DNA of 64,000 nt from Acidiferrobacteraceae bacterium (GTDB lineage Bacteria; Pseudomonadota; Gammaproteobacteria; HyVt-429). The translations under genes and the position numbers were made by a program. The notes under the pieces are model-generated. The model saw only the letters and a list, made by a program, of their open reading frames with translations, had not been told where the DNA came from and searched no databases. Where the stretch lies: the NCBI GenBank assembly GCA_011052015.1, contig DRJZ01000051.1, positions 828 through 64,827 on the forward strand, in the 5' to 3' direction. Numbering within the stretch: position 1 is the first letter of the stretch; the number at the start of each line of letters is the position of its first letter. Below, piece after piece: positions 1-64,000 of this stretch.

Positions 1-13
1 TGGCCATGTACAA

Positions 14-211
14 GTGGACAGCGTGGACCTGGGGGCCGGTGAAGGCGCTTTTGCCGATGGCCATAAAGTGGTTCGCGTGGAGGTGATTCCAGCCTTCATG
101 CTCCAGGACCTGTTTCCGCGACCCGGCCAACTTGACCCCAGAACCCTGAAATTACTCGGCACCCTCAAAGGCGAACTTAGCAACAAAAATGTTGAGTGTG
201 AAGTGAAGTAA
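14..211 (+). CDS. 3' end of an unidentified CDS (frame open to the left window edge)
   Basis: Reading frame open from position 2 to stop at 209-211; 65-aa tail has no family motif I recognise. Confidence 0.25.
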   Translation: MDSVDLGAGEGAFADGHKVVRVEVIPAFMLQDLFPRPGQLDPRTLKLLGTLKGELSNKNVECEVK

Positions 212-532
212 ACCTTTTCTCCCTCCCGCCTGCCCCTTCTTAAACTAATGGGTACGAAAGTTATCCGGCATAATCAACTCCCGCGACTCAGCACCACCCA
301 CACCTATTGGTCCAGCGAAACCATGACCAAAGCACTACAGGCGCCAAAACCCGTAGAATAATAGGACAGCACCGAAACAATAAACTGCTATCCCCTTAGC
401 GCACCCCCTCTTTCTGGATCCCGATATACCCTCTCAAAGGGGTGCTAAAATGGGCCCACCTGTGGGGAAAGGGGCAAATATAATTTCTTCTGGGTGTGAA
501 CTGGGTCACAGAATCACCACATCAAAAACGGT

Positions 533-1366
533 ATGGTAGCGGCTAACAGAAGATGGGAAGACATTGAAAGTCTTGACAAACGCGGGGAACATAAACAGCG
601 TCAAAACCCCACGTGGGATGGCAACGATGAGGGCACTAAGATGCATCTAACAAATGGCACTATCGATCCCAAGAGATCGTTGGCCTGGCGCCACGCCGTG
701 TCGGCACTAATCGTGACGCTGCTCAGCCTTGGCAGTTCTTCGGCCATAGCAGAATCGACCTCTATAGGGCGCGTCTTGACCGGAGACATTACAGCCACTG
801 GCAAAGATCGGCCAATACAGACCCGAAAAGTTGTCGGCGGTGAGGCATTTGTGAGTGGCGAGACCCTCACCACCCAAGATAAACACGCGGTGATCGGCTT
901 TAATGACGGCACCAAGATGACCCTGCGCGCTCACACCGAGTTGGTCATCACCTCATACCGCTATGGCTATGGCCAGGGTGAGGCCCTGTTCAGCCTGAAC
1001 AAAGGCGGCATAAGAGTTTCCACGGGCAAGATCGCAGAAAACAATCCATCAAAGTTTCGCGTTAGTACGCCCTACGGTGATCTTGCCCTGCCCGACCCCT
1101 ATGCCAAGGGTCTGGCCTGTGCCGAGGGATGCGACTACGACGCCGGTCGACCCAAGGGCCCTGACACCTCAGCCGGGCATGTGGCCTTTTGTAAAGGCAA
1201 AGTCACAATTACGCGGAAAGATCACCCCCCCACTGCAATCAAGGCCGGCGATCAACTTGAAAGGGGTAATACCATAGCGGTCGGTCGCAATGGGCTTGCG
1301 GTACTGGCACTCACCGATGGCCAGCGAAGAACCCTCAAGCCCAACGAAAGCTATACCATCAGATAG
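533..1366 (+). CDS. FecR-domain secreted protein
   Basis: Signal-peptide-like segment (SLAWRHAVSALIVTLLSLGSSSAIA) followed by a FecR-type beta-rich motif (VVGGEAFVSGETL...GTKMTLRAHTELVI...GEALFSLNKGGIRVSTGKI); probable true start at the internal ATG near 641 (MHLTNG...). Confidence 0.5.
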   Translation: MVAANRRWEDIESLDKRGEHKQRQNPTWDGNDEGTKMHLTNGTIDPKRSLAWRHAVSALIVTLLSLGSSSAIAESTSIGRVLTGDITATGKDRPIQTRKVVGGEAFVSGETLTTQDKHAVIGFNDGTKMTLRAHTELVITSYRYGYGQGEALFSLNKGGIRVSTGKIAENNPSKFRVSTPYGDLALPDPYAKGLACAEGCDYDAGRPKGPDTSAGHVAFCKGKVTITRKDHPPTAIKAGDQLERGNTIAVGRNGLAVLALTDGQRRTLKPNESYTIR

Positions 1367-1544
1367 GTTACCCGGTAGACGGAATGACCATGTTCGGTCG
1401 ACCTGGAAGGTTTCAACCTAAGCTTGGGCCGTGTCTAAATCTAATGGCCTTAAATCTACTCCATCTAATTGAGACCAACATTATTATCGAAATTACTGGC
1501 TTATGAAGTTAAAATAAAACAAAAATCTGGGAGGAGATCTTACT

Positions 1545-2690
1545 ATGGCGTCCAACCGCGACAAAGCGAAAAATATTAATCACTGCCACGCCATCATACT
1601 TGCACTTAGTCTAATAGCCTGGGGACATCCGGCATGGAGTCAAAGTGATGCCAAATACAGCGCACAAATATATAAAAAAAACTGTGCCGCCTGCCATGAC
1701 ACGGGTAATGCCGGTGCACCCCCTCTTAGTGATGCAGGCAATTGGGATAACCGTCTCAGTTGGCCCCGCTGGGTCACCAACCGGCGCGTGATTAATGGCT
1801 ATGGCACCATGCCCCCCCGTGGCGGCAATAATGCCCTGTCAGACCAAGACGTCAAGGATGCGGTGACCTACATGATCGCGCGTATAGAAGCGGGGCCACA
1901 AAAAGAAGCCGAAAACCCAAAAAAGACATCTCGCCGCAACAAAAATAAAGCAACGCCAAACAATGGCAAGTATCACAAACCACCGCAAAACCGGGAAACG
2001 CCCAAAGACAGCTACGGGGATGAGGTCCGCCTGGGCAAGAAGATTTTCACCCAAACCTACAAATATGCGCGTCGCTATGTCGGCAATGAAATGAGTTGTG
2101 CCAACTGTCACCTGGATGCGGGCCGCAAGCCCAATGCCGCCCCGATGTGGGCGGCCTATGGTATGTATCCCGCCTATCGACGCAAAAATGATCGCACCAA
2201 CACCCTGCAAGAACGCATCCAACAATGTTTCCGGTTTAGCTTAAACGGTATTTCACCGGCCCTGGACGCACCGGAACTACGCGCACTCACGAGCTATATG
2301 CATTTTATTTCCAAAGGTGTACCCGTAGGGGTAAACATGCCAGGACGCGGTTACCCGCAAATCAAAAAGACCGGATTTGACCCCAACCCCGCTCGAGGCG
2401 AAACGGTTTATAAAACCAGATGCACATCCTGTCATGGCTCGAACGGTAAAGGCAAAAATAGGCCCGGCGGAGGCTATATCTACCCTCCCCTCTGGGGCGG
2501 TGATTCATACAACAAAGCCGCCGACATGTATCAGATTAAACATCTGGCTGGGTTCATCAAGACCAACATGCCTAAAGATCAGGAAGGGTCTCTGAGCGAC
2601 CAGCAAGCCCTGGACGCCGCCGCCTATATCAACACCCAACTGCGGCCCGGGGACCCCCGTAAGGGCCTCATCCAGAGCCTGTTTGACTGA
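1545..2690 (+). CDS. tsdA: Triheme c-type cytochrome: N-terminal cytochrome c5-like domain fused to TsdA-like diheme thiosulfate dehydrogenase
   Basis: GGAGGAG RBS 7 nt before ATG 1545; signal peptide; three CXXCH motifs (CAACH, CANCH, CTSCH); c5-like N-domain (NCAACHD...GAPPL...GYGTMPPRGG...DVKDAVTYMI); C-terminal part has TsdA-like features (Cys 39 residues after first heme His, PPLWGGDSYNKAADM after second heme); stop TGA 2688-2690 overlaps next ATG. Confidence 0.6.
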   Translation: MASNRDKAKNINHCHAIILALSLIAWGHPAWSQSDAKYSAQIYKKNCAACHDTGNAGAPPLSDAGNWDNRLSWPRWVTNRRVINGYGTMPPRGGNNALSDQDVKDAVTYMIARIEAGPQKEAENPKKTSRRNKNKATPNNGKYHKPPQNRETPKDSYGDEVRLGKKIFTQTYKYARRYVGNEMSCANCHLDAGRKPNAAPMWAAYGMYPAYRRKNDRTNTLQERIQQCFRFSLNGISPALDAPELRALTSYMHFISKGVPVGVNMPGRGYPQIKKTGFDPNPARGETVYKTRCTSCHGSNGKGKNRPGGGYIYPPLWGGDSYNKAADMYQIKHLAGFIKTNMPKDQEGSLSDQQALDAAAYINTQLRPGDPRKGLIQSLFD

Positions 2691-5539
2691 TGAACGCCAT
2701 GACGCAAACTATGATGCAAAAATTCTTCCCCTTTATGCAGTGGCTACCCTCTCTTGGGCAGACCACCCTGCGCCCGGACATGGAGGCGGGGTTCGTCGGT
2801 GCGATTTTGATCCTGCCCCAGGCCATCGCCCTGGCCACCCTCGCCGGTATGCCTCCGGAGTACGGTATCTATACCAGCATCTTCCCGGTCATCATTGCCA
2901 TGTTTTGGGGGTCATCATGGCATACCCTGTCCGGGCCCAATACGGCAGTCTGTGTGCTGATTGCATCATCGGTGGCCCCCTTCGCCGCCATCGGCAGCGA
3001 ACAATATATTGGCTTTGTGCTCGCACTGACATTCATGGCCGGTGCAATACAGTTAGCGGTAGGAAGCCTGCGCTTAGGGGCCATACTCGATTTCGTGTCC
3101 CACACAGTAATCTCCGCCATTGTGCTGGCGGTGGGCCTGATCATCATTGTATTTGCGGCCAACGCCCTGCTGGGGGTGTTAAGCAATCTGGACGAACCCT
3201 TTTATATTCGGCTTCACCAGATCATCCACGATATCCCCCGGGCCAATGGCTATGCCCTGTTGGTGGGAGGGCTCACCATTATCTCCGGCTTGGTAGCACG
3301 GCATTACTGGCGACGTTACTCCCTGGTCATTGCCGTGGCCGTGGGCATGTTGTCGGCGGGGGTCATCAACCTGCTTATGGGCTCGGCCTCCAGCGAACTG
3401 GAACTGCTCGGTACCCTCAGCATATCTGCGTTACCCTTTTCCGCCCCCTCCTTCGACCTGGGTTCCATGGCGGTGCTCAAGGAACTGGTAGCCAGCGCCC
3501 TCTCTATCGCCTTTCTGGGCCTGATGCAGACCATCGTAATCTCGCGTTCCATTGCCGCCAAATCTGGTCAACTTATCGAGACCAACCAAGAGATTATTGG
3601 CCAGGGCCTGGCCAATCTGGTGGCGCCCTTTGTTTCCAGCTTCGCGGGCTCCGGTTCCTTCAATCGTAGCGCCGCACACTACGATGCCGGCGCCAAGACA
3701 CCCATGGCCGCAGTTTATGCGTCGCTCTTTTTGCTGTTAGTGGTGCTCATCGCCACCAAACTGATTGCCTACATCCCCCTGGCCGCTGTGGCCGGCGCCC
3801 TGATTTTAGTCGGCATCGGCCTCATTGATGTTAAAGAAATCAAACAGGTGTTGCGCTCACGCCAAGAAGCGGTCATCTTCTTTATGACCTTCATCAGCTC
3901 CCTGGTCCTGGGACTGAATGCCGGTGTCTTTATTGGCGTACTGCTATCACTGGTAATCTATCTTTGGTACGCCTCTACACCCAATATTGTACTCGAAGAA
4001 CAGACCGCTCGGGACGGGCGACGGGTGAACATCATCACCGTCGATGGCGGCCTGTTTTTTGGTTCGGTACGCCACGTTGAACGGGTGCTCGCAAATCTAG
4101 GCGAAAGAGACGGCTATGATGGCAATCTGATCATCAGAACAGACCATATGACCTACATGGATGTTCCTGGCGCGGCACTGATCGCTGCTGAGGCTAAACG
4201 GCGCCGACAGCACAATGGTCACTTGTATATCTTTGTTACCCAACAAAAAATATCGGATGCACTTGGTCAATCCACCTTCTTTGATGAATTTGGTAAGGAT
4301 CACATTATAGAACGCAATCAAGACCACCCTATGAAAGATGTGTTATACCCCTCAAGAATAAAAAAACCCGCCAGTAGCACACAGACTAATGGCTCTGAAA
4401 AAAAAACCAATTCCCTATCACAATCTCACTCTAAAGATTTAAATGAAACTGCGACATTGGCCTCAAGCTTACAAAACACAAAACTCTTTTCCTTGCTCAA
4501 TACAGAACAAATCGAAACTTTGCTTAAAGACTCACCTATACAACATGGCAACACCGGCACCATCATCACCGATCCCGAAACTCCCATGTCCGGACACTTT
4601 GTGTTGTTGGAGGGTCGCGTTGATATCGAGCGCCTGTGGTCACTCCCTAAAGGTGGCGCCAAACGTACTAGCAGTATCATGGACCCCAATCAGGAAAATT
4701 CGGGTATCGCTATTCTACAGGCTTCGGGTCATGGTGTGCGCATCACCGCTAATGGTGTGATCACCTACCTTTTTATTGACTGCGAAAAGTTTGACTCACT
4801 TTTGGGCTGGAACCAACAACTTGCCGATATGGCCGAAACTGACCCGGAAATATCACGCCGCATGTCCCTTATAAAACATGCCGCTCTATTCCGCCAGCTT
4901 CCCCTGGAAAACCTCAAACAGGCCCTACAAAGCATGACTCCCCGGGACGTAAAGGGAGGAGAAACCATTGTACGCCAAGGTGAAACCGGTACTAGCTATT
5001 TCTTGATTGAGAGCGGTGAAGCCGGTGTGTGGAAAAAAGACACCTTTAGCGATGATACGGTCTACGCCAATACCATCGCGCCTGCGGCGCGCTTGGGTCC
5101 GGGGGAAGGCTTTGGTGAAGAGGCCTTGTTACAAAATGGCTTTCGAAGCGCTACTGTAATGATGACCACGCCGGGCCGGTTACTGGTGATGGACAAGCAG
5201 CACTTTGACGCCCACATCCGACCCTCGTCCATTAAAATGATTAGTCCCAGCGAGGCCATCAGATTTATCAAGGATAGCAAGGTGCAGTGGCTCGACTGCC
5301 GGTACGATCTGGAATATTCCGAAGCCCACATCCCCAATGCCTTGCATGTACCGTTAGATCAACTAAGGGAACAGCTTGCAGGCCTTGATCGCACCAAGCC
5401 ATGCATCGTTTATAGCCGCAATGAGCGCCGCAGCCGTGCAGCTGCGTTTTTGCTCACGGAACATAACTTCAACATCAAGGTACTGAAAGGCGGAATTATG
5501 CATTGGCCTTACGATCTCGAAGATGGAAAAACCGGGTAA
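2690..5539 (+). CDS. SulP-family anion transporter with STAS domain fused to two cNMP-binding-like domains and a C-terminal rhodanese-homology domain (catalytic Cys replaced by Ser)
   Basis: N-terminal SulP permease hydrophobic core (EAGFVGAILILPQAIALATLAGMPPEYGIYTS...), STAS-like region (VNIITVDGGLFFGSVRHVERV...), S/T/K-rich linker, canonical cNMP phosphate-binding cassette (FGEEALLQNGFRSATV), rhodanese fold ending PCIVYSRNERRSRAAAF (Ser where the active-site Cys is expected). Confidence 0.8.
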   Translation: MNAMTQTMMQKFFPFMQWLPSLGQTTLRPDMEAGFVGAILILPQAIALATLAGMPPEYGIYTSIFPVIIAMFWGSSWHTLSGPNTAVCVLIASSVAPFAAIGSEQYIGFVLALTFMAGAIQLAVGSLRLGAILDFVSHTVISAIVLAVGLIIIVFAANALLGVLSNLDEPFYIRLHQIIHDIPRANGYALLVGGLTIISGLVARHYWRRYSLVIAVAVGMLSAGVINLLMGSASSELELLGTLSISALPFSAPSFDLGSMAVLKELVASALSIAFLGLMQTIVISRSIAAKSGQLIETNQEIIGQGLANLVAPFVSSFAGSGSFNRSAAHYDAGAKTPMAAVYASLFLLLVVLIATKLIAYIPLAAVAGALILVGIGLIDVKEIKQVLRSRQEAVIFFMTFISSLVLGLNAGVFIGVLLSLVIYLWYASTPNIVLEEQTARDGRRVNIITVDGGLFFGSVRHVERVLANLGERDGYDGNLIIRTDHMTYMDVPGAALIAAEAKRRRQHNGHLYIFVTQQKISDALGQSTFFDEFGKDHIIERNQDHPMKDVLYPSRIKKPASSTQTNGSEKKTNSLSQSHSKDLNETATLASSLQNTKLFSLLNTEQIETLLKDSPIQHGNTGTIITDPETPMSGHFVLLEGRVDIERLWSLPKGGAKRTSSIMDPNQENSGIAILQASGHGVRITANGVITYLFIDCEKFDSLLGWNQQLADMAETDPEISRRMSLIKHAALFRQLPLENLKQALQSMTPRDVKGGETIVRQGETGTSYFLIESGEAGVWKKDTFSDDTVYANTIAPAARLGPGEGFGEEALLQNGFRSATVMMTTPGRLLVMDKQHFDAHIRPSSIKMISPSEAIRFIKDSKVQWLDCRYDLEYSEAHIPNALHVPLDQLREQLAGLDRTKPCIVYSRNERRSRAAAFLLTEHNFNIKVLKGGIMHWPYDLEDGKTG

Positions 5540-5609
5540 GTTGAAGCCGGAGATTATTTGACACCATACTGAAGCAGCCTGGCATTAACAAAAAAAGGGG
5601 GCAACCCAG

Positions 5610-6704
5610 ATGAAAAAACTACTCAATCGACTCAAAGCGGAAAAGCTGTTTTCAATGCTGACCGAAAAACAGCTCCACACAGTCCTGGAACACAGCAAAA
5701 TCTGCAATGCCGAGGCCGGAGACGTGGTTTTCCCTCCTGACGAACCCATCACCCACTATCTCGTTATTGTTGATGGCGAACTTGGCTGTGAACGCCAATA
5801 CACCAACGCCGACGGCCAACAAGAATTCCGCCGCAGGGTACTGAAGGGCTGCGAGGCAGAGGGTGAGATCGCTGTACTCACCGCTGCGGGTCGCGGTTGC
5901 ACCGCGAGCGCCTTAACTCCTCTACGCTACATGCTGATCGAAGGCGATCTGATCGACGTATTTCTCGGCTGGAACCAGCAAGTGTCCCGCGCCATCGTCA
6001 ATGACCCTGAACTCACTCACCGCGCCAAGCTCGTTAAACAGGTCAACGTCTTTCATCAATTGCCCCTGGAAAACATCCAAGCGGCCTTCAAACGCATGTC
6101 AACAATTGAAGTGGGTGCCGGAAACACCGTGGTCAACGAGGGGGATTCCGGGGACTGCTACTATGTGATCGAAACCGGCACCGCAGAAGTATGGCGAACC
6201 GATCCCTTCACCGACGAAACCAAACTGGTTGCAGAATTTGGCCCTGGAGACGCCTTTGGGGAAGAGGCCTTGCTGCAAAATGCCCTGCGCAATGCCACCG
6301 TTAAAATGACATCGCCGGGGAGCTTGCTGGTACTCCAAAAATCCGACTTTGATGAATTGGTGCAACCCAAGTTTCTCCAGGAAGTCGAGGCCGATGTTGC
6401 CCGGGATATGGTCGATCAGGGCAAGGCAAAATGGCTGGACTGCCGGTACGAAATGGAATACGAAGAATCTCGCATACCCAATGCCCCCCTCATCCCCCTG
6501 GACCGCATTCGAGAAAACACCCATAAGCTGGATTCCGACTCCACCTACATCGTCTACTGCCGTAGCGGTCGGCGCAGCAAGGCAGGGGCATTCTTGCTGC
6601 GCGAGCGAAATATTAAGGCCCTGTCCATGATTGGAGGCATCGCTAACTGGCCTTTTGAAATCGATGCCGAAGCCATAGATTTAACCGATACCCACACCAC
6701 GTAA
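5610..6704 (+). CDS. Standalone tandem cNMP-binding-domain / rhodanese-domain protein (paralog of the C-terminal module of the upstream SulP fusion), active-site Cys present
   Basis: AAGGGGG RBS before ATG 5610; FGEEALLQNALRNATV phosphate-binding cassette; rhodanese loop YIVYCRSGRRSKAGAF (CRxGxR type); about 45-50% aa identity to residues ~600-949 of the 2690..5539 protein. Confidence 0.75.
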   Translation: MKKLLNRLKAEKLFSMLTEKQLHTVLEHSKICNAEAGDVVFPPDEPITHYLVIVDGELGCERQYTNADGQQEFRRRVLKGCEAEGEIAVLTAAGRGCTASALTPLRYMLIEGDLIDVFLGWNQQVSRAIVNDPELTHRAKLVKQVNVFHQLPLENIQAAFKRMSTIEVGAGNTVVNEGDSGDCYYVIETGTAEVWRTDPFTDETKLVAEFGPGDAFGEEALLQNALRNATVKMTSPGSLLVLQKSDFDELVQPKFLQEVEADVARDMVDQGKAKWLDCRYEMEYEESRIPNAPLIPLDRIRENTHKLDSDSTYIVYCRSGRRSKAGAFLLRERNIKALSMIGGIANWPFEIDAEAIDLTDTHTT

Positions 6705-6878
6705 CCCTGAGTCATTCGACCGCCTCATGGAAAAACTCTTTGCTCTACTGCTAATCAAAAGACACGAACGAGGCCATGTGCTCTATTTTGTGTTGGTCTA
6801 CCTATTGCTCGGGGTCGGTATGGCGCTGGGTCGGGGCACGGGAGTTGTCCGACAGTAAGCATGCAATTTAAGCCAGCG

Positions 6879-9275
6879 CTAGATTACAGCCGCACTATTG
6901 CTGCCTTTTTCCCGGAGTCGTGCAAAAGCGATGAAAGCCGCCATATAGATGACCAGCGCTATCAGAAATAATAATTTAAATCCGATATATAGCGTCAACA
7001 CAACGCTCAGGACTCCTCCAATTACGGTAAACAGACCGTTCATGCCCCATGCCCATGGTATGGCGCCTTTTGGTTGATCCTGGATCGCCAATATACCCAG
7101 AGGCAGAGGCATGCCCATGAATATACCCAGGGGAATTATCATTGCTAATGATATCCCGATCCTTATCCAGATGGGTTCTTGCAGGAACGTATTAAATATC
7201 CAATGGTACGAGAATAGAAAAACAATCCCTATTGTCGCTATTCCGATAAATGGCCAATACCATTTATTTTTAACATCGATACCCAATTTCTGGGCTGCCA
7301 GACTGCCTAGTCCTGCCGCCAAGAGTAATGCAAACACGACCGTCGAATAGGTGTAAAGTGGATACCCGATCAGCTTCATGAACATCTGGATAAACATTAA
7401 TTCGATAATGATGAATCCAGCCCCAAGACATGAGAAATAAATGAGAGTCGTGGTTTTGGAATTCCAATGCGCCCGCCCCGCACTTGAATAATAGAGAGGG
7501 GCAACAATAAATAACACGATAAATATTAATGATGCGTAGCTTGTGATCACCAGGTGGAATATTTCTCGTGGAATACCCAGTTTACTAAGTTGTGAATTTA
7601 ACAGCGACGCGGTTGAGTAATCCATGTAAACGCCGCTTCCAGGCATTATTTTCTCGGTACTCTTGCGGAGGAAGTTGAAGAACGGTCTATTGTCGGTAGA
7701 GGCGAAAATATTGAACGGACTTTTTTCTATCGTTTCGGGAGATAACCTGCCGCTAAAATACTCGTCTGGGAGATATCTATTTTCACCGGATAAAGGATCC
7801 TCAACCAACTCTCTCTTTGAAATGATGCTATTCATTTCCGTGACTTCTTTTTGTGTCCAGGGACTCATTTTGACCATAAATGTGGGTAGATTGTCCTGAA
7901 ACCCTTTTGTTTTGTTTTGATAAACCAAAACGTGTTGCCTGAAGCTCGTGTAACCCAGTTTTCTCCAGGCTGCGGCGGCAGTGGTAACCATGCGTGGATA
8001 TACATGGTGGTTTATTTGCAGGACGCCATCTTTCTTCAGGTGCCTGAAATACTCTATATAGGCTTCGACGGTCTGGAGATAGGTTGTCGCCATTGCTCCA
8101 TTGCCCGCCGCGATGCTTGAGCTTGTGTGGTTGCTGAATATCTGGATGATGTCGTATCTCTTATTTTCCGATCTCAGGAAGCTTCTACCTTCCCCTTTGA
8201 GGTAGTTCACATTAGGATGATTGTAGATTTGTCCATTGTATGACGCGTATTTCTTCTTACCCAGTTCCACGACATAACCGACCAGTTCGATGGCGTCGAT
8301 AGTGGCTGCACCATAGGTAAGCGCCGCTTTGACTTCCTGCCCACCGGCACTGCCGATGACGAGAACGTCCTGTTGGCTATCACGCTTGAGATAATGTGAT
8401 GCAATGACAGCCGGATGCGTAAATTGTTGCCGATAATTTGCCGGCAGCCCCTTGCGCAGTTTCTTAAAATTACCATCGAACTTGACGACAACACTTGTCT
8501 GTGACCCTCCGTCATATAGAATATCTTTTCTTGCTTCAAAACCCGCCACGTCTATCTTCGATACCGGATCCCAATGGGTCAATTCTATTTTTCCCAGTAA
8601 TCGTAGTGTCCTGATGTTCCGCTTATCGCCGTGCGCCTTAAATACGAAGTAATCGGCCGAAGACACAAAGGGTGCGACTATACATGCCGTACCAATAACT
8701 AGCGCCACGTTTCGCCATACAATGTGCTTCGCAAATAAGCCCGACGCGATAATGCAAATCCCACCCACCATAAACAATAGGCCACCTGGACCCACATATG
8801 GCAAAAATGGAATAATAGCAATGCTGCCGAGACCCGCACCGATCAGGTCCCAGAAATACAGCGTTCGGATATTCGATGCGTACTTGGAAAAAAGAATCGC
8901 AAATACACTGCCCGAGAAGAAGAACGGTAAGGCCAGCACAAAATATACTATAAGTATAAGAAACACACCCTTTTTCGGATCAGAGAATAAAATATCAAAA
9001 TCAAAGTCCAGGTAATTTAATACAGGAAGTATTACTATGCTGAAAACACCGAATGCAAAGGCCATCACAGATAATCTGAATGCCGGGTCCTTGTGTGCAG
9101 CCAGCGGCTTTAAAGATAAATATATACCTGCCAGGGCAAAGCAGAACAAGGCGAGTGTTATCACCATATACGCCATGTGCGGAGCCCACAGCGAATCAAA
9201 TATCTTAATTAAAGTTAGTTCCAGCATCAAGGTTGCGAAAGCAACCATGAACAGTGCAACCTTGGTTTTAATCAT
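6879..9275 (-). CDS. Fused MFS-like membrane domain / spermidine-synthase-like (PABS methyltransferase-fold) integral membrane protein
   Basis: Many predicted TM helices at both ends; central Rossmann/PABS-like motif (VLVIGSAGGQEVKAALTYGAATIDAIELVGYVVELGKKKY...YDIIQIF); markedly AT-rich codon usage relative to the neighbours. Confidence 0.5.
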   Translation of the reverse strand: MIKTKVALFMVAFATLMLELTLIKIFDSLWAPHMAYMVITLALFCFALAGIYLSLKPLAAHKDPAFRLSVMAFAFGVFSIVILPVLNYLDFDFDILFSDPKKGVFLILIVYFVLALPFFFSGSVFAILFSKYASNIRTLYFWDLIGAGLGSIAIIPFLPYVGPGGLLFMVGGICIIASGLFAKHIVWRNVALVIGTACIVAPFVSSADYFVFKAHGDKRNIRTLRLLGKIELTHWDPVSKIDVAGFEARKDILYDGGSQTSVVVKFDGNFKKLRKGLPANYRQQFTHPAVIASHYLKRDSQQDVLVIGSAGGQEVKAALTYGAATIDAIELVGYVVELGKKKYASYNGQIYNHPNVNYLKGEGRSFLRSENKRYDIIQIFSNHTSSSIAAGNGAMATTYLQTVEAYIEYFRHLKKDGVLQINHHVYPRMVTTAAAAWRKLGYTSFRQHVLVYQNKTKGFQDNLPTFMVKMSPWTQKEVTEMNSIISKRELVEDPLSGENRYLPDEYFSGRLSPETIEKSPFNIFASTDNRPFFNFLRKSTEKIMPGSGVYMDYSTASLLNSQLSKLGIPREIFHLVITSYASLIFIVLFIVAPLYYSSAGRAHWNSKTTTLIYFSCLGAGFIIIELMFIQMFMKLIGYPLYTYSTVVFALLLAAGLGSLAAQKLGIDVKNKWYWPFIGIATIGIVFLFSYHWIFNTFLQEPIWIRIGISLAMIIPLGIFMGMPLPLGILAIQDQPKGAIPWAWGMNGLFTVIGGVLSVVLTLYIGFKLLFLIALVIYMAAFIAFARLREKGSNSAAVI

Positions 9276-9504
9276 TCTCGCACCCTTCAGATAATAAATT
9301 CCTGATTATTTTTGTGCATTTTGAAACAATCTACGCCTACTTAATCAATGCCTGTCTCACAAGATCAAAGCCATATGACAGATAAAATTATTGGCGACGG
9401 AGTAATAAAAACTTCCTCTATCTCAATAAACTCGCTATGGTTTCCCCATAAATTTTCCTGAAGAGCCATAAAACATAACATGAATGATACTACAGACACG
9501 CTAT

Positions 9505-9550
9505 CTATGACATGCCTTTCTCTGTGAGCTCCGTGCCTCCGCGGCAAAGA
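9505..9550. repeat. Single arm of the REP-like family (TCTCTGTGAGCTCCGTGCCTCCGCGG)
   Basis: Shares the CTCTGTG..CTCCGTGCCTC core with the arms at 49767-49924 and shorter versions at 12745-12785 and 28428-28468. Confidence 0.45.
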
Positions 9551-9637
9551 GAAGGCTGTATTCATATTTGCTCACAGCATTGGGTTAAAACCCATTAAAC
9601 CCAGTTTATTAGGGGACAAGAAAAGAGGAGGTGTTGC

Positions 9638-11305
9638 ATGTTAAATATTCAAATTAGTTTTGGTAAGGCAGCGGCGATCACGGTAGGTCTTGCCCTATTG
9701 CTTTACAAGTTATGGCTGGTCGAGGTTCATGATCTCTTCATGATAGGCAGCCCCATGGATGACCTGTTTTTTGTGCGTTCCGCCCAAGAATTGCTGGCCG
9801 GTAACTGGCTGGGCCGCTATACACAATACACGCTGATGGCCGGACCGGTCTACTCCATGTGGATCGCCCTGTGCTACCTGCTCGCAGTGCCCTTACACGT
9901 GGGCCAGCAACTGCTTTATGCCGGCGCTTCCCTGGTGACGGTTCTGGCCCTGTATCCGGTGGTGAGGCATAAGGGTTGGTTGCTGCTTGCCTTCGCCTAT
10001 CTTTTATTTAACCCCTTTACCTATGACTATTCATCGTCTGCCGGCGCCTTCCGGTTGGGGATTTACCCGGCCCTTGCGTTGCTGGTAATCGGGTGCGCCA
10101 TTGGCCTATATACGCGGGCCACGGTCCCCCGGGGCAAACCGTTGCCGTGGGCCGTGGGCCTCGGGGTGGCCTTGGCGGCGTTTTGGTATACACGCGAGGA
10201 GGGTATATGGATCGTGCCGGCGTTAGTGCTTACCGGCTTGTTTGTGGCCATACACGGCCGCACCCGCGGGCAGCGCCGCTGGACCTGTATTTTAGGCTTG
10301 CTCGCGGTGCCTCTGCTGATCTGGACGGGTTCATTCCTTGCGCTTGGGTATATGAATTGGAAGCACTACGGCATCTTCACCGACCTCGAGATCAAGAGCA
10401 CCGAATTCAAGTCAGCCTATAGCGCCTTGATCAGTGTGCGCAGCAATAAACACCAACGGTACTACCTGTTGGAGGCTCCGGTGAGTACCGCTCTAATCAA
10501 GGTGAGCCCTGCGTTCCGGGAGATCAAGCTTTATGTTGGTAAACTTCCTGCCTCGGTTTTTATCTGGTCCCTGCGCGATGCGGTGCAGGCAGCCGGGTAT
10601 TATGACCATGCCGGAAACGATGATCGAAAAAATGGACCGAAGACATTGGATTTTTATAAAAGGTTGGGCGATGAGATTCACCGGGCATGCGATACGGGGC
10701 AATTGACCTGTGATCGGTTGCTGTCATCGTTTGTCCCCGCGTGGACCGAGGAGTATAACCGTGAAATCTTTCCTACCCTTTACGATGTCACCAGAAAGTT
10801 ATTGACATTTGATGGCTTCGATCCGCGCATGCTCGCGAAATGGGTCAGCAGTGATCCCTATGACACATCTTGGTTGTTTACCTATATCACCGGCGAGCGG
10901 TTGCGTACCACCGATCCGGCTGTGCTCAGCAAAGTGCCCGAGGCGCACAGAGAATTTGAGGACATGAAGACTCATCGCCTCCTGCGCATCGGCCGCGACT
11001 ACTACCAGAATCTATTGCCATGGTTGTTTTGGCCCAGCGTAGTCGTGATATTGTTGGTTGCCCTCGTGGAGGCGATCAAAAGAAGAATGTCGCAAGTGAC
11101 AGTGGCTGCATTGATCGTGTTAGCGGCCCTCGTGTCGCATATCACGATTATCTCGCTGGTCGCGATGATGTCGACATTCGCACAGCGCTATTTGTTCGCT
11201 TCCTATCCTTTTGTCATTCTGGTCGTAATCCTGAGTGCGATTATGGTAGTACGCGTTATCACCACTTTGCGCGGCGGTATTGATGACATGGGCAATAGGA
11301 CATGA
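9638..11305 (+). CDS. GT-C fold glycosyltransferase-like polytopic membrane protein (ArnT/PMT-like)
   Basis: N-terminal TM followed by a DD/E motif in the first loop (PMDDLFFVRSAQELLAGNWLG), multiple TM helices, periplasmic domain, two C-terminal TM helices. Confidence 0.4.
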   Translation: MLNIQISFGKAAAITVGLALLLYKLWLVEVHDLFMIGSPMDDLFFVRSAQELLAGNWLGRYTQYTLMAGPVYSMWIALCYLLAVPLHVGQQLLYAGASLVTVLALYPVVRHKGWLLLAFAYLLFNPFTYDYSSSAGAFRLGIYPALALLVIGCAIGLYTRATVPRGKPLPWAVGLGVALAAFWYTREEGIWIVPALVLTGLFVAIHGRTRGQRRWTCILGLLAVPLLIWTGSFLALGYMNWKHYGIFTDLEIKSTEFKSAYSALISVRSNKHQRYYLLEAPVSTALIKVSPAFREIKLYVGKLPASVFIWSLRDAVQAAGYYDHAGNDDRKNGPKTLDFYKRLGDEIHRACDTGQLTCDRLLSSFVPAWTEEYNREIFPTLYDVTRKLLTFDGFDPRMLAKWVSSDPYDTSWLFTYITGERLRTTDPAVLSKVPEAHREFEDMKTHRLLRIGRDYYQNLLPWLFWPSVVVILLVALVEAIKRRMSQVTVAALIVLAALVSHITIISLVAMMSTFAQRYLFASYPFVILVVILSAIMVVRVITTLRGGIDDMGNRT

Positions 11306-11889
11306 TGTCGGTATAGCGGGTTTAACACACAGAGCCGTCCGGCAAGTATTACACGCAACAACGGGTTACGCACCAGTGTCGGGATTGCAATGCAGGGCAA
11401 TGGCGACACAATGTTGCAATTGCGCACGCTCGTCCATACACAAAAGTTTGTTTATGCCTGGACGCGAATGGTGCAACAGGTCTATGGATATCCGGATATG
11501 CGATGGATTTGCTGTAGTGCGGGATATCCTACAGCGTACCGTGCACAGCTACCTGCCCCTACTGAATTATACCGATCGGCAGGCGACCGGTATTCGGTGC
11601 CTCAGCCTGTCCCGTTGCATCGGTAGGGTGATCAATCCTGCAGAGGACCGTTTTAGGGAGAACGATCCGGTCACCATGCGACTCCCGCTCTATGCAGCAG
11701 AGCACGAAAACGAACTATGGACGTGTTTCTTTAAGGGAAGGCTCAGTGGGGTAAAAAGAATCATCAATTAACAAAAGTGCCCATATGTCTATTACTCATG
11801 GAATAAAACTACCCCCCTATAACGTCTACTAAAGTGATTTGAAGAAACCTCACTTTCAGAAACCTCTAGGAGATAAACCCGTGACCAAG

Positions 11890-12351
11890 ATGAAACGCAG
11901 AGCATTTCTCAAGGGCAGCATGGCTGGGAGTGTGCTCGCCATAGCGGTCGGCGCCGGGCTACTGCGCCCTACCCAAGTCATGGCCAGCCAATGGCCGGAT
12001 AAGGCCTTTAAAGCACGCAACCTCGCCGATGCGGTCAACAGTCTATATGGCAGTTCAGACGTTGCGGACAGCAAAGCTATCAAGATTCGTGCGCCTTTAC
12101 AGGCAGAAAATGGCGCCAAGGTGCCAATTCAGATCCTCACCGATCTACCAGCAGAATCTATTGCCGTCTTTGTTAAGGAAAACGCCATGCCCTTGGCAGG
12201 GCGCGCCAATCTGCGCAATGCCAGTGGTTTTTTTAGTACCCGTATCAAGATGGGTAAGAGTTCCGATGTGGTCGCTGTGATCAAATCAAAAGGCAAGCTC
12301 CACTCAACCAAGCTGGCGATTAAAGTCACTGTAGGTGGTTGCGGCGGCTAA
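11890..12351 (+). CDS. soxY: SoxY sulfur-carrier protein, copy 1
   Basis: Tat-like signal MKRRAFLKG; C-terminal GGCGG swinging-arm motif; ORF track starts at 11839 but ATG 11890 (MKRRAFLKG) is the likely start. Confidence 0.85.
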   Translation: MKRRAFLKGSMAGSVLAIAVGAGLLRPTQVMASQWPDKAFKARNLADAVNSLYGSSDVADSKAIKIRAPLQAENGAKVPIQILTDLPAESIAVFVKENAMPLAGRANLRNASGFFSTRIKMGKSSDVVAVIKSKGKLHSTKLAIKVTVGGCGG

Positions 12352-12388
12352 CCCATTTCGATATTGATATTTAAAGAGGAATATAATC

Positions 12389-12706
12389 ATGGCAAGAAAG
12401 ACTAAAGTACGCACCCGCATGCAAGACGGCAAAGTCGAAGTATTGATTCTGATCACCCACCCCATGGAGACCGGCCTTCGCTCTGATAAAAAAACCAAAC
12501 AAAAGATCCCGGCCCACTTCATTCAAACCCTGGATGTCATCCTGAATGGAGAACCGGTGGCCAACGCCGAACTGGGGATAGGCATCTCTACCAACCCATT
12601 ACTGGGTTTCCGTCTCAATTCGGCGAAAACCGGTGATAAACTACAAATTAAATGGAAGGATAACAAGGGGGAGAGTGGAACCATCAACAGCAAAGTCGAT
12701 CTCTGA
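12389..12706 (+). CDS. soxZ: SoxZ, copy 1
   Basis: 105 aa, immediately downstream of soxY; about 50% identical to SoxZ copy 2 (ITHPMETGLRSDKKTKQKIPAHFIQ..., GESGTIN). Confidence 0.85.
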   Translation: MARKTKVRTRMQDGKVEVLILITHPMETGLRSDKKTKQKIPAHFIQTLDVILNGEPVANAELGIGISTNPLLGFRLNSAKTGDKLQIKWKDNKGESGTINSKVDL

Positions 12707-12830
12707 TCAAAACCTTTATTGATGTGTTACTACTCTGTATCCCCGTGTCCTCTGTGGTGAAAAATTGTGCACGGAGCACCCTGATTCCTTGGTGGCTTGA
12801 AGACGACGGTGTCCAAGGAGCAATAAGCAC

Positions 12831-13208
12831 TTACTCGTTTTCGGTCAATCGCTCGTAGTGGGATTGAAACAATATCTCCAAGTCATTGATCACCTCCATA
12901 GCCGCCCGTCCTTCCATGACATGCTGGGATACCAGGGCGGTTGATTCGTTCATAAGCTCGGTGGCGTCTATCATTGGATAGGTGATGGTAAGGCGTTGAA
13001 TGGCCTTTACCACGGTTTCTTCCCCCGGCCGTGGAATCGATAGCGGCTCCTTCACCCCAGAGTCTCTATGCACCCCACCCTCTTGAGCGTGCAAAAACTC
13101 GGCAAAATCCAGCAGGCTAGTCCGTTTGGCGTCCGTCAAACCCTGAAAGATTGCTGCCAATCGGTGACTTGGGTTCCCGCTCATCACTCTTCTTGATGTC
13201 GACATCAC
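12831..13208 (-). CDS. Hypothetical small protein, translationally abutting the LysR gene
   Basis: 125-aa ORF starting 3 nt after the LysR stop; no recognisable motif. Confidence 0.35.
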   Translation of the reverse strand: MMSTSRRVMSGNPSHRLAAIFQGLTDAKRTSLLDFAEFLHAQEGGVHRDSGVKEPLSIPRPGEETVVKAIQRLTITYPMIDATELMNESTALVSQHVMEGRAAMEVINDLEILFQSHYERLTENE

Positions 13209-13210
13209 CG

Positions 13211-14134
13211 CTAACTTGATCCCTCATCAACACCGGTCTTTTGTTTTTCACAGTGGTCGTGGGCAAAACCCATGAACTCTTCCATGGCCCGCAGACGAAA
13301 TTTTTGGCGCTGATAGACCAGGGCAAAGGGCCTGACCAACGGAGGATCGAGCTTGACCGTTGCCAATGTCCCCAGACTGATTTCCTTGCCCAAGGTGGCC
13401 TCGGAAATAATCGAAATACCGAGACCCGCTTCCACCGCACTCTTTACCGACTCTGGGCTACCAAACTCCATGGCCACATTTATCTGACTTAGGCTGATAC
13501 CATTTTGCTCGAGGTAATTTACGATAAAATCGCGCGTACCTGAACCCTCTTCCCGGCATATAAATGGATAACCAGTCAAGTCTGCCGCGCCAATCGAGAT
13601 CTGGCCCGCCAGTTCGTGACCATTGGGACAGATCAGCACTAAATTGTCGTGCCAACAGACCTCCACAACCAGATTCTTGTTGCTCACCGGTGATTCGACG
13701 ATCCCTATGTCAACCTCATTATTTTCCACCATGTGGACAATGCCTATAGAATTGGATACCCTGACGCGGATCTTGACCTCTGGAAATTGCTTCTGAAATT
13801 CTCCTAACAGAGCGGGTATCACATATTCTGCGATCGTGGTGCTGGCCCCTATCAGCAACAGACCCATAATATCGCCAGTCAGCCGCCGTACCTCATTTTC
13901 CATTTCGTTGTACAACGCGATAATACGGTCGGCATATTGGTAGACCTGCTCACCGGCATCGGTCAGGTTAATCTTGTTGTGGGTACGATCAAACAGGCGG
14001 GTATTGAAGTATTCTTCCAACTGCCGGATCTGAAATGTAACCGCCGGCTGGGTCATGTGCAAAGAATCCGCCGCCTTAGTAAAACTCAGCAAGCGGGCGA
14101 CGGTATAAAAAACCTGTAGGCGGCGATCAGCCAT
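13211..14134 (-). CDS. LysR-family transcriptional regulator
   Basis: N-terminal wHTH (LQVFYTVARLLSFTKAADSLHMTQPAVTFQIRQLEEYFNTRLFDR) and LysR substrate-binding domain. Confidence 0.85.
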   Translation of the reverse strand: MADRRLQVFYTVARLLSFTKAADSLHMTQPAVTFQIRQLEEYFNTRLFDRTHNKINLTDAGEQVYQYADRIIALYNEMENEVRRLTGDIMGLLLIGASTTIAEYVIPALLGEFQKQFPEVKIRVRVSNSIGIVHMVENNEVDIGIVESPVSNKNLVVEVCWHDNLVLICPNGHELAGQISIGAADLTGYPFICREEGSGTRDFIVNYLEQNGISLSQINVAMEFGSPESVKSAVEAGLGISIISEATLGKEISLGTLATVKLDPPLVRPFALVYQRQKFRLRAMEEFMGFAHDHCEKQKTGVDEGSS

Positions 14135-14334
14135 GAAATATCACCCCGATGGAAAGGTCATGAGTTTTGCTTATCGGGATGCCAAATACAAGAAAAAAAA
14201 GCGGTCGGGCCTATTTTTTTGCTCTTCAGGATATTGTGGATCCTTCATTAAAGAATAATGGACCTCGCAAAGACATCAAGCCCGCAAAGTCAGAGGTTCC
14301 TTACATTCTTTGCCTCTTTTCTCTACAACTAAAA

Positions 14335-15453
14335 CTAAAACCCGTCCAGCTTCAAGCGTAGATCCGTTGGACTACTGGCATGGTCGAGGGCCACCTCTTC
14401 GCTGATTTCACCCTGGCGGCACAACGTAAAAAGGCTCTCATCGAAGGACAACATGCCCTCTCCCAAACTGCCCTTTTTGATCATATCGTTGATTTCCTTG
14501 CCTTTGAGGGGATCCAGGATGAGTTCACGAATCAAGGCAGACACGGTCATCACCTCCGTGGCCACAACCCGTCCTTCGCCGCTGTGACGGGGCAATAGAC
14601 GCTGGGCCACGACAGCATACAAGTTTTGTGCAATTTTGGAGCGTATGGTGGGCTGTGCCGCTGCTGGAAACACCGAGATCATACGAGTGATTGTCTCTGC
14701 CGCTGCCGGTGCGTGCAGGGTGGTGAAAACCAGGTGGCCCGTTTCGGCTGCGGTGAGCGCAATCTCCATGGTTTCATAATCGCGCATCTCACCCAGCAAT
14801 ATGACATCCGGGTCCTCGCGCAAGGTGGCGCGCATGGCGCCGGCAAAATTATTGGCGTCCACTCCAATTTCACGTTGCGAGATAATGGAGCGTCGTTCTG
14901 TAAACAAAAATTCAACGGGATCTTCGATGGTCAGTATGTGCTTGGCGTATTTGTCATTAATCTCATTAATCAACGACGCCAGAGAAGTAGATTTACCCGA
15001 CCCCGTGGCGCCAGTGAAAATGACCAAACCCCGCTCCAGATCCACAAGACGGTTTACAATATCGGGTAACTTCAGCTCATCGGGTTTTGGAACCTCGGTG
15101 TTGATGACCCGCAAAGCCATAGCAATAGAACCGCGTTGGTAATACACATTAACCCGGACCCGGCCAATGCCCTTCAAACCAATAGACAGGTCCACCTGGT
15201 AGTCTTCCTGAAACTGATCCCAGTGACTAGGCGCCATAATGGTCTGGGCCAACTCTTCCATGAAGGTCAAACTCAACATGGGATACTCATTAACCGGCCG
15301 CAATACTCCATCGACCCGGAGAATGGGAGGCGCCTTGGTCCGCAGATGAATATCCGACGCCTTCTCACGGTTGGCGTGATCCAGAATCGCACTGAGGAAT
15401 CGCAGCGGGTTGCCTAATTGGGCGGCGGCCTGCGGGTTACTTGCTTCAGCCAT
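14335..15453 (-). CDS. pilU: PilT/PilU-family type IV pilus retraction ATPase (PilU-like)
   Basis: Walker A GATGSGKST, ILTIEDPVEF, Asp box, LGEMRD, His box TGHLVFTTLHA; C-terminal DLRLKLDGF resembles PilU. Confidence 0.8.
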   Translation of the reverse strand: MAEASNPQAAAQLGNPLRFLSAILDHANREKASDIHLRTKAPPILRVDGVLRPVNEYPMLSLTFMEELAQTIMAPSHWDQFQEDYQVDLSIGLKGIGRVRVNVYYQRGSIAMALRVINTEVPKPDELKLPDIVNRLVDLERGLVIFTGATGSGKSTSLASLINEINDKYAKHILTIEDPVEFLFTERRSIISQREIGVDANNFAGAMRATLREDPDVILLGEMRDYETMEIALTAAETGHLVFTTLHAPAAAETITRMISVFPAAAQPTIRSKIAQNLYAVVAQRLLPRHSGEGRVVATEVMTVSALIRELILDPLKGKEINDMIKKGSLGEGMLSFDESLFTLCRQGEISEEVALDHASSPTDLRLKLDGF

Positions 15454-15614
15454 GTCCTATCCTTTATTGCTCTGAGCTCAGCCTGGATACTACCCCATAG
15501 CATTGCTGAATTCAGATAAAAGACCGCAGTTCAAAATATTCGCGTCTGGAAAGGCGCTCCTCCAAGGGGGAAAAATACCCTGGCCCCTACAGAAGCGAGC
15601 TCACGATCAAACTA

Positions 15615-15732
15615 AAGAAATTCTGATCAATTGAACTTGAACCGCCAAGATGCCAAGAATTTTCTTTATAAAAACCAACAATCTATTAGCTTGGCGACCT
15701 TGGCGGTTTGAGCGCATTAATCAGAGGTTCCC
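15615..15732 (+). mobile_element. MITE-like element copy 1 (imperfect 17-bp TIRs, TA target duplication, internal CGCCAAG repeats)
   Basis: TA|AAGAAATTCTGATCAAT...ATTAATCAGAGGTTCCC|TA; near-identical copies at 25352-25476 and 52660-52800. Confidence 0.6.
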
Positions 15733-15740
15733 TATAAATA

Positions 15741-15764
15741 AAAAGGGGCGCATGCGCCCCTTTG
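15741..15764. terminator. Bidirectional rho-independent terminator (GGGGCGCATGCGCCCC palindrome flanked by A/T runs)
   Basis: Perfect 16-bp palindrome 15745-15760 with AAAA upstream and TTT downstream, in the convergent gap below the 15788-16345 gene. Confidence 0.6.
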
Positions 15765-15787
15765 AATTGTAGTGTGCAGACTTTCAA

Positions 15788-16330
15788 TTACGGACAGGCC
15801 GTCGTCTCGCTCGGCACCTTACCCACCAGCAACAAGAAGTTCTCGAACGGGCCCATGTTCTTCATGGCCTCCCACATTGGACCCTCGAAACCCAAACGCC
15901 CGAACATCATGGCCTTCATGGGGCCGTAATCACCGTTACCCATTTGAACCCAGCGCTGGGTCTTGGCATACATTACATAGTCAACACCGGTGTCAAGTTC
16001 CTTGTGTTGTACTGCTCCGCCGTAGGTGCACAGGGCTTTGCCGTCTTTCTGGGAAATGCTGACTTCCACCCGTGGGCTTTTTTCGCAATCGGAACGATAA
16101 AAATGGATAATCTTGTAACCCCGTCCCTTGTCATTACCTGCCCAACCGGACTTGGCCAACTCGTCGGTTAATACCGGGTCACCATTCCAGGCCTCACAGG
16201 CCGCAGTGGCCCATTCTGCCGACATCATCAGGGGACCCGCCTGGGCGGCGGGGACCCCCACCAACAGCAACCCAAGTCCCAGACCGACAGGCCACTGCCG
16301 GGTGGCACGCAACATTAAATTAAATCGCAT
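15788..16330 (-). CDS. Periplasmic SCP2-like (sterol-carrier/lipid-binding fold) protein
   Basis: Signal peptide MRFNLMLRATRQWPVGLGLGLLLVGVPAAQA; C-terminal SCP2 signature (YGPMKAMMFGRLGFEGPMWEAMKNMGPF). Confidence 0.5.
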   Translation of the reverse strand: MRFNLMLRATRQWPVGLGLGLLLVGVPAAQAGPLMMSAEWATAACEAWNGDPVLTDELAKSGWAGNDKGRGYKIIHFYRSDCEKSPRVEVSISQKDGKALCTYGGAVQHKELDTGVDYVMYAKTQRWVQMGNGDYGPMKAMMFGRLGFEGPMWEAMKNMGPFENFLLLVGKVPSETTACP

Positions 16331-16421
16331 TATGAAATCCTCCATCTTGATTTAAGCCCCGCACGCGTTGCCCAGGACTGTTTATTGTATGAGTATATTC
16401 TTCAACACTTAAATAGCCGGA

Positions 16422-16451
16422 GAAAAAAAGGGCCATGGTTTCCCATGGCCC
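16422..16451 (-). terminator. Rho-independent terminator downstream of the FadL-family gene
   Basis: GGGCCATGG-TTTC-CCATGGCCC perfect 9-bp stem followed by a T-run on the minus strand. Confidence 0.55.
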
Positions 16452-16485
16452 TGAATTTTAAGCTAGCTGTTAAGCAGTGCCCACC

Positions 16486-17778
16486 CTAAAAATTAAGGCC
16501 CACTGAAAAAGCATACTGCTTCATCTTGATCTCAATGGTCTCAGCCGGGTTCAACATACTGGGTCCGGAAACCGAGTTGCTGGGAGCATACATAACGGCC
16601 ACATTGAGCTGCTTACCATGACTCAAGTCTTTGCCGAAACCAAAGGTAAAGTGGTTTTCCACCACCCCAGGGGCCAGGATATTGAGGGTCACTTCAGACG
16701 GACTGATAGGCTGACTGCCGGTAGCAAAACCCGCACGCCAGGTCCAACCACCATTGGTCTTCCTCTGGTAACCGATCTTGAAAGCGGTCATATCATCCCA
16801 CCCAAAACCGGCACTGGCGCTGCCGCCAAGACAATTGGCCATCACACCCGCCATGCAGCCGGAGGTCAATACGCCACCGGGGTTACCCACTGCGTCTACA
16901 TCAGAGTACCAGATCTGCTGAATGTCAAAGGTTACCGCAGATTTGCTATCGGGTTTGAAAGCCAGACCGATAGTGGCGGTAGCGGGAATATCGAATTCAC
17001 CACCCTTAGGGAACAGACCCGCATACTTGTCCATCTTATTGCTAATCTTGGTCTGATAGGACGCGCCAAAACTAAGCTGCGAGTTCACCTTAGCCAGGAT
17101 ACCGATCTTGCCACCAAAACCCCAAGTGCTGTCTACACCGTTGTTGGATAGCTTGGTAGGCGCTACCGAAAACCCACCGAAGGCCGCCAGACCATCCGCC
17201 TTAAACCGGGAGTGGTTGATGATGCCGGTAATACCGATCGACACCGTGTCACTCACCTTACGGGCATAGGTGGTATTGATAAACAATTGCTTGTAATCAA
17301 TGCCGGCATTGGGGTCGCCTGCCCCAGCACCACCGAAGGTGCCAGCACCAAATGTGGTATCGGCATCGGTGTATTCTGAGTTCATACCACCATTACCGAA
17401 CACGGTAACACCAATAGAGCTATTTTTGTCCAGCATCTTGTTATAGGCAAAGTTCGGGATCAAAAAGACCTCGTTATCACTCTGCACCGGTCCGCCGACA
17501 AAGGGTGGAAAGCTGCCATTGGTGCCGGTAATGGTGTATTCACGAATGGGGTGAAACGACGTAATTCCAACAACGGTACTATTCCCCACCATAACCATAC
17601 CCGCAGGGTTGATGGCGCCGGTCATGGCATCCTGGGGCAAGGCCACACCAGCACCGCCCATGCTGCTCTGGATGGCTCCATAGCCGTGCGAAAAATAGCC
17701 CAGTGTCGCGTTGCTGACGGGTGATGTAAAACCCAGTGCGGCAGCCACAGCGAAAGCGAGTGTTGTTTTCTTGTTCAT
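16486..17778 (-). CDS. FadL/TodX/OmpP1-family outer-membrane channel for hydrophobic compounds
   Basis: Signal peptide; N-terminal GYFSHGYGAIQSSMGGAGVALPQDAMTGAINPAGM hatch motif; beta-barrel pattern with C-terminal Phe. Confidence 0.65.
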   Translation of the reverse strand: MNKKTTLAFAVAAALGFTSPVSNATLGYFSHGYGAIQSSMGGAGVALPQDAMTGAINPAGMVMVGNSTVVGITSFHPIREYTITGTNGSFPPFVGGPVQSDNEVFLIPNFAYNKMLDKNSSIGVTVFGNGGMNSEYTDADTTFGAGTFGGAGAGDPNAGIDYKQLFINTTYARKVSDTVSIGITGIINHSRFKADGLAAFGGFSVAPTKLSNNGVDSTWGFGGKIGILAKVNSQLSFGASYQTKISNKMDKYAGLFPKGGEFDIPATATIGLAFKPDSKSAVTFDIQQIWYSDVDAVGNPGGVLTSGCMAGVMANCLGGSASAGFGWDDMTAFKIGYQRKTNGGWTWRAGFATGSQPISPSEVTLNILAPGVVENHFTFGFGKDLSHGKQLNVAVMYAPSNSVSGPSMLNPAETIEIKMKQYAFSVGLNF

Positions 17779-18171
17779 TGCAAGACTCCTCCTCGGTAGA
17801 AACGGTCATAAGGGTGTCGCCACCCATTGGTAAGGGTCAGTCAAAAAACGATGGCCCAAGCTAAATACCTAAAATTTGCAACCGAATAACATTAAAACCA
17901 CCTCCTGCCCAATCTATAGGCTGATCGGATCAGCAGGGTCGAAAGAAATAATGGACCCATAATATAGGCGTGTCAATATATAATTGTATACTAACATAAG
18001 GATTTTTTGTTCTGGATTGTCGATGTCCCCAGGCTGGATTGGCTGCCTGAATCACTGCCAAGATCACTTCGCTTATGGCCACCCCAGACCATCCCCTGTT
18101 ATCACCCAAAAATGTAGATCAGGATAAGGGAAAAAGACAGTTACTTTAAAGAAAACGAAAGTTAGCTAAGC

Positions 18172-18206
18172 ACAAAAAAGGGCGCTGTTTCCACAGCGCC
18201 CTTTTT
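18172..18206. terminator. Bidirectional rho-independent terminator (GGGCGCTG-TTTCCA-CAGCGCCC) downstream of the DsrE-like gene
   Basis: 8-bp perfect stem flanked by A-run and T-run. Confidence 0.55.
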
Positions 18207-18238
18207 CATCCCTGGCAAACCCAGGCCTTCGATTTACA

Positions 18239-18721
18239 TCATATATAGAGGCTAATATCCGCTTCCCCGGCAAAGCCGAGAAACATGGAGGCACCGGCAA
18301 ACTCCACCCCATCAATAAACTCGCTGGGACCAAAATCAAACAGATCCACAGTCATCTGACAGCCGATCAACTTGACATCAGCCTCGACACACAGGCTGCG
18401 TAGTTCTTCCACGCTGGCTATACCCTTGGACTTCATCCGGGCTTTCATCATCACCGTCATCATGCTTTGCATACCGGGCAAGGCTTGTAACAACACCGGC
18501 ATGGGCACCGTCACCGGCCCCATCTTCATGGGCATCCCAGGATTGCCAAGGGAACTGATCTTGAGATTGAGATTTTTGCGCAACAGCTGGAGACCATAGA
18601 AAGTAAAAAAGATCTGCACCTCGAATCCCAGAGCGGCGGCCGTGGACGCCAGGATGAAGGGCGGGTAGGCCCAATCCAGTGTGCCCTTGGTCGCGATAAT
18701 TGCCATTTTCTTTTCTGCCAT
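18239..18721 (-). CDS. DsrE/DsrF-like family sulfur-relay protein (DsrE2/3-type)
   Basis: GGAGGTG RBS 5 nt before ATG at 18721 (MAEKKMAIIATKGTLDWAYPPFILASTAAALG...); conserved Cys in KLIGCQMT; about 160 aa. Confidence 0.55.
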   Translation of the reverse strand: MAEKKMAIIATKGTLDWAYPPFILASTAAALGFEVQIFFTFYGLQLLRKNLNLKISSLGNPGMPMKMGPVTVPMPVLLQALPGMQSMMTVMMKARMKSKGIASVEELRSLCVEADVKLIGCQMTVDLFDFGPSEFIDGVEFAGASMFLGFAGEADISLYI

Positions 18722-19126
18722 AACTTCACCTCCAATCAATAAAGTGTATGTTGTTACTCACCCGCCAAGCTGTATTTTCTACCCACCATGGTTATGCTCC
18801 TCCAAACTGTGCCAGCGGCTACCGATTTACATGGGTATAACGGGGTCTCAACCTGCGACCAGAGTCATCTCGACTGACACCCTGCGGCCAGTCTAGTACA
18901 TATATTAGCAAATCAGCAAATACTTTTTTAATAATATTATGTTAGTTTCCCTGGATACGGCCTAAGTTCAGTATTCCTGGATTTTTCGCTACAGTAAGTC
19001 TGAGGGGTGTAAAATTGACAGCGTTCAAACCCAAAACCCCAATCAGGGCCTGGATAAGGGAACGGCTTTACCACACAAGGGTCGAATGATAAGTACACAC
19101 AACTGTTTTAAGGCGTACAGCAATCC

Positions 19127-20593
19127 ATGATGACAAGCGCACGATACCTGAGCTTTTTGGGCACACTTTTTATAGCCACCATCGCCCCGGCAGGGGCCCA
19201 AGTCAGCGACCTGCCTGACTTGGGTGAGCAATCCGCTGCCATTATATCCATCGCCGAGGAACGGGAGTTGGGTGAAAATTTTATGCGTTCGGCCCACCAG
19301 CAGTTACGCTTCATAGATGACCCCGAACTCAATGGGTACATCCAGGCACTAGGCCAAAAGTTCGCTAAACTCAGTGGCTCCCAGCAAGAATTTCATTTTT
19401 TTATCATCAACGACAATAGCCTCAATGCCTTTGCAGTACCCGGAGGCTTTATTGGGGTGCATACCGGGTTGATCCTGGCGACACAGACCGAGGCCGAACT
19501 GGCCTCGGTGCTTGCCCATGAAACTGCCCACATCAGTCAACGCCATCTACCGCGAATGATCGCCCGGGCCAAGGAAAAAAGCTCCCTGCCCACTATTGCC
19601 GCGCTCATTGCCGCAGCCATGCTCGGTGGCCAGGCCGCCGAGGCGGCCATCGTCATGACTGCTGCAAAATCGGCCAAAAACCAACTCGATTACACCCGGG
19701 AGTTTGAACGTGAGGCGGACCGTATTGGTATGCAGATTCTGGCCAAGGCCCAGTATGAACCCCGCGCCATGTCCAGTTTTTTCCAACGCCTGCAGACCTC
19801 ATCACGAACCTATGATACGGGCGCCCCGGAGTTTTTACGTACCCACCCCGTTACTTCCAATCGAATTGCCGAGGCCCGTGCACGAGCCGATCGCTACCCC
19901 AAGACGTTTACTCAGGATAGTTCGGCATTCCATCACTTCCGCGCCCGAGTGCGGGTGCTCTCAAGTGACGACCCGGCACAGGCAGTCAACTATTTTGCCG
20001 GTGGTTTTAGGACTGGAAAAATCGCCGACGAAAACGCCCACCGCTATGGCTATAGTCTGGCCCTGCTCAAAGCTAACCGCCTCAGTGAAGCCAGCAAACA
20101 AGCAGCGCTTTTACTGTCACGCAATCCAGGCAAGGTCGATTACCAAATGCTTAAGGCCGAAATCGAAATGGCCATGGGACGCCTGAATGCATCCATCGGT
20201 CTGCTGGCCCGGGCTCACCAGTCCCATCCAGACAACCCCGTCATCAGCCAGCGTTATGCAGCAGCCCTGTTGCGAGGTGGACAAGCGAACAAGGCCAAAC
20301 AATTGCTGCGCAAGGTCTTACGTAAACATCCAGGTAATCCGATGCTCCAGAAAATGCTTGCCGCTGCCGCCGTAGACAGTGGCGACCCTTTAACCTCCCA
20401 TCGCGCCCTTGCGGAATTTTATTATCTAAACGGCAATGCCCGCGCCGCTATCGAGCAACTCATGATTGCAAATCGTTATACCAAAGGAAATTTTTACGAT
20501 CAGTCCGGTGTGGATGCGCGCATGCAAGAAATAAAAGGCGAAATAGCACGCTATAAAGACGACAAAGATGACAAGAAACACAAGAGCCACTGA
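19127..20593 (+). CDS. bepA: BepA/YfgC-type periplasmic M48 metalloprotease with C-terminal TPR domain
   Basis: Signal peptide; HEXXH in VLAHETAHISQRH; E..ADR motif; C-terminal TPR-like repeats; 488 aa. Confidence 0.75.
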   Translation: MMTSARYLSFLGTLFIATIAPAGAQVSDLPDLGEQSAAIISIAEERELGENFMRSAHQQLRFIDDPELNGYIQALGQKFAKLSGSQQEFHFFIINDNSLNAFAVPGGFIGVHTGLILATQTEAELASVLAHETAHISQRHLPRMIARAKEKSSLPTIAALIAAAMLGGQAAEAAIVMTAAKSAKNQLDYTREFEREADRIGMQILAKAQYEPRAMSSFFQRLQTSSRTYDTGAPEFLRTHPVTSNRIAEARARADRYPKTFTQDSSAFHHFRARVRVLSSDDPAQAVNYFAGGFRTGKIADENAHRYGYSLALLKANRLSEASKQAALLLSRNPGKVDYQMLKAEIEMAMGRLNASIGLLARAHQSHPDNPVISQRYAAALLRGGQANKAKQLLRKVLRKHPGNPMLQKMLAAAAVDSGDPLTSHRALAEFYYLNGNARAAIEQLMIANRYTKGNFYDQSGVDARMQEIKGEIARYKDDKDDKKHKSH

Positions 20594-20938
20594 CGACACA
20601 TTTTTCAGTTTGACTCAGCCTCCCTGGCCACCAAGGGGCGTCAAAATTTTGTCCAGATCCCTACTCACGACACCACCACAAACAAACGAGAATCAAGTAT
20701 ATTAGTAATTGCTAATATTACAATATGGGGCCCCGGCTTTTTTCTTCTTCCCCGATCGGGTTGCGCTCATCAATCTGGTGTGGTATTTCTTCTTTAGCAC
20801 TAACCAAAGCAGTTTCAGCTGCAGGCCCGAATCCAACAGGAAATCCAGCCGTATATAAGAAGACAACGATTTTGGTCCCTGTAAATTCTGGGTTAATTAT
20901 TCACAACTATTTATTCCCTATTCTACGAGGAGGATGTA

Positions 20939-21355
20939 ATGCGGAAATCCAGCACTTTCATTACCACCCTCGGTGCAGTTGCACTGATGATGGGTGGAAT
21001 GGCAATTGCACCGCAGGCAGTCGCGGTCGGCGAAATGCCGAGCAAGAAAGTCTGTAAATCAAAGCCCAAAGACCCCGTGGTCGCGGGTGGGTGCATCGCC
21101 ACTGACCGTAAAAAAGGCAATTGCATGGCTTGCCACAGCTTTGCTGGTCTAGAGAAGACCCGACTCCAATCCGGCAACGTTGGACCACCTCTCGTCGCCA
21201 TGAAACAACGCTTCAAAGACAAGAAAAAACTGCGTGCCCAAATCTGGGATGCCACCAAGGCTAACCCGCAGTCCATGATGCCGCCATTTGGTAGACATAA
21301 AATCTTGTCTGAAAAAGACATTGATCTGATTACCGCATGGGTGCTTAGCCTGTAG
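20939..21355 (+). CDS. soxX: SoxX monoheme cytochrome c
   Basis: Signal peptide, single CMACH heme motif, MMPPFG; first gene of a soxXYZA(B) array. Confidence 0.8.
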   Translation: MRKSSTFITTLGAVALMMGGMAIAPQAVAVGEMPSKKVCKSKPKDPVVAGGCIATDRKKGNCMACHSFAGLEKTRLQSGNVGPPLVAMKQRFKDKKKLRAQIWDATKANPQSMMPPFGRHKILSEKDIDLITAWVLSL

Positions 21356-21412
21356 TGGCAAAACAGATTTTAGTGGTAGCACAATTACACAGCTATGTAG
21401 GAGAAGGTAACA

Positions 21413-21880
21413 ATGAAACGTAGAACGTTTATGAAGGGCAGTCTTGCGGGAAGCGTACTGGCGGTTGCCGCCGGTAGTGGCCTGCTTAAGCCCACCGATG
21501 TCCTGGCAGCAGGGTGGCCGAAAGGGGCGTTTGACGCTCAAAGCGAAGCCGATATGCTGAGCAGCCTGTATGGCTCGAGCAGCGCCAGCGCTAGCGGAAA
21601 GATCCGTATTAAGGCCCCGATCCAGGCGGAAAATGGGCGCGTGGTGCCGGTTAAGGTACAGGCCAGTCTGGCTAATGTAGAATCCATTGCCGTCGCCGTC
21701 GCCAAGAACCCACGCCCCCTCGCCACTAGCGTCAATCTGAGCGGTGGTGCAACCGGCTATTACAGCACCCGCATTAAAATGGGCAAGACCTCTAAGGTCA
21801 CCGCCTATGTTAAAGCTGGCGGTAAACTGCATACGGCTTCCAAAACGGTGAAAGTGACCGTTGGTGGCTGCGGCGGTTAA
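21413..21880 (+). CDS. soxY: SoxY, copy 2
   Basis: Tat signal MKRRTFMKG; C-terminal VTVGGCGG. Confidence 0.9.
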   Translation: MKRRTFMKGSLAGSVLAVAAGSGLLKPTDVLAAGWPKGAFDAQSEADMLSSLYGSSSASASGKIRIKAPIQAENGRVVPVKVQASLANVESIAVAVAKNPRPLATSVNLSGGATGYYSTRIKMGKTSKVTAYVKAGGKLHTASKTVKVTVGGCGG

Positions 21881-21915
21881 GCCGGGCTTACGCTTAACAT
21901 ATCGAGGACTACGAA

Positions 21916-22227
21916 ATGGCTAGATTAACAAAGATCAAAACCAGGAAGCGTGGCGATACCACAGAAATCCTGGCACTGGTAAACCATCCTATGGAAACCG
22001 GTAGGCGCAAGAACAAAAAGACCAAGCAAAAGGTTCCGGCGCACTACATCCAGAAAATGACCTTCGAACTCAACGGCAAGGTAGTTGCGGAAGCGAGCTT
22101 GGGACCTGCGGTCTCCAAGAACCCTCTGACTGCCGTCACCGTCAAAGGCGCCAAAACTGGCGACAAAGTAAAGGTAAGCTGGACCGATAACAAGGGTGAA
22201 AGCGGCGGCGCCACAGGGGCCGTATAA
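21916..22227 (+). CDS. soxZ: SoxZ, copy 2
   Basis: 103 aa, LVNHPMETGRRKNKKTKQKVPAHYIQ; follows soxY. Confidence 0.9.
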   Translation: MARLTKIKTRKRGDTTEILALVNHPMETGRRKNKKTKQKVPAHYIQKMTFELNGKVVAEASLGPAVSKNPLTAVTVKGAKTGDKVKVSWTDNKGESGGATGAV

Positions 22228-22296
22228 CTTCAAACTTATTATGGGGATCGCCGGGTCGCTACGATTCGGCGGCATTCCAGCCTTAGGAGGAAAATA

Positions 22297-23115
22297 ATGA
22301 AGAAGCTTATTATTGCAGTAACGGCTCTTGGATTGCTGGCGTTTGGTTCGCTATCGGTCCAAGCTAGCCCTCAAAGTGACCTGAAAGCATTTCAGGGATA
22401 CTTTAAGAAAAACTTCCCAAAAATCAAATTCGACGATTTCTCAAATGGTCTTTATGCCCTTCCTGAGGCCGCCGACCGGCGCGCCGAATGGGAGGCCATC
22501 GAAGAATTCCCACCTTATGAGCTTGACCTCGCCAAGGGTAAGAAGTTTTGGGAGAAAAACAAGCTGGGTACCTGCTTTAAGAATGGCGGTGCCGGTATTG
22601 CCCAAAACTACCCCTACTGGGACAAGAAAAAGAAGGAAGTCCGCACCGCAGAGTTGGACATCAATGCCTGCTTGAAACGGCAAGGCAAAAAGCCTATCAA
22701 AAAAGGCAAATTGGCTACCGTAACCGCCTATTTCTATAACATGGCGCGGGGCAAACGGATCAAGATTGACGTGTCAGCTCCTGGCGCTATTGCCGAATAT
22801 GAGAAGGGCAAGCATTTCTTCTGGGCCAAGCGCGGCCAGTTGAACTTCTCATGCGCCAACTGTCACATCAGCGGGGCAGGCAAGCGGGTTGGCGGTAACA
22901 TCATGAGTACGGCTCTGGGTCACGGTACCGGTTTTCCGGCCTACCGCTCCAAGTGGGGCGGTCTGGGTACCATCCACCGCCGTTATAAAGGCTGCAACAA
23001 GCAGGTGCGGACTGCGCCATTAAAGCAGAACAACAAGACGTACCGTGCACTGCAACTGTATGAAACATATATGAATACAGGCCTGCCTTTGACGGCACCC
23101 AGTAACCGGTTCTAG
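22297..23115 (+). CDS. soxA: SoxA, monoheme type
   Basis: Signal peptide; single CANCH heme motif; Cys ligand in RRYKGCNKQVR; no second CXXCH. Confidence 0.85.
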   Translation: MKKLIIAVTALGLLAFGSLSVQASPQSDLKAFQGYFKKNFPKIKFDDFSNGLYALPEAADRRAEWEAIEEFPPYELDLAKGKKFWEKNKLGTCFKNGGAGIAQNYPYWDKKKKEVRTAELDINACLKRQGKKPIKKGKLATVTAYFYNMARGKRIKIDVSAPGAIAEYEKGKHFFWAKRGQLNFSCANCHISGAGKRVGGNIMSTALGHGTGFPAYRSKWGGLGTIHRRYKGCNKQVRTAPLKQNNKTYRALQLYETYMNTGLPLTAPSNRF

Positions 23116-23142
23116 CACCTACCGTAATAAAATGGGGTACCA

Positions 23143-23172
23143 AAGCCCGGCCCCAGTGGCCGGGCTTTTTTT
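23143..23172 (+). terminator. Rho-independent terminator after soxA
   Basis: AGCCCGGCC-CCAGT-GGCCGGGCT perfect stem followed by TTTTTTTT. Confidence 0.65.
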
Positions 23173-23319
23173 TAATAAGTTGCATGGGGATTCAGCGCAT
23201 AATTAAAACGTTTGGAATGGCCCTGAACCCTGTAGCGTTCTAGTTCTAGTGCGGGGTAACCCACTAAACATACGCTACTAAATAATTACAACAGACCGTT
23301 TGATGATGGAGCTAAGAAG

Positions 23320-25068
23320 ATGAGCCTTTCCCGACGTGAATTCCTCCAACTGCTGACTGCAGCCAGTGCCGCAGGATTCGCCCTGCCAGGCTGCGACAGC
23401 AGCAACACCACGACCGCGCATACCACAGCTTCATCTACCAACCCGGCCGACCCCTATGAGCTAAAGCCGTTTGGTAATGTTTCCTTTATGCACTTTACCG
23501 ACTGCCACGCGCAACTGCTACCCGTGCATTTTAGAGAACCCAACATTAACCTGGGTTTCGGTAGCGCCTATGGCAAGGCCCCGCATCTGGTAGGCGACAA
23601 GTTCCTGAAGCATTTCGGCATCAAACCCGGCACACGTGAGGCCCATGCCTTTACCTACCTGAACTATGTCGAAGCCGCGCAAAAATACGGCAAGGTCGGT
23701 GGCTTTGCCCATCTTGCCACCCTCGTCAAACAGATTAAGGCGCAGCGTCCAAACGCTCTACTACTCGACGGTGGTGACACTTGGCAGGGTTCGGCCACCG
23801 CACTGTGGACCAAGGGTCAAGATATGATAGATGCCTGTAAGCTTCTGGGCGTGGACGTTATGACCGGCCACTGGGAGTTCACCTATGGAGCCAAACGGGT
23901 ACAGGACATCATCAAGAATGATCTTGATGGCCATATAGAATTTCTAGCTCAAAATGTGGTGGAAACCACGTTTGAAGACCGCATTTTTAATCCCTATACC
24001 ATTAAAGAACAAAATGGCATCAAAATCGCGGTCATCGGCCAGGCCTTCCCTTACACACCGATTGCCAACCCACGTTACATGATCCCGGATTGGAGCTTCG
24101 GTATTCGTGATGAGGCCCTGCAAGAACTGGTTGACGAGGTGCGTGGCAAAGGGGCCCAAGTGGTAGTTATCCTGTCTCACAACGGCATGGACGTGGACCT
24201 CAAGATGGCTAGCCGGGTAACCGGTGTCGATGCCATCATGGGTGGTCACACCCACGACGGGGTTCCGGCGCCCAGTGTCATCAGCAACTCCAATGGCAAA
24301 ACCCTGGTTATCAACTCGGGCTCAAACGGAAAGTTCTTGTCGGTGCTGGACCTCGAAGTCAAAGGGGGCAAAGTTAGCGATTATCGCTTCAAGATGCTGC
24401 CGATATTCTCGAATCTCATCAAGGCCGATGCCCAGATGACTGCCCATATCAATAAGGTCCGTGCACCTTACAAGGCCAAACTTGAAGAAAAGCTGGCCAT
24501 CACCGACAGCCTGCTCTACCGGCGGGGCAACTTTAATGGCACCTTTGATCAACTGATTCTGAATGCCCAAATAGAGGTCCAGGGCGCTGATATGGCGTTT
24601 TCACCGGGATTTCGTTGGGGCGTGAGTCTACTACCGGGAGAGGCCATCACCCGTGAGGCCTTGATGTCTCAGACCGCAATCACCTACCCCAAGGCCACCC
24701 TCAACACAATAACGGGCGAAAACCTGAAGACCATCATGGAAGGCATCGCCGACAACCTGTTCCACGAAGATCCCTACTATCAGATGGGTGGAGATATGGT
24801 GCGAACCGCCGGATTAAAATACACCATTGACCCCACCGCAAAGATGGACCACCGAATCAGCGATATGGAGATAAACGGTTCAAAAGTAGAGGCCAGCAAG
24901 GAATATCTAGTCGCTGGCTGGGCTGCGGTTAACCCGGTACCGAAGGGTCGACCCATCTGGGACATCGTCGAGGAATACCTGAAATCCATTAAAGTCGTCA
25001 AAATAGACAAACCCAATGTGCCAAAATTAAAAGGGTCAAGCGGCAACCCAGGTATTGCAAGTATATAA
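23320..25068 (+). CDS. soxB: SoxB thiosulfohydrolase (5'-nucleotidase/metallophosphatase family)
   Basis: Tat signal SRREFLQLL; metallophosphatase motifs (FMHFTDCHAQL, GGDTWQGS, GHWEF, GGHTHD); 582 aa. Confidence 0.9.
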   Translation: MSLSRREFLQLLTAASAAGFALPGCDSSNTTTAHTTASSTNPADPYELKPFGNVSFMHFTDCHAQLLPVHFREPNINLGFGSAYGKAPHLVGDKFLKHFGIKPGTREAHAFTYLNYVEAAQKYGKVGGFAHLATLVKQIKAQRPNALLLDGGDTWQGSATALWTKGQDMIDACKLLGVDVMTGHWEFTYGAKRVQDIIKNDLDGHIEFLAQNVVETTFEDRIFNPYTIKEQNGIKIAVIGQAFPYTPIANPRYMIPDWSFGIRDEALQELVDEVRGKGAQVVVILSHNGMDVDLKMASRVTGVDAIMGGHTHDGVPAPSVISNSNGKTLVINSGSNGKFLSVLDLEVKGGKVSDYRFKMLPIFSNLIKADAQMTAHINKVRAPYKAKLEEKLAITDSLLYRRGNFNGTFDQLILNAQIEVQGADMAFSPGFRWGVSLLPGEAITREALMSQTAITYPKATLNTITGENLKTIMEGIADNLFHEDPYYQMGGDMVRTAGLKYTIDPTAKMDHRISDMEINGSKVEASKEYLVAGWAAVNPVPKGRPIWDIVEEYLKSIKVVKIDKPNVPKLKGSSGNPGIASI

Positions 25069-25088
25069 AAACCTGCATACATGAAAAT

Positions 25089-25118
25089 GAAAAGGGCTCC
25101 CTTAGGGGGCTCTTTTTT
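25089..25118 (+). terminator. Probable rho-independent terminator after soxB (imperfect stem plus T-run)
   Basis: AAAAGGGCTCCC-TTAG-GGGGCTCTTTTTT. Confidence 0.45.
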
Positions 25119-25175
25119 GTTGTCTAAATTTCGGGGATTTACCTCGAGGAAATTTAAGGTCGTGCAATATATATA

Positions 25176-25251
25176 TGGTGGGCCGTGCTGGGATCGAACC
25201 AGCGACCACCTGATTAAAAGTCGGGTGCTCTACCTACTGAGCTAACGGCCC
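25176..25251 (-). tRNA. tRNA-Lys (anticodon UUU)
   Basis: Reverse complement reads GGGCCGTTAGCTCAGTAGGTAGAGCACCCGACTTTTAATCAGGTGGTCGCTGGTTCGATCCCAGCACGGCCCACCA: 7-bp acceptor stem, GCTC/GAGC D-stem, CTTTTAA anticodon loop, GGTTCGATCC T-arm, encoded CCA. Confidence 0.8.
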
Positions 25252-25351
25252 ATAAAAAACTGTCGTGCGCTACGCGCCACGCGTGGCTTGTAGATTATAT
25301 TTCGGCAGGATTATACCCTCACGAGATTGTCCTGTCCCGTGAGAATAGCTA

Positions 25352-25476
25352 GGGAAATTCTGATCAATTGAACTTAAACCGCCAAGACGCCAAGAATTTT
25401 CTTTATAAAAATCAACAATCTATTAGCTTGGCGACCTTAGCGCCTTGGCGGTTGAGCGTATTAATCAGAGGCTCCC
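25352..25476 (+). mobile_element. MITE-like element copy 2, inserted next to tRNA-Lys
   Basis: TA|GGGAAATTCTGATCAAT...ATTAATCAGAGGCTCCC|TA; internal CCGCCAAGACGCCAAG ... CTTGGCGACCTTAGCGCCTTGGCGG. Confidence 0.65.
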
Positions 25477-25482
25477 TAGAAA

Positions 25483-26718
25483 TTATACTGCTTCGAGCTT
25501 GCGCATGGCCTTGGGTAGCATGCGCATATCCACCAACGAACTGACCAATGCAGCGTAAAAGTTGGCCTCGTCTTCGTACACCATTCGGTAATATTGAATT
25601 TTCATGGTTAAGGCACTGCCAAACACGATAGAGAAGAACACCAATATTGATCCAAGGGCCAACGTGGATATGCCAGTAATCGCCTGGCCGACGGTACAGC
25701 CCATAGCCAACACCCCACCCACACCCATCAGTACCGCACCCATGGCGTGCCTAAAGAAATCTCCAAATGAGGCAAACCACTCAATACTGAATCGTTTCGA
25801 GATAATGGCGTATAAAAACGACCCCACGATAACACCGAACAGGGCCATTACACCAAAGTTTATGAAGCTGACTTTAGTAGGGCTCGACAAATAGCGCCAG
25901 GTATCACCCGTGGGACTGACAAATGTATAGGACTGGGCCATCACCCGGCTTGGGATCTCATCGGCAAATTCAGCATAGGCTTTCCATTCCTCACCCATAG
26001 GGCCCGCAGTAATGTACCAACCCGCAATAATCACCAAACCAATGACAAATCCAGCGAGTACATTATCAAACCGGCTGCGAAAATCTGTGGATACAAACAC
26101 AAATATCGCCAGGGACAGGGCAATTAAGCCACCAAACACAAAATGCAACATAGAGGTATCCTCCATGCCGATCGCGCCACCGATAATAGCGCCAAGCTCC
26201 TGGCTCCCAATGCCCATTGCCGCCAAATCCACGGTCGTGGGCTGAATCCAGGGCATGAAATAATTGGTAAAAATACCTTCACCCGGCGCCAAGGGATCCT
26301 CTCCCCACAGCATCATATAGGCAGAAGCAGCAATAATAACGAGCACAACAATGGATTTGATATTGCCGCCACCGATACGTACCAGGGTACGCTGAGCGCA
26401 ACCACTCCCTAAGGTCATACCGATGCCGAACAAGGTGCCCCCCAGGACATACCGCAACCAGGCAAAATTGGCCGTACGATAAGGCGGGAAGGTCGCTGTA
26501 CCCAGTTCAATTTTGCCCAAATACTCAAGCAACAGCACACCAGCCAAGGCCACGGTCATAGCAAACACCCACGCCCGTAAACGTCCAGTGTCGCCCATAT
26601 TGACCCAGTCGGAGACCGCACCCATGGTACAAAAATTTGTTTTGAAAACTATCGCACCCATAAATACAGCGAGCAGGAATACGAGTAATAAAACTTGAAT
26701 ATGGATAGTAAATTCCAC
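25483..26718 (-). CDS. YeeE/YedE-family (TsuA-like) putative thiosulfate/sulfur-compound transporter
   Basis: Two internally repeated halves, each with the conserved Cys motif (FCTMGAVSD and GCTVGQAITGIS); highly hydrophobic, 411 aa. Confidence 0.7.
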   Translation of the reverse strand: MEFTIHIQVLLLVFLLAVFMGAIVFKTNFCTMGAVSDWVNMGDTGRLRAWVFAMTVALAGVLLLEYLGKIELGTATFPPYRTANFAWLRYVLGGTLFGIGMTLGSGCAQRTLVRIGGGNIKSIVVLVIIAASAYMMLWGEDPLAPGEGIFTNYFMPWIQPTTVDLAAMGIGSQELGAIIGGAIGMEDTSMLHFVFGGLIALSLAIFVFVSTDFRSRFDNVLAGFVIGLVIIAGWYITAGPMGEEWKAYAEFADEIPSRVMAQSYTFVSPTGDTWRYLSSPTKVSFINFGVMALFGVIVGSFLYAIISKRFSIEWFASFGDFFRHAMGAVLMGVGGVLAMGCTVGQAITGISTLALGSILVFFSIVFGSALTMKIQYYRMVYEDEANFYAALVSSLVDMRMLPKAMRKLEAV

Positions 26719-26843
26719 GATTTGTCACCTCAGGAAAACGCCGCCTAAAAGTGGCGGCGTCAGAAGAATTTTGTCTATTTTACTGACTTAGGGGCACACG
26801 ATCCAGCCGTGATATATGCCTTTAATATCAATAAGTTATAACC

Positions 26844-27539
26844 CTACCTGGCCGGATTATAACAAGTCGGGTCGGAGACACCGGCCTCGGCAAACCCGGT
26901 GGCCCGCAGTCGGCAAGAATCACATTGTGAGCATCCCCGGCCCCTCTCGTCTGGCGCATAACAAGAAATGGTCTGTGAATAATCCACGCCAAGTCGTAGT
27001 CCAAGCTTGATTATCTCGGCTTTAGTCATGTTGATTAAAGGCGCATGGATTTCAAAACCCTTGCCCTCAATGCCTTCGCGGGTACCGAGATTGGCAACAC
27101 CCTCAAAAGCCTGGATAAACTGCGGCCTACAATCTGGATAACCCGAGTAGTCCACCGCATTGGCGCCGATAAAAATGTGGTTTGCGTGTAACACCTCGGC
27201 CCAAGACAGGGCCATGGCCAGAAATACAGTATTGCGCGCCGGTACGTAGGTGACAGGTATACCTTGACTAGGCGTACAGGGTATCTCTATATCCCGATCG
27301 GTCAACGCAGACCCTCCCAATTGACCCATGGGGAGACTGAGTACCCGGTGTTGCCGGGCCCCGAGCTGTGCCGCAATTATCCGGGCCGCGTCCAATTCCA
27401 CTGCGTGGCGCTGACCATAGTCAAAGCTCAAGGCATAACAGTCAAACCCTTGCTCTCGGGCCAGTGCCAGGGTGGTTGCAGAGTCCAATCCCCCGGAAAT
27501 TAAGACTACTGCCTCAGGACAATCAGCGGCCATGGGCAC
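26844..27539 (-). CDS. queC: 7-cyano-7-deazaguanine synthase QueC
   Basis: PP-loop SGGLDS, YGQRH, C-terminal zinc-binding CxxC...C cluster ([17 protein letters not shown]); 231 aa. Confidence 0.9.
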
Positions 27540-28215
27540 CGTTCCACAATATCTTATGAAGCTGTATCTGCATACGCACAGCCAAGTGATCCTCCAATAT
27601 CCATTCCGCCAGATCGGTGGGGTTCAATTTTTTGTCCACTGGGGAGAACAAGACTTCACATACTGATGACAAACCATATTCTCTCAGTGTTTCTCTCGCC
27701 CATTCGTAGTCGGTACGATCTAGCAGCACAAATTTAACTTGGTCTTTCGCCCTGAGAAGTTGGATATTCTCACGGAGATTTCGGTCTCCTTCCCCAGACC
27801 CCGGTGTTTTTATATCCATAACAATAGACACCCGTGGGTCGATATCTTCTAGTGTCACTGCACCACTGGTCTCCAGCGAGACTTTATAAGCTTCATCACA
27901 CAAGGCGGCGAGTAATGGGCGGCATTGGCGTTGCGCCAGTGGTTCACCTCCGGTAATGGTGATATAGAGAGGATTGTAGCCTGCAACCTCGGTCAACACT
28001 TCGTGAATGTCCAGCCATTCGCCACCGCGAAAGGCATAACGAGTATCGCAATATACACAACGCAAGGGACAGCCGGTCAAACGAATAAAAACCGTGGGTA
28101 CACCAACGGTTCTGGACTCCCCCTGTAGGGAATAAAATATCTCTGTAATGCGCAGGCGGTCGGCAGCAGTGTCAACTCGCGTATCAAGGCTATTTTTTGA
28201 ATGTAGCGAGACCAT
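27523..28215 (-). CDS. queE: 7-carboxy-7-deazaguanine synthase QueE (radical SAM)
   Basis: [34 protein letters not shown] radical-SAM/QueE N-terminal signature. Confidence 0.85.
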
Positions 28216-28230
28216 GGCGCCTAAATTCTA

Positions 28231-28361
28231 GGGAAGCTCTGATTAATTCGTCATTCCGGCCGTAGCGAAGCGAAGAGCCGGAATCCAGAGTAGTAAAACC
28301 AATATGTTACTGGATTCCCGCTTTCGCGGGAATGACGGGCAGAAATTAATCAGAGGTTCCC
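28231..28361 (+). mobile_element. MITE-like element copy 4 (same TIRs, different internal hairpin cargo)
   Basis: TA|GGGAAGCTCTGATTAAT...ATTAATCAGAGGTTCCC|TA (16 of 17 positions match as a TIR); interior is two hairpins (CGTCATTCCGGC...GCCGGAATCC and GGATTCCCGCTTTCGCGGGAATGACG). Confidence 0.6.
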
Positions 28362-28587
28362 TAAGTAACACTTCTCTCGTATTGCACTTATTCGCCACGG
28401 AGGACACAGGGTGGTAACACATCTTTCTCTCTGTGACCTCCGTGGTGAAAAATATTGTCCGGGGGACACTGCTATTGGTCGCACTGACAGTGCATTTCAG
28501 AGAAGAGCTAAATTTTTCTATCACCCATTGATACTTAGGGCAAGAAATGCACAAGAATTAAGTCATTATTGCAACTGTTGGGTTAAG

Positions 28588-29319
28588 CTAAGGGTTATCT
28601 TTCTCCAAACGTCTTTTGGCTGATATCGCCACTTGGGTGCCAGGATATTGGTTGACTAAATCCTCCAGAGTCTGACGACCCTCATCAACCCTACCCAATT
28701 CCAATTGACTATAGCCAATCTTGAGTAAGGCATCAGGATATTTTTGGCTATCTGGATACTGCTTAATGAGTTTCTGAAACTCGACCAATGCGGCCTCAAA
28801 TTCCCGTGTAACGTAGTTAGCCTCGGCTATCCAATACTGGGCGTTTGGCGCAAACTGGCTACGTGGATGTTGTTCTAAAAACTCACTAAACGACTTTATT
28901 GAGTCACCGTAACGGCTCTGTTTGAGTAAATTAAAGGCAGCATCATAGGCCTGCTGCGCTTGGTCACCATCACCTGTATCTTCTGTCACCGGCCTCAGAT
29001 CATCTCCCTGAGACCCGAGTCTGGCCTGTTGTTGGCCAACGCCTGTGCTCGCTAAACGTTCCCGCTGTCTCAGGCGACGATCCAGGTCATCGTACAGTTC
29101 ACGTTGGCGTCGCTTAAGCGCATCCATGGCGTTTTGCTGTAGCTCAACCTGGTTACGTAATTGCTTAAGCTCGGCTTGCAAATCCTCGGTCTCCACCAGC
29201 AGGTCCACTGTCCGATTGCCAGTACTGGGGGCGCCCCCAGTACTGGCACAACTTGAAAGTATCAGGGCTGCGCCAGATGCCAGGCCAATGCGCAATAAAA
29301 CCGAATTACTGATCCTCAT
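28588..29319 (-). CDS. cpoB: CpoB/YbgF Tol-Pal-associated TPR protein
   Basis: Signal peptide, coiled-coil, C-terminal TPR repeats; last gene of the tol-pal operon. Confidence 0.75.
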   Translation of the reverse strand: MRISNSVLLRIGLASGAALILSSCASTGGAPSTGNRTVDLLVETEDLQAELKQLRNQVELQQNAMDALKRRQRELYDDLDRRLRQRERLASTGVGQQQARLGSQGDDLRPVTEDTGDGDQAQQAYDAAFNLLKQSRYGDSIKSFSEFLEQHPRSQFAPNAQYWIAEANYVTREFEAALVEFQKLIKQYPDSQKYPDALLKIGYSQLELGRVDEGRQTLEDLVNQYPGTQVAISAKRRLEKDNP

Positions 29320-29818
29320 AGAGTATCTCTACGCGTCTGTTGAGTTGCCATGCCGATTCACTATGGCCCAGAGCAACCGGCCGTTCCTCACCGTAGGAGG
29401 TGGTAGTAATACGGTCTGCGGCAAGCCCGTAGGCCTGCATCAACTTGGCCACTGCCTTGGCCCGCCTCTCACCCAATGCCAGGTTATATTCACGGGTACC
29501 ACGCTCGTCGGCATGGCCTTCGAGGGTCAAGGCAATCCCTGGATGATCAACCAGATAGGCCGCGTGGGCGGAGACAATGGCACGGTTTTGATCGTCCACC
29601 GCCGCTCTATCGAATTCAAAATAGACCCGTCGTTGGGAGGTCCTATCCACCGGCCCACCACCAAACTGTTCTCCCGCAACGCCTTCACCATTCACCGCAG
29701 CACCCGTGCTCACACCACGCTCGTCGACGGAGGCGTTAGATTTTTTATTTTTATTACCGCAACCAGACAAGCCTACTACCAACATTAAGGGTACGAGCAA
29801 TAAGATCTTCTTATTCAT
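29306..29818 (-). CDS. pal: Peptidoglycan-associated lipoprotein Pal
   Basis: Lipobox LSGC; OmpA-like C-domain (VYFEFDRAAV...LEGHADERGTREYNLALGERRA...NRRVEI). Confidence 0.9.
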   Translation of the reverse strand: MNKKILLLVPLMLVVGLSGCGNKNKKSNASVDERGVSTGAAVNGEGVAGEQFGGGPVDRTSQRRVYFEFDRAAVDDQNRAIVSAHAAYLVDHPGIALTLEGHADERGTREYNLALGERRAKAVAKLMQAYGLAADRITTTSYGEERPVALGHSESAWQLNRRVEILYEDQ

Positions 29819-29831
29819 AGTTTACACTCCT

Positions 29832-31178
29832 TCAGAACTTACGATTATACGGAGACCAGGCCGGTTCTCTCACATCCCCTTTCAGGAATCTCAATATTTG
29901 TTTGACCCGTCCGTCCGCCGATACGGCCGCCAGCACCCCACGGCCCCCCTGCTCAGTAGCATAGAGTATCATCCGGCCATTGGGAGCAAAACTAGGAGAT
30001 TCGTCCAGGGTGGCCTCGGTGAGGACATGCATGGCATTTTGCCTCAAATACAGCACTGCGATGCGATAGCGTCCTTTATTTGCGCTGACCAGAGTAATGG
30101 ATTGGCCATCCGCCGCATAGCTGGCCCGGGCATTATATTCGCCCTCAAAGGTGATACGCTGAGGCTTGCCCCCACTCACCGCAATGCGGTAAATCTGCGG
30201 CTTTCCGCTACGATCAGAGGTGAACACGATATGACGGCCATTGGGCGACCATGCCGGTTCAGTGTCGATGGCATGGTGGTGAGTCAGGCGGCGTAGTTGG
30301 CGGCTGCGTGGCGACAAGATATAGATTTCCGGATTGCCGTCCCGAGATAGCACCAGGGCCAGACGCTTACCGTCCGGGGACCAGGCCGGCGCGCTATTGA
30401 GGCCACGAAAGTCCGCCAGGCGTTCGCGGCTACCATCGGCCAAAGTTTGCACATAGACCATCGACCGCCGTTTCTCAAAAGAGACATAGGCCAGACGCTT
30501 ACCGTCCGGGGACCAGGCCGGTGACATAATGGGCTCTCCGGAATCCAGCACCGTTACCGGTTCATGGCCGTCGGCATCGGCGACCTGCAATAAAAACCGT
30601 CTTTGGCCACTGTCACTTTGCTCCACCGTCACATAGGCGATGCGGGTATCGAAGGCCCCGGGTTCACCGGTCAGTTTTTCGTATATAATATCGCTTATCT
30701 GATGGGCCACCTTGCGCATTTGCTTGGCCTTGACCACGTAGCGATAGCCTGCCAACTGTTTGCCTTTAAAAACATCAAACAATTGAAACTGCACTTGATA
30801 GCGGTTACTGCCGACACGTTGCACTTTGCCCACGGCAAGCGCCTCGGCCTTGATAAGGCGCCAATCCTTAAACTTCACCCCCGCCTGATCATGGGGTCGT
30901 GATAGAAAATCATCCTTATCGATACTCTCGAATCGACCGCTACGCACAAGATCGTCGCCAATAATCTTGGCCAAGTCCTGTGATGGCTTGCCCTCACCCT
31001 GCCAGGCAAAGGGTACAATGGCAATCGGTACGCCAGCCTCAACACCCTTGGTGATCTCAATCTTCAGAATCGCCATTGTCTGGCAGACCCACAACTGCAA
31101 ACCTATCCCCAATAACGTTGTTGTGATTAACTTTCTCATGTGTCTGTACTTCCTACCCTTTTTGCGGATCAAATTCAA
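29832..31178 (-). CDS. tolB: TolB
   Basis: Repeated PAWSPDG beta-propeller blades ([39 protein letters not shown]). Confidence 0.9.
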
Positions 31179-32001
31179 AATCGATTACACTAAAAAACTC
31201 GGCCAGTTCCGGGTTACTGGGCAACGGCAAGGGTGTAGCCTTTTTTACCGCGTTCTCTACAGACCGGTCAAATATGGCATTGCCGCTTGATTGCACCACC
31301 CGCACTGTTAGCACCTCTCCACTTGGGGTAAGCCTCACACGCAAAACGGCCTTGAGCCCTGTCTTCGCACCGGGTGGCCGTATCCAGAATCGTTCCACCC
31401 GCTGTCTAATGAGCGGTTCATATCTATTCAGTTCACCCTGAGCCTGTCGCTGCAGTTGCTCTTTTCGTAAGAGTGCCTGCAGGGCCTTCTCAGCTTGCCT
31501 GCGCTTACGCTGCGCGGTCAACTTATTTGCATGTGCCTTGCGTTTTTTCTCTATCTGTTCCCTTTTTTTCTTCTTTGTTAGTTTTTTCTTCTTTCTCTCA
31601 GCCGGTTTTCTGGCCTCCAGAGTCTTTCTCTTTTTCTCCAATGCCTTTTTCTTTTTATCTAGCGCTTGTTTTTTCTTTAGCTCAACAAGACGCCTTGCTT
31701 TAGCCTTACGTTTTTTTTCTGCCTTTTTTTCTGCCAGGGCGGCTTGCCTAACCAGTTCCTTCAATCGTGCCTTTTCTTTTTTCGCGGCACTTTTCCTGGC
31801 AGCCTCCTTTTTCTTGATGCGATCAAGCTCTTTTTGGACCTTTCCCTCGTCTACGAGGGTGGCTTGCACTACCTTCTTATCATCTATCTGATGGTTATTG
31901 CTGGGGATAAGTTGCCAATCAAAGCTAATCCCCAAAACTAACAACACCAGGACATGCACCAATATGGCATATATAAACGCCCTGCCGTAACCTTCGCTCA
32001 C
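31153..32001 (-). CDS. tolA: TolA
   Basis: N-terminal TM helix, long Lys/Ala/Glu-rich low-complexity helical region, C-terminal TolA domain; positioned between tolR and tolB. Confidence 0.75.
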
Positions 32002-32009
32002 CTGTCGTG

Positions 32010-32423
32010 CTACTTTTCTGGGGGCTCGGTTACCAAGCCGACACTTTTTACCCCTGCCTGTTGCAGAATCACCATGGCCTTGATCACCGCCTCATAGACG
32101 ACCGCCTTGTCACCTCGCACCATGAATTCGGTCTCCTGCCTACGTCTTTTTACAGCGGCCACCTTCACGCCCAGATCACCTGGTACGGTGGCTTGGGTGT
32201 CGTCATTAACGAAATAGTTACCCTGTTTGTCAACAGTAACCACAAAGGGTTCCGAATCCTGCGTAGGTACTGGGTCACTCACCGCCTGTACCATATTCAC
32301 CTTAACGCCCTGGGTCAGTAGTGGCGCGGTAACCATAAAAATAATCATCAGAACCAGCATGACATCAATATAGGGCACTACATTAATCTCACTCATAAGA
32401 CGCTTTTTACGCCGATGATACAT
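32010..32423 (-). CDS. tolR: TolR
   Basis: ExbD/TolR family: EINVVPYIDVMLVLMIIFMVTAP. Confidence 0.85.
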   Translation of the reverse strand: MYHRRKKRLMSEINVVPYIDVMLVLMIIFMVTAPLLTQGVKVNMVQAVSDPVPTQDSEPFVVTVDKQGNYFVNDDTQATVPGDLGVKVAAVKRRRQETEFMVRGDKAVVYEAVIKAMVILQQAGVKSVGLVTEPPEK

Positions 32424-33135
32424 GGGCTTGTTCTTTTTTTACGATGACTTGACGGTTGACGATACTGAGAAACTCTTCCATAAATATGGCATAGCGGCTT
32501 TCCAGCCGTTCCACATGGCTGGAGAAACGATTGTATGTGATCACCGCAGGTATGGCGGCAAATAATCCCATGGCGGTAGCAATGAGGGCCTCGGCAATAC
32601 CCGGCGCCACACTCGAAATGGTGGCCTGATGCAAGGTACCCAGGGAACGAAATGAATTCATGATGCCCCATACGGTACCAAATAAACCCACGTAAGGGCT
32701 GGTGGAGCCCACAGAAGCCAAAAACGGCAGATGGGTCTCCAGTTCATCCAACTCGCGGCTCAGGGCCACGCGCATGGCGCGTTGCACGCCTTCAACAATG
32801 TCGGCGCGATCGATCCCTGATTTCTGGTTGAGACGGGTGTACTCACGGTAGCCTGATACGAAGATGCTGGCCATGCCGGTAGGCGCCTTAGGTCTTTTTG
32901 ACCAATCTGAATAGAGCTGGGCCATATCCCCACCTGACCAGAAGCTGTCCTCAAACCGAGTAGCGTTAGACCGGGCAAGACGCAGACTGAACCACTTTTG
33001 AAAAATCATGGTCCAGGACAGGATTGATGCAACCAATAACAACAGCATGACCAATTGGACCACTAAGCTGGCTTGGGTGACCATGCTGATCAAGGACAGG
33101 CTATGCTCAGAGGCAGTGAGGGTCAATTTTTCCAT
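32407..33135 (-). CDS. tolQ: TolQ
   Basis: MotA/TolQ/ExbB family: three TM helices, [10 protein letters not shown] motif. Confidence 0.85.
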
Positions 33136-34181
33136 GTCTCACCAAAAATGGATCGTTGTGGTTGTTTTAGGTCGGCGGGTGGCTGTAGCCCGAGGTGAAT
33201 CCAGGCCCGCGCCGTGGCGATGCGCCCCCGGGGGCTACGCATAAGAAAGCCCTGTTGTATCAGAAAAGGCTCAATCACATCCTCAATGGTGCCCCGCTCC
33301 TCACCGATGGCAGCGGCCACATTGTCCAGGCCCACCGGGCCGCCGGCAAACTTTTTGATCACCGCAGAAAGTAGCTTGCGGTCAAGCACATCAAAACCCT
33401 CCTCATCCACTTCCAGCATGGCCAGTGCATCTATCGATAGCTCATCCGTCAGCCGACCTGTGCCTTTCACCTCGGCATAGTCCCTGACCCGGCGCAACAA
33501 CCGATTGGCAATACGCGGCGTCCCTCTGGAGCGACGTGCAATAGCCTCTATGCTGGTATCGTCTGCCTCCACACCCAGAATTTGGGCCGAACGGGACACA
33601 ATTTGGGTTAACTGCTCGGGGCTGTAAAACTCCAGGCGCTGAACGATACCAAATCTATCACGCAACGGTGAGGTCAATAAACCGGCCCGTGTGGTTGCCC
33701 CCACCAGGGTAAACGGGGGCAAGTCGATCTTGATGGATCGGGCCGCCGGTCCCTCCCCGATCAGGATGTCGATCTGAAAGTCCTCCAGGGCAGGATAGAG
33801 GATCTCCTCCACCACCGGGCTGAGACGGTGAATCTCATCCACGAAAAGCACGTCACGGGGTTCCAGATTGGTCAGCAGGGCTGCCAGATCTCCGGGACGC
33901 TCCAGCACCGGCCCAGAGGTCTGGCGCAGGCCGACACCCATTTCGTGGGCAACGATATGCGCCAAGGTGGTCTTGCCCAATCCGGGGGGGCCAAAGAACA
34001 GCACATGGTCGAGGGCCTCGCCACGATTCCTGGCGGCGCTGATAAAGATCTCCATTTGTCGGTGCAGTGATTCCTGGCCAACAAAATCTTTTAGTCGCTG
34101 GGGTCGCAACCCAGGATCGGCGACTTGGTCATCACCCTCGTGCGTCGGCGCCGGTGAGACCAATCGATCATTCTCAATCAT
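33123..34181 (-). CDS. ruvB: Holliday-junction helicase RuvB
   Basis: AAA+ Walker [18 protein letters not shown], RuvB C-terminal winged helix. Confidence 0.95.
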
Positions 34182-34777
34182 GATGCCCGCACCATACCTT
34201 TAAGGGCTTGCCGGATGATTTCTTCGCTGGTGCCCTCTTTCGCGTCCGCAGCACGCACCGCGCGGGACGCTTCCTGAGGTTTATAGCCCAATGCGATCAA
34301 GGCGCGCACCGCCTCCGCCGCCGGATCGAGTGTAGCGGCGGACTGCCCCGCCACACTCACCCCTTCTGAAGATTGCGGCAATACCCGGTCACGCATCTCA
34401 ACAATGAGACGTTCAGCGGTCTTACGCCCAATCCCAGGGACCTGAGTGAGACGGGCCACATCTTCGTTGGTCACGCAGGCGGCAAATTCTTCCGTGCTGA
34501 GTCCGGACAAGATAGCCAAGGCCACTCGCGGCCCAATACCATTGACGCGCAACAAACTCCTGAACAGTTCCCGTTGCGGACGACGACTGAAACCATAGAG
34601 CAAGTGGGCATCATCGCGCACTACCAGGTGCGTGTGTAGAGTGACCTGACTACCGCTATCGGGCAGATCATAGAAAGTCGTCATCGGGGCCTCAAGCTCA
34701 TAACCCACACCACTGACTTCTAACATCAATAATGGTGGTTGCTTGACTAACAATGTACCTCGTAATTGACCGATCAT
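34178..34777 (-). CDS. ruvA: RuvA
   Basis: MIGQLRGTL...GVGYEL N-terminus, HhH motifs ([12 protein letters not shown]); stop overlaps ruvB. Confidence 0.9.
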
Positions 34778-35292
34778 GATCGGACCACCTTGAGCGCCCT
34801 GGCCGCTTGGTCAAGGCGCTGGGCGCCACCCTGGGTACTATGGATATAGCATATGGCACAGGCCAATGCATCGGCAGCATCTTCCTGGGGGGGGGCTGCG
34901 AGTTTTAATAATATTTGCACCATATGTTGCACCTGCTCCTTGGCGGCATGGCCCCTGCCTACCACCGCCTGCTTGATCTGCAAGGCTGTGTACTCTGATA
35001 CCGGCAGACCCTGATTCACCCCGGCGCAGATCGCTGCGCCACGTGCATGGCCTAAAATCAAAGCAGATTGTGCATTGCGTGCAATAAACACCTTTTCCAC
35101 TACAATGATATCCGGCTGGTGGGTTTCAATGACCTCATACACACCGTCATAGATTACTTTGAGTCGTTGGGGTAATACGTCTGTAGGGGCCTTGACCACA
35201 CCACTGGCCACATAGGCGAGATTCCCAGCTGATATATCGACCACACCAAATCCAGTCAATCTTGAACCAGGATCTATACCCAGTACCCGCAT
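34774..35292 (-). CDS. ruvC: RuvC resolvase
   Basis: [18 protein letters not shown]-terminus, RNase-H fold; 172 aa. Confidence 0.9.
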
Positions 35293-35319
35293 TATTCGCT
35301 TCGTAGTTCCACAGTCACA

Positions 35320-36072
35320 TCAACCTGCCTCTAATTGGGCCACTACCTCATCGGGGATGTCGGCATTGGTATAGACCTCCTGGACGTCATCCAGCTCCTC
35401 CAGAGCATCAACCATTTTAAGCATACGTTCCGCGTCAGCACCCGTTAAAGCCGCATCGGTACTGGCACGCATGGTGATTTCGGCAAGTTCGGGTTTTAGG
35501 CCCTGTTGCGCTAACGCATCGTAAACGGATTGGAATTGTTCGGGTGGTGTGGTGACTTCAATGCCACTGTCCTCGTCACTGACCACGTCATCGGCGCCCA
35601 CATTGACCGCGATCTCCATAATCTGTTCCTCGTCACTCCCCTGGGGAAAGGTGAGTAGTCCAATTTTATTAAACAAATAGGCCACCGATCCATCGGTACC
35701 AAGATTACCACCATGTTTGGTAAAGGCGTGTCGTACTTCGCTCACGGTGCGGTTGCGATTATCGGTGGCACACTCCACCAGCACCGCTGCACCGCCCGGG
35801 CCATAACCCTCGTAGCGGGCATCTTCATAACTGACCCCTTCAAGCTCACCGGTGCCCCGCTTGATGGCGCGGTCCACATTATCCTTGTTCATGTTTTGAC
35901 CTAGGGCCTTGTCCACTGCGGCACGCAGACGCGGGTTGCCCTCAGGATCACCCCCCCCCATGCGGGCGGCTACGGTGATCTCACGGATCAGCTTGGTAAA
36001 TACCTTGCCCCGTTTGGCGTCTTTGGCCGCCTTGCGAAAACGAATGTTGGCCCACTTGCTGTGTCCTGCCAT
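35320..36072 (-). CDS. yebC: YebC/PmpR-family transcriptional regulator
   Basis: [10 protein letters not shown]...[11 protein letters not shown] signature; 250 aa. Confidence 0.9.
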
Positions 36073-36185
36073 GAGAGTCCCGTTTACTTATTGATTTATA
36101 TAGCTAAGTTCTGCCCATCCCAACTCTTTGATGGCACTCAGAGTGTACCATTGTCATCCGGTGCCCCCAAGCCGCATCGGGGACG

Positions 36186-37964
36186 TTAAACTTCCCTTAT
36201 GGGCTTACGTAGTTTGATATTGAGTTCGCGCAATGGGGCATCGTCCACCACACCCGGCGCCTCGGTCATCAGGCAAGAGGCCTTCTGGGTCTTGGGAAAT
36301 GCAATCACATCCCGTATCGAATCCGCGCCGGTCATCATCGCGGCAATTCGATCCAGACCAAATGCAATACCGCCGTGAGGAGGTGCGCCATATTTCAGGG
36401 CATCTAACAAAAAACCAAACTTCTGCCGTGCCTCTTCGGCATCAATACCCAGAATTGTGAACACCTTCTGTTGTATCTCGGGCTGATGAATACGGATTGA
36501 TCCACCACCGATCTCGCTGCCATTGAGCACAATATCATAGGCACGGGAAAGGGTGCCTACCGGATCGGAATTCAATTTATCCACACTCGAATCGGCAGGG
36601 GCAGTAAAGGGATGGTGCAGTGCCTGTAGACGTTTGGCGTTTTCGTCATACTCAAACATGGGGAAATCAACTACCCACACCGGGAACCACCCCTCCTTAA
36701 GCAAGCCGAGATCTGCGGCCAGGCGGTCACGGAGCGCACCTAAGACATCATTGACGATCCGGGCCTTGTCTGCCCCGAAGAACACCAGGTCACCATCTTC
36801 TGCGCCACAACGTTCCATGATCGATCCGATGACGTCATCGGGCAGAAACTTGAGGATAGGCGATTGCAATCCCTCTCGACCCTTGGCCACTTCGTTGACC
36901 TTAATGTAGGCAAGACCCTTGGCGCCATATTGGCCGACAAAATCAGTATAGCCATCAATGACCTGACGGCTAAGCACGCTGCCCTGAGGCACCCGTAGGG
37001 CCGCCACCCGTCCGCCAGGGTTATTGGCCGGACCAGCAAATACCTTGAATTCCACCGCCGCCATCAGGTCGCCCACATCTACCAATTCCAGCGGGTTACG
37101 CAGATCGGGCCGGTCACTTCCGTAACGGCAAATGGCCTCTTGATAACTCATGCGTGGAAAAGGGTCAGGGAGTGTCACCTCCAGAACGTTCTTGAAAACG
37201 TCCCGCAACATGCTCTCCATCAAAGAGATCACATCTTCCTCGTTGACAAAACTCATTTCCACATCAAGCTGGGTAAACTCCGGCTGCCGATCGGCCCTCA
37301 AATCTTCATCCCGGAAGCAACGCGCAATCTGAAAATACCTTTCGAACCCCGCCACCATAAGCAGTTGCTTGAATAACTGGGGCGACTGGGGCAAAGCGAA
37401 AAAATATCCGGGATGGGTACGGCTGGGCACAAGATAATCTCGCGCACCTTCCGGTGTCGACTTCGTCAGGATCGGGGTCTCAATCTCTACAAATTCCAAA
37501 TCTTCAAGAAAGCGGCGCAGATTGCGAGTCATGGCGTGACGCAAACGCAGGTTTTTTTGCATTTTATCCCGGCGCAGATCGAGATAGCGGTAGCGTAGCC
37601 GAACCTCCTCTCCCACATCGTCCTCGTCCAATTGAAACGGTAGCGCCTCGGAACGGTTCAGAACCTTTAAGCCCTGAGCTAACACCTCGACTTCGCCGCT
37701 GGGCAAATTGGCATTGATGGTCCCCTCGGGACGGTGTCTGACTTTTCCGCTGATCTGAAGTACATACTCGCTACGCAGGTGCTCGGCAACAGTAAAGATG
37801 GTCGCGTCATCCGGATCAAACACCACTTGAACCAGCCCATGCCGGTCACGCAAGTCTACAAAAATGACACCACCATGGTCCCGCCTGCGATGGACCCAAC
37901 CACAAAGCTCCACCATTTGGTCAATATGGCTGGCATTTAACTGCCCGCAATATAAACTGCGCAT
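36186..37964 (-). CDS. aspS: Aspartyl-tRNA synthetase
   Basis: Class II aaRS motifs ([30 protein letters not shown]); 592 aa. Confidence 0.95.
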
Positions 37965-37969
37965 GATAT

Positions 37970-38602
37970 TTATTTCCTCTTTTTGGCCGTTTTACCGGCA
38001 ACTCCATCGGGCACAACAACACCGGCAGACATGATAAGTTTTAATCCAGCATCAATACTTAAGTTAACATCAATCACATCGTCGAGTGGCACCATAAGGA
38101 AATACCCTGAGGTGGGATTGGGTGTGGTAGGGACAAACAAATTCACCAGTTTACTCCCGACCTTGTTTTCAACATCTGTCACCCCGGTACCGGTAACAAA
38201 GGCCAGGGTCCACATGTCCCGGCGAGGGTATTCCACCAGGACCACTCTACGAAACGACTGGCCCGAGCTGGAAAACAAGGTTTCCAATACCTGCTTGACC
38301 GCAGAATAGATAGACCGCACCAGGGGAATGCGCGCCAACAGATCTTCACCGATGCGTACCAGTTGGCGGCCAAAGAGATTGGCGGCCACCATTCCCGTAA
38401 TAAGCACTACCAACACGGTCAGCACCACGCCCAAACCAGGGATCTTGAACCCCAACAAATTCTCCGGCCGGTAGGCCATGGGCAACAACACCAGGCTACG
38501 ATCCATCAAATCCACCAGGAATTTGACAATCAAGACCGTGACCCCCAGGGGCACCCAGACCAGCAGCCCGGCGAAAAAATAGCGTCTTAGAGATAACATC
38601 AT
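37970..38602 (-). CDS. DUF502-family membrane protein
   Basis: Two N-terminal TM helices then the conserved DUF502 region ([19 protein letters not shown]...VVLVEYPR). Confidence 0.6.
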
Positions 38603-38877
38603 GATTTTGATGGGGTGGAACTACCACCCTTTGTTGATGGGGTGGAAGTGCTGTTCTTTGTCTCGGTGGGTTTAGCCGATTTAGGTTTACTGCCGCTATT
38701 TTTGAAGTCAGTCTCGTACCAACCAGAACCCTTTAGCCTGAACCCAGCAACGGACAACAGCTTTTTCAACTTCGCCTCACCACATTCTGGACAATCCATC
38801 TTGGGTGGCTCATTCATCTTCTGAATGACCTCAAGTCGGTGTCCACAAGCATCACACTCGTACTCGTAGATCGGCAT
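38599..38877 (-). CDS. FmdB-family zinc-ribbon protein
   Basis: [17 protein letters not shown]...CPECG zinc ribbon with Ser/Thr/Lys-rich tail. Confidence 0.6.
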
Positions 38878-39170
38878 ACATACCTCCTGCTTATAACATA
38901 AGCTGATCAGCGGATCCTAAGCTGGCTCAGACTGAATAATGGCTTGAACTAAAAGTGGGACTCCACTTCATATTTTTCGACTGCTTAGCTGCCCGCTGAC
39001 CGTAAATAGATCAGAATGCCAACTCCACCACGGCAATGCCGTGAGCAGAGGAGACCCACCAGGAAGCTATCTTCCACTAACCCACGGCCGGTGAGAATGG
39101 CTCCGCAGATGGCGAACCGACCGGCGATTATAGTCGTTGCGCGACCACAACACACCTATTCCTAAGGGGG

Positions 39171-40547
39171 TTAGCTGCCGGCAATAGTGAGGTTGTCTAT
39201 CAGCAATGATCCGGTACGTATATTCTTGCGAATATCCACATCCTGACCCACTTTTATGATCCCTTGAAACATGTCCTGGAGCTTACCTGCCACCGTAATC
39301 TCATCGACCGGATGCTGGATCTCACCGTTTTCGACCCAAAATCCTGCCGCACCACGAGAATAGTCACCGGTTAGAATATTCACACCAAACCCAATCAACT
39401 CTGTGATCAATAGCCCTGTGCCCATGGCGGCGAGCAGACCGGATAGATTGTCCTCGCCGGGTTTGATAATCATGTTATGTACCCCGCCAGCATTGCCGGT
39501 AGACTGCAAGCCCAGTTTGCGCGCCGAGTAACTGTCCAACAGATAACCTTGCAATATGCCATCTGTCACCAGATCACGCGGGTGGGTGGTAACCCCCTCA
39601 TTGTCGTAGGCACTGCTCCCCAGTCCACGGCATATATGAGGATTTTCATGGATCTGGACATGGGGGGCAAACAGCTGCTTGCCCTGGTGATCCACCAGAA
39701 ACGACGCCTTGCGGTATAGATTGCTTCCTTGGATCGCCGCACCCAAGTGGCCTAATACGCTGGATGCAATGGGCGCCTCAAAAACAACCGGGGCCTTGCG
39801 GGTGGAAAGTTGACGTGCATCCAATCGACGTAGGGTGCGCTGCGCCGCCTGCGCTCCCACCGTCTCGGCCAAATCTAAATCCTGCGCCCGTCTTGCCACG
39901 CTATACCACTGATCCCGCTGCATACCACGGTCATCCTGGCCCACCACGGCACAACCCAGACTGTGCCGGCTGGATCGTTGCCCAGCTAAAAATCCGTGGC
40001 TATTGGCATAGACCTCAATGCCCTCATGACTGGACAAAGTGGCCCCTTCGGAATTGATAATGCGCTTGTCACTGTCCCGGGCCACCTGTTCGCAGCTTTG
40101 CGCCACTTCGATGGCCTGGGGAACCGTCAGGTCCCAGGGATGGTGAAGGTCGAGATCCAATATCCGTGTGGCCATCTGTTCCTTGTCCGCCAACCCCCCA
40201 AAGGGGTCTTCGGCGGTATAACGCGCAATACTACAGGCGGCTTGCACGGTGTCACGCACTGCCTGGGGACTAAAATCCGAGGTACTGGCAGAACCGCTAT
40301 GGTCGCCAAAAAAGACAGTAATACCTAAAGACTTGTCACGATTATGCTCTATGGTTTCTACATCACCCAGACGCACGGTCACCGAGAATCCTCGACTAGC
40401 ATGGGCGGCGGCCTCAGCGCTACTGGCGCCCCGTGACTTGGCCTGGGCCAACGCACTTTCTACCAGCGTGGATAAGTCCGCCTGCAACGCATCATTGATG
40501 TAGGTCTCTGTCACCGCAGAGCCATTTTTAGAAGTAGATAACGTCAT
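39171..40547 (-). CDS. pmbA: PmbA/TldE metalloprotease
   Basis: TldD/PmbA-family fold; paired with tldD downstream. Confidence 0.8.
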   Translation of the reverse strand: MTLSTSKNGSAVTETYINDALQADLSTLVESALAQAKSRGASSAEAAAHASRGFSVTVRLGDVETIEHNRDKSLGITVFFGDHSGSASTSDFSPQAVRDTVQAACSIARYTAEDPFGGLADKEQMATRILDLDLHHPWDLTVPQAIEVAQSCEQVARDSDKRIINSEGATLSSHEGIEVYANSHGFLAGQRSSRHSLGCAVVGQDDRGMQRDQWYSVARRAQDLDLAETVGAQAAQRTLRRLDARQLSTRKAPVVFEAPIASSVLGHLGAAIQGSNLYRKASFLVDHQGKQLFAPHVQIHENPHICRGLGSSAYDNEGVTTHPRDLVTDGILQGYLLDSYSARKLGLQSTGNAGGVHNMIIKPGEDNLSGLLAAMGTGLLITELIGFGVNILTGDYSRGAAGFWVENGEIQHPVDEITVAGKLQDMFQGIIKVGQDVDIRKNIRTGSLLIDNLTIAGS

Positions 40548-40573
40548 TTGATACCATTCCCTTCAAGCTTTTT

Positions 40574-42016
40574 TCAATCACCAACCTGGGTCCCACCTAC
40601 CGTAAGACCATCAATGCGTAGAGTCGGTTGCCCCACCCCCACCGGCACACTCTGACCTTCCTTACCACAGGTGCCGACACCACTATCGAGTTCCAGATCA
40701 TTTCCGACCATGGCCACGCGGGTAAGTACATCCGGACCATTACCAATAAGCGTGGCGCCTTTAACCGGCCGAGTGACCTTCCCATGTTCGATGAGATAGG
40801 CTTCACTGGCAGAAAACACGAATTTGCCCGAGGTAATATCCACCTGACCACCACCGAAATTTACCGCATAGAGCCCCTTATCCACCGAGGCAATAATTTC
40901 CTGCGGATCATATTGCCCTGCAATCATAAAGGTGTTGGTCATGCGCGGCATGGGAAGATGGGCATAAGATTCACGCCGCCCATTGCCGGTGGGTGGCACA
41001 TTCATCAAACGGGCGTTCATATTATCCTGCATGTAGGCGGTGAGAATGCCGTTCTCTATGAGCACAGTACGTTGGGCCGGTGTGCCTTCGTCATCTATGG
41101 TTAAGGAACCTCGACGATCTTTCAGGGTGCCATCATCCACCACGGTGCACTGATCCGAGGCGACCTTTTCCCCCATCCGGCCGCTAAAGGCAGAGGTGCC
41201 CTTGCGGTTAAAGTCTCCTTCCAGACCATGACCAATGGCCTCATGCAATAAGATACCGGGCCAACCCGGACCCAACACCACGGTCATGGAACCGGCCGGG
41301 GGTTCGTCGGCCTCAAGATTGACCAAGGCCTGGCGCACGGCCTCGCGGGCGTAACCCAAGGCCTTGTCCGAATCCAGAAAATAGTCGTATCCGCAACGAC
41401 CACCTCCACCGGCATGGCCTTGCTCACGACGCCCATTTTGTTCAACAATGACGGTGACATTGAGTCGAACCAAGGGCCGGATATCCGCTGCCAATACACC
41501 ATCGCTGCGTACCACCAGAATTTGTTCAAAGCTCGCAGCCACATTGGCCATGACTTCCTTGACCCGGGTGTCCTGGGCACGGGCCTCGGCCTCTACCTGC
41601 TCAAGCAATGCGATTTTGTCATCGTCTTTCAGGCTGGCCAATGGGTCCAACGAGGAGTAAAGCGCCGGCGCCTTGACGCCCTGCCAGACCATGGCGGCCT
41701 GCTTGCCATCCCCACTTTGGGCAATAGCCCGTGCGGCCCGTGCAGCATCCAGCAAGGCGGGGATCTGTAACTCATCTGAGTAGGCAAACCCGGACTTTTC
41801 CCCCATCACGGCACGTGCGCCCACACCTTGATCGATGCTGTGACTGCCGGATTTCACCTGCCCTTCTTCCAGGGACCAGGCCTCGTGCCGGCTGTATTGG
41901 AAATACAGGTCTGCGTAGTCCATTGCCGGCCCATAGAGCTGACCAATGAGCCGGTCCAGTTCCGAATCACCAATCCCGGCGGGTTCCAATAAGCTTTGTT
42001 TGACTTGCTCTAACAT
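40574..42016 (-). CDS. tldD: TldD metalloprotease
   Basis: TldD family with HEAIGHGLE metal-binding motif; 480 aa. Confidence 0.9.
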
Positions 42017-42834
42017 CTTAGTGTGATACCTATCTTGCGATGCTGAATGCTGGGAAGCTTTTTGCGGATGGACTTCAATTCACCCAAATCCAGATCGGCA
42101 ATCACCAAGCCCTCACCCGTTTTACATCGATTCAGAATATTGCCCCACGGGTCCACTACCATACTGTCGCCGTGAGTTGAGCGGCCATTGGCATGCCGCC
42201 CCCATTGGGCTGCCGCCACCACAAAAGCGCTGTTCTCAATGGCACGGGCGCGTAGCAACACCTCCCAGTGCGCCTGCCCGGTAAGCGTCGTAAATGCAGC
42301 GGGAATCAAAAACACTTCGGCCCGCCTATCCAACATGGCGCGAAACAGTTCGGGAAAACGCAAGTCATAACAAACTGCAACACCCAATCTGCCGTGGGGC
42401 GTGTCCAGCACAACGATGTCTTTACCCGCAGTATAGTAATCCGTTTCCCGGTAAGACTCGCCCCCATCCAATTCCACATCAAATAAATGAATCTTGTCAT
42501 AACGGGCACGGCTCTTCCCCTGGGGGTCGAACAGCAGACAACTGCTACACAATTTATCATGTCCGTCATTGAGCAAGGGGAGAGTCCCTCCCACCAGCCA
42601 AAGCCCATGCTGCCGGGCCATGGCCGCCAGAAAGTCCTGGATTGGACCGGCCCCCGGGGTTTCACGAGACCGCCAACGTGCGTCGTCATCGCGAGGCATG
42701 AGGGCAAAGTTTTCCGGCAACAGGACTACCTCGGCACCGGCGCTATGCGCCTGGGAGATCAAGTCCCCGGCGCGGGCAAGATTTTCCGAAACCTCGGTGC
42801 CCGAGGTCATTTGTATCGCGCCAACACGGGTCAC
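42010..42834 (-). CDS. Carbon-nitrogen hydrolase family (Nit/omega-amidase-like)
   Basis: Nitrilase-superfamily catalytic triad context (E in LPENF, K, C in [11 protein letters not shown]). Confidence 0.8.
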
Positions 42835-43187
42835 TGGGTTGGCGCGCCAGGCTGGATCTCCAGCACCATCATATCGGCCTTACCGGAACCGGGCTCAAGG
42901 ATCATCCGCGAGGAAGCCACCCCCAAACTGACTAACCAATCCCTCAGCTGCCCAGCCCAAGTCACTCCCTGATCACCACCTGGATAGCGAATATTGATAC
43001 TGCTATCGGGGGCCAACTCAACGGCCTTCATCAGTTTTTTTAGCGGGGCAAGTTCAATCACCTTTTGACCGCGATCCATCTGTTTCCATTGCTCTAAGGG
43101 CAAGGAGATACTTTCGGCCACAACCATGGCAGGTAAAACCAAAACGAATATAAGGACTGCTCGAATCATATAAGCGAAGCATAGCAT
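42831..43187 (-). CDS. Hypothetical secreted protein
   Basis: Signal-peptide-like N-terminus; stop overlaps the nitrilase-family start (operon member between yhdP and nit). Confidence 0.4.
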   Translation of the reverse strand: MLCFAYMIRAVLIFVLVLPAMVVAESISLPLEQWKQMDRGQKVIELAPLKKLMKAVELAPDSSINIRYPGGDQGVTWAGQLRDWLVSLGVASSRMILEPGSGKADMMVLEIQPGAPTQ

Positions 43188-43194
43188 CCTCCTA

Positions 43195-46100
43195 TCAACC
43201 CTGGGAATGGCTCTCTACTCGAGTCATAGCGGGATCATCCCAGGGACCGGTGACCACATAGTGATATTTCACCAGACCGGATAATTGTTTTTTAAATACC
43301 TTTTGGAACAAGAAGATGGCAGCGCCTGTGGCCGGACTACCCAGGACACTCCCGGCAATCGCCAGATTACCCCCCAATCGTGGGATCACGGTCAACTCAA
43401 GATCATAATCCTCGGTAACGATACCACTACGTCCAACAATTCGAATATCCGCAGTCGGGCCAAGCAGGCTCAAATCCTGAGTATAGGCGGTGCCATTTTC
43501 GATCTGCAGCCCACCGCTAATACGATCAAAGGCAAAGCCTTTGGAAAAGACATCAGTGAAGTCGAGTCGTAATCGACGCGCCAGGGCGTCCAGATTAAAC
43601 AGGCCCAAAAATCGACCCGCGCCGGGATCCACTTTGGGGAAACGGCCTTGGCTGGCATCAACCTGAATGCTTGCGTTCACCGTGTCCAGATTAAAATTCT
43701 GTAACCCACCCGACCAATCCAGGTCCACCTGCAATTTTGCATGGCCGCCCTCCACCTGTCCTGGCAGACTCCAATCTTGCAGGCTCTTGCCTATATCAGT
43801 AGTTTTCATCTCAATGTGATACTGGGATCGACCTTTGTCCGGTCGTGTTTGCCATTGGCCATAAGCCGACAAGGAAGAATGTGGCTTACTGAGATCAAAT
43901 TTTTCCACACGCCAACCATGCTCTATGGGTGACGCACTCAACTCCATCTTGCCCAGCGCCAAATCACCATAACGGAACCGTTGCGCCTGAATTTTTAATT
44001 CGGGTAAATCAGATCGGGATGCTGCGGTGGAAAGAGGTGAAGTCGTCTTACCAGTTTCGGCGACGCCCTTGGCCCAATAAAGATGTTCCAACTGCAGTTC
44101 CAGTTGTTTTTTGGCATCACCCCACAAAAAATCAAAATCACCTGCAATCTCGGCAGCAGAGATTGACCCTTGCCAACGATTGTATTTATCACGACTACCG
44201 CTTAGATGAACATCGGAAAATTGACGATCAAAGAACCTTAAAGTTCCCACATTGCTGCTCAACCTGCTAATACCTGCATCGGCCCGTAAATTGCTGCGCT
44301 GTGTGATGGGTTTTAAATAGGCCAACCACTTATCCAAATCGACCTCATCCAGCGCCACATGCAAACCGACACCCTTCTCCCTGGTGGTCTTTGCGGTGAC
44401 ACTACCCACCACGATTTGCCCACGCTCCAAAACCGCTTCACTTGCTTGGCGCCGAAACCACAACTGGCCATTTAACCGATCATGGATACGAAAACTGACA
44501 TCACGCCCCGTCCCGCCATGGAAACGCGTCTTGACACGCAAGGGCCATACATCACCGGCAGCTTTATCTAAGGGTGCCGGTGCAGTCGAATAGACCTCAT
44601 ACAAATTTGATGCCACACTGAGTTCACCGCCGTCCTCACCCAGGCGCAAGCTTCCATGCCAATCTGCTTCACCATTGAGCGGTGCAACCAATTCTTTTCC
44701 AAGCAGCTGATCCAGGTTCTTGATTCGGACGCGTCCACTCATATTAACCACCACCGTGGGAATCAGGCCTGGCCTGGGTGTTGACACGGATAGCAAGGCC
44801 TTACCTCCCAAGACCTTTACAGGTAGCGACCCACTGCGCACCTCGGTTTCACTAAACGATAGGGGGCCCGTTAGACCGGAAATCTCTATGCCACCACCCA
44901 ACCGTAGGGCTGCATTATTAAACATATAGCGCCCCGACACACGACTGGCTTTTGGGTTTTTAATCGGCACCTCAACGCTGATGTCTAAGACCCCTTGACC
45001 ACGCCCACTCATTGCTGCAAGCGCAACACGCGCTTTCTTAAATAACGGCCCACTCTGTAAAAACTCTACTACCCGGTCAAACCCACCTTCCAACCGCCCG
45101 GAAACTTTTATTACCTTTTTGGGGTCTTTAAAATTATTAATTCGCACATTGACATTGGATGTGCTCAGTCCATTTACCAGGGCATGACTTCCAGTAACCA
45201 GCAAGCCAGCCTTTTCAAACAATAAGTCTGCGTTGGCTTGCTCAGCCTTTGGCCAGCCCGGCGCATAATCAAGTACCCCGCCAGTCACCCGAGCGTGAAC
45301 CTTAAATTCACCTGGCCTGTTTATAAACGGCCATTCGCGCACGTTCCCTTTATAATAAAGGCTCCCATTGACTACCTTGCCAGCAATGATAGCCCGATTT
45401 AACCAACGAACCGTTTTAGGCCTAAGTCGTCTGCTGGGGATATAACGAGACGCATGGCTAACATCCCCTTCACTGAAAGCTGCCTCAAGGAAAAGATACG
45501 GAGAAATAGATCGATCAAATGGCACACGAGCTTCAAATTTACCCGTACCCTGACCATCTTCATTACCAACGGCAAGTTTTTTACCCGTCACTTGCCAATG
45601 ATCAGAACTTTTCTTCCATATAATTTCACCTCGCGCAAAACCTACCGGCAAGGGTTGCTCAAACAATCTGGGGAACTCTACCATAGCGCTTTTTGTGTCA
45701 AGCTCGAATCGTCCGCCGGTTTTATGTAACGACAACAATCCATTTGCACCACGCACCCCAGGAAATTTCTTATAGGGTAATACTGAAGCATTGACCAACC
45801 TGGCATCCAGCTGAAAGGCCTCCGGTTTTTTCCAGCCTCCTTTCAGCAATAGCCTTAGATCGCGGACCTCGCCGCCAGGCTGTAACTGTTGAATGATCCG
45901 GACGGGTTTACTGTCGCTTCTTAATTTGTTGATAAGCGCAACCATATCTTGCACGCGAACCCGGTCCACATGAAATGATAGCTCTTTTTTGTCACTTCTA
46001 AGTTTTGCTCTTAAATGACCCGCCGACCAAGGTTTGTCTTCAAACCACAAGTTCAGGTGGTCGATATCGAATTGCCAGCCATTTGATTCACGCTGCCACA

Positions 46101-47142
46101 GAAAATGACCCTCCAGGTTTTTTACCTGGAAGGGTGTACGCAGATCGTCTAAATCAGTTTTGAATCTTTTTATACCCACAGCACCGTTAGCGCGCTCTAA
46201 GCGCCCCGCCGCCCATAAAAATCTAGCCTTGGCGTTAATCTTTCCTGTTAAGGTCCGAGGCAGTTGTTCTCTGATGATTTTGGGCAATCGATCAATGTCG
46301 AGTGTCGCCACTTCAAAATCGAGCTTGCCGCGCCAATCTGTATCGATAAGGGGTATCCCCTCGATATCCGCCGATACCGAAAGACTTTCTGAGACTACAT
46401 CAATGAGTTGCGCAGACCCGTTAAAACGATGATGACTGCCATCGTTCTCCAGCTTGAGCGTCAGACTGGAGAGATTGATCGGCAGTCCTCCAGATTGCTT
46501 GTCCACCCACATCACCTCACCGTCTTCAATGAGGATTTTGTTTTGCCGGAACAACCAATTGACAAATGACTTGCCACCGGTGCCTTTAATGTTATCCTTA
46601 CCCCGGTCACTTGGCGTAATGTCACCAAACTCTATGCTGCCATCTTCAAGCCGAGTAACCTGCAATGATGGCCGCACCAGAATCAGGTCATCCAATACCA
46701 GCTCCCCAATCAACAAGGGTAAAGTGGCAACACGAATTTTTACCGCATCAAGACGAATGGCAATTTTGCGTCCGTCTTCGGATAACAAATAGAGATCTTC
46801 GACCAGCAGACGGGGGTAGAGGCCATGCCAATAGGCTTCGAGTTTCCCTATACGCACCGGGCGATTGGATTTTTGGGACAAATAGGTCTCTATTTCAGCC
46901 TTTTTATCACCCAGAGAAGGTAACCAAACCTTTAAAACCACCACCACCACAGTCACCAGAACCAGAAAAATCAAGCCCATATTCCGCAACCAGCGACCAC
47001 ATCGACGCAGATGGGGTCCACTCGCCCTGGAGGCAGGGTGGTCCATTAATTTCTTGACGTGTGGATTACGAAAGAGGCTCAATGCACAGGATCCTGGTAA
47101 ATAGTGTTGGCTGCTGCTGTTTGGTGGTGGCCGAGGTCCCAT
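43195..47142 (-). CDS. yhdP: YhdP-like (AsmA-family/DUF3971) large inner-membrane-anchored periplasmic protein
   Basis: About 1300 aa, single N-terminal TM, beta-rich repetitive body; conserved synteny tldD ... yhdP-rng-maf; true start probably an internal ATG (MDHPASR... or MGLIFLVLV...). Confidence 0.7.
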   Translation of the reverse strand: MGPRPPPNSSSQHYLPGSCALSLFRNPHVKKLMDHPASRASGPHLRRCGRWLRNMGLIFLVLVTVVVVVLKVWLPSLGDKKAEIETYLSQKSNRPVRIGKLEAYWHGLYPRLLVEDLYLLSEDGRKIAIRLDAVKIRVATLPLLIGELVLDDLILVRPSLQVTRLEDGSIEFGDITPSDRGKDNIKGTGGKSFVNWLFRQNKILIEDGEVMWVDKQSGGLPINLSSLTLKLENDGSHHRFNGSAQLIDVVSESLSVSADIEGIPLIDTDWRGKLDFEVATLDIDRLPKIIREQLPRTLTGKINAKARFLWAAGRLERANGAVGIKRFKTDLDDLRTPFQVKNLEGHFLWQRESNGWQFDIDHLNLWFEDKPWSAGHLRAKLRSDKKELSFHVDRVRVQDMVALINKLRSDSKPVRIIQQLQPGGEVRDLRLLLKGGWKKPEAFQLDARLVNASVLPYKKFPGVRGANGLLSLHKTGGRFELDTKSAMVEFPRLFEQPLPVGFARGEIIWKKSSDHWQVTGKKLAVGNEDGQGTGKFEARVPFDRSISPYLFLEAAFSEGDVSHASRYIPSRRLRPKTVRWLNRAIIAGKVVNGSLYYKGNVREWPFINRPGEFKVHARVTGGVLDYAPGWPKAEQANADLLFEKAGLLVTGSHALVNGLSTSNVNVRINNFKDPKKVIKVSGRLEGGFDRVVEFLQSGPLFKKARVALAAMSGRGQGVLDISVEVPIKNPKASRVSGRYMFNNAALRLGGGIEISGLTGPLSFSETEVRSGSLPVKVLGGKALLSVSTPRPGLIPTVVVNMSGRVRIKNLDQLLGKELVAPLNGEADWHGSLRLGEDGGELSVASNLYEVYSTAPAPLDKAAGDVWPLRVKTRFHGGTGRDVSFRIHDRLNGQLWFRRQASEAVLERGQIVVGSVTAKTTREKGVGLHVALDEVDLDKWLAYLKPITQRSNLRADAGISRLSSNVGTLRFFDRQFSDVHLSGSRDKYNRWQGSISAAEIAGDFDFLWGDAKKQLELQLEHLYWAKGVAETGKTTSPLSTAASRSDLPELKIQAQRFRYGDLALGKMELSASPIEHGWRVEKFDLSKPHSSLSAYGQWQTRPDKGRSQYHIEMKTTDIGKSLQDWSLPGQVEGGHAKLQVDLDWSGGLQNFNLDTVNASIQVDASQGRFPKVDPGAGRFLGLFNLDALARRLRLDFTDVFSKGFAFDRISGGLQIENGTAYTQDLSLLGPTADIRIVGRSGIVTEDYDLELTVIPRLGGNLAIAGSVLGSPATGAAIFLFQKVFKKQLSGLVKYHYVVTGPWDDPAMTRVESHSQG

Positions 47143-47173
47143 TATACCGGCTTGGAGGGATGGGGTCCTGCCG

Positions 47174-48655
47174 CTACATCAAAACGATATCAAACTCTTC
47201 CTGGTGGTACTGGGACTCCACCTGCAGATGGATGGGACGACCAATAAACTCCTGTAATTTCACCAGACTCTCCGATTCTTCATCAAGCAGCAGATCGACA
47301 ACCCACTGTGATGCCACCACCTGATACTCTTTGGCGTCAAACTGGCGCGACTCACGCAAAATATCTCTAAAGATCTCATAGCATACCGTCTGCGGAGACT
47401 TCAGCACTCCACGGCCACTACAGATGGGACAGGTCCCACACAGGACCCGTTCCAGACTTTCCCTGGAACGCTTGCGGGTGACCTCGACCAAACCCAGGGG
47501 TGACATCGTGGTGACCGAGGTTTTAACGTGATCGTGGGCCAAGGCCTTTTCCAGGGCGCGCATAACCTGACGCTGATGTTCCACCTCCTGCATATCGATA
47601 AAATCAATGATGATGATGCCACCAATATTGCGCAAACGAAGCTGACGAGCAATGGTCTGTGCCGCCTCAAGATTGGTTTTATACAGGGTCTCTTCAAGAT
47701 TACGGCGACCCACAAAGCCACCGGTATTCACGTCCACTGTGGTCATGGCCTCAGTCTGATCAATAATCAAAAAACCACCCGATTTAAGCATCACCTTTTT
47801 CTCTAAGGCCTTCTGTATCTCATCTTCCACCGAGTGCAGATCAAAAATGGGGCGCTCGCCCGGGTAGTATTCGATCCGGTCTTTGACCTCGGGTATCAGC
47901 TCTTCGGCAAATTTCTGGGCCTTCTGAAAGGTCTCGCGTGAATCGATACGCACCTTTTCTACTCGTCCCCCTACGAGATCGCGCATAAACCGCATGGCCA
48001 AAGACAAATCTTCGTGGACCAGGCTTTTGGCCGGTGAGTTCTTGATTTGCTCGCGAATCTTGGCCCAGGTGCGGTTTAGAAACAAGATATCGCTCTTAAA
48101 TTCATCGAGGCTTACCGTCTCGGCCATAGTGCGGACAATGTAACCACCCTCTATCTGGTCCCCCATTGCACGACGCACAGTGGTCCTTAATTGCTCGCGC
48201 TCCTGGGCATCCTCAATTCTTTGTGAGACTCCAATGTTGTTGGAATACGGCAGGTAAACTAAGTTACGTGCCGGAATGGCAATCTGGGTCGTGAGTCGGG
48301 CACCCTTGGTGCTTATAGGGTCTTTCACAACTTGAACTATAATATCCTGGCCTTCCCGAAGCAGTTGGTCAATCGACTTGGTTTCTTCGCCACTTTCATG
48401 CCCATTGCCGTTATCCTCTGACTGACCTTCCTGGATAATATCCGACGCATGCAAAAAGGCGGTGCGCTCTAAGCTGGCGTCGACAAATGCGGCCTGCATA
48501 CCCGGCAATATGCGCACCACCGTTCCTTTGTATAGATTGCCTACTAACCCCCGACTACTGGTGCGTTCTATATGCACCTCTTGCAAGACACCGTTCTCCA
48601 CCACCGCAACCCGTGTCTCTTGTGGGGTAACATTGATCAGTATCTCTTCGCTCAC
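47174..48655 (-). CDS. rng: Ribonuclease G
   Basis: S1 domain N-terminus, RNase E/G catalytic domain; 493 aa. Confidence 0.85.
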   Translation of the reverse strand: MSEEILINVTPQETRVAVVENGVLQEVHIERTSSRGLVGNLYKGTVVRILPGMQAAFVDASLERTAFLHASDIIQEGQSEDNGNGHESGEETKSIDQLLREGQDIIVQVVKDPISTKGARLTTQIAIPARNLVYLPYSNNIGVSQRIEDAQEREQLRTTVRRAMGDQIEGGYIVRTMAETVSLDEFKSDILFLNRTWAKIREQIKNSPAKSLVHEDLSLAMRFMRDLVGGRVEKVRIDSRETFQKAQKFAEELIPEVKDRIEYYPGERPIFDLHSVEDEIQKALEKKVMLKSGGFLIIDQTEAMTTVDVNTGGFVGRRNLEETLYKTNLEAAQTIARQLRLRNIGGIIIIDFIDMQEVEHQRQVMRALEKALAHDHVKTSVTTMSPLGLVEVTRKRSRESLERVLCGTCPICSGRGVLKSPQTVCYEIFRDILRESRQFDAKEYQVVASQWVVDLLLDEESESLVKLQEFIGRPIHLQVESQYHQEEFDIVLM

Positions 48656-48656
48656 G

Positions 48657-49238
48657 CTAGGTTATCCCGATTTTCTTGAACAAACTTGAGACCTCGAATA
48701 AAGGCAGTCCGACCACTCCGGTGTAGCTGCCCTCCAATCGAGATATAAAAGCCGCAGCACGACCTTGTATCCCATAACCCCCGGCCTTGTCCATCGGCTC
48801 ACCGCTGTCCCAATAACGTACAACGTCCTGATCCGACAGGCGATCAAAGCTTACTTTGCTAAGACTCAATACCCCATAGTCCCGATCATCGGCGTTGATA
48901 TTCACTGCGGTCATCACCTCATGAGTGGTCCCCGACAAGCGCCTCAACATATCGATACCGTGGGTGCGATTCCGGGGTTTGCCGAGGATTTCCCCATCAA
49001 TCACAACACAGGTGTCTGCGCCTAAAATAGGCATTATCACCATACCCTGCTTACTGATTTGAGTATTCGCGGCAGAGGATTTCTCTTGGGCCATCCGGGT
49101 CACAAAATGTTCTGCGGTCTCTCCCTTAGCAGGGTGTTCGGGGACATCGACAACGAACACCTCAAACTCGATACCCATTTGACGCAACAATTCCTGGCGC
49201 CGGGGTGATCGGGATGCAAGATAGAGTGATGGCTGCAT
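48657..49238 (-). CDS. maf: Maf-family nucleoside triphosphate pyrophosphatase
   Basis: LYLASRSPRRQELL N-terminus; 193 aa. Confidence 0.85.
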   Translation of the reverse strand: MQPSLYLASRSPRRQELLRQMGIEFEVFVVDVPEHPAKGETAEHFVTRMAQEKSSAANTQISKQGMVIMPILGADTCVVIDGEILGKPRNRTHGIDMLRRLSGTTHEVMTAVNINADDRDYGVLSLSKVSFDRLSDQDVVRYWDSGEPMDKAGGYGIQGRAAAFISRLEGSYTGVVGLPLFEVSSLFKKIGIT

Positions 49239-49248
49239 AGGCTGGGCC

Positions 49249-49719
49249 TCAGGCTCGATGATAGGGCAGATTGTTCAAAATACTCCAGGCGCGGTACAAC
49301 TGCTCCGCCACCACCACCCTTACCAGGGCGTGGGGCAGAGTCAATGCCGACAACGACCAGGTCTCTTCGGCTCTGTCCAGGCATTGGGTATCGAGGCCGT
49401 CCGGCCCACCAATCACCACCGCCACGTCCTGCCCTTGTCCCAACCAGGTGTTTAGCGCATCGGCCAGTTGTTGGGTGGAACGGGATTGGCCCCTCACATC
49501 CAGGGCAATCAAACGATTATGCTTTGGTACGGCCCGCAAAATGGCATCGCCTTCAATTTTTTTAAGCTGACTGGGGCCCGCAGATTTTATCCGTTTAGCC
49601 ACGGGGATTTCCAAAAGTTCCAGACGGCACTGGTGTGGGAGACGCCGTGCATAATCCCGATACCCCATGTCGACCCAATCTGGCATACGCGTCCCCACCG
49701 CCACTATCGTAATGCGCAC
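49249..49719 (-). CDS. rlmH: 23S rRNA (pseudouridine1915-N3)-methyltransferase RlmH
   Basis: SPOUT-fold RlmH signature; 156 aa. Confidence 0.9.
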   Translation of the reverse strand: MRITIVAVGTRMPDWVDMGYRDYARRLPHQCRLELLEIPVAKRIKSAGPSQLKKIEGDAILRAVPKHNRLIALDVRGQSRSTQQLADALNTWLGQGQDVAVVIGGPDGLDTQCLDRAEETWSLSALTLPHALVRVVVAEQLYRAWSILNNLPYHRA

Positions 49720-49766
49720 CGGCCAGACCCCAACGAATCGTAATTATGAATAAGGCCTTCTCTTCG

Positions 49767-49924
49767 CCACTGAGGCACGGAGAACACAGAGAAAAACATG
49801 TAGTTAAAGCGTATCGCATCATCATTCATGACCATGCAGAACAAGGGGGTATGCCCGGAACCATCATGATGGCCAGTAGCCATAGCATACAAGGTCATTC
49901 TCCGTGTTCTCCGTGCCTCAGTGG
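49767..49924. repeat. REP-like long inverted repeat pair (21-bp arms separated by about 116 bp)
   Basis: CCACTGAGGCACGGAGAACAC (49767-49787) and GTGTTCTCCGTGCCTCAGTGG (49904-49924) are exact reverse complements; related single arms occur elsewhere in the window. Confidence 0.7.
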
Positions 49925-49966
49925 CGATGTGCCTGCTTACCTACTCAATATGAAGTACTCACAGGA

Positions 49967-50329
49967 CTATTCTGAGTCCTGACGTTGTGCCTCCACCTTA
50001 GAGATCAGGTCACGACTCCACAACTTTTCAAGATCATAAAAAGAACGGGTCGCTGGTAACATTACATGCAATATCAGGTCACCAAAATCGACAAGCACCC
50101 ATTCGCCTTCTTGTTCACCCTCCATTCCCAACGGCCGATGGCCATGTTCTTTCATTGCATCTATGGTTTTATCGGCCATGGCCTTCACATGCCGACTGGA
50201 GGTGCCCGTTGCGATAACCATAAAATCGGCGATATCCGTCATCTGATGGACATCTAAAACCTGTATATCCTGCGCTTTTAAGTCCTCAAGTGCGGTCACC
50301 ACGATACCTCGCATTTCTTCGGCTTGCAT
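49967..50329 (-). CDS. rsfS: Ribosomal silencing factor RsfS (Iojap)
   Basis: MQAEEMRGIVVTALEDLKAQDI...MVIATGTSSRHV...LGMEGE...WVLVDFGDLILHVM; the 176-aa ORF track is an upstream over-extension. Confidence 0.8.
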   Translation of the reverse strand: MQAEEMRGIVVTALEDLKAQDIQVLDVHQMTDIADFMVIATGTSSRHVKAMADKTIDAMKEHGHRPLGMEGEQEGEWVLVDFGDLILHVMLPATRSFYDLEKLWSRDLISKVEAQRQDSE

Positions 50330-50352
50330 AATGCCTGTCATTCCCCCCGTAT

Positions 50353-51003
50353 TCACGTCTTCGTGTACAATTGATGTTGTTGGATATAGTGAAGCACCGT
50401 AACCGGTAACATCGTCTCTACATCCACTTGCTCGGCCAGTCGGTTTCGAATTTGAGTCGCGGAAATATCCACCGGCGACACTTCTTGTACATAACATTGC
50501 CCCGAACTGACCCTTAGAAACTCACTTCGTTGTCGACAATGAATCTGCTGGGCCCAACTCGGTAATGCGGCCTGGACCCCAGGCCGCTGCATCACGACGA
50601 TATTGGCCAACCCCAGCACATCTTGCCAACGATGCCAGGTGGGCAGATTCACAAAGGCATCCATCCCCATGATGAGGCAAAATGTAATTGTAGGGCGTTC
50701 ATCACGCAGATCCTTCAGGGTATCCACCGTATAGGACACATTTGACCGCCGCAGTTCCCGATCATCAACAACAAACCCGGCATAATCTGCGACGGCCAAA
50801 CGGACCATTTCCAGGCGATGAACGGCATCGGCCACTGTGGGTTGGCGGTGGGGGGGCAAGGCACAGGGGATAAATCGAACGCTATCCAAACCCAAGGCCT
50901 GTTGAAGCTCAACAACGGGCCACAGGTGTCCAAAATGAATGGGGTCGAAAGTACCGCCAAAAAGACCAATCACGAAAAGAGGGTAGGCCCACTGCTGTCC
51001 CAC
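50353..51003 (-). CDS. nadD: Nicotinate-nucleotide adenylyltransferase NadD
   Basis: IGLFGGTFDPIHFGHL (H/T)xGH motif. Confidence 0.85.
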   Translation of the reverse strand: MGQQWAYPLFVIGLFGGTFDPIHFGHLWPVVELQQALGLDSVRFIPCALPPHRQPTVADAVHRLEMVRLAVADYAGFVVDDRELRRSNVSYTVDTLKDLRDERPTITFCLIMGMDAFVNLPTWHRWQDVLGLANIVVMQRPGVQAALPSWAQQIHCRQRSEFLRVSSGQCYVQEVSPVDISATQIRNRLAEQVDVETMLPVTVLHYIQQHQLYTKT

Positions 51004-51327
51004 AAGTCGACAAGATGTGCTCCAACCATCACTCCGGGCCGTTGCTTTGTCATTCCGAGTGCAGCGAGGACTCTCAACCTGCTTAACAAAGGCAATAAAC
51101 TCAACGGGTTAAGATCCTTCGACGCCTTGCGCCTCAGGATGACTAAAATCGAGTATAGCGATGGCGCTTTCATGTCCTCACACAACTCATTAGCGTGTAA
51201 CCACTGAAGTAACAGCATTTTAATGCGCTTTCGTGATTATCAACTGGGACAGTAGTGGGGTAGGCCATATTCCAGGATGATCATCAACGCACCACCTCTG
51301 GGCTTGGCAACAGACGTGCATCGACTG

Positions 51328-52611
51328 TTATTGACGAATATGACCGTCACCCAAGACAATATACTTTTGATTGGTCAGACCCTCAAGACCCACAGGGCCA
51401 CGCACATGCAGGCGATCGGTGCTAATCCCAATCTCCGCGCCCAGGCCATATTCAAACCCATCGGCAAAACGTGTCGAGGCGTTGACCATAACAGAACTGG
51501 AATCGACTTCCCGCAAAAACCGGTTGGCCCTGTTTAAATCTGCCGTCACAATAGTATCCGTGTGACCCGACCCGTGTTGACGAATGTGGGCAATGGCATC
51601 ATCGATATGATCAACTATTCTGATAGACAGGATGGGGGCCAGATATTCCGTGTCCCAATCTTCCTCGGTGGCAGACTTGATCTTTGGAAGATGTTCTCGG
51701 GTGCGTTCACAACCGCGCAACTCCACGCCTTCAGCCTGGTACAGACTCTCTAAACGGGCCAACACCGGCCCGGCTTCAGATGCCGCAATCAATAAGGTCT
51801 CCATGGTATTACAGGTGCCATAGCGCTGGGTCTTGGCATTAAATGCAATGGCAATGGCCTTTTGGGTGTCGGCACCGGCATCAATATAGACATGACATAT
51901 GCCGTGCAGGTGCTTGATCACCGGCACCGTGGCGTCGCGGCTGACACGCTCGATAAGGCCCTTGCCGCCACGGGGAATGATCACATCCACACTATCGTTC
52001 ATGGTAATCAAGGCGCCCACTGCGGCGCGATCGGTCGTGGCCATGACCTGCACTGCATCGGCACACAGGCCTGCCGCTGCAAGACCCTTATGCACGCAAT
52101 CGGCAATCATTTGATTGGAATGATAGGCCTCAGATCCACCTCTCAAAATAGCCACATTGCCGGCCTTGAGACATAACCCGGCCGCATCGGCAGTCACATT
52201 GGGACGTGACTCATAAATAATACCGATAACGCCCAGGGGCACGCGCATCTTACCCACCTGAATGCCAGAGGGGCGGTAGTGAAGATCGGTGATCTCACCT
52301 ACCGGGTCCGGTAACTCTGCAATCTGGCGCAGGCCTTCGGCCATAGCGGTGATACGGGCCGTATTGAGCTCCAGGCGATCTAGCAAGGCACTATCAAGAC
52401 CCTGTTTCTGAGCGGCCTCCAGGTCTTTGGTGTTGGCATCCAGCAAGGCCTGGCTAGAGGTCTCAATGGCCTCGGCGGTGGCGATCAGGGTTTGATTCTT
52501 TTTGTCGCTCGTTGCCCTGGCCAACTCCCCGGCAGCACTACGGGCACGACGCCCCACCTCGGCCATCAACTGGCCGATATCGGAATCAGAGATTGTCTGT
52601 GTCAATGCCAT
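51328..52611 (-). CDS. proA: Gamma-glutamyl phosphate reductase ProA
   Basis: Aldehyde-dehydrogenase-fold ProA signature ([18 protein letters not shown], catalytic CN in [15 protein letters not shown]); start probably MALTQ... (ATG near 52611). Confidence 0.9.
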
Positions 52612-52659
52612 AATATGTACCCGCCGATTATAACCGCCTCGGGACCACCCCTCCACCTA

Positions 52660-52800
52660 GGGAACCTCTGATTAATACGTTCAACCGCCAAGGCGCCAAG
52701 GCGCCAAGGTCGCCAAGCTAGTAAATTGTTGATTTTTATAAAGAAAATTCTTGGCGCCTTGGCATCTTGGCGGCTCAAGTTCAATTGATCAGAATTTCCC
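52660..52800 (-). mobile_element. MITE-like element copy 3 (opposite orientation, one extra CAAGGCGCCAAG unit)
   Basis: TA|GGGAACCTCTGATTAAT...ATTGATCAGAATTTCCC|TA; sits between proA and holA, flanking TA 52801-02 lies inside the holA stop codon. Confidence 0.65.
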
Positions 52801-53837
52801 TAGAGCGGTTTGAGGCCACATAGACGCAGGCTAAACCGTTCCAGCTCAAGCCAAATATCCCCGTCCCGCCGCCCCTTGAGCACCCGATCCAGCCGCGCTA
52901 CCCACTGGATCATGCCTAACCATGCCGAGGCCGAAAACCGGGACAAGGCGGCGCCAACCTTAGGGGCACGCTGGGACCACACTCGATGGGCCTTGAAGAC
53001 CTGAGCACGAGACCGGCCGGCAGCGATCTCGCAAGCGATGGCCTGTAGAGCATGCACCTCCCGGCGCAAGGCCCAAAGCGCAAGGACAGGCTCAGTGCCT
53101 TCGGCGCGCAGGTTGTGGATCACCCGCAGGGCCTTGCTGGCCTGTCCCAACAAGCAGGCATCGACCAACGCATAAACATCGAAGCGTGCATTGTCGGCAA
53201 TGCTCGAACGGGTAGTAGCCAGATCTATGCTTCGATCCGGACACAATAGGTCCAGTTTATCGATCTCTTGGGCTATCCCCAAGAGGTTCCCACTTAGGTA
53301 ATAGGCCAGCTCCTCTATCACACCGGGCTGAGCGATCAATCCCCGCGATTTGAGTCGCCGACCAATCCAGTCTGGAATCTTGTCCTCGGCGACAGGCCAG
53401 CAAGGAACGTTCACGCCGACCCCATCTAAGGCCTTAAACCAGCGGCTTTGTCTGGCGGACTTATCCAATCGCCCGCAAACAACCAGCAACAGAATATCTT
53501 CGGGGGGTTGTTCGGCCCACTGTGTCAACACACCACCACCCACATCGCCGGGCCGACCGTTGGCAATACGCAATTCTACAACGCGCCTTTGGCTAAACAG
53601 CGAACCGGTGTGACAGTCTTGAGTCAGCTGCCCCCAATCAAATCTGGGGTCCACCGTATACACCCTTCGCTCATCAAAACCCTGGCTACGGGCGCAATGG
53701 TGGATGGCGTCCACAGACTCCTCCACCAGCAAAGTCTCATCGCCAAAGACAAGATAGACCGGCGCCAGAACACCTTTGACGTGGACGCCTATTTGTTGCG
53801 GATTGACTATCATGAGTAATCTGCGTAACCGGCACAA
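52800..53837 (-). CDS. holA: DNA polymerase III delta subunit HolA
   Basis: HolA N-terminal pattern (PVYLVFGDETLLVEESVDAI); position between lptE and proA as in Pseudomonas-type synteny. Confidence 0.75.
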   Translation of the reverse strand: MCRLRRLLMIVNPQQIGVHVKGVLAPVYLVFGDETLLVEESVDAIHHCARSQGFDERRVYTVDPRFDWGQLTQDCHTGSLFSQRRVVELRIANGRPGDVGGGVLTQWAEQPPEDILLLVVCGRLDKSARQSRWFKALDGVGVNVPCWPVAEDKIPDWIGRRLKSRGLIAQPGVIEELAYYLSGNLLGIAQEIDKLDLLCPDRSIDLATTRSSIADNARFDVYALVDACLLGQASKALRVIHNLRAEGTEPVLALWALRREVHALQAIACEIAAGRSRAQVFKAHRVWSQRAPKVGAALSRFSASAWLGMIQWVARLDRVLKGRRDGDIWLELERFSLRLCGLKPL

Positions 53838-53904
53838 ACGCCGGTCTTTTGTTGTTCAACAATAGCCGTTAAAGTGACAGGCGGCAACTAAGCCGCCTGG
53901 GTGA

Positions 53905-54396
53905 TTATCTTGAAATGGCCGCAAGTTGACGAATGATCTGCAGGGCCGCAGCCTTCTCCATGTCCTGGCGCAGATAAGTCTCCTCACTTTCCTTGGCCAA
54001 CACCTGCGTGCTGTCAAAGTTGTAATCGCGCTGTTTCTGGACGCGTTGATCGGCCAGCAACTTGTTACCACCCTTGTCCGTCACATTAAAATTTAATTCA
54101 TAGTTCAGCACGTAGCCTGTAACTTTGCCGCGTGTATCCACTGTGCGCACAATTCGATTGTACTTAATGTTAGTGATCCGAAGCACTGTGGCGGCGCCAT
54201 CGGAAGATCCGGCGGGTGCATTTCCGGAACTGCTTAACTGTTCCTGCATAATGCCGGCAAAAGAGGCGTCAGAACTCTTCACGTAGACCGGTGACACCTT
54301 GCTCGATAACTGCACCTTGCCGCGAAGATGAAATCCGCAGCTCTGCACGGCCGCGAGGATAAGGCTTATAGTTAGTATTGTCAGTACACGTTTCAT
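53905..54396 (-). CDS. lptE: LPS-assembly lipoprotein LptE
   Basis: Lipobox and the classic SCGFHLRG motif. Confidence 0.85.
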   Translation of the reverse strand: MKRVLTILTISLILAAVQSCGFHLRGKVQLSSKVSPVYVKSSDASFAGIMQEQLSSSGNAPAGSSDGAATVLRITNIKYNRIVRTVDTRGKVTGYVLNYELNFNVTDKGGNKLLADQRVQKQRDYNFDSTQVLAKESEETYLRQDMEKAAALQIIRQLAAISR

Positions 54397-54551
54397 TGGG
54401 GGCCACTCCAGAATATTTTCAGACAGGCATTATAAACACTATGGGTACCGCGAATAAATTATTAATTCCCGGTTTTAGCTAATTGTAAGCATAGCTCAGG
54501 ATAACTTGTTGATATTATAATGGTTTTATATCGCAACCATGGTAAACGGTG

Positions 54552-57041
54552 TTATCCGGCAACAATATTAACCAGGCGTCCAGGCACCACAATCACCTTC
54601 TTAACCGCCAAACCCTGCAAATGGCGTTTGACGCCTTCACTCGCCAGCGCCAGGGTTTCGACCTGAGACTTATCGGCATCTGTCGGCACTTCGACCCGAC
54701 TCCGTACCTTGCCATTGACCTGAACCACATATTCGACACTGTCTACCAGCAACGCCCCAGGATCGACCTGTGGCCAGGATGCATTAATGATGGCCGTACC
54801 ATAGCCCAGATCCTCCCATAAAACGTGGGTCAAGTGAGGTGTAATAGGCGCCAATATTCGCAACAAGATACTTACTCCTTCCGCCACCACGGCCTTATCC
54901 ATATCGGACTCGATCACCGGGTACTTTTGCAATGCCGTGAGCATTTTCATGGCTGCTGACACCACCGTATTGAATTGTTGCCGGGAATAGTCAAAATCCG
55001 CCTGTTTGAGTATCTGGTGAACTTGGCGTCGGCTATGGGTCTGGGTCTCGTTGATCTGGCTCCAGTCAATCGCGTCTTCAGGGCTTGCGTTGAAGGTCTG
55101 TAGCCACTCCCGTTGCTGATAGGCAAAGGCCCATAACTTCTTCAAAAATCGATAGGCCCCTTCTACCCCCGAATCTGACCACTCCAGGGACTGATCGGGC
55201 GGCGCAGCAAACACAATAAAGAGCCTTGCGGTGTCAGCGCCATATCTATCCACCAGGGCCTGGGGGTCCACCGTGTTGCCCTTGGACTTTGACATCTTGG
55301 CGCCATCCTTGAGGACCATGCCCTGGGTGAGCAACTTGACGAAGGGTTCATCGTTGACCACAAGACCCTGGTCACGGAGCAACTTGTTATAAAACCGTGC
55401 GTACAACAAATGCAAAATGGCGTGCTCGACCCCCCCCACATATTGGTCTACCGGCAACCAATATTGAGCCCGCCCATCCAACATGGCCTTATCATTATCC
55501 GGACAACTGTATCTGGCGAAATACCATGACGACTCCATAAAGGTATCGAAGGTATCGGTCTCCCGTTCAGCATCGCCACCGCACCTGGGACAAGCCACCA
55601 ATCGAAATGTGTCCAATTGCTTAAGAGGAGATTGCGCTCCATCAAGACTGACGTCATCTGGCAGGCGTACTGGCAAATCCTCGTCCGCTACCGGCACGGT
55701 GCCACAGGCCTTGCAATAGATCATGGGGATCGGTGCGCCCCAATAGCGTTGCCGGGATACGCCCCAATCACGTAACCGATAATTGACCTGTCGCCCCCCC
55801 AGATCCATTGAGTGCAGCTTGTCCGCCACCGCAGAAAAGGCCTGCCCGGAAGTCAAATCATTAAACGGGCCTGAATCCACTAATACCCCCTTGCCGGTGT
55901 AGGCACATTCATCCACCAGATGGGCCTGGGCAGGGTTGTCAGCCGGTACCACCACTACCTTAATGGCAAGGGTATACTTATGGGCAAATTCCCAGTCCCG
56001 CTGATCATGGGCGGGTACCGCCATGACTGCACCTTCGCCATAGGCCATGAGTACAAAATTGGCCACCCACAGGGGAAGGGTCTCACCGGTAATGGGGTGG
56101 CGCACCTTGAGTCCGGTGTCGGCACCTCGTTTCTCCATGGCCTCCATGGCCGCCTCGGAGACCTCCATGGTCTTGCACTCGTCTATGAAGGCGGCGATTT
56201 TTTTGTCTGATTGTGCCGCCTTTTGGGCCAGTGGGTGCTGCGGCGCCACCGCCACGTAGGTCACACCCATTAGGGTATCAGGACGAGTGGTAAAGACCTT
56301 CAGCACCCCACCGCCATCAGCACTATCAAAAGGAAAGTGAATCTCAACACCCTCAGAGCGGCCTATCCAGTTGCATTGCATGGTAACGACCTTCTCCGGC
56401 CAACCCTCCAAGGTATCCAGGTCGGCCAGCAGCGGTTCGATGTAGTCGGTGATCTTCATAAACCACTGCGGGATATCCTTTTTTTCCACTGGCGTATCAC
56501 ACCGCCAACAGCATCCATCGATGACTTGCTCATTGGCCAGCACGGTCAAGTCCTTGGGGCACCAATTGACCGGCGCGGTCTTTTTGTAAACCAGACCCTT
56601 CTCATATAGCCGGATAAAAAACCACTGTTCCCACCGATAATAATCCGGGTCGCAGGTGGCCAATTCCCGATCCCAATCGTAGGCAAAACCCAGCCGCTTT
56701 AACTGACGCCGCATATAATCGATATTCTCACGGGTCCATTTGGCCGGCGGCACCTTATTCTTGATCGCGGCGTTTTCAGCGGGCAGGCCAAAGGCATCCC
56801 AGCCCATGGGTTGGAGCACATTCTTGCCTAGCATGCGTTGCTGTCGCGCAATGACATCACCCAGGGTGTAATTACGAACGTGGCCCATGTGTAGCTGTCC
56901 CGACGGATAGGGGAACATGGACAGGCAATAATACTTCTCGCGATCGGGGTCTTCGCTGACACAGAACATGCCTTCGCTTTCCCATACTTCCTGGGTCGCG
57001 GTTTCTATGGCTTGGGGGTTGTATTGAGGGTCCATTGGCAT
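54552..57041 (-). CDS. leuS: Leucyl-tRNA synthetase
   Basis: HMGH and KMSKS motifs; near-colinear with E. coli LeuS throughout. Confidence 0.95.
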
Positions 57042-57084
57042 CGGCAGTTTTAGAAATGCAGTCCTTTAGGATAATTTATGGGCG

Positions 57085-57130
57085 ATTCGGACGAATGCTT
57101 GGCTCTCGCAAAGGCGCCAAGCACGCAAAG
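57085..57130 (+). repeat. Left copy of a ~45-bp direct repeat (partner at 58860-58905) flanking a 3-gene islet; contains the MITE-internal GGCGCCAAG motif
   Basis: CTCGCAAAGGCGCCAAGCACGCAAAGGAAAAGGCAGCTATGGTC versus CTCGCCAAGGCGCCAAGTGCGCAAAGGAAAAACGGCTACGGTG (about 80% identical, same orientation). Confidence 0.55.
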
Positions 57131-57304
57131 GAAAAGGCAGCTATGGTCAATCGCTTTATTAAACAATCCAGCTATTCTACCCCACAAGGGGTGCACCGAG
57201 GTCTGCGGGCTTAGCACCTTTGCGAGAGAAGTTAGATATCAAATCATACGCTGGATCGTTTACTTGGCCAAACTTTCCCCCAGGTTTTTCTGAGGAGGCG
57301 TAGT

Positions 57305-57676
57305 TTAGTCGGCAAAAAAGACTTGCAACAATTTTGCTACCATCACCGGCACGATAACCGTATGTCTATTTTTATTTTTCATGAGACGTAGATTCATAGA
57401 CACATCAACCGATGGGTTTTCCGTGAGGTTAAATATAATGTCAACCTTGTCGCCAAGATCTACCAGATCCAGAGCGTCTTCAAATACGGGAATATTGTTT
57501 TGTGCGAACCCCAGGGCGATGGGCGAATCTAAATGGCGATCCGCCACAGCCACGATCTTGACCGGTGCATTTTTAACCTGCGTTTGCTCAAGCAGCATCT
57601 CGGCAAATAATTCACCAATTTCGCCAAGTCCAACCAAGGCTACTCTAATATCACCATTTACTGTGTCATCAGCCAT
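57305..57676 (-). CDS. Short NAD(P)-binding Rossmann-domain protein, possibly a truncated dehydrogenase
   Basis: IRVALVGLGEIGELF (GxGxxG), acidic VAVADR 20 residues later, then DIIFNLTENPSV; only 123 aa and ends close to the flanking repeat. Confidence 0.4.
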   Translation of the reverse strand: MADDTVNGDIRVALVGLGEIGELFAEMLLEQTQVKNAPVKIVAVADRHLDSPIALGFAQNNIPVFEDALDLVDLGDKVDIIFNLTENPSVDVSMNLRLMKNKNRHTVIVPVMVAKLLQVFFAD

Positions 57677-57830
57677 CGGATTTTGTGCCTCTTGTTACTA
57701 TAATCTCAAGAGCGCTTCTATCAATCCCCTTACCCCATAAGGAGGGCTCTTTTTAGTACCCCCTTGAGAGATAGAGGGGATTACCCATTAACAGAAAGTG
57801 TCCTTAAGTTCGTTGACCGTGCACTATTGC

Positions 57831-58178
57831 TTAATCACTGCTATCTGTGTCCCCGGCCGGCCGAATAGTCACCTCAAGGGCCGCACGCCCACTGGGCCAC
57901 TCAGAAAAAGGGAAGGGCGCCTCATCAGAATTATAGGTAAGGTACTGCAATATCTGATAGACATACATCCCCAATTGTGCGCCAAAGTCCAACGTCCGCT
58001 GATTCCGCGAACCGGTAAACAGCGTCATAACGACTTGGAACAGCACCACCGCCGCGATCAGAATCTCAACCACGTTAAACACCACAAAATAAAAAACCAT
58101 ATACACCAACCGTAACCACGTGGCTGGGTTGAGTAGGTTGTCTTTAATTTCGTCACTCATTACCTTCTCATTTTCCAT
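57831..58178 (-). CDS. DUF4389-like small membrane protein
   Basis: WLRLVYMVFYFVVFNVVEILIAAVVLFQVVMTLFTG...YLTYNSDEAPFPFSEWP, which matches my recollection of the DUF4389 signature. Confidence 0.5.
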   Translation of the reverse strand: MENEKVMSDEIKDNLLNPATWLRLVYMVFYFVVFNVVEILIAAVVLFQVVMTLFTGSRNQRTLDFGAQLGMYVYQILQYLTYNSDEAPFPFSEWPSGRAALEVTIRPAGDTDSSD

Positions 58179-58194
58179 ATCTATATCCTAAAAA

Positions 58195-58704
58195 TTAAGC
58201 TCCACCTATGTTGTCCCATATTTCATCTCCTACAATACCCAACTCCCGGTCCCACACCAAGCGCCCGATATTTTTAAATTTCGCCACCGAAATCGCCCCT
58301 CGGCGGCTACGTCGGCCGCCTTTGGCATTACTTAACTCGGCAAGGATATCATCTCGTTGCGCCTCATAGATTTCACAAGACTCGTACTGATCATCCATCA
58401 GGACCAATAACACACTATCCCATTCCTGATCGATCTTGATTTGGCCGACACGCTGTCCAGATTTTTTTTCGTCGAATACGACCCGGCCCTTAATCTGGAT
58501 CTTCTTGCCCTTGCGCTCACCCTTACCAATGGCATCGTAACCGCCTGCCTGTCCCTGAACCACCTCAAGTCCCAATATTTCTGCAGCATCATACTGGGCA
58601 ATCTCGGCACTGATACCGCCCAAAGACTTCCCCGTTGCCTGGCGGTAGTCTCGAGCGAGCCGACGCGCCTCACCAATCAGCTTGGATACCGAGTAGACCC
58701 CCAT
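58195..58704 (-). CDS. Hypothetical protein (169 aa)
   Basis: ORF with good coding periodicity, no confidently recognisable family; weak D...(E/Q)xK-like pattern (GYDAIG...KKIQIKGR). Confidence 0.4.
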   Translation of the reverse strand: MGVYSVSKLIGEARRLARDYRQATGKSLGGISAEIAQYDAAEILGLEVVQGQAGGYDAIGKGERKGKKIQIKGRVVFDEKKSGQRVGQIKIDQEWDSVLLVLMDDQYESCEIYEAQRDDILAELSNAKGGRRSRRGAISVAKFKNIGRLVWDRELGIVGDEIWDNIGGA

Positions 58705-58859
58705 GAATTCAACCCCCCTGGCGAACCGAACCAGTCGGCACAGTGTCCATTATTTAGGAAACCAGGGTCCCAAGTAAACCCGGCGGCTGCATAAATTGCC
58801 TCCTCAAGAAAATCTGTGGGGAAAAATACAGCCCAGTGTATGCTTTGAGAGTCGATACT

Positions 58860-58905
58860 CTCGCCAAGGCGCCAAGTGCGCAAAGGAAAAACGGCTACGG
58901 TGACG
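58860..58905 (+). repeat. Right copy of the islet-flanking direct repeat
   Basis: See the 57085-57130 feature. Confidence 0.55.
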
Positions 58906-59803
58906 CCCCTGTTTTCAGCACGGCCTTGGGGTCTCGGACATACTCAGCCATGGAACCATCATAGAGGCTCACCTGAGTAAAACCCAGGTGCCGCAACACC
59001 AGATAGGATTGCGCAGCGCGATGGCCCGAGCGGCAATAGGTGATCACCGGGGCTGACTTATCCTTTACGCCGATGGCCGCCAGGCTCGCCAAGAGGTCAA
59101 TACGATCTTTGAGCTTGAATCCGGCATTGAACCCCACCGATTGATCCCAAGGCCACCACCGAGCGCCGGGGATATGGCCACTGGGCTTGTTGTGTTTCTT
59201 GAGATTCTCGTTTCCCAAATATTCTTCTTTGCTGCGCACATCCAGTAACACCGCCGTACGCTTGTCTCTGGCAATAACAACCTCTTCCAACTTGGCATCG
59301 TTGGCACGGCCAGCAAGCTTGGTACGCCAATACTGGTTTGGCTTTGGTAATGTGGGGGCCGCCACCACCTTGCGGCCTTCCAGCACCCATCGCACCAAAC
59401 CACCGTCCATCACCGAAACCTGGCGGTGGCCAATACGCTCGAGCTCCCAAAATAGGCGGCCCGCTTGCAGGCCACCCATATCATCGTAGATAACCACATG
59501 GTGGTCGGCGGTGATCCCCATCAGGCCTAGAACTTTAATTAAATGTTGATCGGGCACCCGCACACTAACCCCGTCCTTGCGTGTATAGACAATGGCAGCG
59601 TAGGGCAGGTAAACAGCGCCAGAAAGATGGAAACGCTGGTATTGGGTATCCTCCACCGCCATATCCACCAGCAACAACTTGGGATCGTCCATATGCTTGG
59701 CGACCCAGGCAGTATCCACCAGGACCGGCGCCGCCAAGCCTGTCAGGGGGGTAACAAACACGAGTAGCGATATAACCTTTAGGAAATTGATTCTCATAAT
59801 CAT
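58895..59803 (-). CDS. Periplasmic tandem-rhodanese-domain thiosulfate/3-mercaptopyruvate sulfurtransferase (SseA/PspE-like)
   Basis: Signal peptide; two rhodanese domains, the second with active-site loop YCRSGHRAAQ (CRxGxR). Confidence 0.8.
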   Translation of the reverse strand: MIMRINFLKVISLLVFVTPLTGLAAPVLVDTAWVAKHMDDPKLLLVDMAVEDTQYQRFHLSGAVYLPYAAIVYTRKDGVSVRVPDQHLIKVLGLMGITADHHVVIYDDMGGLQAGRLFWELERIGHRQVSVMDGGLVRWVLEGRKVVAAPTLPKPNQYWRTKLAGRANDAKLEEVVIARDKRTAVLLDVRSKEEYLGNENLKKHNKPSGHIPGARWWPWDQSVGFNAGFKLKDRIDLLASLAAIGVKDKSAPVITYCRSGHRAAQSYLVLRHLGFTQVSLYDGSMAEYVRDPKAVLKTGASP

Positions 59804-59814
59804 GCAGTCTGTAC

Positions 59815-60522
59815 TTAGTGTGGGGTCAAATATGCGGCGGCCGTAGTTGTCAAACCATCAAAACAAGCACGGTAGTGCCTGGTCTGCATCACCCCATTTT
59901 TTTCGTCAATGGCATAGGCAATCTCTACATCATCCAGACTTAGTTCGACCTCCTTACCATCGAGATTACCTTCACATTGTTCAAAAAGACGATTTCCGGT
60001 GGCATCAAAACCTCGAAACGCATGGAGGTCACCATTGTACTGGTGCAAAAAGATGAGGGTCTGGCTGGGGGCATTTCGGTGCGTCGGCAAATAAGTTGCG
60101 GAATAATCACGCACTACATGCCCCTGGTCATCGTAAACATTGACAGAAATACTGTGAATACGATCTCGGGGCATTTTGGGTTCCTCCTCCTTGAACATTG
60201 ACAGCACCTTATCCAGGCCCCCTTTTTCCGCCTCCCGCTCCCACTGTATTACACTCAGTAATTTCCCTGACTTCTTGTCGTAATAACTGATCTCTTCGTA
60301 AAACTCTGGATGACGCGGATAACCACCAATACGTGACACCTGCCTGATCTCGTACTTCACCTGCGCCGTGTTGTGCAGATCATAAAGCACATCAACAAAA
60401 CGATTCCACCGCACCACATGAGAATCACTACCGCCAATCTGAAAACTTGTATCGGCCAACACAGGCAATAACCCACCTAAAAAGATGGCGCCGCTAACAA
60501 GTATTATTCGTGCCCGCATCAT
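59815..60522 (-). CDS. Hypothetical secreted protein immediately upstream of the rhodanese gene
   Basis: Signal peptide (MMRARIILVSGAIFLGGLLPVLA); no recognisable domain; 12-nt gap to the rhodanese start. Confidence 0.45.
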   Translation of the reverse strand: MMRARIILVSGAIFLGGLLPVLADTSFQIGGSDSHVVRWNRFVDVLYDLHNTAQVKYEIRQVSRIGGYPRHPEFYEEISYYDKKSGKLLSVIQWEREAEKGGLDKVLSMFKEEEPKMPRDRIHSISVNVYDDQGHVVRDYSATYLPTHRNAPSQTLIFLHQYNGDLHAFRGFDATGNRLFEQCEGNLDGKEVELSLDDVEIAYAIDEKNGVMQTRHYRACFDGLTTTAAAYLTPH

Positions 60523-60651
60523 TGATTTCCTCTAGTATATTTAGAAGTGCCCAGAAGTGAATTTCACCGCCTATTGATCATTGCCAATCAATGCGCCCCT
60601 ACCCAATCATAGACCGCTCAATCTGGAAATTGTTTCAGATGATCATCGTGC

Positions 60652-61059
60652 CTATGGGCCCAGGTGTATCACAATCTGACGCGACCCCCCGTGGCGTCGA
60701 TGCTCCCAAAGATATATCCCCTGCCAAACCCCCAATGCCAATCGACCGTTGACTATGGGAACCGATAAACTGGTCGCAGTGAGCACGCTCTTGATATGGC
60801 CCGGCATATCATCCGGGCCTTCCATGATATGGGTGTACAACGAATCACCCTCTGCCACCAATCGGTTCAACCAATTCTCCAGGTCACGGCATACCGATGG
60901 ATCAGCATTCTCCTGAATAATAAGGCTGGCTGAGGTGTGGCGGCTAAACAGGGTGCATAAACCCTCGTCGATACCTGCCCTGGAAACAATGGTCTCTACA
61001 TCGGTGGTGAAATCATGCAAGCCCTGGCCACCGGCGTGGACATCAATCTGATAGATCAT
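60652..61059 (-). CDS. yjbQ: YjbQ/UPF0047-family protein
   Basis: Characteristic UPF0047 sequence (LCTLFSRHTSASLIIQENADPSV...HIMEGPDDMPGHIKS); 135 aa. Confidence 0.75.
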   Translation of the reverse strand: MIYQIDVHAGGQGLHDFTTDVETIVSRAGIDEGLCTLFSRHTSASLIIQENADPSVCRDLENWLNRLVAEGDSLYTHIMEGPDDMPGHIKSVLTATSLSVPIVNGRLALGVWQGIYLWEHRRHGGSRQIVIHLGP

Positions 61060-61117
61060 GGGCTAAAACACCACACCGGTCATAAATAACCCCGCCGCAA
61101 GCAAGCGGGGTATTAAT

Positions 61118-61215
61118 CGAAAGAACGTTCTAAACCGCCAAGACGCCAAGGACACCAGAAAAATATGTCTGCCAACACTTTGGCGCGCTTGGCATCTTGG
61201 CGGTTCAGCATTAAT
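61118..61215 (+). repeat. Decayed MITE-like remnant (internal CCGCCAAGACGCCAAG...CTTGGCATCTTGGCGG core between ATTAATC motifs, GGGAA termini missing)
   Basis: Core matches the interior of copies 1-3; TIR ends degenerate. Confidence 0.4.
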
Positions 61216-61248
61216 CATGGCAAGCTGTGGGCACACAACCCTCAGAGA

Positions 61249-61707
61249 TTAAAACCATCGACGGGTCCGGGTAGCCTCCAAGGCCTCAGCTCGATCATAG
61301 GCCGCCTTTGCCGCCTGGTCTTCACCGAGCTCCTTGCGGGCATCGCCCATCAGGCGCCAATTCCGAATCCTTAAAGCCTGCTTGTCACCCGCAAGGGTGT
61401 TCGACTTGGCAGTCAAGGCGACCACCTGCCGAAATTGTTCCTGGTCATAGCGCAAGTCTGCCAACGCCGTCCATAACCCAGCATTACCAGGCTCAATACG
61501 TAGCGCCCGCTCATACAGACCGGCGGCATTGTCAAAACGTCCGGCCTGCTTTTCCTGGCTGGCGGCATCGGCCAGGGCCTGCACCACCTGCTTACCAGAC
61601 ATACCAGTTTGTGGGCGCACAGTGTAACGGTCCACGGGACAGGCCGTAAGCAACAAACATGACAATCCTAAAACCAAATGAAGGTGTCGGTAGGAATGCA
61701 TCGTCAT
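61249..61707 (-). CDS. TPR-repeat lipoprotein, LpoP-like candidate PBP1b activator
   Basis: Lipobox LLLTAC; TPR-like repeats; start/stop overlap with the upstream mrcB (ATGA junction at 61704-61707). Confidence 0.5.
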   Translation of the reverse strand: MTMHSYRHLHLVLGLSCLLLTACPVDRYTVRPQTGMSGKQVVQALADAASQEKQAGRFDNAAGLYERALRIEPGNAGLWTALADLRYDQEQFRQVVALTAKSNTLAGDKQALRIRNWRLMGDARKELGEDQAAKAAYDRAEALEATRTRRWF

Positions 61708-64000
61708 TTTCCGAAAATTCTTTTAAACCAAACCGGTTTTTTTCCTGCGGCACAGGGCGCCATCTGTTCGGGCGCCGACCCCTTAATAAAGGGTAGCTCT
61801 ATTGCTTGAGAACAACCTGCACCGGCCTTGAGACCCGACTCCAGATCAATGGCTACATTGATCACCTGCCCGGGTTGCCCCAGCTTTAAGGGTATCAGAG
61901 ACAGACGGCGCATCATATTCCCCCATACCCGCAACGCCCCGCTGGCGCCGGTCAGCCCCACAGGCTGGTTATCGTCCCGCCCCAACCACACCACCGCAAG
62001 CCGGTTACCCGTAAAACCTGCAAACCAACTATCTCGATAGTCATTGGTGGTCCCCGTCTTGCCAGCAATATTGAGCGCTGCTGGCATCATCGTCATCAGA
62101 CCGCGCCCAGTCCCTTGGGAAATAACCCGCTGTAAAGCCGTGTTTAACAAATACACCGGCTCGGGTTGGAAACGTTGCTGCAACTTCAACTCATAACGCT
62201 TAAGGGGGACACCGTCTTCGGTAAGGACAGCGCGCACCGTGCGCAAAGGAAATCGAAAACCCCCACTTGCCAGGGTATGATACATCCTGGTGACCTCCAA
62301 TGGCGTCAGTGTCACAGCCCCTAATAAAGTGGAGGCGTAAGGTTTTAGATGACGCTCAATACCCAGCTTACCCAGCGTCTTAAGTACCGACTCTAATCCC
62401 AACTCCAAACCCAGCCGGGCGGAGGCAACGTTGTAGGACCGCGCCAACACCTGATACAGGGCCACCTGGCCATGAAATTTTCTGTCATAATTTTGTGGCG
62501 ACCAATCAGGGGCACCGGCACTCTTCCAGATGAGTGGATCATCGTTGAGCAAGGTGGCCAGGGTATAGCGACCGGGTTGGGCCAAGGCGGTCAAAAATAT
62601 CGCCGGCTTAATTAAAGACCCGACTTGACGTTGGGCATCCAGGGCACGATTAAATCCCGCGTAGTCGGCATCCCGTCCGCCCACCACCGCCAAGACCTCG
62701 CCATCGCCCACATTGGTCACCACCACCGCTGCCTGGAGTTGCCCCGAGTCTTCGCCCTGGGACGGGTCGAGATATTTTAGTACGCTCTCGACCGCCCGTT
62801 CTGCCGCCTCCTGCACACCTAGATCCAGGGTCGTAAACACCTGGAGGCCCTCGGAACGCAGGTCCTCGTCCAGATAATCCCGGCGTAATTGTCGATGCAC
62901 TAGGTCCAGATAGGCACTATGACCACTACCTTGGTTCAAGGGTTTTTCCGTCACCCCCAGGGGGGCCTGTTGCGCCAACCGATGCTCCTGTTCACCGATA
63001 AACCCCTGAGTAAACATCTCCCGGAGGGTGAGATTGCGCCGATCAGTAGCACGCTCGGGGTGTCGGCGCGGATTAAAAAAGGAGGGACCCTTGATCATAC
63101 CCACCAACATGGCAAGCTGTGGCATCTCGAGTTCCCGTAGGGGTCGACCAAAATAGAACTGACTGGCCAGACCAAATCCATGGATGGCGCGGGGTCCCTG
63201 CTGACCGAGATAGATCTCATTGATATAAGCCTCGAGGATCTCCTCCTTGTCATAGTGAAATTCCAGCAACAGGGCCATGATCAGCTCTACAAGCTTACGC
63301 CGCAGAGTGCGCTCGGCACTAAGATAGAAATTCTTCACCAACTGCTGGGTCAGAGTGCTGCCGCCTTGCACCGCCTTACCGGCACGCAGATTGACAAAAA
63401 ACGCACGCGCCAACCCCCGCAGAGCCACGCCATGGTGGGCAAAGAAATCGTGGTCTTCAATGGCTATCAGAGCCGATACCAGGTAGGCGGAAACATCGGT
63501 AATCTTTACCGGTATCCGGTCTTCATGGTGACCAGGATAGATACTTCCCACCATGACAGGCTCAAGTCGCAGCAAGGGTAAATCAACGCTGCCCGCAACC
63601 TGTTGCAGGACACTCACCTCGCCCCGGCGTATCGTCAACCGAAATCGTAACGATGCTTGTTTGCTGTCCCAAAACCGGAACGGACGGGACACAATGATAA
63701 AAACCCCGGCCGTATATTGATAAGTCCCCGGCCGCTGGGCCAAAGCCTGGCGCCGATAACCCAAGGTTTTGAGTTCTTCCAGCAAGCGACCCGGCTCCAA
63801 CCGCAGCCCCACATACAACTCCAGGGGCCGGGCATAGACATGGACCGGCACCGCCCAGCGCCGGCCTTCAAATTTTTCCCGCACCACAGCATCCAGATGA
63901 ATAACCCAAAAAACAAAGGCCAAACCGGCGCCGAGCAGGCCATAGCGCCATAGACGCCGACGCCAGATTCTATTTTGAAACCTAGTGTAGTGCCCTGAAT
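61704..64000 (-). CDS. mrcB: Penicillin-binding protein 1B (class A PBP with UB2H domain), 5' end beyond the window
   Basis: UB2H-like region, GT51 motifs (EDHDFFAHHG, GGSTLTQQL), transpeptidase SLIKP, KTGT; reading the frame upstream of the listed start gives a TM helix (LWRYGLLGAGLAFVFWVI) and the frame stays open to position 64000. Confidence 0.85.
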   Translation of the reverse strand, partial: SGHYTRFQNRIWRRRLWRYGLLGAGLAFVFWVIHLDAVVREKFEGRRWAVPVHVYARPLELYVGLRLEPGRLLEELKTLGYRRQALAQRPGTYQYTAGVFIIVSRPFRFWDSKQASLRFRLTIRRGEVSVLQQVAGSVDLPLLRLEPVMVGSIYPGHHEDRIPVKITDVSAYLVSALIAIEDHDFFAHHGVALRGLARAFFVNLRAGKAVQGGSTLTQQLVKNFYLSAERTLRRKLVELIMALLLEFHYDKEEILEAYINEIYLGQQGPRAIHGFGLASQFYFGRPLRELEMPQLAMLVGMIKGPSFFNPRRHPERATDRRNLTLREMFTQGFIGEQEHRLAQQAPLGVTEKPLNQGSGHSAYLDLVHRQLRRDYLDEDLRSEGLQVFTTLDLGVQEAAERAVESVLKYLDPSQGEDSGQLQAAVVVTNVGDGEVLAVVGGRDADYAGFNRALDAQRQVGSLIKPAIFLTALAQPGRYTLATLLNDDPLIWKSAGAPDWSPQNYDRKFHGQVALYQVLARSYNVASARLGLELGLESVLKTLGKLGIERHLKPYASTLLGAVTLTPLEVTRMYHTLASGGFRFPLRTVRAVLTEDGVPLKRYELKLQQRFQPEPVYLLNTALQRVISQGTGRGLMTMMPAALNIAGKTGTTNDYRDSWFAGFTGNRLAVVWLGRDDNQPVGLTGASGALRVWGNMMRRLSLIPLKLGQPGQVINVAIDLESGLKAGAGCSQAIELPFIKGSAPEQMAPCAAGKKPVWFKRIFGK

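Follow-up and report, generated by a model that had tools for sequence, protein, structure and literature searches.

It is still an open question what leads sulfur oxidizers to maintain more than one SoxYZ carrier, and the main comparative study, which described an expansion of the soxY family in gammaproteobacterial sulfur oxidizers, found no regulator for second canonical copies (PMC11237559). The 64-kb stretch of DNA analyzed here (the window) raises the same question, as it holds one soxYZ pair (copy 1, soxY1Z1) at a distance of 9 kb from a soxXYZAB operon containing its own pair (copy 2, soxY2Z2). Because a second canonical pair outside the sox operon has already been documented in Sedimenticola, as soxY(S1a)-soxZ (Sudo et al. 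2024, mSystems, PMC11237559), such a pair is as such routine genome content. The new part here is the conserved ECF-type motif that precedes copy 1.

The original prediction had described two SoxZ proteins and two complete SoxY proteins, with a Tat signal and a GGCGG ending in each SoxY, and our analysis confirmed that the window carries a second, intact, canonical soxYZ pair. soxY1 (11881..12351, plus strand) encodes 156 amino acids from a GTG at 11881 or 153 amino acids from an ATG at 11890; as the in-frame GTG follows an AGGAG (11868-11872) after 8 nt and the 156-aa form was chosen by other gene callers (P0003, L107), 11881 is probably the true start instead of 11890. Directly 3’ of soxY1, after a gap of 37 nt, soxZ1 (12389..12706, plus strand, 105 aa) has its own Shine-Dalgarno sequence (AAGAGGA, 12375-12381) 7 nt before the ATG, and no terminator was found 3’ of soxZ1. 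Both SoxY proteins passed the curated model TIGR04488 ‘SoxY_true_GGCGG’ (cut-off 125; SoxY1 138.2 bits, SoxY2 150.8 bits) and both SoxZ proteins passed TIGR04490 ‘SoxZ_true’ (cut-off 76; SoxZ1 115.9 bits, SoxZ2 123.1 bits), in addition to matching the Pfam families SoxY (PF13501; E 8.7e-27 for copy 1) and SoxZ (PF08770). A tblastn search of the window yielded these two SoxY genes and two SoxZ genes and no more. Read from the sequence, the two SoxY proteins begin with the twin-arginine N-termini MKRRAFLKG and MKRRTFMKG, with MKRRAFLKGSMAGSVLAIAVGAGLLRPTQVMA/SQ as the putative Tat signal peptide of SoxY1. The last residues of SoxY1 before the stop codon are KVTVGGCGG, SoxY2 has the same carrier arm in the same context, and the C-terminus VTVGGCGG is common to 199 of the 202 SoxY sequences in our homolog set. 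Solved SoxY structures have an immunoglobulin-like beta-sandwich. SoxY1 matches such structures by sequence (2nnc_A, E 2e-22; 4uwq_B, E 3.8e-11; 2ox5_Y, E 3.4e-08), as does SoxZ1 the solved SoxZ proteins 1v8h_A and 4uwq_C (E 3e-11) and also 2ox5_Z.

These features bear directly on whether copy 1 is in decay or has lost its function, a reading that could draw on the loss of its usual downstream neighbor, bcp, and on a 5-kb insertion upstream. It is almost certainly wrong, as the reading frames, signature motifs, ribosome-binding sites and Tat signal are all intact, the layout is the same in a near-identical strain (contig in ERZ508539), and a dN/dS of about 0.07 against the orthologs of the closest relative (L001, GCA_013152415.1; soxY1 0.078, soxZ1 0.066) indicates purifying selection and effectively refutes decay.

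A recent duplication was likewise ruled out by saturated synonymous divergence between the paralogs. SoxY1 and SoxY2 are 57% identical over 155 aa (E 3e-54) and SoxZ1 and SoxZ2 are 56% identical over 97 aa (E 2e-40), slightly above the originally estimated 50-55%. Third-codon-position identity is 39% and 34%, and dS between the copies is 1.95 or not computable. In a neighbor-joining tree of the 202 SoxY sequences, built on ~157 columns and with moderate bootstraps, copy 1 is one of the 20 members of a clade with a bootstrap of 74, and copy 2 belongs to another clade, of 16 members, with a bootstrap of 66. Judged from the sequences, the paralogy is old, as the copies belong to separate SoxY clades, and in this respect the original prediction of ancient paralogs held. 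A copy-1-type locus (L002) was recovered from the same metagenome sample as a soxXYZAB locus of the copy-2 type that has the window’s neighbors (L021), which suggests that both pairs have been retained in another lineage. Copy 1 diverges faster than copy 2 when each is compared between two organisms, probably the same two in both cases, with a SoxY identity of 68% compared to 81% for copy 2. A contig search with SoxY1 returned mostly distant Aquificota loci and one true ortholog. Tandem soxYZ pairs also occur among the collected metagenome loci, with three pairs in L056 and two in L070.

The main operon, soxX-soxY2-soxZ2-soxA-soxB (20939..25068, plus strand), contains the reference paralog pair (soxY2, 21413-21880; soxZ2, 21916-22227) and encodes SoxX (TIGR04485), SoxA (TIGR04484) and SoxB (TIGR04486, 855 bits); the window yielded no soxCD. 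The palindrome ATATTAGTAATTGCTAATAT (20699..20718) lies upstream of soxX and is conserved in L021, and the GGAAT...GTCT motif described below for copy 1 is absent upstream of soxX. The palindrome marks a regulatory region different from that of copy 1.

What controls copy 1, then? The original prediction had noted the adjacent LysR-family gene (13211..14134, minus strand; Pfam HTH_1 and LysR_substrate), and the adjacency is correct by position, but it fails as a functional clue. Control of copy 1 by this regulator would be in keeping with its physical proximity and with the synteny of LysR, a small open reading frame and soxYZ1 in five lineages, but we consider it very improbable and rejected it as a candidate. 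The LysR gene is convergent with soxYZ1 and not divergent from it, with the small open reading frame between them, and the relatives have bcp in this interval, in some cases accompanied by phoH and an LCM-family gene. In addition, L040 and L044 have LysR and a pilT-like gene ~5 kb upstream of soxXYZAB, where both belong to a wider syntenic backbone, and the protein (92% identical to its L001 ortholog) belongs to the NCBIfam family of selenium-metabolism-associated LysR proteins (NF040786; score 272.9, cut-off 250). The small open reading frame (12831..13208, minus strand, 117-125 aa), which lies downstream of the LysR gene in the same orientation, is 72% identical to its L001 counterpart and present in L002, L018 and L019; with no Pfam or NCBIfam match its function is unassigned, and it is part of the syntenic backbone and not evidently sox-related.

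In L001, L002, L018 and L019 this backbone reads soxY-soxZ-bcp, an optional phoH, and then, in reverse orientation, the small open reading frame, LysR and the pilT-like gene, so that bcp, usually together with phoH, separates soxZ from the small-ORF/LysR pair. The window has no bcp and no remnant of it, and the closeness of LysR to soxZ1 is a consequence of that loss. The redoxin beside soxZ in the relatives was considered as a periplasmic thioredoxin partner of the SoxS/SoxW type and set aside, as its 155 aa identify it as a peroxiredoxin of the Bcp type (YFYPKDNTSGCT) and include no signal peptide.

Upstream, a blastn comparison of L001 with the window showed collinearity interrupted between window positions 6679 and 11856. 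The inserted segment of ~5 kb (6879..11305) contains two large membrane-protein genes with no informative Pfam match, including a 798-aa gene of 44.8% GC, and it parts soxY1 from cNMP-rhodanese genes that directly precede soxY1 in L001. Rhodanese genes upstream of copy 1 are found only in L001 and not in L002, L018 or L019. The rhodanese domains of the window sit C-terminal to STAS or cNMP-binding domains, in proteins that appear to be cytoplasmic; since Tat-exported SoxYZ would be periplasmic, direct sulfur transfer from rhodanese to SoxYZ appears topologically unlikely. The FecR-domain genes (window 533-1366; also in L001 and L002) were rejected as an anti-sigma candidate, having no adjacent sigma gene; they probably belong to a different system, as they are accompanied by TPS/ShlB/CHASE2-cyclase genes.

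The feature that follows copy 1 from locus to locus is a promoter-like motif of the ECF-sigma type, TGGAATAAAACTACCCCCCTATAACGTCTA (11799..11828, plus strand), which lies 53-62 nt upstream of the soxY1 start and combines a -35 element GGAAT(A) with a -10 element CGTCTA (TGGAATAAA...CGTCTA at 11799-11828). Its consensus is TGGAAT-N18/19-GTCTA. The 64-kb window contains a single strict match, upstream of soxY1; every copy-1-type locus examined likewise has one strict match, upstream of soxY, and L021 and L022 have none. TGGAAT and GTCTA are the sole invariant blocks of five upstream regions that cannot otherwise be aligned. In relaxed form, 9 of the 52 stand-alone soxYZ loci have the motif in the 350 nt upstream, compared to 0 of the 40 soxX-preceded soxY genes. 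A scan of both strands of 1.81 Mb gave 30 relaxed matches, ~14 of them elsewhere, which corresponds to ~0.003 expected per 350-nt upstream region. As ~1.3 relaxed matches are expected by chance in 64 kb, the case for the motif rests on position and conservation, and as only 9 of the 52 stand-alone loci bear it, the motif appears to be a lineage-restricted feature. GGAAT and GTCT are 19 nt apart in L001, L002 and the window, but 18 nt apart in 12 other loci and at rpoE4 of Sinorhizobium meliloti, and 17 nt apart at the sorT promoter; 1-bp variation in spacing between promoters has been reported (PMC6527743).

Several other readings of this upstream region were discarded. L001 has a second relaxed match (14575-14601, minus strand), which was judged to be chance because it does not have the extended consensus. 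The GG-N10-GC spacing of a sigma-54 reading of TGGAAT... fits L018 and no other locus inspected by eye. A Crp-like site or leader hairpin (AAAGTGA-N12-TCACTTT, 11832-11857) is not conserved in L001 and folds no better than shuffled sequences (z 0.04). The only Rfam match in the window is one tRNA.

The motif also bears on whether copy 1 simply adds dosage, being expressed constitutively from an unrecognized sigma-70 promoter, so that the motif would be no promoter or the site of another factor. Since SoxYZ is a stoichiometric substrate of the pathway, extra carrier could be useful, and dosage has been proposed for the duplicated canonical soxY of Sedimenticola (PMC11237559). For the window we find this improbable: the 57% identity, saturated synonymous sites and separate clades speak against a recent amplification, no sigma-70-like site was found between 11200 and 11890, the two-block motif is ECF-like in its spacing and the sole conserved upstream element, and it is also found in sox clusters, ahead of an ECF sigma gene.

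That last observation connects the motif to a known regulatory type. The motif upstream of soxY1 matches mapped ECF26 promoters of S. meliloti (PMC6180224 Table 1; PMC6527743), where the RpoE1/RpoE4 promoters read GGAATAA-N-CGTCT (PMC6180224, PMC6527743) and where thiosulfate, taurine and sulfite activate RpoE1/RpoE4 (PMC3511301, PMC6180224, PMC6527743). The sox clusters of Sulfuricystis multivorans (L103; AP018718.1, 419824-432522) and of other Rhodocyclaceae (L104, L105, L101) contain genes for an ECF sigma factor and an anti-sigma-like protein, and in these clusters the motif is found 34-35 nt ahead of the sigma gene, where it would be expected if the ECF sigma factor were autoregulated. 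The best S. meliloti match of the Sulfuricystis sigma factor, at 37.8% identity, is the sigma factor of the rpoE4 locus, whose gene lies upstream of genes for an anti-sigma factor, a sulfite oxidase, a cytochrome c and a pseudoazurin; the L101 sigma factor passes only the general sigma70-ECF superfamily model. The anti-sigma-like protein of the Rhodocyclaceae has a single transmembrane segment and a DsrE-like C-terminal domain with an invariant cysteine (C192). From the position of the transmembrane segment this domain is predicted to be periplasmic, and it could be a direct sulfur sensor.

Neither the 64-kb window nor the retrieved gammaproteobacterial copy-1 loci contain an ECF sigma or anti-sigma gene, so a cognate sigma factor is assumed to be encoded elsewhere in the window’s genome. 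An ECF26-type factor is the candidate reader of the soxY1 motif, but related groups, for example ECF207 (-35 GAATAA, -10 GGTCT), have similar motifs and may cross-talk (PMC13492112). We propose tentatively, with a confidence just short of even, that an RpoE4-type (ECF26-like) pair of ECF sigma and anti-sigma factors regulates Sox genes in sulfur-oxidizing beta- and gammaproteobacteria, a role not described before.

A difference in cargo would be another reason for retaining copy 1, which, as the original prediction had proposed for multiple SoxYZ carriers, may be specialized for other sulfur species (sulfite, polysulfide or sulfane sulfur) or for a partner other than SoxAX/SoxB. We regard this as rather unlikely, although it is compatible with separate regulation and the two are not mutually exclusive. 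Copy-1-clade SoxY proteins are fixed for K77 (elsewhere V) and G104-R105-A106 (elsewhere A/T, S/N and V), residues that are rare outside the clade, and the faster divergence of copy 1 points in the same direction. SoxYZ matters for sulfite oxidation in Allochromatium vinosum, according to citing papers (Dahl et al. 2013, cited in PMC5024460, PMC6382920), and the promoter type is linked to the sulfite response in alphaproteobacteria (PMC3511301). However, the KVTVGGCGG arm is the same in both copies and nearly invariant among the homologs, both copies pass the ‘true’ thiosulfate-carrier equivalog models, and no alternative periplasmic partner gene is conserved beside copy 1, as bcp, without a signal peptide, appears to be cytoplasmic and the upstream neighbors vary.

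Taken together, copy 1 is in our view, and with moderate confidence, a separately, probably ECF-sigma-controlled carrier isoform that shares SoxAX and SoxB with the main operon. As a member of its family, soxY1Z1 would encode a functional, periplasmic, Tat-exported SoxY-SoxZ heterodimer, an old paralog of the pair in soxXYZAB, whose GGCGG arm would bind sulfur adducts, from thiosulfate and other sources, through its cysteine, with SoxAX expected to load it and SoxB to unload it. Its distinguishing trait would be control, as a stand-alone two-gene unit behind an ECF26-type -35/-10 motif, and the motif suggests, at the level of sequence, that soxY1Z1 is turned on apart from the main sox operon. 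As the upstream region of soxX is different, the most likely role of the pair is that of a conditionally induced carrier. SoxY1Z1 would then form an extra or alternative carrier pool, triggered through an ECF sigma/anti-sigma signal that, speculatively, may be sulfite, sulfane sulfur or another sulfur species of the periplasm. With this promoter type attached to just one SoxYZ paralog, soxXYZAB would supply the basal carrier and soxY1Z1 a signal-induced one. That the motif is an active ECF promoter we infer, together with the identity of the sigma factor and the triggering signal.

If copy 1 is read by a sulfite- or thiosulfate-responsive ECF sigma factor, the paralogs would differ first in timing and not in cargo, which would provide a concrete regulatory reason for keeping several SoxYZ. 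ECF26-type sulfur signaling would also extend from alphaproteobacterial sulfite dehydrogenases to the Sox genes of beta- and gammaproteobacteria, and the anti-sigma factor of the Rhodocyclaceae loci, with its DsrE-like domain, would be a candidate sensor of sulfur.

Multiple soxYZ genes per genome are common among sulfur oxidizers, including Acidithiobacillus and Sulfurimonas, where an additional pair usually forms part of another sox cluster, which may contain, for instance, soxCD or a further soxAXB. Unlike these second pairs, copy 1 of the window is a stand-alone two-gene unit. Thioalkalivibrio was considered as a precedent and dropped, as its ‘two copies’ are those of soxX, soxB and soeABC and not of soxYZ (PMC6382920). 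The closest parallel in layout, Sedimenticola, resembles the window in being a gammaproteobacterium with a truncated Sox system, a complete sox operon and, elsewhere, an extra canonical soxY with an adjacent soxZ and the canonical arm. The Sedimenticola copies, however, are nearly identical and no regulator was found for the second one (PMC11237559), whereas those of the window are strongly diverged and copy 1 lies behind a conserved ECF-type motif.

The SoxYZ proteins of Paracoccus pantotrophus and Thermus thermophilus (2ox5, 2oxg, 4uwq), carriers with a swinging GGCGG arm, share with the window the family HMMs, a Tat-type SoxY, the arm, the soxY-soxZ pairing and the presence of SoxAX and SoxB in the genome. 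SoxY1 is distant from these solved proteins (E 3.8e-11 to 3.4e-08), its arm context is VTVGGCGG compared to the VTIGGC given as canonical (PMC11237559), and the window has two carrier pairs and no soxCD, whereas these organisms have one pair.

Finally, RpoE1/RpoE4 of S. meliloti and SigE of Starkeya novella provide the regulatory comparison (PMC3511301, PMC6180224, PMC6527743). The known ECF26 targets are alphaproteobacterial sulfite dehydrogenase genes (sorT, sorA) and not soxYZ, and the ECF26 consensus was not found upstream of the betaproteobacterial sulfite-oxidase genes examined in one of these studies (PMC6527743). Unlike the S. meliloti rpoE4 locus, the window has no sigma gene, and the C-terminal domain of the anti-sigma factor is RsiW-like in S. 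meliloti compared to DsrE-like in the Rhodocyclaceae. RpoE4 is the S. meliloti sigma factor most similar to that of the Rhodocyclaceae sox clusters, the promoters of both alphaproteobacteria resemble the soxY1 motif of the window in their GGAAT(A) and CGTCT elements, with a spacer of ~18 nt compared to 19 nt in the window, and their ECF26 systems share with the window a link to periplasmic oxidative sulfur metabolism.

The stand-alone soxYZ pair (copy 1) appears in the ORF list as soxY1 (11839/11890-12351, plus strand) and soxZ1 (12389-12706, plus strand), and the same list places a complete sox cluster 9 kb downstream, comprising soxX (20939-21355), soxY2 (21413-21880), soxZ2 (21916-22227), soxA (22297-23115) and soxB (23320-25068). 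SoxY1 and SoxY2 are 57% identical by BLASTP, and SoxZ1 and SoxZ2 are 56% identical. All four proteins match the Pfam SoxY or SoxZ families and score above the curated thresholds of the strict NCBIfam equivalog models SoxY_true_GGCGG or SoxZ_true, and solved SoxY and SoxZ chains from Chlorobium, Thermus and Paracoccus are homologous to SoxY1 and SoxZ1. Both SoxY proteins carry a twin-arginine motif, RRxF(L/M)K, and end in KVTVGGCGG, a terminus common to 199 of the 202 collected homologs. Pfam, NCBIfam and the sequence itself therefore agree with the original prediction of two complete SoxY proteins, with Tat motifs and GGCGG ends, and two SoxZ proteins. As an AGGAG is located 8 nt 5' of an in-frame GTG at 11881, and other gene callers chose this start to give a 156-aa SoxY1 (P0003 and the near-identical strain contig L107), soxY1 probably begins at 11881 and not at 11890; the Tat motif is unchanged by this choice. 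The layout of L107 is the same as that of the window, the rest of which is ordinary chromosome (queCE, tol-pal, ruvABC, aspS, leuS, yhdP, rng and others).

The soxYZ duplication is old. Between the paralogs, 59% of nucleotides are identical for soxY and 56% for soxZ; at third positions the values are 39% and 34%, respectively, and dS is 1.95 or cannot be computed, which bears out the earlier claim of ancient paralogy instead of recent duplication. Copy 1 is under purifying selection, with dN/dS ratios of 0.078 (soxY1) and 0.066 (soxZ1) against the orthologs in L001, the closest relative used for locus comparison (SoxY identity 80%), these ratios being approximate because dS is above 1. Loss of the Cys-arm, or decay of copy 1 into a pseudogene, had been named as findings that would speak against the pair; the arm is present, and the low ratios make pseudogenisation the less likely reading. 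The phylogeny proposed as a check placed the SoxY copies in two different clades of a neighbour-joining tree (202 SoxY, 100 bootstraps), copy 1 in a 20-member clade with 74% bootstrap support and copy 2 in a separate 16-member clade with 66%. In the copy-1 clade, K77 and G104-R105-A106 of SoxY1 (about nt 12118-12120 and 12199-12207) are fixed, and the carrier arm is the same despite these four clade-fixed residues; in the other 182 SoxY they are rare, the usual residues being V, A/T, S/N and V. Both copies were probably kept in a second lineage, as the copy-1-type locus L002 and the copy-2-type soxXYZAB locus L021 come from one metagenome sample and the neighbours of L021 are those of the window (SCP2, FadL-like, DsrE2-like, M48 protease, soxXYZAB, YeeE-like, queCE and tol-pal). 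SoxY identity to the window is 68% for copy 1 of this second lineage and 81% for copy 2, copy 1 thus being the more diverged. The clade-fixed residues and faster divergence of copy 1 are compatible with functional specialisation of its carrier, and plain dosage, in which the second pair would only supply more SoxYZ, is less likely.

Copy-1-type loci of relatives in four further lineages (L001, L002, L018 and L019) share the gene order soxY-soxZ-bcp-(phoH); a small ORF, LysR and a gene for a pilT-like ATPase follow on the opposite strand, and the upstream side is variable. The peroxiredoxin gene bcp, which every other copy-1 locus carries 3' of soxZ, has disappeared from the window without remnant (12707-12830 compared with L001:10825-11646), and the RND efflux operon that lies between the pilT-like and SCP2 genes in L001, L002 and L018 is also absent (~15454-15787). 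Relative to L001, the window has gained approximately 5 kb (6879-11305) between the cNMP-rhodanese genes and soxY1, containing two genes for large multi-pass membrane proteins, one of 798 aa (weak spermidine-synthase-like match, 44.8% GC) and one of 555 aa (no family match); this segment looks like an insertion, the syntenic position in L001 being without it. The original prediction had pointed to the LysR gene adjoining copy 1, and its position is correct, but it is a poor clue to control: the gene is convergent with soxYZ1, L040 and L044 also have LysR and pilT-like genes, there some 5 kb 5' of soxXYZAB, and, because bcp was lost in the window compared with L001, LysR is a backbone neighbour moved beside soxZ1 by deletion. 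Control of copy 1 by LysR is thus unsupported and less likely, and the earlier interpretation is upheld in part, for the intact, old paralog pair.

The rhodanese domains of the window follow STAS or cNMP-binding domains within the same proteins. Because these proteins are presumably cytoplasmic and SoxYZ is exported, direct hand-over of sulfur from a rhodanese to SoxYZ is unlikely. A three-gene cluster (1545-6704), conserved in L001 and L107, encodes a 381-aa multi-haem cytochrome c with a SoxA/TsdA-type domain, a 949-aa SulP-STAS-cNMP-binding-rhodanese fusion and a 364-aa cNMP-binding-rhodanese protein, an unusual pairing of cyclic-nucleotide sensing with sulfur-related domains; in relatives this cluster adjoins FecR-domain, TPS and CHASE2-cyclase genes. 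A tandem-rhodanese protein is encoded at 58895-59803. Between both sox loci (15788-20593) are genes for an SCP2-domain protein, a FadL/TodX-type outer-membrane channel, a DsrE2-like protein (PF13686) and an M48/TPR (BepA-like) protease, a set also present 5' of soxXYZAB in L021; a 'beta-barrel assembly-enhancing protease' is reported beside a Sedimenticola soxY variant (PMC11237559). Directly downstream of soxB, on the minus strand, are a tRNA gene (25179-25251) and a gene for a YeeE/YedE-type sulfur-transport membrane protein (25483-26718).

Alignment of five copy-1 loci upstream of soxY revealed only two invariant blocks, TGGAAT and GTCTA, the rest being unalignable. TGGAAT-N15-21-GTCTA has one match in the window (11799-11828) against 0.10 expected, occurs once per copy-1 locus, in each case 5' of soxY and on the coding strand, and was not found in the copy-2 loci L021 and L022. 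After a metagenome scan had added 80 SoxY loci, the relaxed form GGAAT-N17-19-GTCT was detected no more than 350 nt upstream in 9 of 52 non-redundant stand-alone soxYZ units, and upstream of soxX-preceded soxY in none of 40. This form has 30 matches in 1.81 Mb (both strands), about 14 of them elsewhere, and from these stray matches roughly 0.003 would be expected in an upstream region. In extended form the consensus reads atGGAATAAA-N14-gCGTCTA; its spacer measures 18 nt in most loci, with 19 nt for the window, L001 and L002. A search of 11200-11890, upstream of soxY1, found no sigma-70-like site. In other sox loci, the relaxed motif lies 5' of soxY and soxB (L026, 767-793 and 2752-2778) and 5' of soxX of soxXYZAB (L036, 651-677), in the latter right after an M48/TPR protease gene as in the window, so that whole sox operons may be controlled by the ECF-like motif in some lineages.

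In the window, the copy-1 motif is absent from the soxX upstream region. This region contains a perfect palindrome, ATATTAGTAATTGCTAATAT (20699-20718), also found in L021 despite otherwise divergent sequence, and a second block conserved in L021, GGTGTGGTATTTCT (~20774-20787), which are a candidate operator and promoter of soxXYZAB. On the best-supported reading, soxY1Z1 codes for a functional SoxYZ carrier and forms its own unit under an ECF-sigma-dependent promoter. The pair would be transcribed separately from that promoter, soxXYZAB would be under a different control region, and the carrier would use the SoxAX and SoxB encoded nearby. The sequence evidence shows that the genes are intact, belong to the SoxY and SoxZ families, are under selection, fall in separate clades and keep their synteny, and that the motif is conserved and specific. 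We infer promoter activity, the inducing signal, and the identity of the sigma factor and its presence in the genome; neither the window nor the gammaproteobacterial copy-1 loci examined contain a sigma gene.

A sigma gene is present in Rhodocyclaceae sox clusters. In L101, a soxYZ pair is followed by an ECF sigma gene with the motif immediately 5' of it, and a search for homologs of the 235-aa protein encoded alongside identified Sulfuricystis multivorans and other Rhodocyclaceae. The sox clusters of these bacteria are of two types, one ordered ECF sigma, anti-sigma-like, soxY, soxZ, soxA, soxX-like, soxB and the other soxYZ, sigma, anti-sigma-like, soxA, X, B, and in each cluster the motif is 34-35 nt 5' of the sigma gene, as would be expected of an autoregulated ECF sigma. 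The sigma genes, preceded by GGAAT-N18-GTCT, and the anti-sigma-like genes are located at L103:5379-6699 (S. multivorans AP018718.1), L104:5379-6699, L105:2693-4013, and L101:1-898 and 1826-2408. The C-terminal 48 aa of ECF sigma at L101:1-144 are 96% identical to residues 127-174 of the sigma ORF at the opposite end of this contig (L101:2265-2408). Either the sigma-antisigma-soxYZ unit is repeated in tandem or strain variants were wrapped around in the assembly. The anti-sigma-like protein (~232 aa) combines a weak N-terminal zf-HC2 match with a single TM segment and a DsrE-like domain at the C-terminus. Cysteines 44 and 192 are invariant, C192 lying in the DsrE-like domain, and the protein is a candidate for a sulfur-sensing anti-sigma factor. 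It has at least 166 homologs, which some sources label only 'DsrE family protein'.

Finally, several soxYZ per genome are well documented, with up to five soxY in one genome (Sudo et al. 2024, PMC11237559), and a second soxYZ is itself expected. Metagenome contigs also carry three (L056:1585-4480) or two (L070:347-2230) tandem soxY-soxZ pairs, with SoxY 45-54% identical to the SoxY proteins of the window. In the literature searched, no paper connected soxYZ or the Sox pathway to an ECF sigma factor. The ECF lead, drawn from comparative sequence evidence, is the part that a specialist might find useful, as the conserved ECF26-like promoter motif before soxY1 and the sigma/anti-sigma pair in Rhodocyclaceae sox clusters form a testable regulatory hypothesis. 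A tblastn search of a plasmid collection with the Sulfuricystis sigma gave a best S. meliloti match of 37.8% identity, in a 3.7 Mb chromosome-sized record labelled pSymB, at the rpoE4 locus, where the sigma gene is upstream of genes for an anti-sigma, sulfite oxidase, cytochrome c and pseudoazurin. RpoE1 and RpoE4 are ECF26 sigmas with thiosulfate, taurine and sulfite as activators (PMC3511301), their promoters have been mapped, e.g., TCATGGAATAAGCGAGGCAGCTCGCTCGTCTC (PMC6180224 Table 1), and the consensus is GGAAT at -35 and CGTC at -10 (PMC6527743). Assignment to one ECF group is loose because ECF207 and other related groups have similar motifs (PMC13492112), and, given the rpoE4-like sigma link together with the mapped ECF26 promoters and consensus, the window motif appears to match an ECF promoter type that has been defined by experiment and is linked to oxidative sulfur metabolism.

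Follow-up and report, generated by a model that had tools for sequence, protein, structure and literature searches.

Short inverted-repeat elements in an Acidiferrobacteraceae contig duplicate four bases at YTAR and are probably mobilised by an IS5-type transposase

IS630-mobilised MITEs such as RUP of Streptococcus pneumoniae, and the Correia elements of Neisseria, duplicate 2 bp (TA), and IS630 itself prefers CTAG and duplicates TA. The terminus of E. coli IS5, in turn, reads GGAAGGTGCGAATAAG and differs from the termini described here. Short elements derived from the IS5 family are also on record, namely ATR of Neisseria (parent ISNme1) and BrickBuilt, MITE293 and MITE700 of Porphyromonas gingivalis (PMC4596501), and YTAR is the target motif of IS5 (PMC5009759).

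The window, by which we mean the whole 64,000-nucleotide stretch of an Acidiferrobacteraceae contig that was analysed, carries four elements of 116-139 bp with matching inverted termini, together with two decayed remnants. Like RUP and the Correia elements, they are about 100-150 bp long, have terminal inverted repeats (TIRs), lie between genes, form hairpins and occupy a TA-centred target, but the window family differs in its 4-bp duplication and in its IS5-type full-length carriers. With ATR and BrickBuilt they have more in kind: both sets are short and non-coding, have only their TIRs in common with full-length IS5-family elements around unrelated interiors ('type II'), and vary between copies in the number of internal tandem repeats. 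ATR and BrickBuilt, however, come from other subgroups of IS5, their termini being of the GAGACC... type and their duplications variable or lacking, whereas the window elements have GGAA..TCTGAT.AAT termini, a regular 4-bp YTAR duplication and an 8-bp internal unit. The elements are very probably MITEs mobilised in trans by a DDE transposase of the IS5 family (IS5 group), with a 4-bp duplication at YTAR.

Anatomy and setting of the window copies

The first-pass annotation had placed four copies at 15615-15732, 25352-25476, 52660-52800 (inverted) and 28231-28361, with remnants besides, and all of these were recovered. Specifically, the terminus pattern GGGAANYTCTGATYAAT, allowing at most two mismatches, occurs eight times in the window on both strands, marking both ends of all four elements; dinucleotide-preserving shuffles gave an expectation of 0.17 matches, and none of 100 shuffles reached eight. 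The elements and remnants, with ends set as argued below, are as follows.

15616-15731, plus strand: MITE copy A1, 116 bp, subfamily A, CGCCAAG-octamer interior
25353-25475, plus strand: MITE copy A2, 123 bp, subfamily A
52661-52799, minus strand: MITE copy A3, 139 bp, subfamily A, inverted, with additional 8-bp units
28232-28360, no strand given: MITE copy B1, 129 bp, subfamily B
about 61113-61217, plus strand: decayed subfamily-A copy, arms kept, termini eroded
about 14262-14300, plus strand: remnant of a right end standing alone, CGCAAAG/ATCAAG octamers, then TCAGAGGTTCC, which covers 11 nt of the terminus, then TTAC

The TIR comprises 16 bp, GGAA(N)(Y)TCTGAT(Y)AAT, and the elements end in GGAA...TTCC. 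Within a single copy, 12-15 of the 16 bases are complementary, and in the three-copy subfamily A the termini are imperfect (12-13 of 16); the left terminus of A1 is mutated to AGAAATTCTGATCAAT, with AAGAA in place of GGGAA. The earlier description of inverted termini common to all four copies thereby stands, although not their length of 17 bp, their perfection in subfamily A or a GGGAA start at the left end of A1.

Subfamily A is named here for its CGCCAAG octamer arms and has three copies in the window, whereas subfamily B, with one, is named for its GTCATTCC hairpins. The interiors of A1, A2 and A3 are one shared sequence, 84-96% identical by the repeat finder, while B1 shares only the termini with them, as had been noted: its ends, GGAAGCTCTGATTAAT and GGAACCTCTGATTAAT, are those of subfamily A, and its interior of nested GTCATTCC...GGAATGAC hairpins is unrelated. 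The direct and inverted CGCCAAG/CTTGGCG repeats reported for the interiors are real and explain why the copies differ in length by steps of 8 bp. The octamer units read GCCAAGNN on one arm and CCTTGGCG on the other, and lengths that differ by such units point to slippage in the octamer arrays. In the decayed copy the hairpin arms AAACCGCCAAGACGCCAAG ... CTTGGCATCTTGGCGGTT are intact and match A2 at 20 of 20 positions, and the termini have degraded to ATTAATC... and ...ATTAATCA.

Folded as single strands, the copies form long hairpins (DNA fold z of -4.3, -2.7, -5.9 and -8.5 over the four, with B1 at -36.6 kcal/mol and z -8.5). The family as a whole spans 106-139 bp, within the range of about 50-1000 bp for bacterial MITEs, and is non-coding; the sole ORF over any copy, a spurious 103-aa TTG ORF, runs across B1, and no transposase gene lies inside the elements. 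At the gathering threshold, Rfam matched only tRNA-Lys in the window, and the elements correspond to no known RNA family.

All four copies lie between long ORFs, in keeping with their earlier description as intergenic, and they occur in both orientations relative to neighbouring genes. A1 follows the terminator of an SCP2-domain gene and precedes the start of a PilT-like (T2SSE) ATPase gene, and A2 begins about 3 nt past the yeeE/yedE stop codon, ahead of the yeeE/yedE terminator hairpin and tRNA-Lys. B1 lies upstream of a radical-SAM gene, probably queE, that precedes queC. A3 occupies the holA-proA spacer, which it lengthened by 143 bp; the CTAG duplicated at 52800-52803 includes TAG, the stop codon of holA, and the duplication preserved it. 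Downstream of A3, before the proA start, there is a conserved GGTTATAAT.

The window DNA recurs at 99.98% identity in the marine-sediment assembly ERZ508539 at about 12x coverage (L001, L145), and A1 is also present in the metagenome contig L001. The short-read Logan contig L002 (SRR14803404, positions 1-60) ends within A1, the kind of break to be expected where an assembly runs into a dispersed repeat.

The linked transposase, empty sites and the age of the family

Three full-length elements with the same termini were identified, each in the genome of another organism: L056 6086-7268 and L026 378-1560, of 1183 bp each, and L013 1659-2853, of 1195 bp. L056 and L026 come from one MAG and their transposases are 100% identical; their duplications read CTAG/CTAG and GTAG/GTAG, respectively. 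Each of the three carries one ORF of about 318 aa, and the L056 protein scores 360.6 bits against NCBIfam NF033581 'IS5 family transposase' (cutoff 140), 107.9 bits against Pfam DDE_Tnp_1 (PF01609) and 73.1 bits against DUF772 (PF05598). In these respects the carriers resemble E. coli IS5 and plasmid IS5-group elements, which are likewise about 1.2 kb long with one ORF of about 320 aa (DUF772 + DDE_Tnp_1; NF033581). Shared, furthermore, are the 4-bp duplication at YTAR and ends that begin with GG and contain the CTGATCAA core, 13 of 16 bases being the same as in an element of the Klebsiella michiganensis plasmid pMX581-77k (L124). The MITEs differ from all of these in being 106-139 bp long and lacking a transposase. 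The pMX581-77k element, whose transposase is 64% identical to the 318-aa protein, reads TTAA|GGCAATGCTGATCAAG ... CTTGTTCAGCATTGCC|TTAA with a 4-bp duplication, and the 13 identical positions are found on comparing its terminus GGCAATGCTGATCAAG with GGAAATTCTGATCAAT of the window. The nearest annotated plasmid genes, at 64-65% identity to the 318-aa protein, are labelled 'IS5 family transposase'.

Beyond about 17 terminal bases, the MITEs no longer match the full-length elements. As such, the MITEs are linked to an IS5-type transposase through the termini and the duplication only, and they are not simple internal-deletion derivatives of the full-length elements found. By their sequence, the window MITEs are 'type II' MITEs, with termini shared with full-length elements and an unrelated interior. 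Most likely, an IS5-group DDE transposase (318 aa, DUF772 + DDE_Tnp_1), supplied in trans, would bind both 16-bp termini, excise or copy the element and insert it at YTAR, mostly at CTAG, CTAA/TTAG or TTAA, where staggered cuts 4 bp apart followed by repair would generate the 4-bp direct duplication. We infer that such an IS5-type transposase is present in the source organism now, or was recently, and moved these copies.

The 318-aa transposase has more than 8000 metagenome relatives, the best 120 of which are 75-81% identical and include none labelled Acidiferrobacteraceae. Many relatives lie on contigs that measure about 1.2 kb, which is what a repeated insertion sequence would be expected to give. 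In a tblastn search with the 318-aa protein over the window and all fetched loci, only L056, L026, L013 and two plasmid loci matched; no IS5-type transposase was found in the 64-kb window or in about 130 kb of contigs with sister copies. In the full-text literature, the terminus string CTCTGATTAAT led to unrelated papers only.

Presence and absence of the elements were compared at three sites, numbered 2 (A2), 3 (A3, holA-proA) and 4 (B1), in a syntenic contig of GCA_013152415.1 (about 84-88% nucleotide identity; L122, L143) and two Logan contigs, with L122 and L123 covering sites 2 and 4 and L143 and L144 covering site 3. The fetched stretch of the syntenic contig ends about 3 kb from site 1 (A1). 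Overall the relatives are about 85-93% identical to the window; they are diverged lineages, not strains of the same species. Before alignment, the element and one copy of its duplication were removed by hand from the window sequence. No terminus match occurs anywhere in these relative contigs. At site 3, where the window reads AACCGCT-CTAG-[139 bp]-CTAG-GTGGAGG, both L143 and L144 read AACCGCT-CTAG-GTGGAGG (AACCGCTCTAGGTGGAGG); with its single CTAG, this is a textbook empty site. At site 2, the window minus A2 and one CTAG is collinear with L122 and L123 from the yeeE stop into the conserved terminator hairpin. B1 is likewise absent from the orthologous spacer of L122 and L123 at site 4, which is partly ambiguous in that a second, unrelated hairpin repeat is differently placed there. 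In its own right, the tRNA-Lys flank is a variable spot: downstream of tRNA-Lys, L122 (11549-14290) carries an additional acyltransferase gene and a DDE_Tnp_1_6 transposase fragment, both absent from the window.

A metagenome scan with an interior 22-mer of subfamily A returned 11 ORDP01 contigs, 4 VAOU01 contigs and 2 unrelated matches. The ORDP01 contigs belong to a marine-sediment assembly with coverage of about 9.5-12.7x, and this coverage, together with a naming style matching ERZ508539, suggests that they derive from the same organism as the window. Loci of the sister copies overlap the window nowhere except in the elements themselves, and they carry more copies of both subfamilies, including subfamily-B copies at L133 663-792 and L138 4968-5088. 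Altogether at least 13 further copies (subfamilies A and B) lie at distinct loci in marine-sediment contigs. At L133, two MITEs (545-658 and 663-792) follow each other in head-to-tail orientation, separated by one CTAG (659-662), and the latter of the two belongs to subfamily B; the arrangement suggests repeated insertion at one target or insertion into an earlier duplication.

Among thirteen aligned subfamily-A copies, 3 of them from the window and 10 from the metagenome, identity is 88-100% (median 93%). Several pairs reach 96-97%, and the copies in L138 and L141 do not differ at any of 115 bp, although they occupy different sites and have different duplications. Empty sites in relatives, copies at other loci and two identical copies agree with the original proposal of a multi-copy non-autonomous transposon (MITE) family. 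Judged from sequence comparison, the expansion appears to be lineage-specific and fairly recent, since even relatives that have diverged by only about 7-15% lack the elements at these sites. At the same time some copies are already decaying, as can be told from the mutated terminus, the imperfect duplications and the remnants.

These signs of decay also bear on whether the family is a fossil, once moved by an IS5-type transposase whose gene has since been lost from the genome, leaving copies that are immobile and decaying. Such a history would fit the lack of a transposase in the window and the sister-copy contigs, the defects of the window copies (one terminus mutated, two duplications imperfect) and the two remnants beside them, and a median pairwise identity of 93% that is not near 100%. 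It is nevertheless unlikely, given the two copies that are 100% identical at different sites with different duplications, the several pairs at 96-97% and the sites empty in relatives only about 7-15% diverged; repeated insertion sequences are, moreover, often missing from short-read assemblies, and absence from about 200 kb says little for that reason.

A broader scenario, which we rate as distinctly improbable, would have the IS5-clade terminus GGAA-N-Y-TCTGAT-Y-AAT captured repeatedly around pre-existing host hairpins. The outcome would be a swarm of 'type II' MITEs, unrelated to one another, across uncultured Gammaproteobacteria, Deltaproteobacteria, Gemmatimonadales and others, with subfamilies A and B as two such captures and a GTCATTSY module, described below, as horizontally spread cargo or a transposition enhancer and not a product of chance.

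Four duplicated bases instead of two

In the window, A2 lies between CTAG (25349-25352) and CTAG (25476-25479) and A3 between CTAG (52657-52660) and CTAG (52800-52803), whereas A1 has CTAA (15612-15615) and CTAT (15732-15735), an imperfect 4-bp duplication, and B1 has CTAG (28228-28231) and CTAA (28361-28364); two of the four copies thus have perfect duplications, and in the other two the flanks match at three of four bases. CTAG is palindromic, however, so that C-TA-[GGGAA...TTCCC]-TA-G and CTAG-[GGAA...TTCC]-CTAG are the same sequence and the window alone cannot separate them. Copies at targets other than CTAG are therefore needed to tell a TA duplication from a 4-bp one.

Such copies came from a terminus scan of one genome per species, which yielded at least 119 stretches, mostly from uncultured Gammaproteobacteria, in which the ends were then paired. 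The scan pattern required GGG at one end, which biases the fourth duplicated base to G but not the equality of the flanks. Of 73 paired elements, drawn from the window and the fetched loci, 44 are flanked directly outside GGAA...TTCC by a 4-bp direct duplication without mismatch and a further 16 have flanks that match at three of four bases; the next 4 bp outward, which served as a control, gave no perfect match and one three-of-four match in 72. The 44 perfect duplications comprise TTAG (14), CTAG (13), CTAA (9), TTAA (3), CTAT (2), GTAG, ATAG and CAAG, and YTAR (TTAG, CTAG, CTAA, TTAA) accommodates 39 of them. Thirty are not of the form C..G, and cannot be read as TA plus GGG...CCC. In the unbiased set, subfamily-A copies retrieved through the interior 22-mer only, the perfect duplications are CTAG, CTAA (four times), TTAA, TAAG and TTAG. 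Perfect 4-bp repeats that are not C..G place the true ends at GGAA...TTCC, with a 16-bp TIR, one base inside the earlier coordinates on each side, and the element boundaries have been corrected accordingly. A 3-bp TNA duplication, as in other IS5 subgroups, was considered and rejected, because the fourth base also matches.

The first-pass annotation had assigned the elements to IS630/Tc1-mariner-type MITEs, with 17-bp GGGAA...TTCCC termini inserted at TA (within CTAG) and a duplicated TA. All four window copies can indeed be read as TA-GGGAA...TTCCC-TA with a C before the left TA, and this reading fits 20 of the 73 pairs. It fails at the 30 of 44 perfect 4-bp duplications that are not C..G (CTAA, TTAG, TTAA, CTAT), where the outer G...C pair is not complementary, and more generally perfect duplications of CTAA, TTAG, TTAA, TAAG and CTAT break a GGG...CCC terminus. 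Three of three full-length elements with these termini encode, furthermore, IS5-family transposases, and no IS630-type gene stands next to such termini anywhere in the fetched DNA. Both the TA duplication and the IS630/Tc1-mariner assignment have accordingly been abandoned as very improbable.

Equally remote is the idea that these are host-maintained palindromes, either REP/BIME-like repeats spread by RAYT or terminator or regulatory RNA hairpins: the intergenic position of all copies, their strong hairpins and the presence in the same window of other hairpin repeat families without these termini would suit it, but REP elements have no terminal inverted repeats and target duplications, while 4-bp duplications are the rule here, the elements are missing from the orthologous spacers of relatives, which argues against a conserved function tied to the sites, and they lie in both orientations relative to flanking genes with no Rfam match.

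Accompanying repeats and meaning of the family

The window contains other repeats besides the MITEs. A second, unrelated hairpin repeat family, CCAC(T/G)GAGGCAC(G/A)GAG...CTC(C/T)GTGCCTC(A/C)GTGG, lies at 49764-49927, 12734-12783 and 28380-28471; at 49764-49927 its arms are 30 nt long, 97% complementary and 104 nt apart. In relatives it appears at L122 about 8330-8400 and L123 about 740-810, in the same spacer as site 4 but at another position. Octamer hairpins of the CGCAAAG/GCCAAG type (CTCTCGCAAAGGCGCCAAGCACGCAAAGG ... CCTTTGCGAGAG), similar to the arms of subfamily A but without termini, occur at 57100-57232 and 58858-58890 and may be related repeats or very old remnants. Upstream of 51328, the spacer contains an isolated GTCATTCCGAGTGCAGCGAGGA motif (51049-51080), which may be a piece of a hairpin of the subfamily-B type that lacks termini. 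Finally, an exact 33-nt direct repeat (30357-30389 and 30489-30521, 132 nt apart) within a tolB-like ORF (29832-31178) is possibly an internal protein repeat.

Among 69 short elements with the termini described here, 15 have a GTC(A/G)TT(C/G)(C/T) hairpin module that lies immediately internal to one end or to both. They are found at L019, L028, L043, L055, L063, L096, L100, L106, L110, L113, L118, L133, L138 and window 28232-28360, and the taxa in which they occur are distant from one another, among them Woeseiaceae, Thiogranum, Deltaproteobacteria, Gemmatimonadales and Arenicellales. With the module present across such distant taxa, the MITE lineage or module to which subfamily B belongs is a very widespread one.

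MITEs derived from IS5 are already known, and conceptually nothing is changed by this family, whose members are an ordinary kind of selfish DNA. The gain is one of annotation: a repeat family of an uncultured sediment sulfur oxidiser (Acidiferrobacteraceae) is placed in the correct transposase family and its boundaries are moved by one base. A general point follows from the way the targets look, namely that TA and 4-bp duplications appear alike when every local copy is in a palindromic CTAG. For the source organism, the MITE copies fragment short-read assemblies. Additionally, the copies occupy spacers that are 3' untranslated or inter-cistronic, and the target of one includes a stop codon; speculatively, they could affect transcript ends.

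Follow-up and report, generated by a model that had tools for sequence, protein, structure and literature searches.

Three consecutive open reading frames on the minus strand form the locus described here, which lies within a window (the whole stretch of DNA analysed, 64,000 nucleotides in length) from an Acidiferrobacteraceae MAG. In the direction of transcription they encode the cytoplasmic sulfur carrier DsrE2, a FadL/TodX-family outer-membrane channel and a secreted SCP2-fold protein, with intergenic gaps of 460 nt between dsrE2 and fadL and of 155 nt between fadL and the SCP2-like gene. The original prediction had named all three genes, and each identity is borne out by a profile match above its cut-off (NCBIfam SulfCarrDsrE2, Pfam Toluene_X and Pfam SCP2, respectively).

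DsrE2 (160 aa; 18239..18721, minus strand) matches the NCBIfam equivalog SulfCarrDsrE2 (NF047629) over its full length (284.4 bits; cut-off 210) and Pfam DrsE_2 at 1.5e-51. Its active-site cysteine lies within the motif IGCQMT and, in an alignment of 59 DsrE2 sequences, is conserved in 95% or more, and the central segment of the protein is rich in methionine. The start is likely to be the ATG at 18721 rather than the TTG at 18739, and the protein has no signal peptide. A role as a membrane anchor was considered and rejected, as there is no convincing hydrophobic segment (the highest 19-residue Kyte-Doolittle mean is 1.56), which agrees with doubts expressed in the literature (PMC11094781).

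The channel (430 aa; 16486..17778, minus strand) carries a signal peptide and matches Pfam Toluene_X (PF03349) over residues 44-402 with 63.2 bits (cut-off 29.7). Its AF2 model (pLDDT 90.7, pTM 0.89) has an N-terminal plug and 14 main strands, ahead of the first of which residues 25-64 form helix or coil, and the best Foldseek match in the PDB is E. coli FadL (E 1.4e-45, TM 0.70), followed by TodX, TbuX and CymD. These proteins share with the window channel the 14-strand barrel, the N-terminal plug, the NPA motif and, as modelled for the window channel, a third strand interrupted at a conserved Gly-rich motif, although at the level of sequence the relation to them is remote and that to E. coli FadL is not found by phmmer. 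The hatch motif NPA (N57-P58-A59) is invariant in 59 homologues and, across the clade, is present in 99 of 109 members, the other 10 having NPG; NGGM (129-132) is likewise invariant, and it is here that DSSP breaks strand 3 of the model (at 129/134), the strand whose kink gives FadL-family channels their lateral opening. The model also places a cysteine pair, Cys308/Cys316, in a long extracellular loop 5, which TodX does not share and which belongs to the clade of the window channel. This pair is enriched where the channel gene is linked to tusA or dsrE2 (odds ratio 4.8, p 0.0013) but absent from 14 of 34 sulfur-linked copies in metagenome loci, and was therefore dropped as a defining mark of the sulfur-linked channels.

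The third protein (180 aa; 15788..16330, minus strand) matches Pfam SCP2 (PF02036) with 30.5 bits (cut-off 21.3), and the top 19 Foldseek PDB matches of its AF2 model (mean pLDDT 88.3) are all SCP2 proteins, among them 2cx7 at E 5e-7. It has a Sec-type signal peptide ending AQA, and its start is more likely the ATG at 16330 than position 16345, since a GGAGG lies 8 nt upstream and the database gene call uses the same start. Methionine content is high; four cysteines (45, 82, 101 and 179) and seven methionines are invariant among 50 homologues, and the alignment shows conserved Met, Phe and Leu. The alpha/beta fold is common to SCP2 carriers such as the Thermus protein 2cx7, human SCP-2, UbiJ/UbiT and the C-terminal domain of the alkylsulfatase SdsA1, but the window protein differs from them in being secreted, in its invariant Cys and Met residues and in belonging to a separate, narrow family (of 1.84 billion, 212 reach E<=0.001, counted as representatives at 50% identity). 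To our knowledge, the known SCP2 proteins are all cytosolic, peroxisomal, or domains of larger enzymes.

Each gene is followed, as had been predicted, by its own terminator-like hairpin and U-run on the minus strand: at 18172..18209 after dsrE2 (-29.3 kcal/mol, z -8.45), at 16429..16452 after fadL (10 pairs, 7 of them GC; -21.0 kcal/mol, z -4.70) and at 15742..15763 after the SCP2-like gene (9 pairs, 6 of them GC; -15.3 kcal/mol, z -4.56), with z-scores computed against shuffled sequences; the latter two were also picked up in a separate scan. Given the strong hairpins and U-runs after both dsrE2 and fadL, the three genes do not have the form of a single operon in the window, and a simple shared transcript becomes less likely. 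A sigma-70-like promoter match (TTGACA-17-CATTAT, 17948..17976, minus strand) with 10/12 consensus positions lies ~170 nt upstream of the FadL start, a match to consensus only, in a region where such sites are no more numerous than shuffled expectation. Searches of the long intergenic regions for riboswitches or known sRNAs gave only sub-threshold Rfam matches, located on the terminators.

The surrounding sulfur island

Divergent from dsrE2 lies a gene for a BepA-like M48 metalloprotease with a TPR domain (19127..20593, plus strand; Pfam Peptidase_M48 and TPR), which scores 382 bits against NCBIfam BepA, under the cut-off of 570. Many other sulfur oxidisers have the same gene, placed between sox and tusA-dsrE2. 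It is followed on the plus strand by soxX, soxY, soxZ, soxA and soxB for periplasmic thiosulfate oxidation (20939..25068; Pfam SoxY, SoxZ, SoxA-TsdA, cytochrome c and 5_nucleotid_C), while no soxCD was seen among the annotated ORFs of the window, and then on the minus strand by a YeeE/YedE-type inner-membrane 'sulphur transport' protein (25483..26718; Pfam Sulf_transp, 193.8 bits). The premise that the organism is a sulfur oxidiser is thus a good one, as soxXYZA, soxB, a second soxYZ, the YeeE-type gene and rhodanese fusions all fall within the same 27 kb. Across genomes, the wider island consists of soxXYZAB, the M48/TPR protease, tusA, dsrE2, fadL and then a gene for a secreted protein.

The rhd-tusA-dsrE2 genes of Allochromatium vinosum reportedly encode a cytoplasmic sulfur relay, which together with the sHdr-associated sulfur transferases is among the closest known systems (Stockdreher et al. 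2014; Tanabe et al. 2024). The window DsrE2 passes the DsrE2 equivalog, and its relatives have tusA ahead of dsrE2 and sometimes a rhodanese gene. The window differs in that tusA is missing: neither the gene nor a remnant was found by tblastn in the whole window, including upstream of dsrE2 (best E 0.019, spurious), whereas tusA stands directly ahead of dsrE2 in relatives such as loci L004, L008, L021 and L166-L171.

Conservation of the gene linkage

The linkage was followed in a set of 80 genome loci carrying the SCP2-like gene, for which genes were called by ranking ORFs according to their homology with the other loci. In 24 of the 80, from Acidiferrobacteraceae and many Betaproteobacteria, the genes are colinear in the order DsrE2>FadL>SCP2. 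Related uncultured Betaproteobacteria contribute many of the positive loci, and independent events are therefore fewer than these counts suggest. FadL, adjacent in 30/80, is the most frequent neighbour cluster (tusA is found in 21/80), and loci with the module are scattered over the SCP2 tree. The module is embedded in at least six different flanking contexts, which on the left include the M48 protease with sox, yeeE, a CsoR/CstR-like repressor, an lbpA-radical SAM cassette and soeABC-like genes (these last assigned from sequences rather than by profile), and on the right pilT, DUF6866 and several others. In the remaining 50 of 80 loci the SCP2-like gene is unlinked to FadL and lies in housekeeping-like contexts.

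A second set, centred on the channel, comprised 80 metagenome loci, in 63 of which the flank measures 1.2 kb or more. Of the 80, 32 have a DsrE-family gene no further than 2.5 kb away (22 of these at least 49% identical to the window DsrE2), tusA is present in 18 and some sulfur gene in 40, while an adjacent SCP2-like gene was seen in only 2. About half of the FadL relatives show no sulfur gene nearby, and one, of ~50% identity, sits among TetR, YceI, GST and LigB genes. In a smaller sample centred on DsrE2, Toluene_X directly follows dsrE2 in 5 of 6 loci and the arrangement sox< M48< tusA> dsrE2> is present in all 6.

The tightest pair is dsrE2-fadL, usually with tusA ahead, and this recurs much more widely than the trio. 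Co-conservation, as looked for on the strength of the original prediction, holds in part, the trio keeping its order in two proteobacterial classes in the SCP2-centred set. The SCP2-like protein is a lineage-limited partner of the module, in whose place other Gammaproteobacteria have a different secreted protein. The slot after fadL always holds a gene for a secreted protein, be it the SCP2-like protein, a 308-aa family that we refer to as c2 (25 loci, found in other Gammaproteobacteria) or, in locus L170, SCP2 together with DUF302 and MlaC, a regularity that would fit a hydrophobic ligand having to be carried through the periplasm. The c2 family shows no homology to the SCP2-like family (hhalign probability 1.3%); its profile found no solved relative and no Pfam match at E<=0.01, and a precomputed table gives it just a 'faint' flag for DUF302.

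An association of the channel with aromatic catabolism had been named as the finding that would speak against a sulfur role. No such neighbourhood recurred among the clustered loci, and the solved TodX/TbuX channels match the window protein weakly (phmmer TodX E 3.5e-11, C-terminal half only). The genomic partners of the clade are sulfur-trafficking genes, as opposed to fad or aromatic-catabolic operons.

YeeE-type genes also recur beside the module, after it in other Gammaproteobacteria and ahead of tusA-dsrE2 in some Betaproteobacteria. As in the YeeE/YeeD (TsuA/TsuB) and SoxT-type importers, a Sulf_transp protein is encoded in the window, and beside the module elsewhere, often with TusA-family proteins. 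Those systems are of the inner membrane and handle a hydrophilic anion, unlike the FadL/SCP2 module, and we know of no outer-membrane component for them.

A candidate conduit for hydrophobic sulfur

We propose that the FadL channel and the SCP2-fold protein may form a conduit for hydrophobic zero-valent sulfur that serves cytoplasmic sulfur oxidation, a reading to which we give a probability of about 0.45. All of the functional evidence is genomic context, from which we infer the ligand, the direction and every hand-over. Candidate species would be cyclo-octasulfur, long polysulfanes and organic polysulfanes. By analogy with the handling of fatty acids and toluene by FadL and TodX, water-insoluble sulfur would cross the lipopolysaccharide barrier through the channel, pass the plug and leave through the gap in the barrel wall. 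The Met-rich SCP2-fold protein might then take the sulfur species into a putative hydrophobic pocket and ferry it through the periplasm. At the inner membrane the sulfur would either become a persulfide or be imported, with the YeeE-type protein of the island as a possible agent. TusA and DsrE2 would receive it and supply sHdr or reverse-Dsr oxidation. FadL channels being passive, transport in the opposite direction is also conceivable, with deposition of S0 from a Sox system that lacks SoxCD. Counting against the conduit are the separate terminators and missing tusA of the window, the many SCP2-like genes unlinked to FadL, the FadL relatives with no sulfur gene nearby and the fact that thiosulfate, which is hydrophilic, is reportedly the only characterised substrate of the YeeE family (Tanaka et al. 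2020). In several loci, moreover, the module abuts LbpA lipoylation genes (radical SAM, LplA-like ligase), and these, like the MlaC-like binder of a single locus, point to organic hydrophobic ligands.

A broader version of this proposal is doubtful, though worth setting out. Many sulfur-oxidising Proteobacteria might have a dedicated trans-envelope pathway for elemental sulfur, in which the outer-membrane protein long postulated to mobilise S8 would be the FadL-clade channel, whose extracellular loop often bears a dithiol, interchangeable periplasmic carriers (SCP2-like, c2, DUF302 or MlaC-like) would deliver to a YeeE-type importer, and TusA and DsrE2 would follow, with DsrE2 as the first cytoplasmic acceptor. 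Such a pathway would supply the missing function of DsrE2.

The questions addressed here are two that concern sulfur lithotrophy in general, namely the passage of insoluble S0 through the outer membrane and the way in which sulfane sulfur gets to the cytoplasmic sHdr or reverse-Dsr systems. For elemental-sulfur transit the conserved module offers specific candidates at the outer membrane and in the periplasm and, were the conduit real, the substrate range of FadL channels and of the SCP2 fold would extend from organic lipids to inorganic sulfur.

Other readings and earlier proposals

A serious rival, though a less likely one, is that the cargo is instead an organic hydrophobic compound, such as a fatty acid (octanoate or lipoate, for the lipoylation of LbpA in sHdr) or membrane lipids, and that the linkage to dsrE2 reflects a wider sHdr/LbpA neighbourhood. 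FadL and SCP2 proteins are by family handlers of fatty acids and lipids, the protease that constantly accompanies the genes is a BepA-like one of the envelope, and L170 adds an MlaC-like lipid binder. In loci L019, L038, L040 and L050 FadL-SCP2 has radical-SAM genes on one side and an LplA-like ligase gene on the other; L163 has lbpA, radical SAM, LplA, an FAD protein and radical SAM, then three FadL genes, and L168 has the same lbpA cassette directly after dsrE2. Most linked loci, however, have no lipoylation genes nearby, their constant neighbours being tusA, dsrE2, sox and yeeE, and comparison of L166/L167 with L168/L163 makes the lbpA cassette look like an insertion between dsrE2 and fadL. 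Genes of the CBB cycle (RuBisCO and PRK, read from sequences) also lie near some copies, whose hosts thus appear to be autotrophs that could make their own octanoate. Uptake of lipids or lipoate precursors tied to sHdr/LbpA would be of interest on a smaller scale.

Rather less probable is an absence of any functional coupling, the arrangement being inherited synteny of a sox-proximal region in which FadL is a general channel for hydrophobic nutrients or the envelope, while what the SCP2-like protein does in the periplasm is unrelated. The separate terminators of the window would fit this, as would the many unrelated contexts of the SCP2-like gene, the half of FadL relatives without sulfur context and the derivation of many positive loci from related MAG lineages. 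Inherited synteny sits poorly with an order that two proteobacterial classes keep at a FadL identity of only ~38% and amid no fewer than six different left and right flanks. In L067 and L070 dsrE2 and fadL remain together even with SCP2 6 kb off, and in rearranged loci the genes stay adjacent (fadL>tusA>dsrE2, fadL>dsrE2< and SCP2>dsrE2>fadL). With some 1-2 copies per genome, we estimate the chance of finding DsrE2 within 3 kb of a random gene at well below 1%.

We regard as improbable a cargo consisting of a small hydrophobic organosulfur compound, or of a hydrophobic low-molecular-weight thiol/persulfide carrier, rather than inorganic S0: small volatile organosulfur compounds pass membranes without channels, and no organosulfur catabolic genes recurred beside the module among the clustered loci. 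This reading shares the context evidence of the sulfur conduit and draws on the CsoR/CstR-like repressor between tusA and dsrE2 in L051, L055 and L065 and on the service of sHdr systems in dimethyl sulfide oxidation in Hyphomicrobium (PMC11094781).

The inorganic sulfur conduit bears on steps for which Tanabe et al. (2024) describe sulfane sulfur import as 'not yet clear' and state that the function of DsrE2A 'remains unclear' (PMC11094781); no outer-membrane or periplasmic partner of DsrE2 is named in that survey, where 'outer membrane' and 'periplasm' have 0 occurrences. Literature searches on FadL with DsrE2, TusA or YeeE, on SCP2 with TusA and on 'hydrocarbon degradation' membrane proteins with TusA and DsrE returned nothing relevant except one preprint on Chlorobaculum tepidum. 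The supposition that such a pathway had not been described therefore stands for the module, of which we found no description, but not for the general idea, which the preprint anticipates. There CT2230, a FadL-family protein like the window channel but without described tusA/dsrE2 linkage or periplasmic carrier, belongs to a predicted sulfide-repressed regulon and, in a one-sentence speculation from a promoter motif, is proposed as a carrier of hydrophobic sulfur chains (bioRxiv 10.1101/172254).

Three genes in a sulfur island

By every feature that could be tested, the three consecutive minus-strand ORFs at 15788-18739 encode members of the SCP2, FadL and DsrE2 families, and the original prediction was correct in every particular as to gene identities, strand and a terminator hairpin for each gene, the start codons being shifted slightly. 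The SCP2-like gene (15788-16330, minus strand, best start ATG at 16330, 180 aa) scores above the Pfam SCP2 cut-off, and its sequence opens with a Sec-type signal peptide that ends in AQA; an AlphaFold model made with 50 homologues as input (mean pLDDT 88.3) finds its best PDB matches exclusively among SCP2 proteins (2cx7, E 5e-7). The fadL gene (16486-17778, minus strand, 430 aa; Pfam Toluene_X, 63.2 bits) is modelled (pLDDT 90.7, pTM 0.89) as a 14-strand barrel with an N-terminal plug, for which the best structural match is E. coli FadL (E 1.4e-45, TM 0.70), with P. aeruginosa FadL, TodX, TbuX and CymD next in rank. The dsrE2 gene (18239-18721, minus strand, 160 aa) is assigned by the NCBIfam DsrE2 equivalog (284.4 bits against a cut-off of 210), and its sequence has neither a signal peptide nor a convincing transmembrane segment. 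A hairpin and U-run follow each gene (-29.3, -21.0 and -15.3 kcal/mol), folding that was matched by 0 of 200 shuffles, and in the window the three genes do not form a simple operon.

The trio sits within a sulfur island of ~27 kb in DNA of an Acidiferrobacteraceae MAG, and beyond the island housekeeping genes follow. On its SCP2 side the island contains a SoxA/TsdA-like multi-haem cytochrome c (1545-2690, plus strand), followed by a SulP sulfate permease fused to STAS, cyclic-nucleotide-binding and rhodanese domains (2690-5539, plus strand, 949 aa), an unusual domain combination, and by a second, distinct protein with cNMP-binding and rhodanese domains (5610-6704, plus strand). Three ORFs have no Pfam match at E<=1e-4: one of 798 aa (6879-9275, minus strand) and two, of 555 aa (9638-11305, plus strand) and 163 aa (11280-11771, plus strand), immediately before the first soxYZ pair (11839-12706). 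Then come, all on the minus strand, a small ORF (12831-13208), a LysR regulator (13211-14134; NCBIfam 'selenium metabolism-associated LysR' equivalog, 272.9 bits against 250) and, between this and the trio, pilT (14335-15453); the same block of pilT, LysR gene and small ORF also follows the SCP2-like gene in the Acidiferrobacteraceae loci L004, L008, L012, L021 and L063.

Divergent from the trio on its other side is a BepA-like M48/TPR protease gene (19127-20593, plus strand), and soxXYZA and then soxB lie between this and a YeeE-type 'sulphur transport' gene (25483-26718) convergent with the sox genes. At 382 bits the protease falls under the NCBIfam BepA cut-off of 570, and it may be a specialised paralogue acting, for example, in FadL barrel assembly or in periplasmic sulfur-protein processing. 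In almost all gammaproteobacterial loci sampled (L166-L171, L084, L087, L100 and others), such a protease gene separates soxX from tusA-dsrE2. No tusA was found anywhere in the window, and the rhd-tusA-dsrE2 arrangement of the known sulfur relay is not encountered there.

Linkage of dsrE2 and fadL across genomes

The SCP2-like family is small and tightly conserved: it has 1390 clusters at 90% identity (E<=0.001), and a search of 1.84 billion proteins gave no more than 212 representatives at the 50% identity level (E<=0.001), including many fragments. Its members are 55-80% identical, and four Cys and seven Met are invariant. A scan centred on this gene, with one genome per species and neighbours sought by tblastn, returned 80 loci, in 30 of which a FadL homologue directly adjoins the SCP2-like gene; of the 80, 21 also carry tusA. 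When the neighbours were clustered without bias, no family came up more often than FadL, DsrE2 and TusA. Among the positive loci are Acidiferrobacteraceae ones and many from Betaproteobacteria of Burkholderiales type (Casimicrobiaceae and further uncultured lineages), with identities to the window proteins as low as ~38% for FadL, ~55% for DsrE2 and ~60% for SCP2, and the remaining 50 loci are in unrelated settings (trmD-rplS, an EF-G-like gene, CBS-domain and PAP2 genes, Calvin-cycle genes). A divergent CsoR/CstR-family repressor gene (Pfam Trns_repr_metal) lies between tusA and dsrE2 in the betaproteobacterial loci L051, L055 and L065, and could regulate the dsrE2-fadL-SCP2 module in response to persulfide. 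Also in Betaproteobacteria, a DUF6866 protein of ~366 aa, often accompanied by ferredoxin-reductase-like and TauD-like proteins (both assigned by sequence only), is encoded within a few genes of the module (L013, L026, L027, L029, L036, L039, L047, L048, L057, L073 and others), a recurrence that may reflect lineage synteny.

When metagenomes were scanned with a FadL alignment, 80 relatives of 40-50% identity were recovered, 63 with at least 1.2 kb of flank. A DsrE-family gene occurs within 2.5 kb of fadL in 32 of these 80 loci, and among the 32 neighbours 22 are at least 49% identical to the window DsrE2 and 20 are upstream and colinear. Near fadL there is also tusA in 18 loci, a YeeE-type or DUF6691 gene in 13 and a sulfur gene of any kind in 40. 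The predicted conservation of all three genes together thus stands in part: the order DsrE2>FadL>SCP2 is colinear in 24 of the 80 SCP2-centred loci, but an SCP2-like gene accompanies fadL in only 2 of the 80 FadL-centred ones. The slot immediately 3' of fadL, held by the SCP2-like gene in the window, is occupied in 25 of the 80 metagenome loci (L083-L162) by c2, a conserved secreted protein family of ~308 aa (for example L114:7599-8525 and L097:4794-5759), which is also present at L163:9417-10331, L169:8577-9512 and L171:8401-9336. The family has no Pfam match at E<=0.01, although a precomputed table marks DUF302 as 'faint', and no PDB relative found by sequence. Profile comparison showed no relation of c2 to SCP2. 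Typical layouts are soxXYZA> tusA> dsrE2> fadL> c2> yeeE> and soxAZYX< M48< dsrE2< rhd> fadL> c2>, and rearranged loci still keep the genes together (fadL>tusA>dsrE2; fadL>dsrE2<). Two or three FadL paralogues stand side by side next to dsrE2, some on opposite strands, in L163, L166, L167, L083, L084, L094, L125 and L145, which suggests diversification of the channel.

Sampling from DsrE2 gave six close relatives on long contigs, all with the order sox< M48/TPR< tusA> dsrE2>; one or two Toluene_X genes directly follow dsrE2 in five, and in the sixth it is followed by dsrE, lbpA, radical SAM, LplA, FAD protein and radical SAM genes. Kaarinaea lacus GCA_975901915.1 (L167) has the order tusA-dsrE2-fadL-fadL. 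The LbpA maturation cassette of the sHdr system (lbpA, two radical-SAM genes, a FAD/geranylgeranyl-reductase-like gene and an LplA-like ligase gene) adjoins or splits the module in L019, L038, L040, L050, L163 and L168. In L170, from a gammaproteobacterial MAG, the order is tusA, dsrE2, fadL, SCP2-like, DUF302, MlaC-like, the SCP2-like protein being 58.5% identical to that of the window; the last three genes (L170:8308-10303) encode consecutive secreted putative ligand binders. From the SCP2-, FadL- and DsrE2-centred tests together, the robust core is (tusA-)dsrE2-fadL plus a secreted protein, beside sox, and the window holds its Acidiferrobacteraceae/betaproteobacterial version, which is without tusA.

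A candidate route for hydrophobic sulfur

The association of dsrE2 with fadL is far more frequent than chance would give, and simple synteny does not account for it, so this FadL clade is probably tied in function to sulfur trafficking in the cytoplasm. FadL channels pass hydrophobic molecules through the lipopolysaccharide layer. In the loci compared, the slot after fadL is always taken by a secreted protein, which, where the fold is known, is a hydrophobic-ligand binder (SCP2, MlaC), and zero-valent sulfur would be the hydrophobic sulfur substrate encountered by such bacteria, or produced by them with a SoxCD-less Sox system. Taken together, these points favour, tentatively and with a probability of roughly 0.45, a module that may serve as a conduit for S8 or polysulfanes. 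Import would be the more likely direction, with export to extracellular sulfur possible. The hydrophobic-sulfur reading of the original prediction is thus partly supported by a strong comparative-genomic signal, its ligand and mechanism being putative.

The main rival, suggested by lipoylation genes that adjoin the module in several genomes, is that the module carries an organic hydrophobic compound such as octanoate or lipoate for LbpA proteins; this is rather unlikely, as the cassette is missing from most loci and, in a comparison of architectures, looks inserted between dsrE2 and fadL. That pure synteny explains the gene linkage is improbable: on the SCP2 tree the loci with the module are scattered across branches, and the flanks of positive loci differ widely, including M48 protease and sox genes; yeeE; a CsoR/CstR-like repressor gene and tusA; pilT; DUF6866; lbpA, radical-SAM and LplA genes; a cytoplasmic molybdoenzyme, FeS and NrfD trio (soeABC-like, as assigned from sequences only); and others. 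In the Usitatibacteraceae-type L067 and L070, dsrE2-fadL is ~6 kb away from SCP2. Organosulfur compounds as substrates of the module are a doubtful proposition, the least probable of these.

The module combines parts of familiar kinds in a setting that is new to the searched literature, in which no paper was found to link tusA and dsrE2 with proteins of the FadL or SCP2 type. A 2024 survey of sHdr-associated sulfur transferases calls sulfane-sulfur import unresolved and nowhere uses the words 'outer membrane' or 'periplasm' (PMC11094781), and the nearest precedent is a single sentence on the FadL-family protein CT2230 of C. tepidum (bioRxiv 10.1101/172254). The module offers a direct experimental handle on the old question of how sulfur crosses the cell envelope.

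Sequence features of the channel and its partners

Within the FadL clade the hatch NPA motif is kept in 99 of 109 members, and an NGGM motif is found in 97 of 109, exactly at the strand-3 interruption of the model, the place at which the lateral exit lies in the FadL structures of van den Berg. A further feature of the clade is a long loop 5 on the extracellular side (~residues 290-329) with Cys308 and Cys316, both present in 53 of 59 close homologues, whereas TodX lacks this insert in the alignment. The Cys pair is enriched in tusA- or dsrE2-linked copies (odds ratio 4.8, p 0.0013), and is missing from 14 of 34 such copies in the metagenome loci. The Met content is 6.7% in the SCP2-like protein and 8.8% in DsrE2, and the DsrE2 of the window has a Met- and Pro-rich central segment at residues ~58-98, GNPGMPMKMGPVTVPMPVLLQALPGMQSMMTVMMKARMK.
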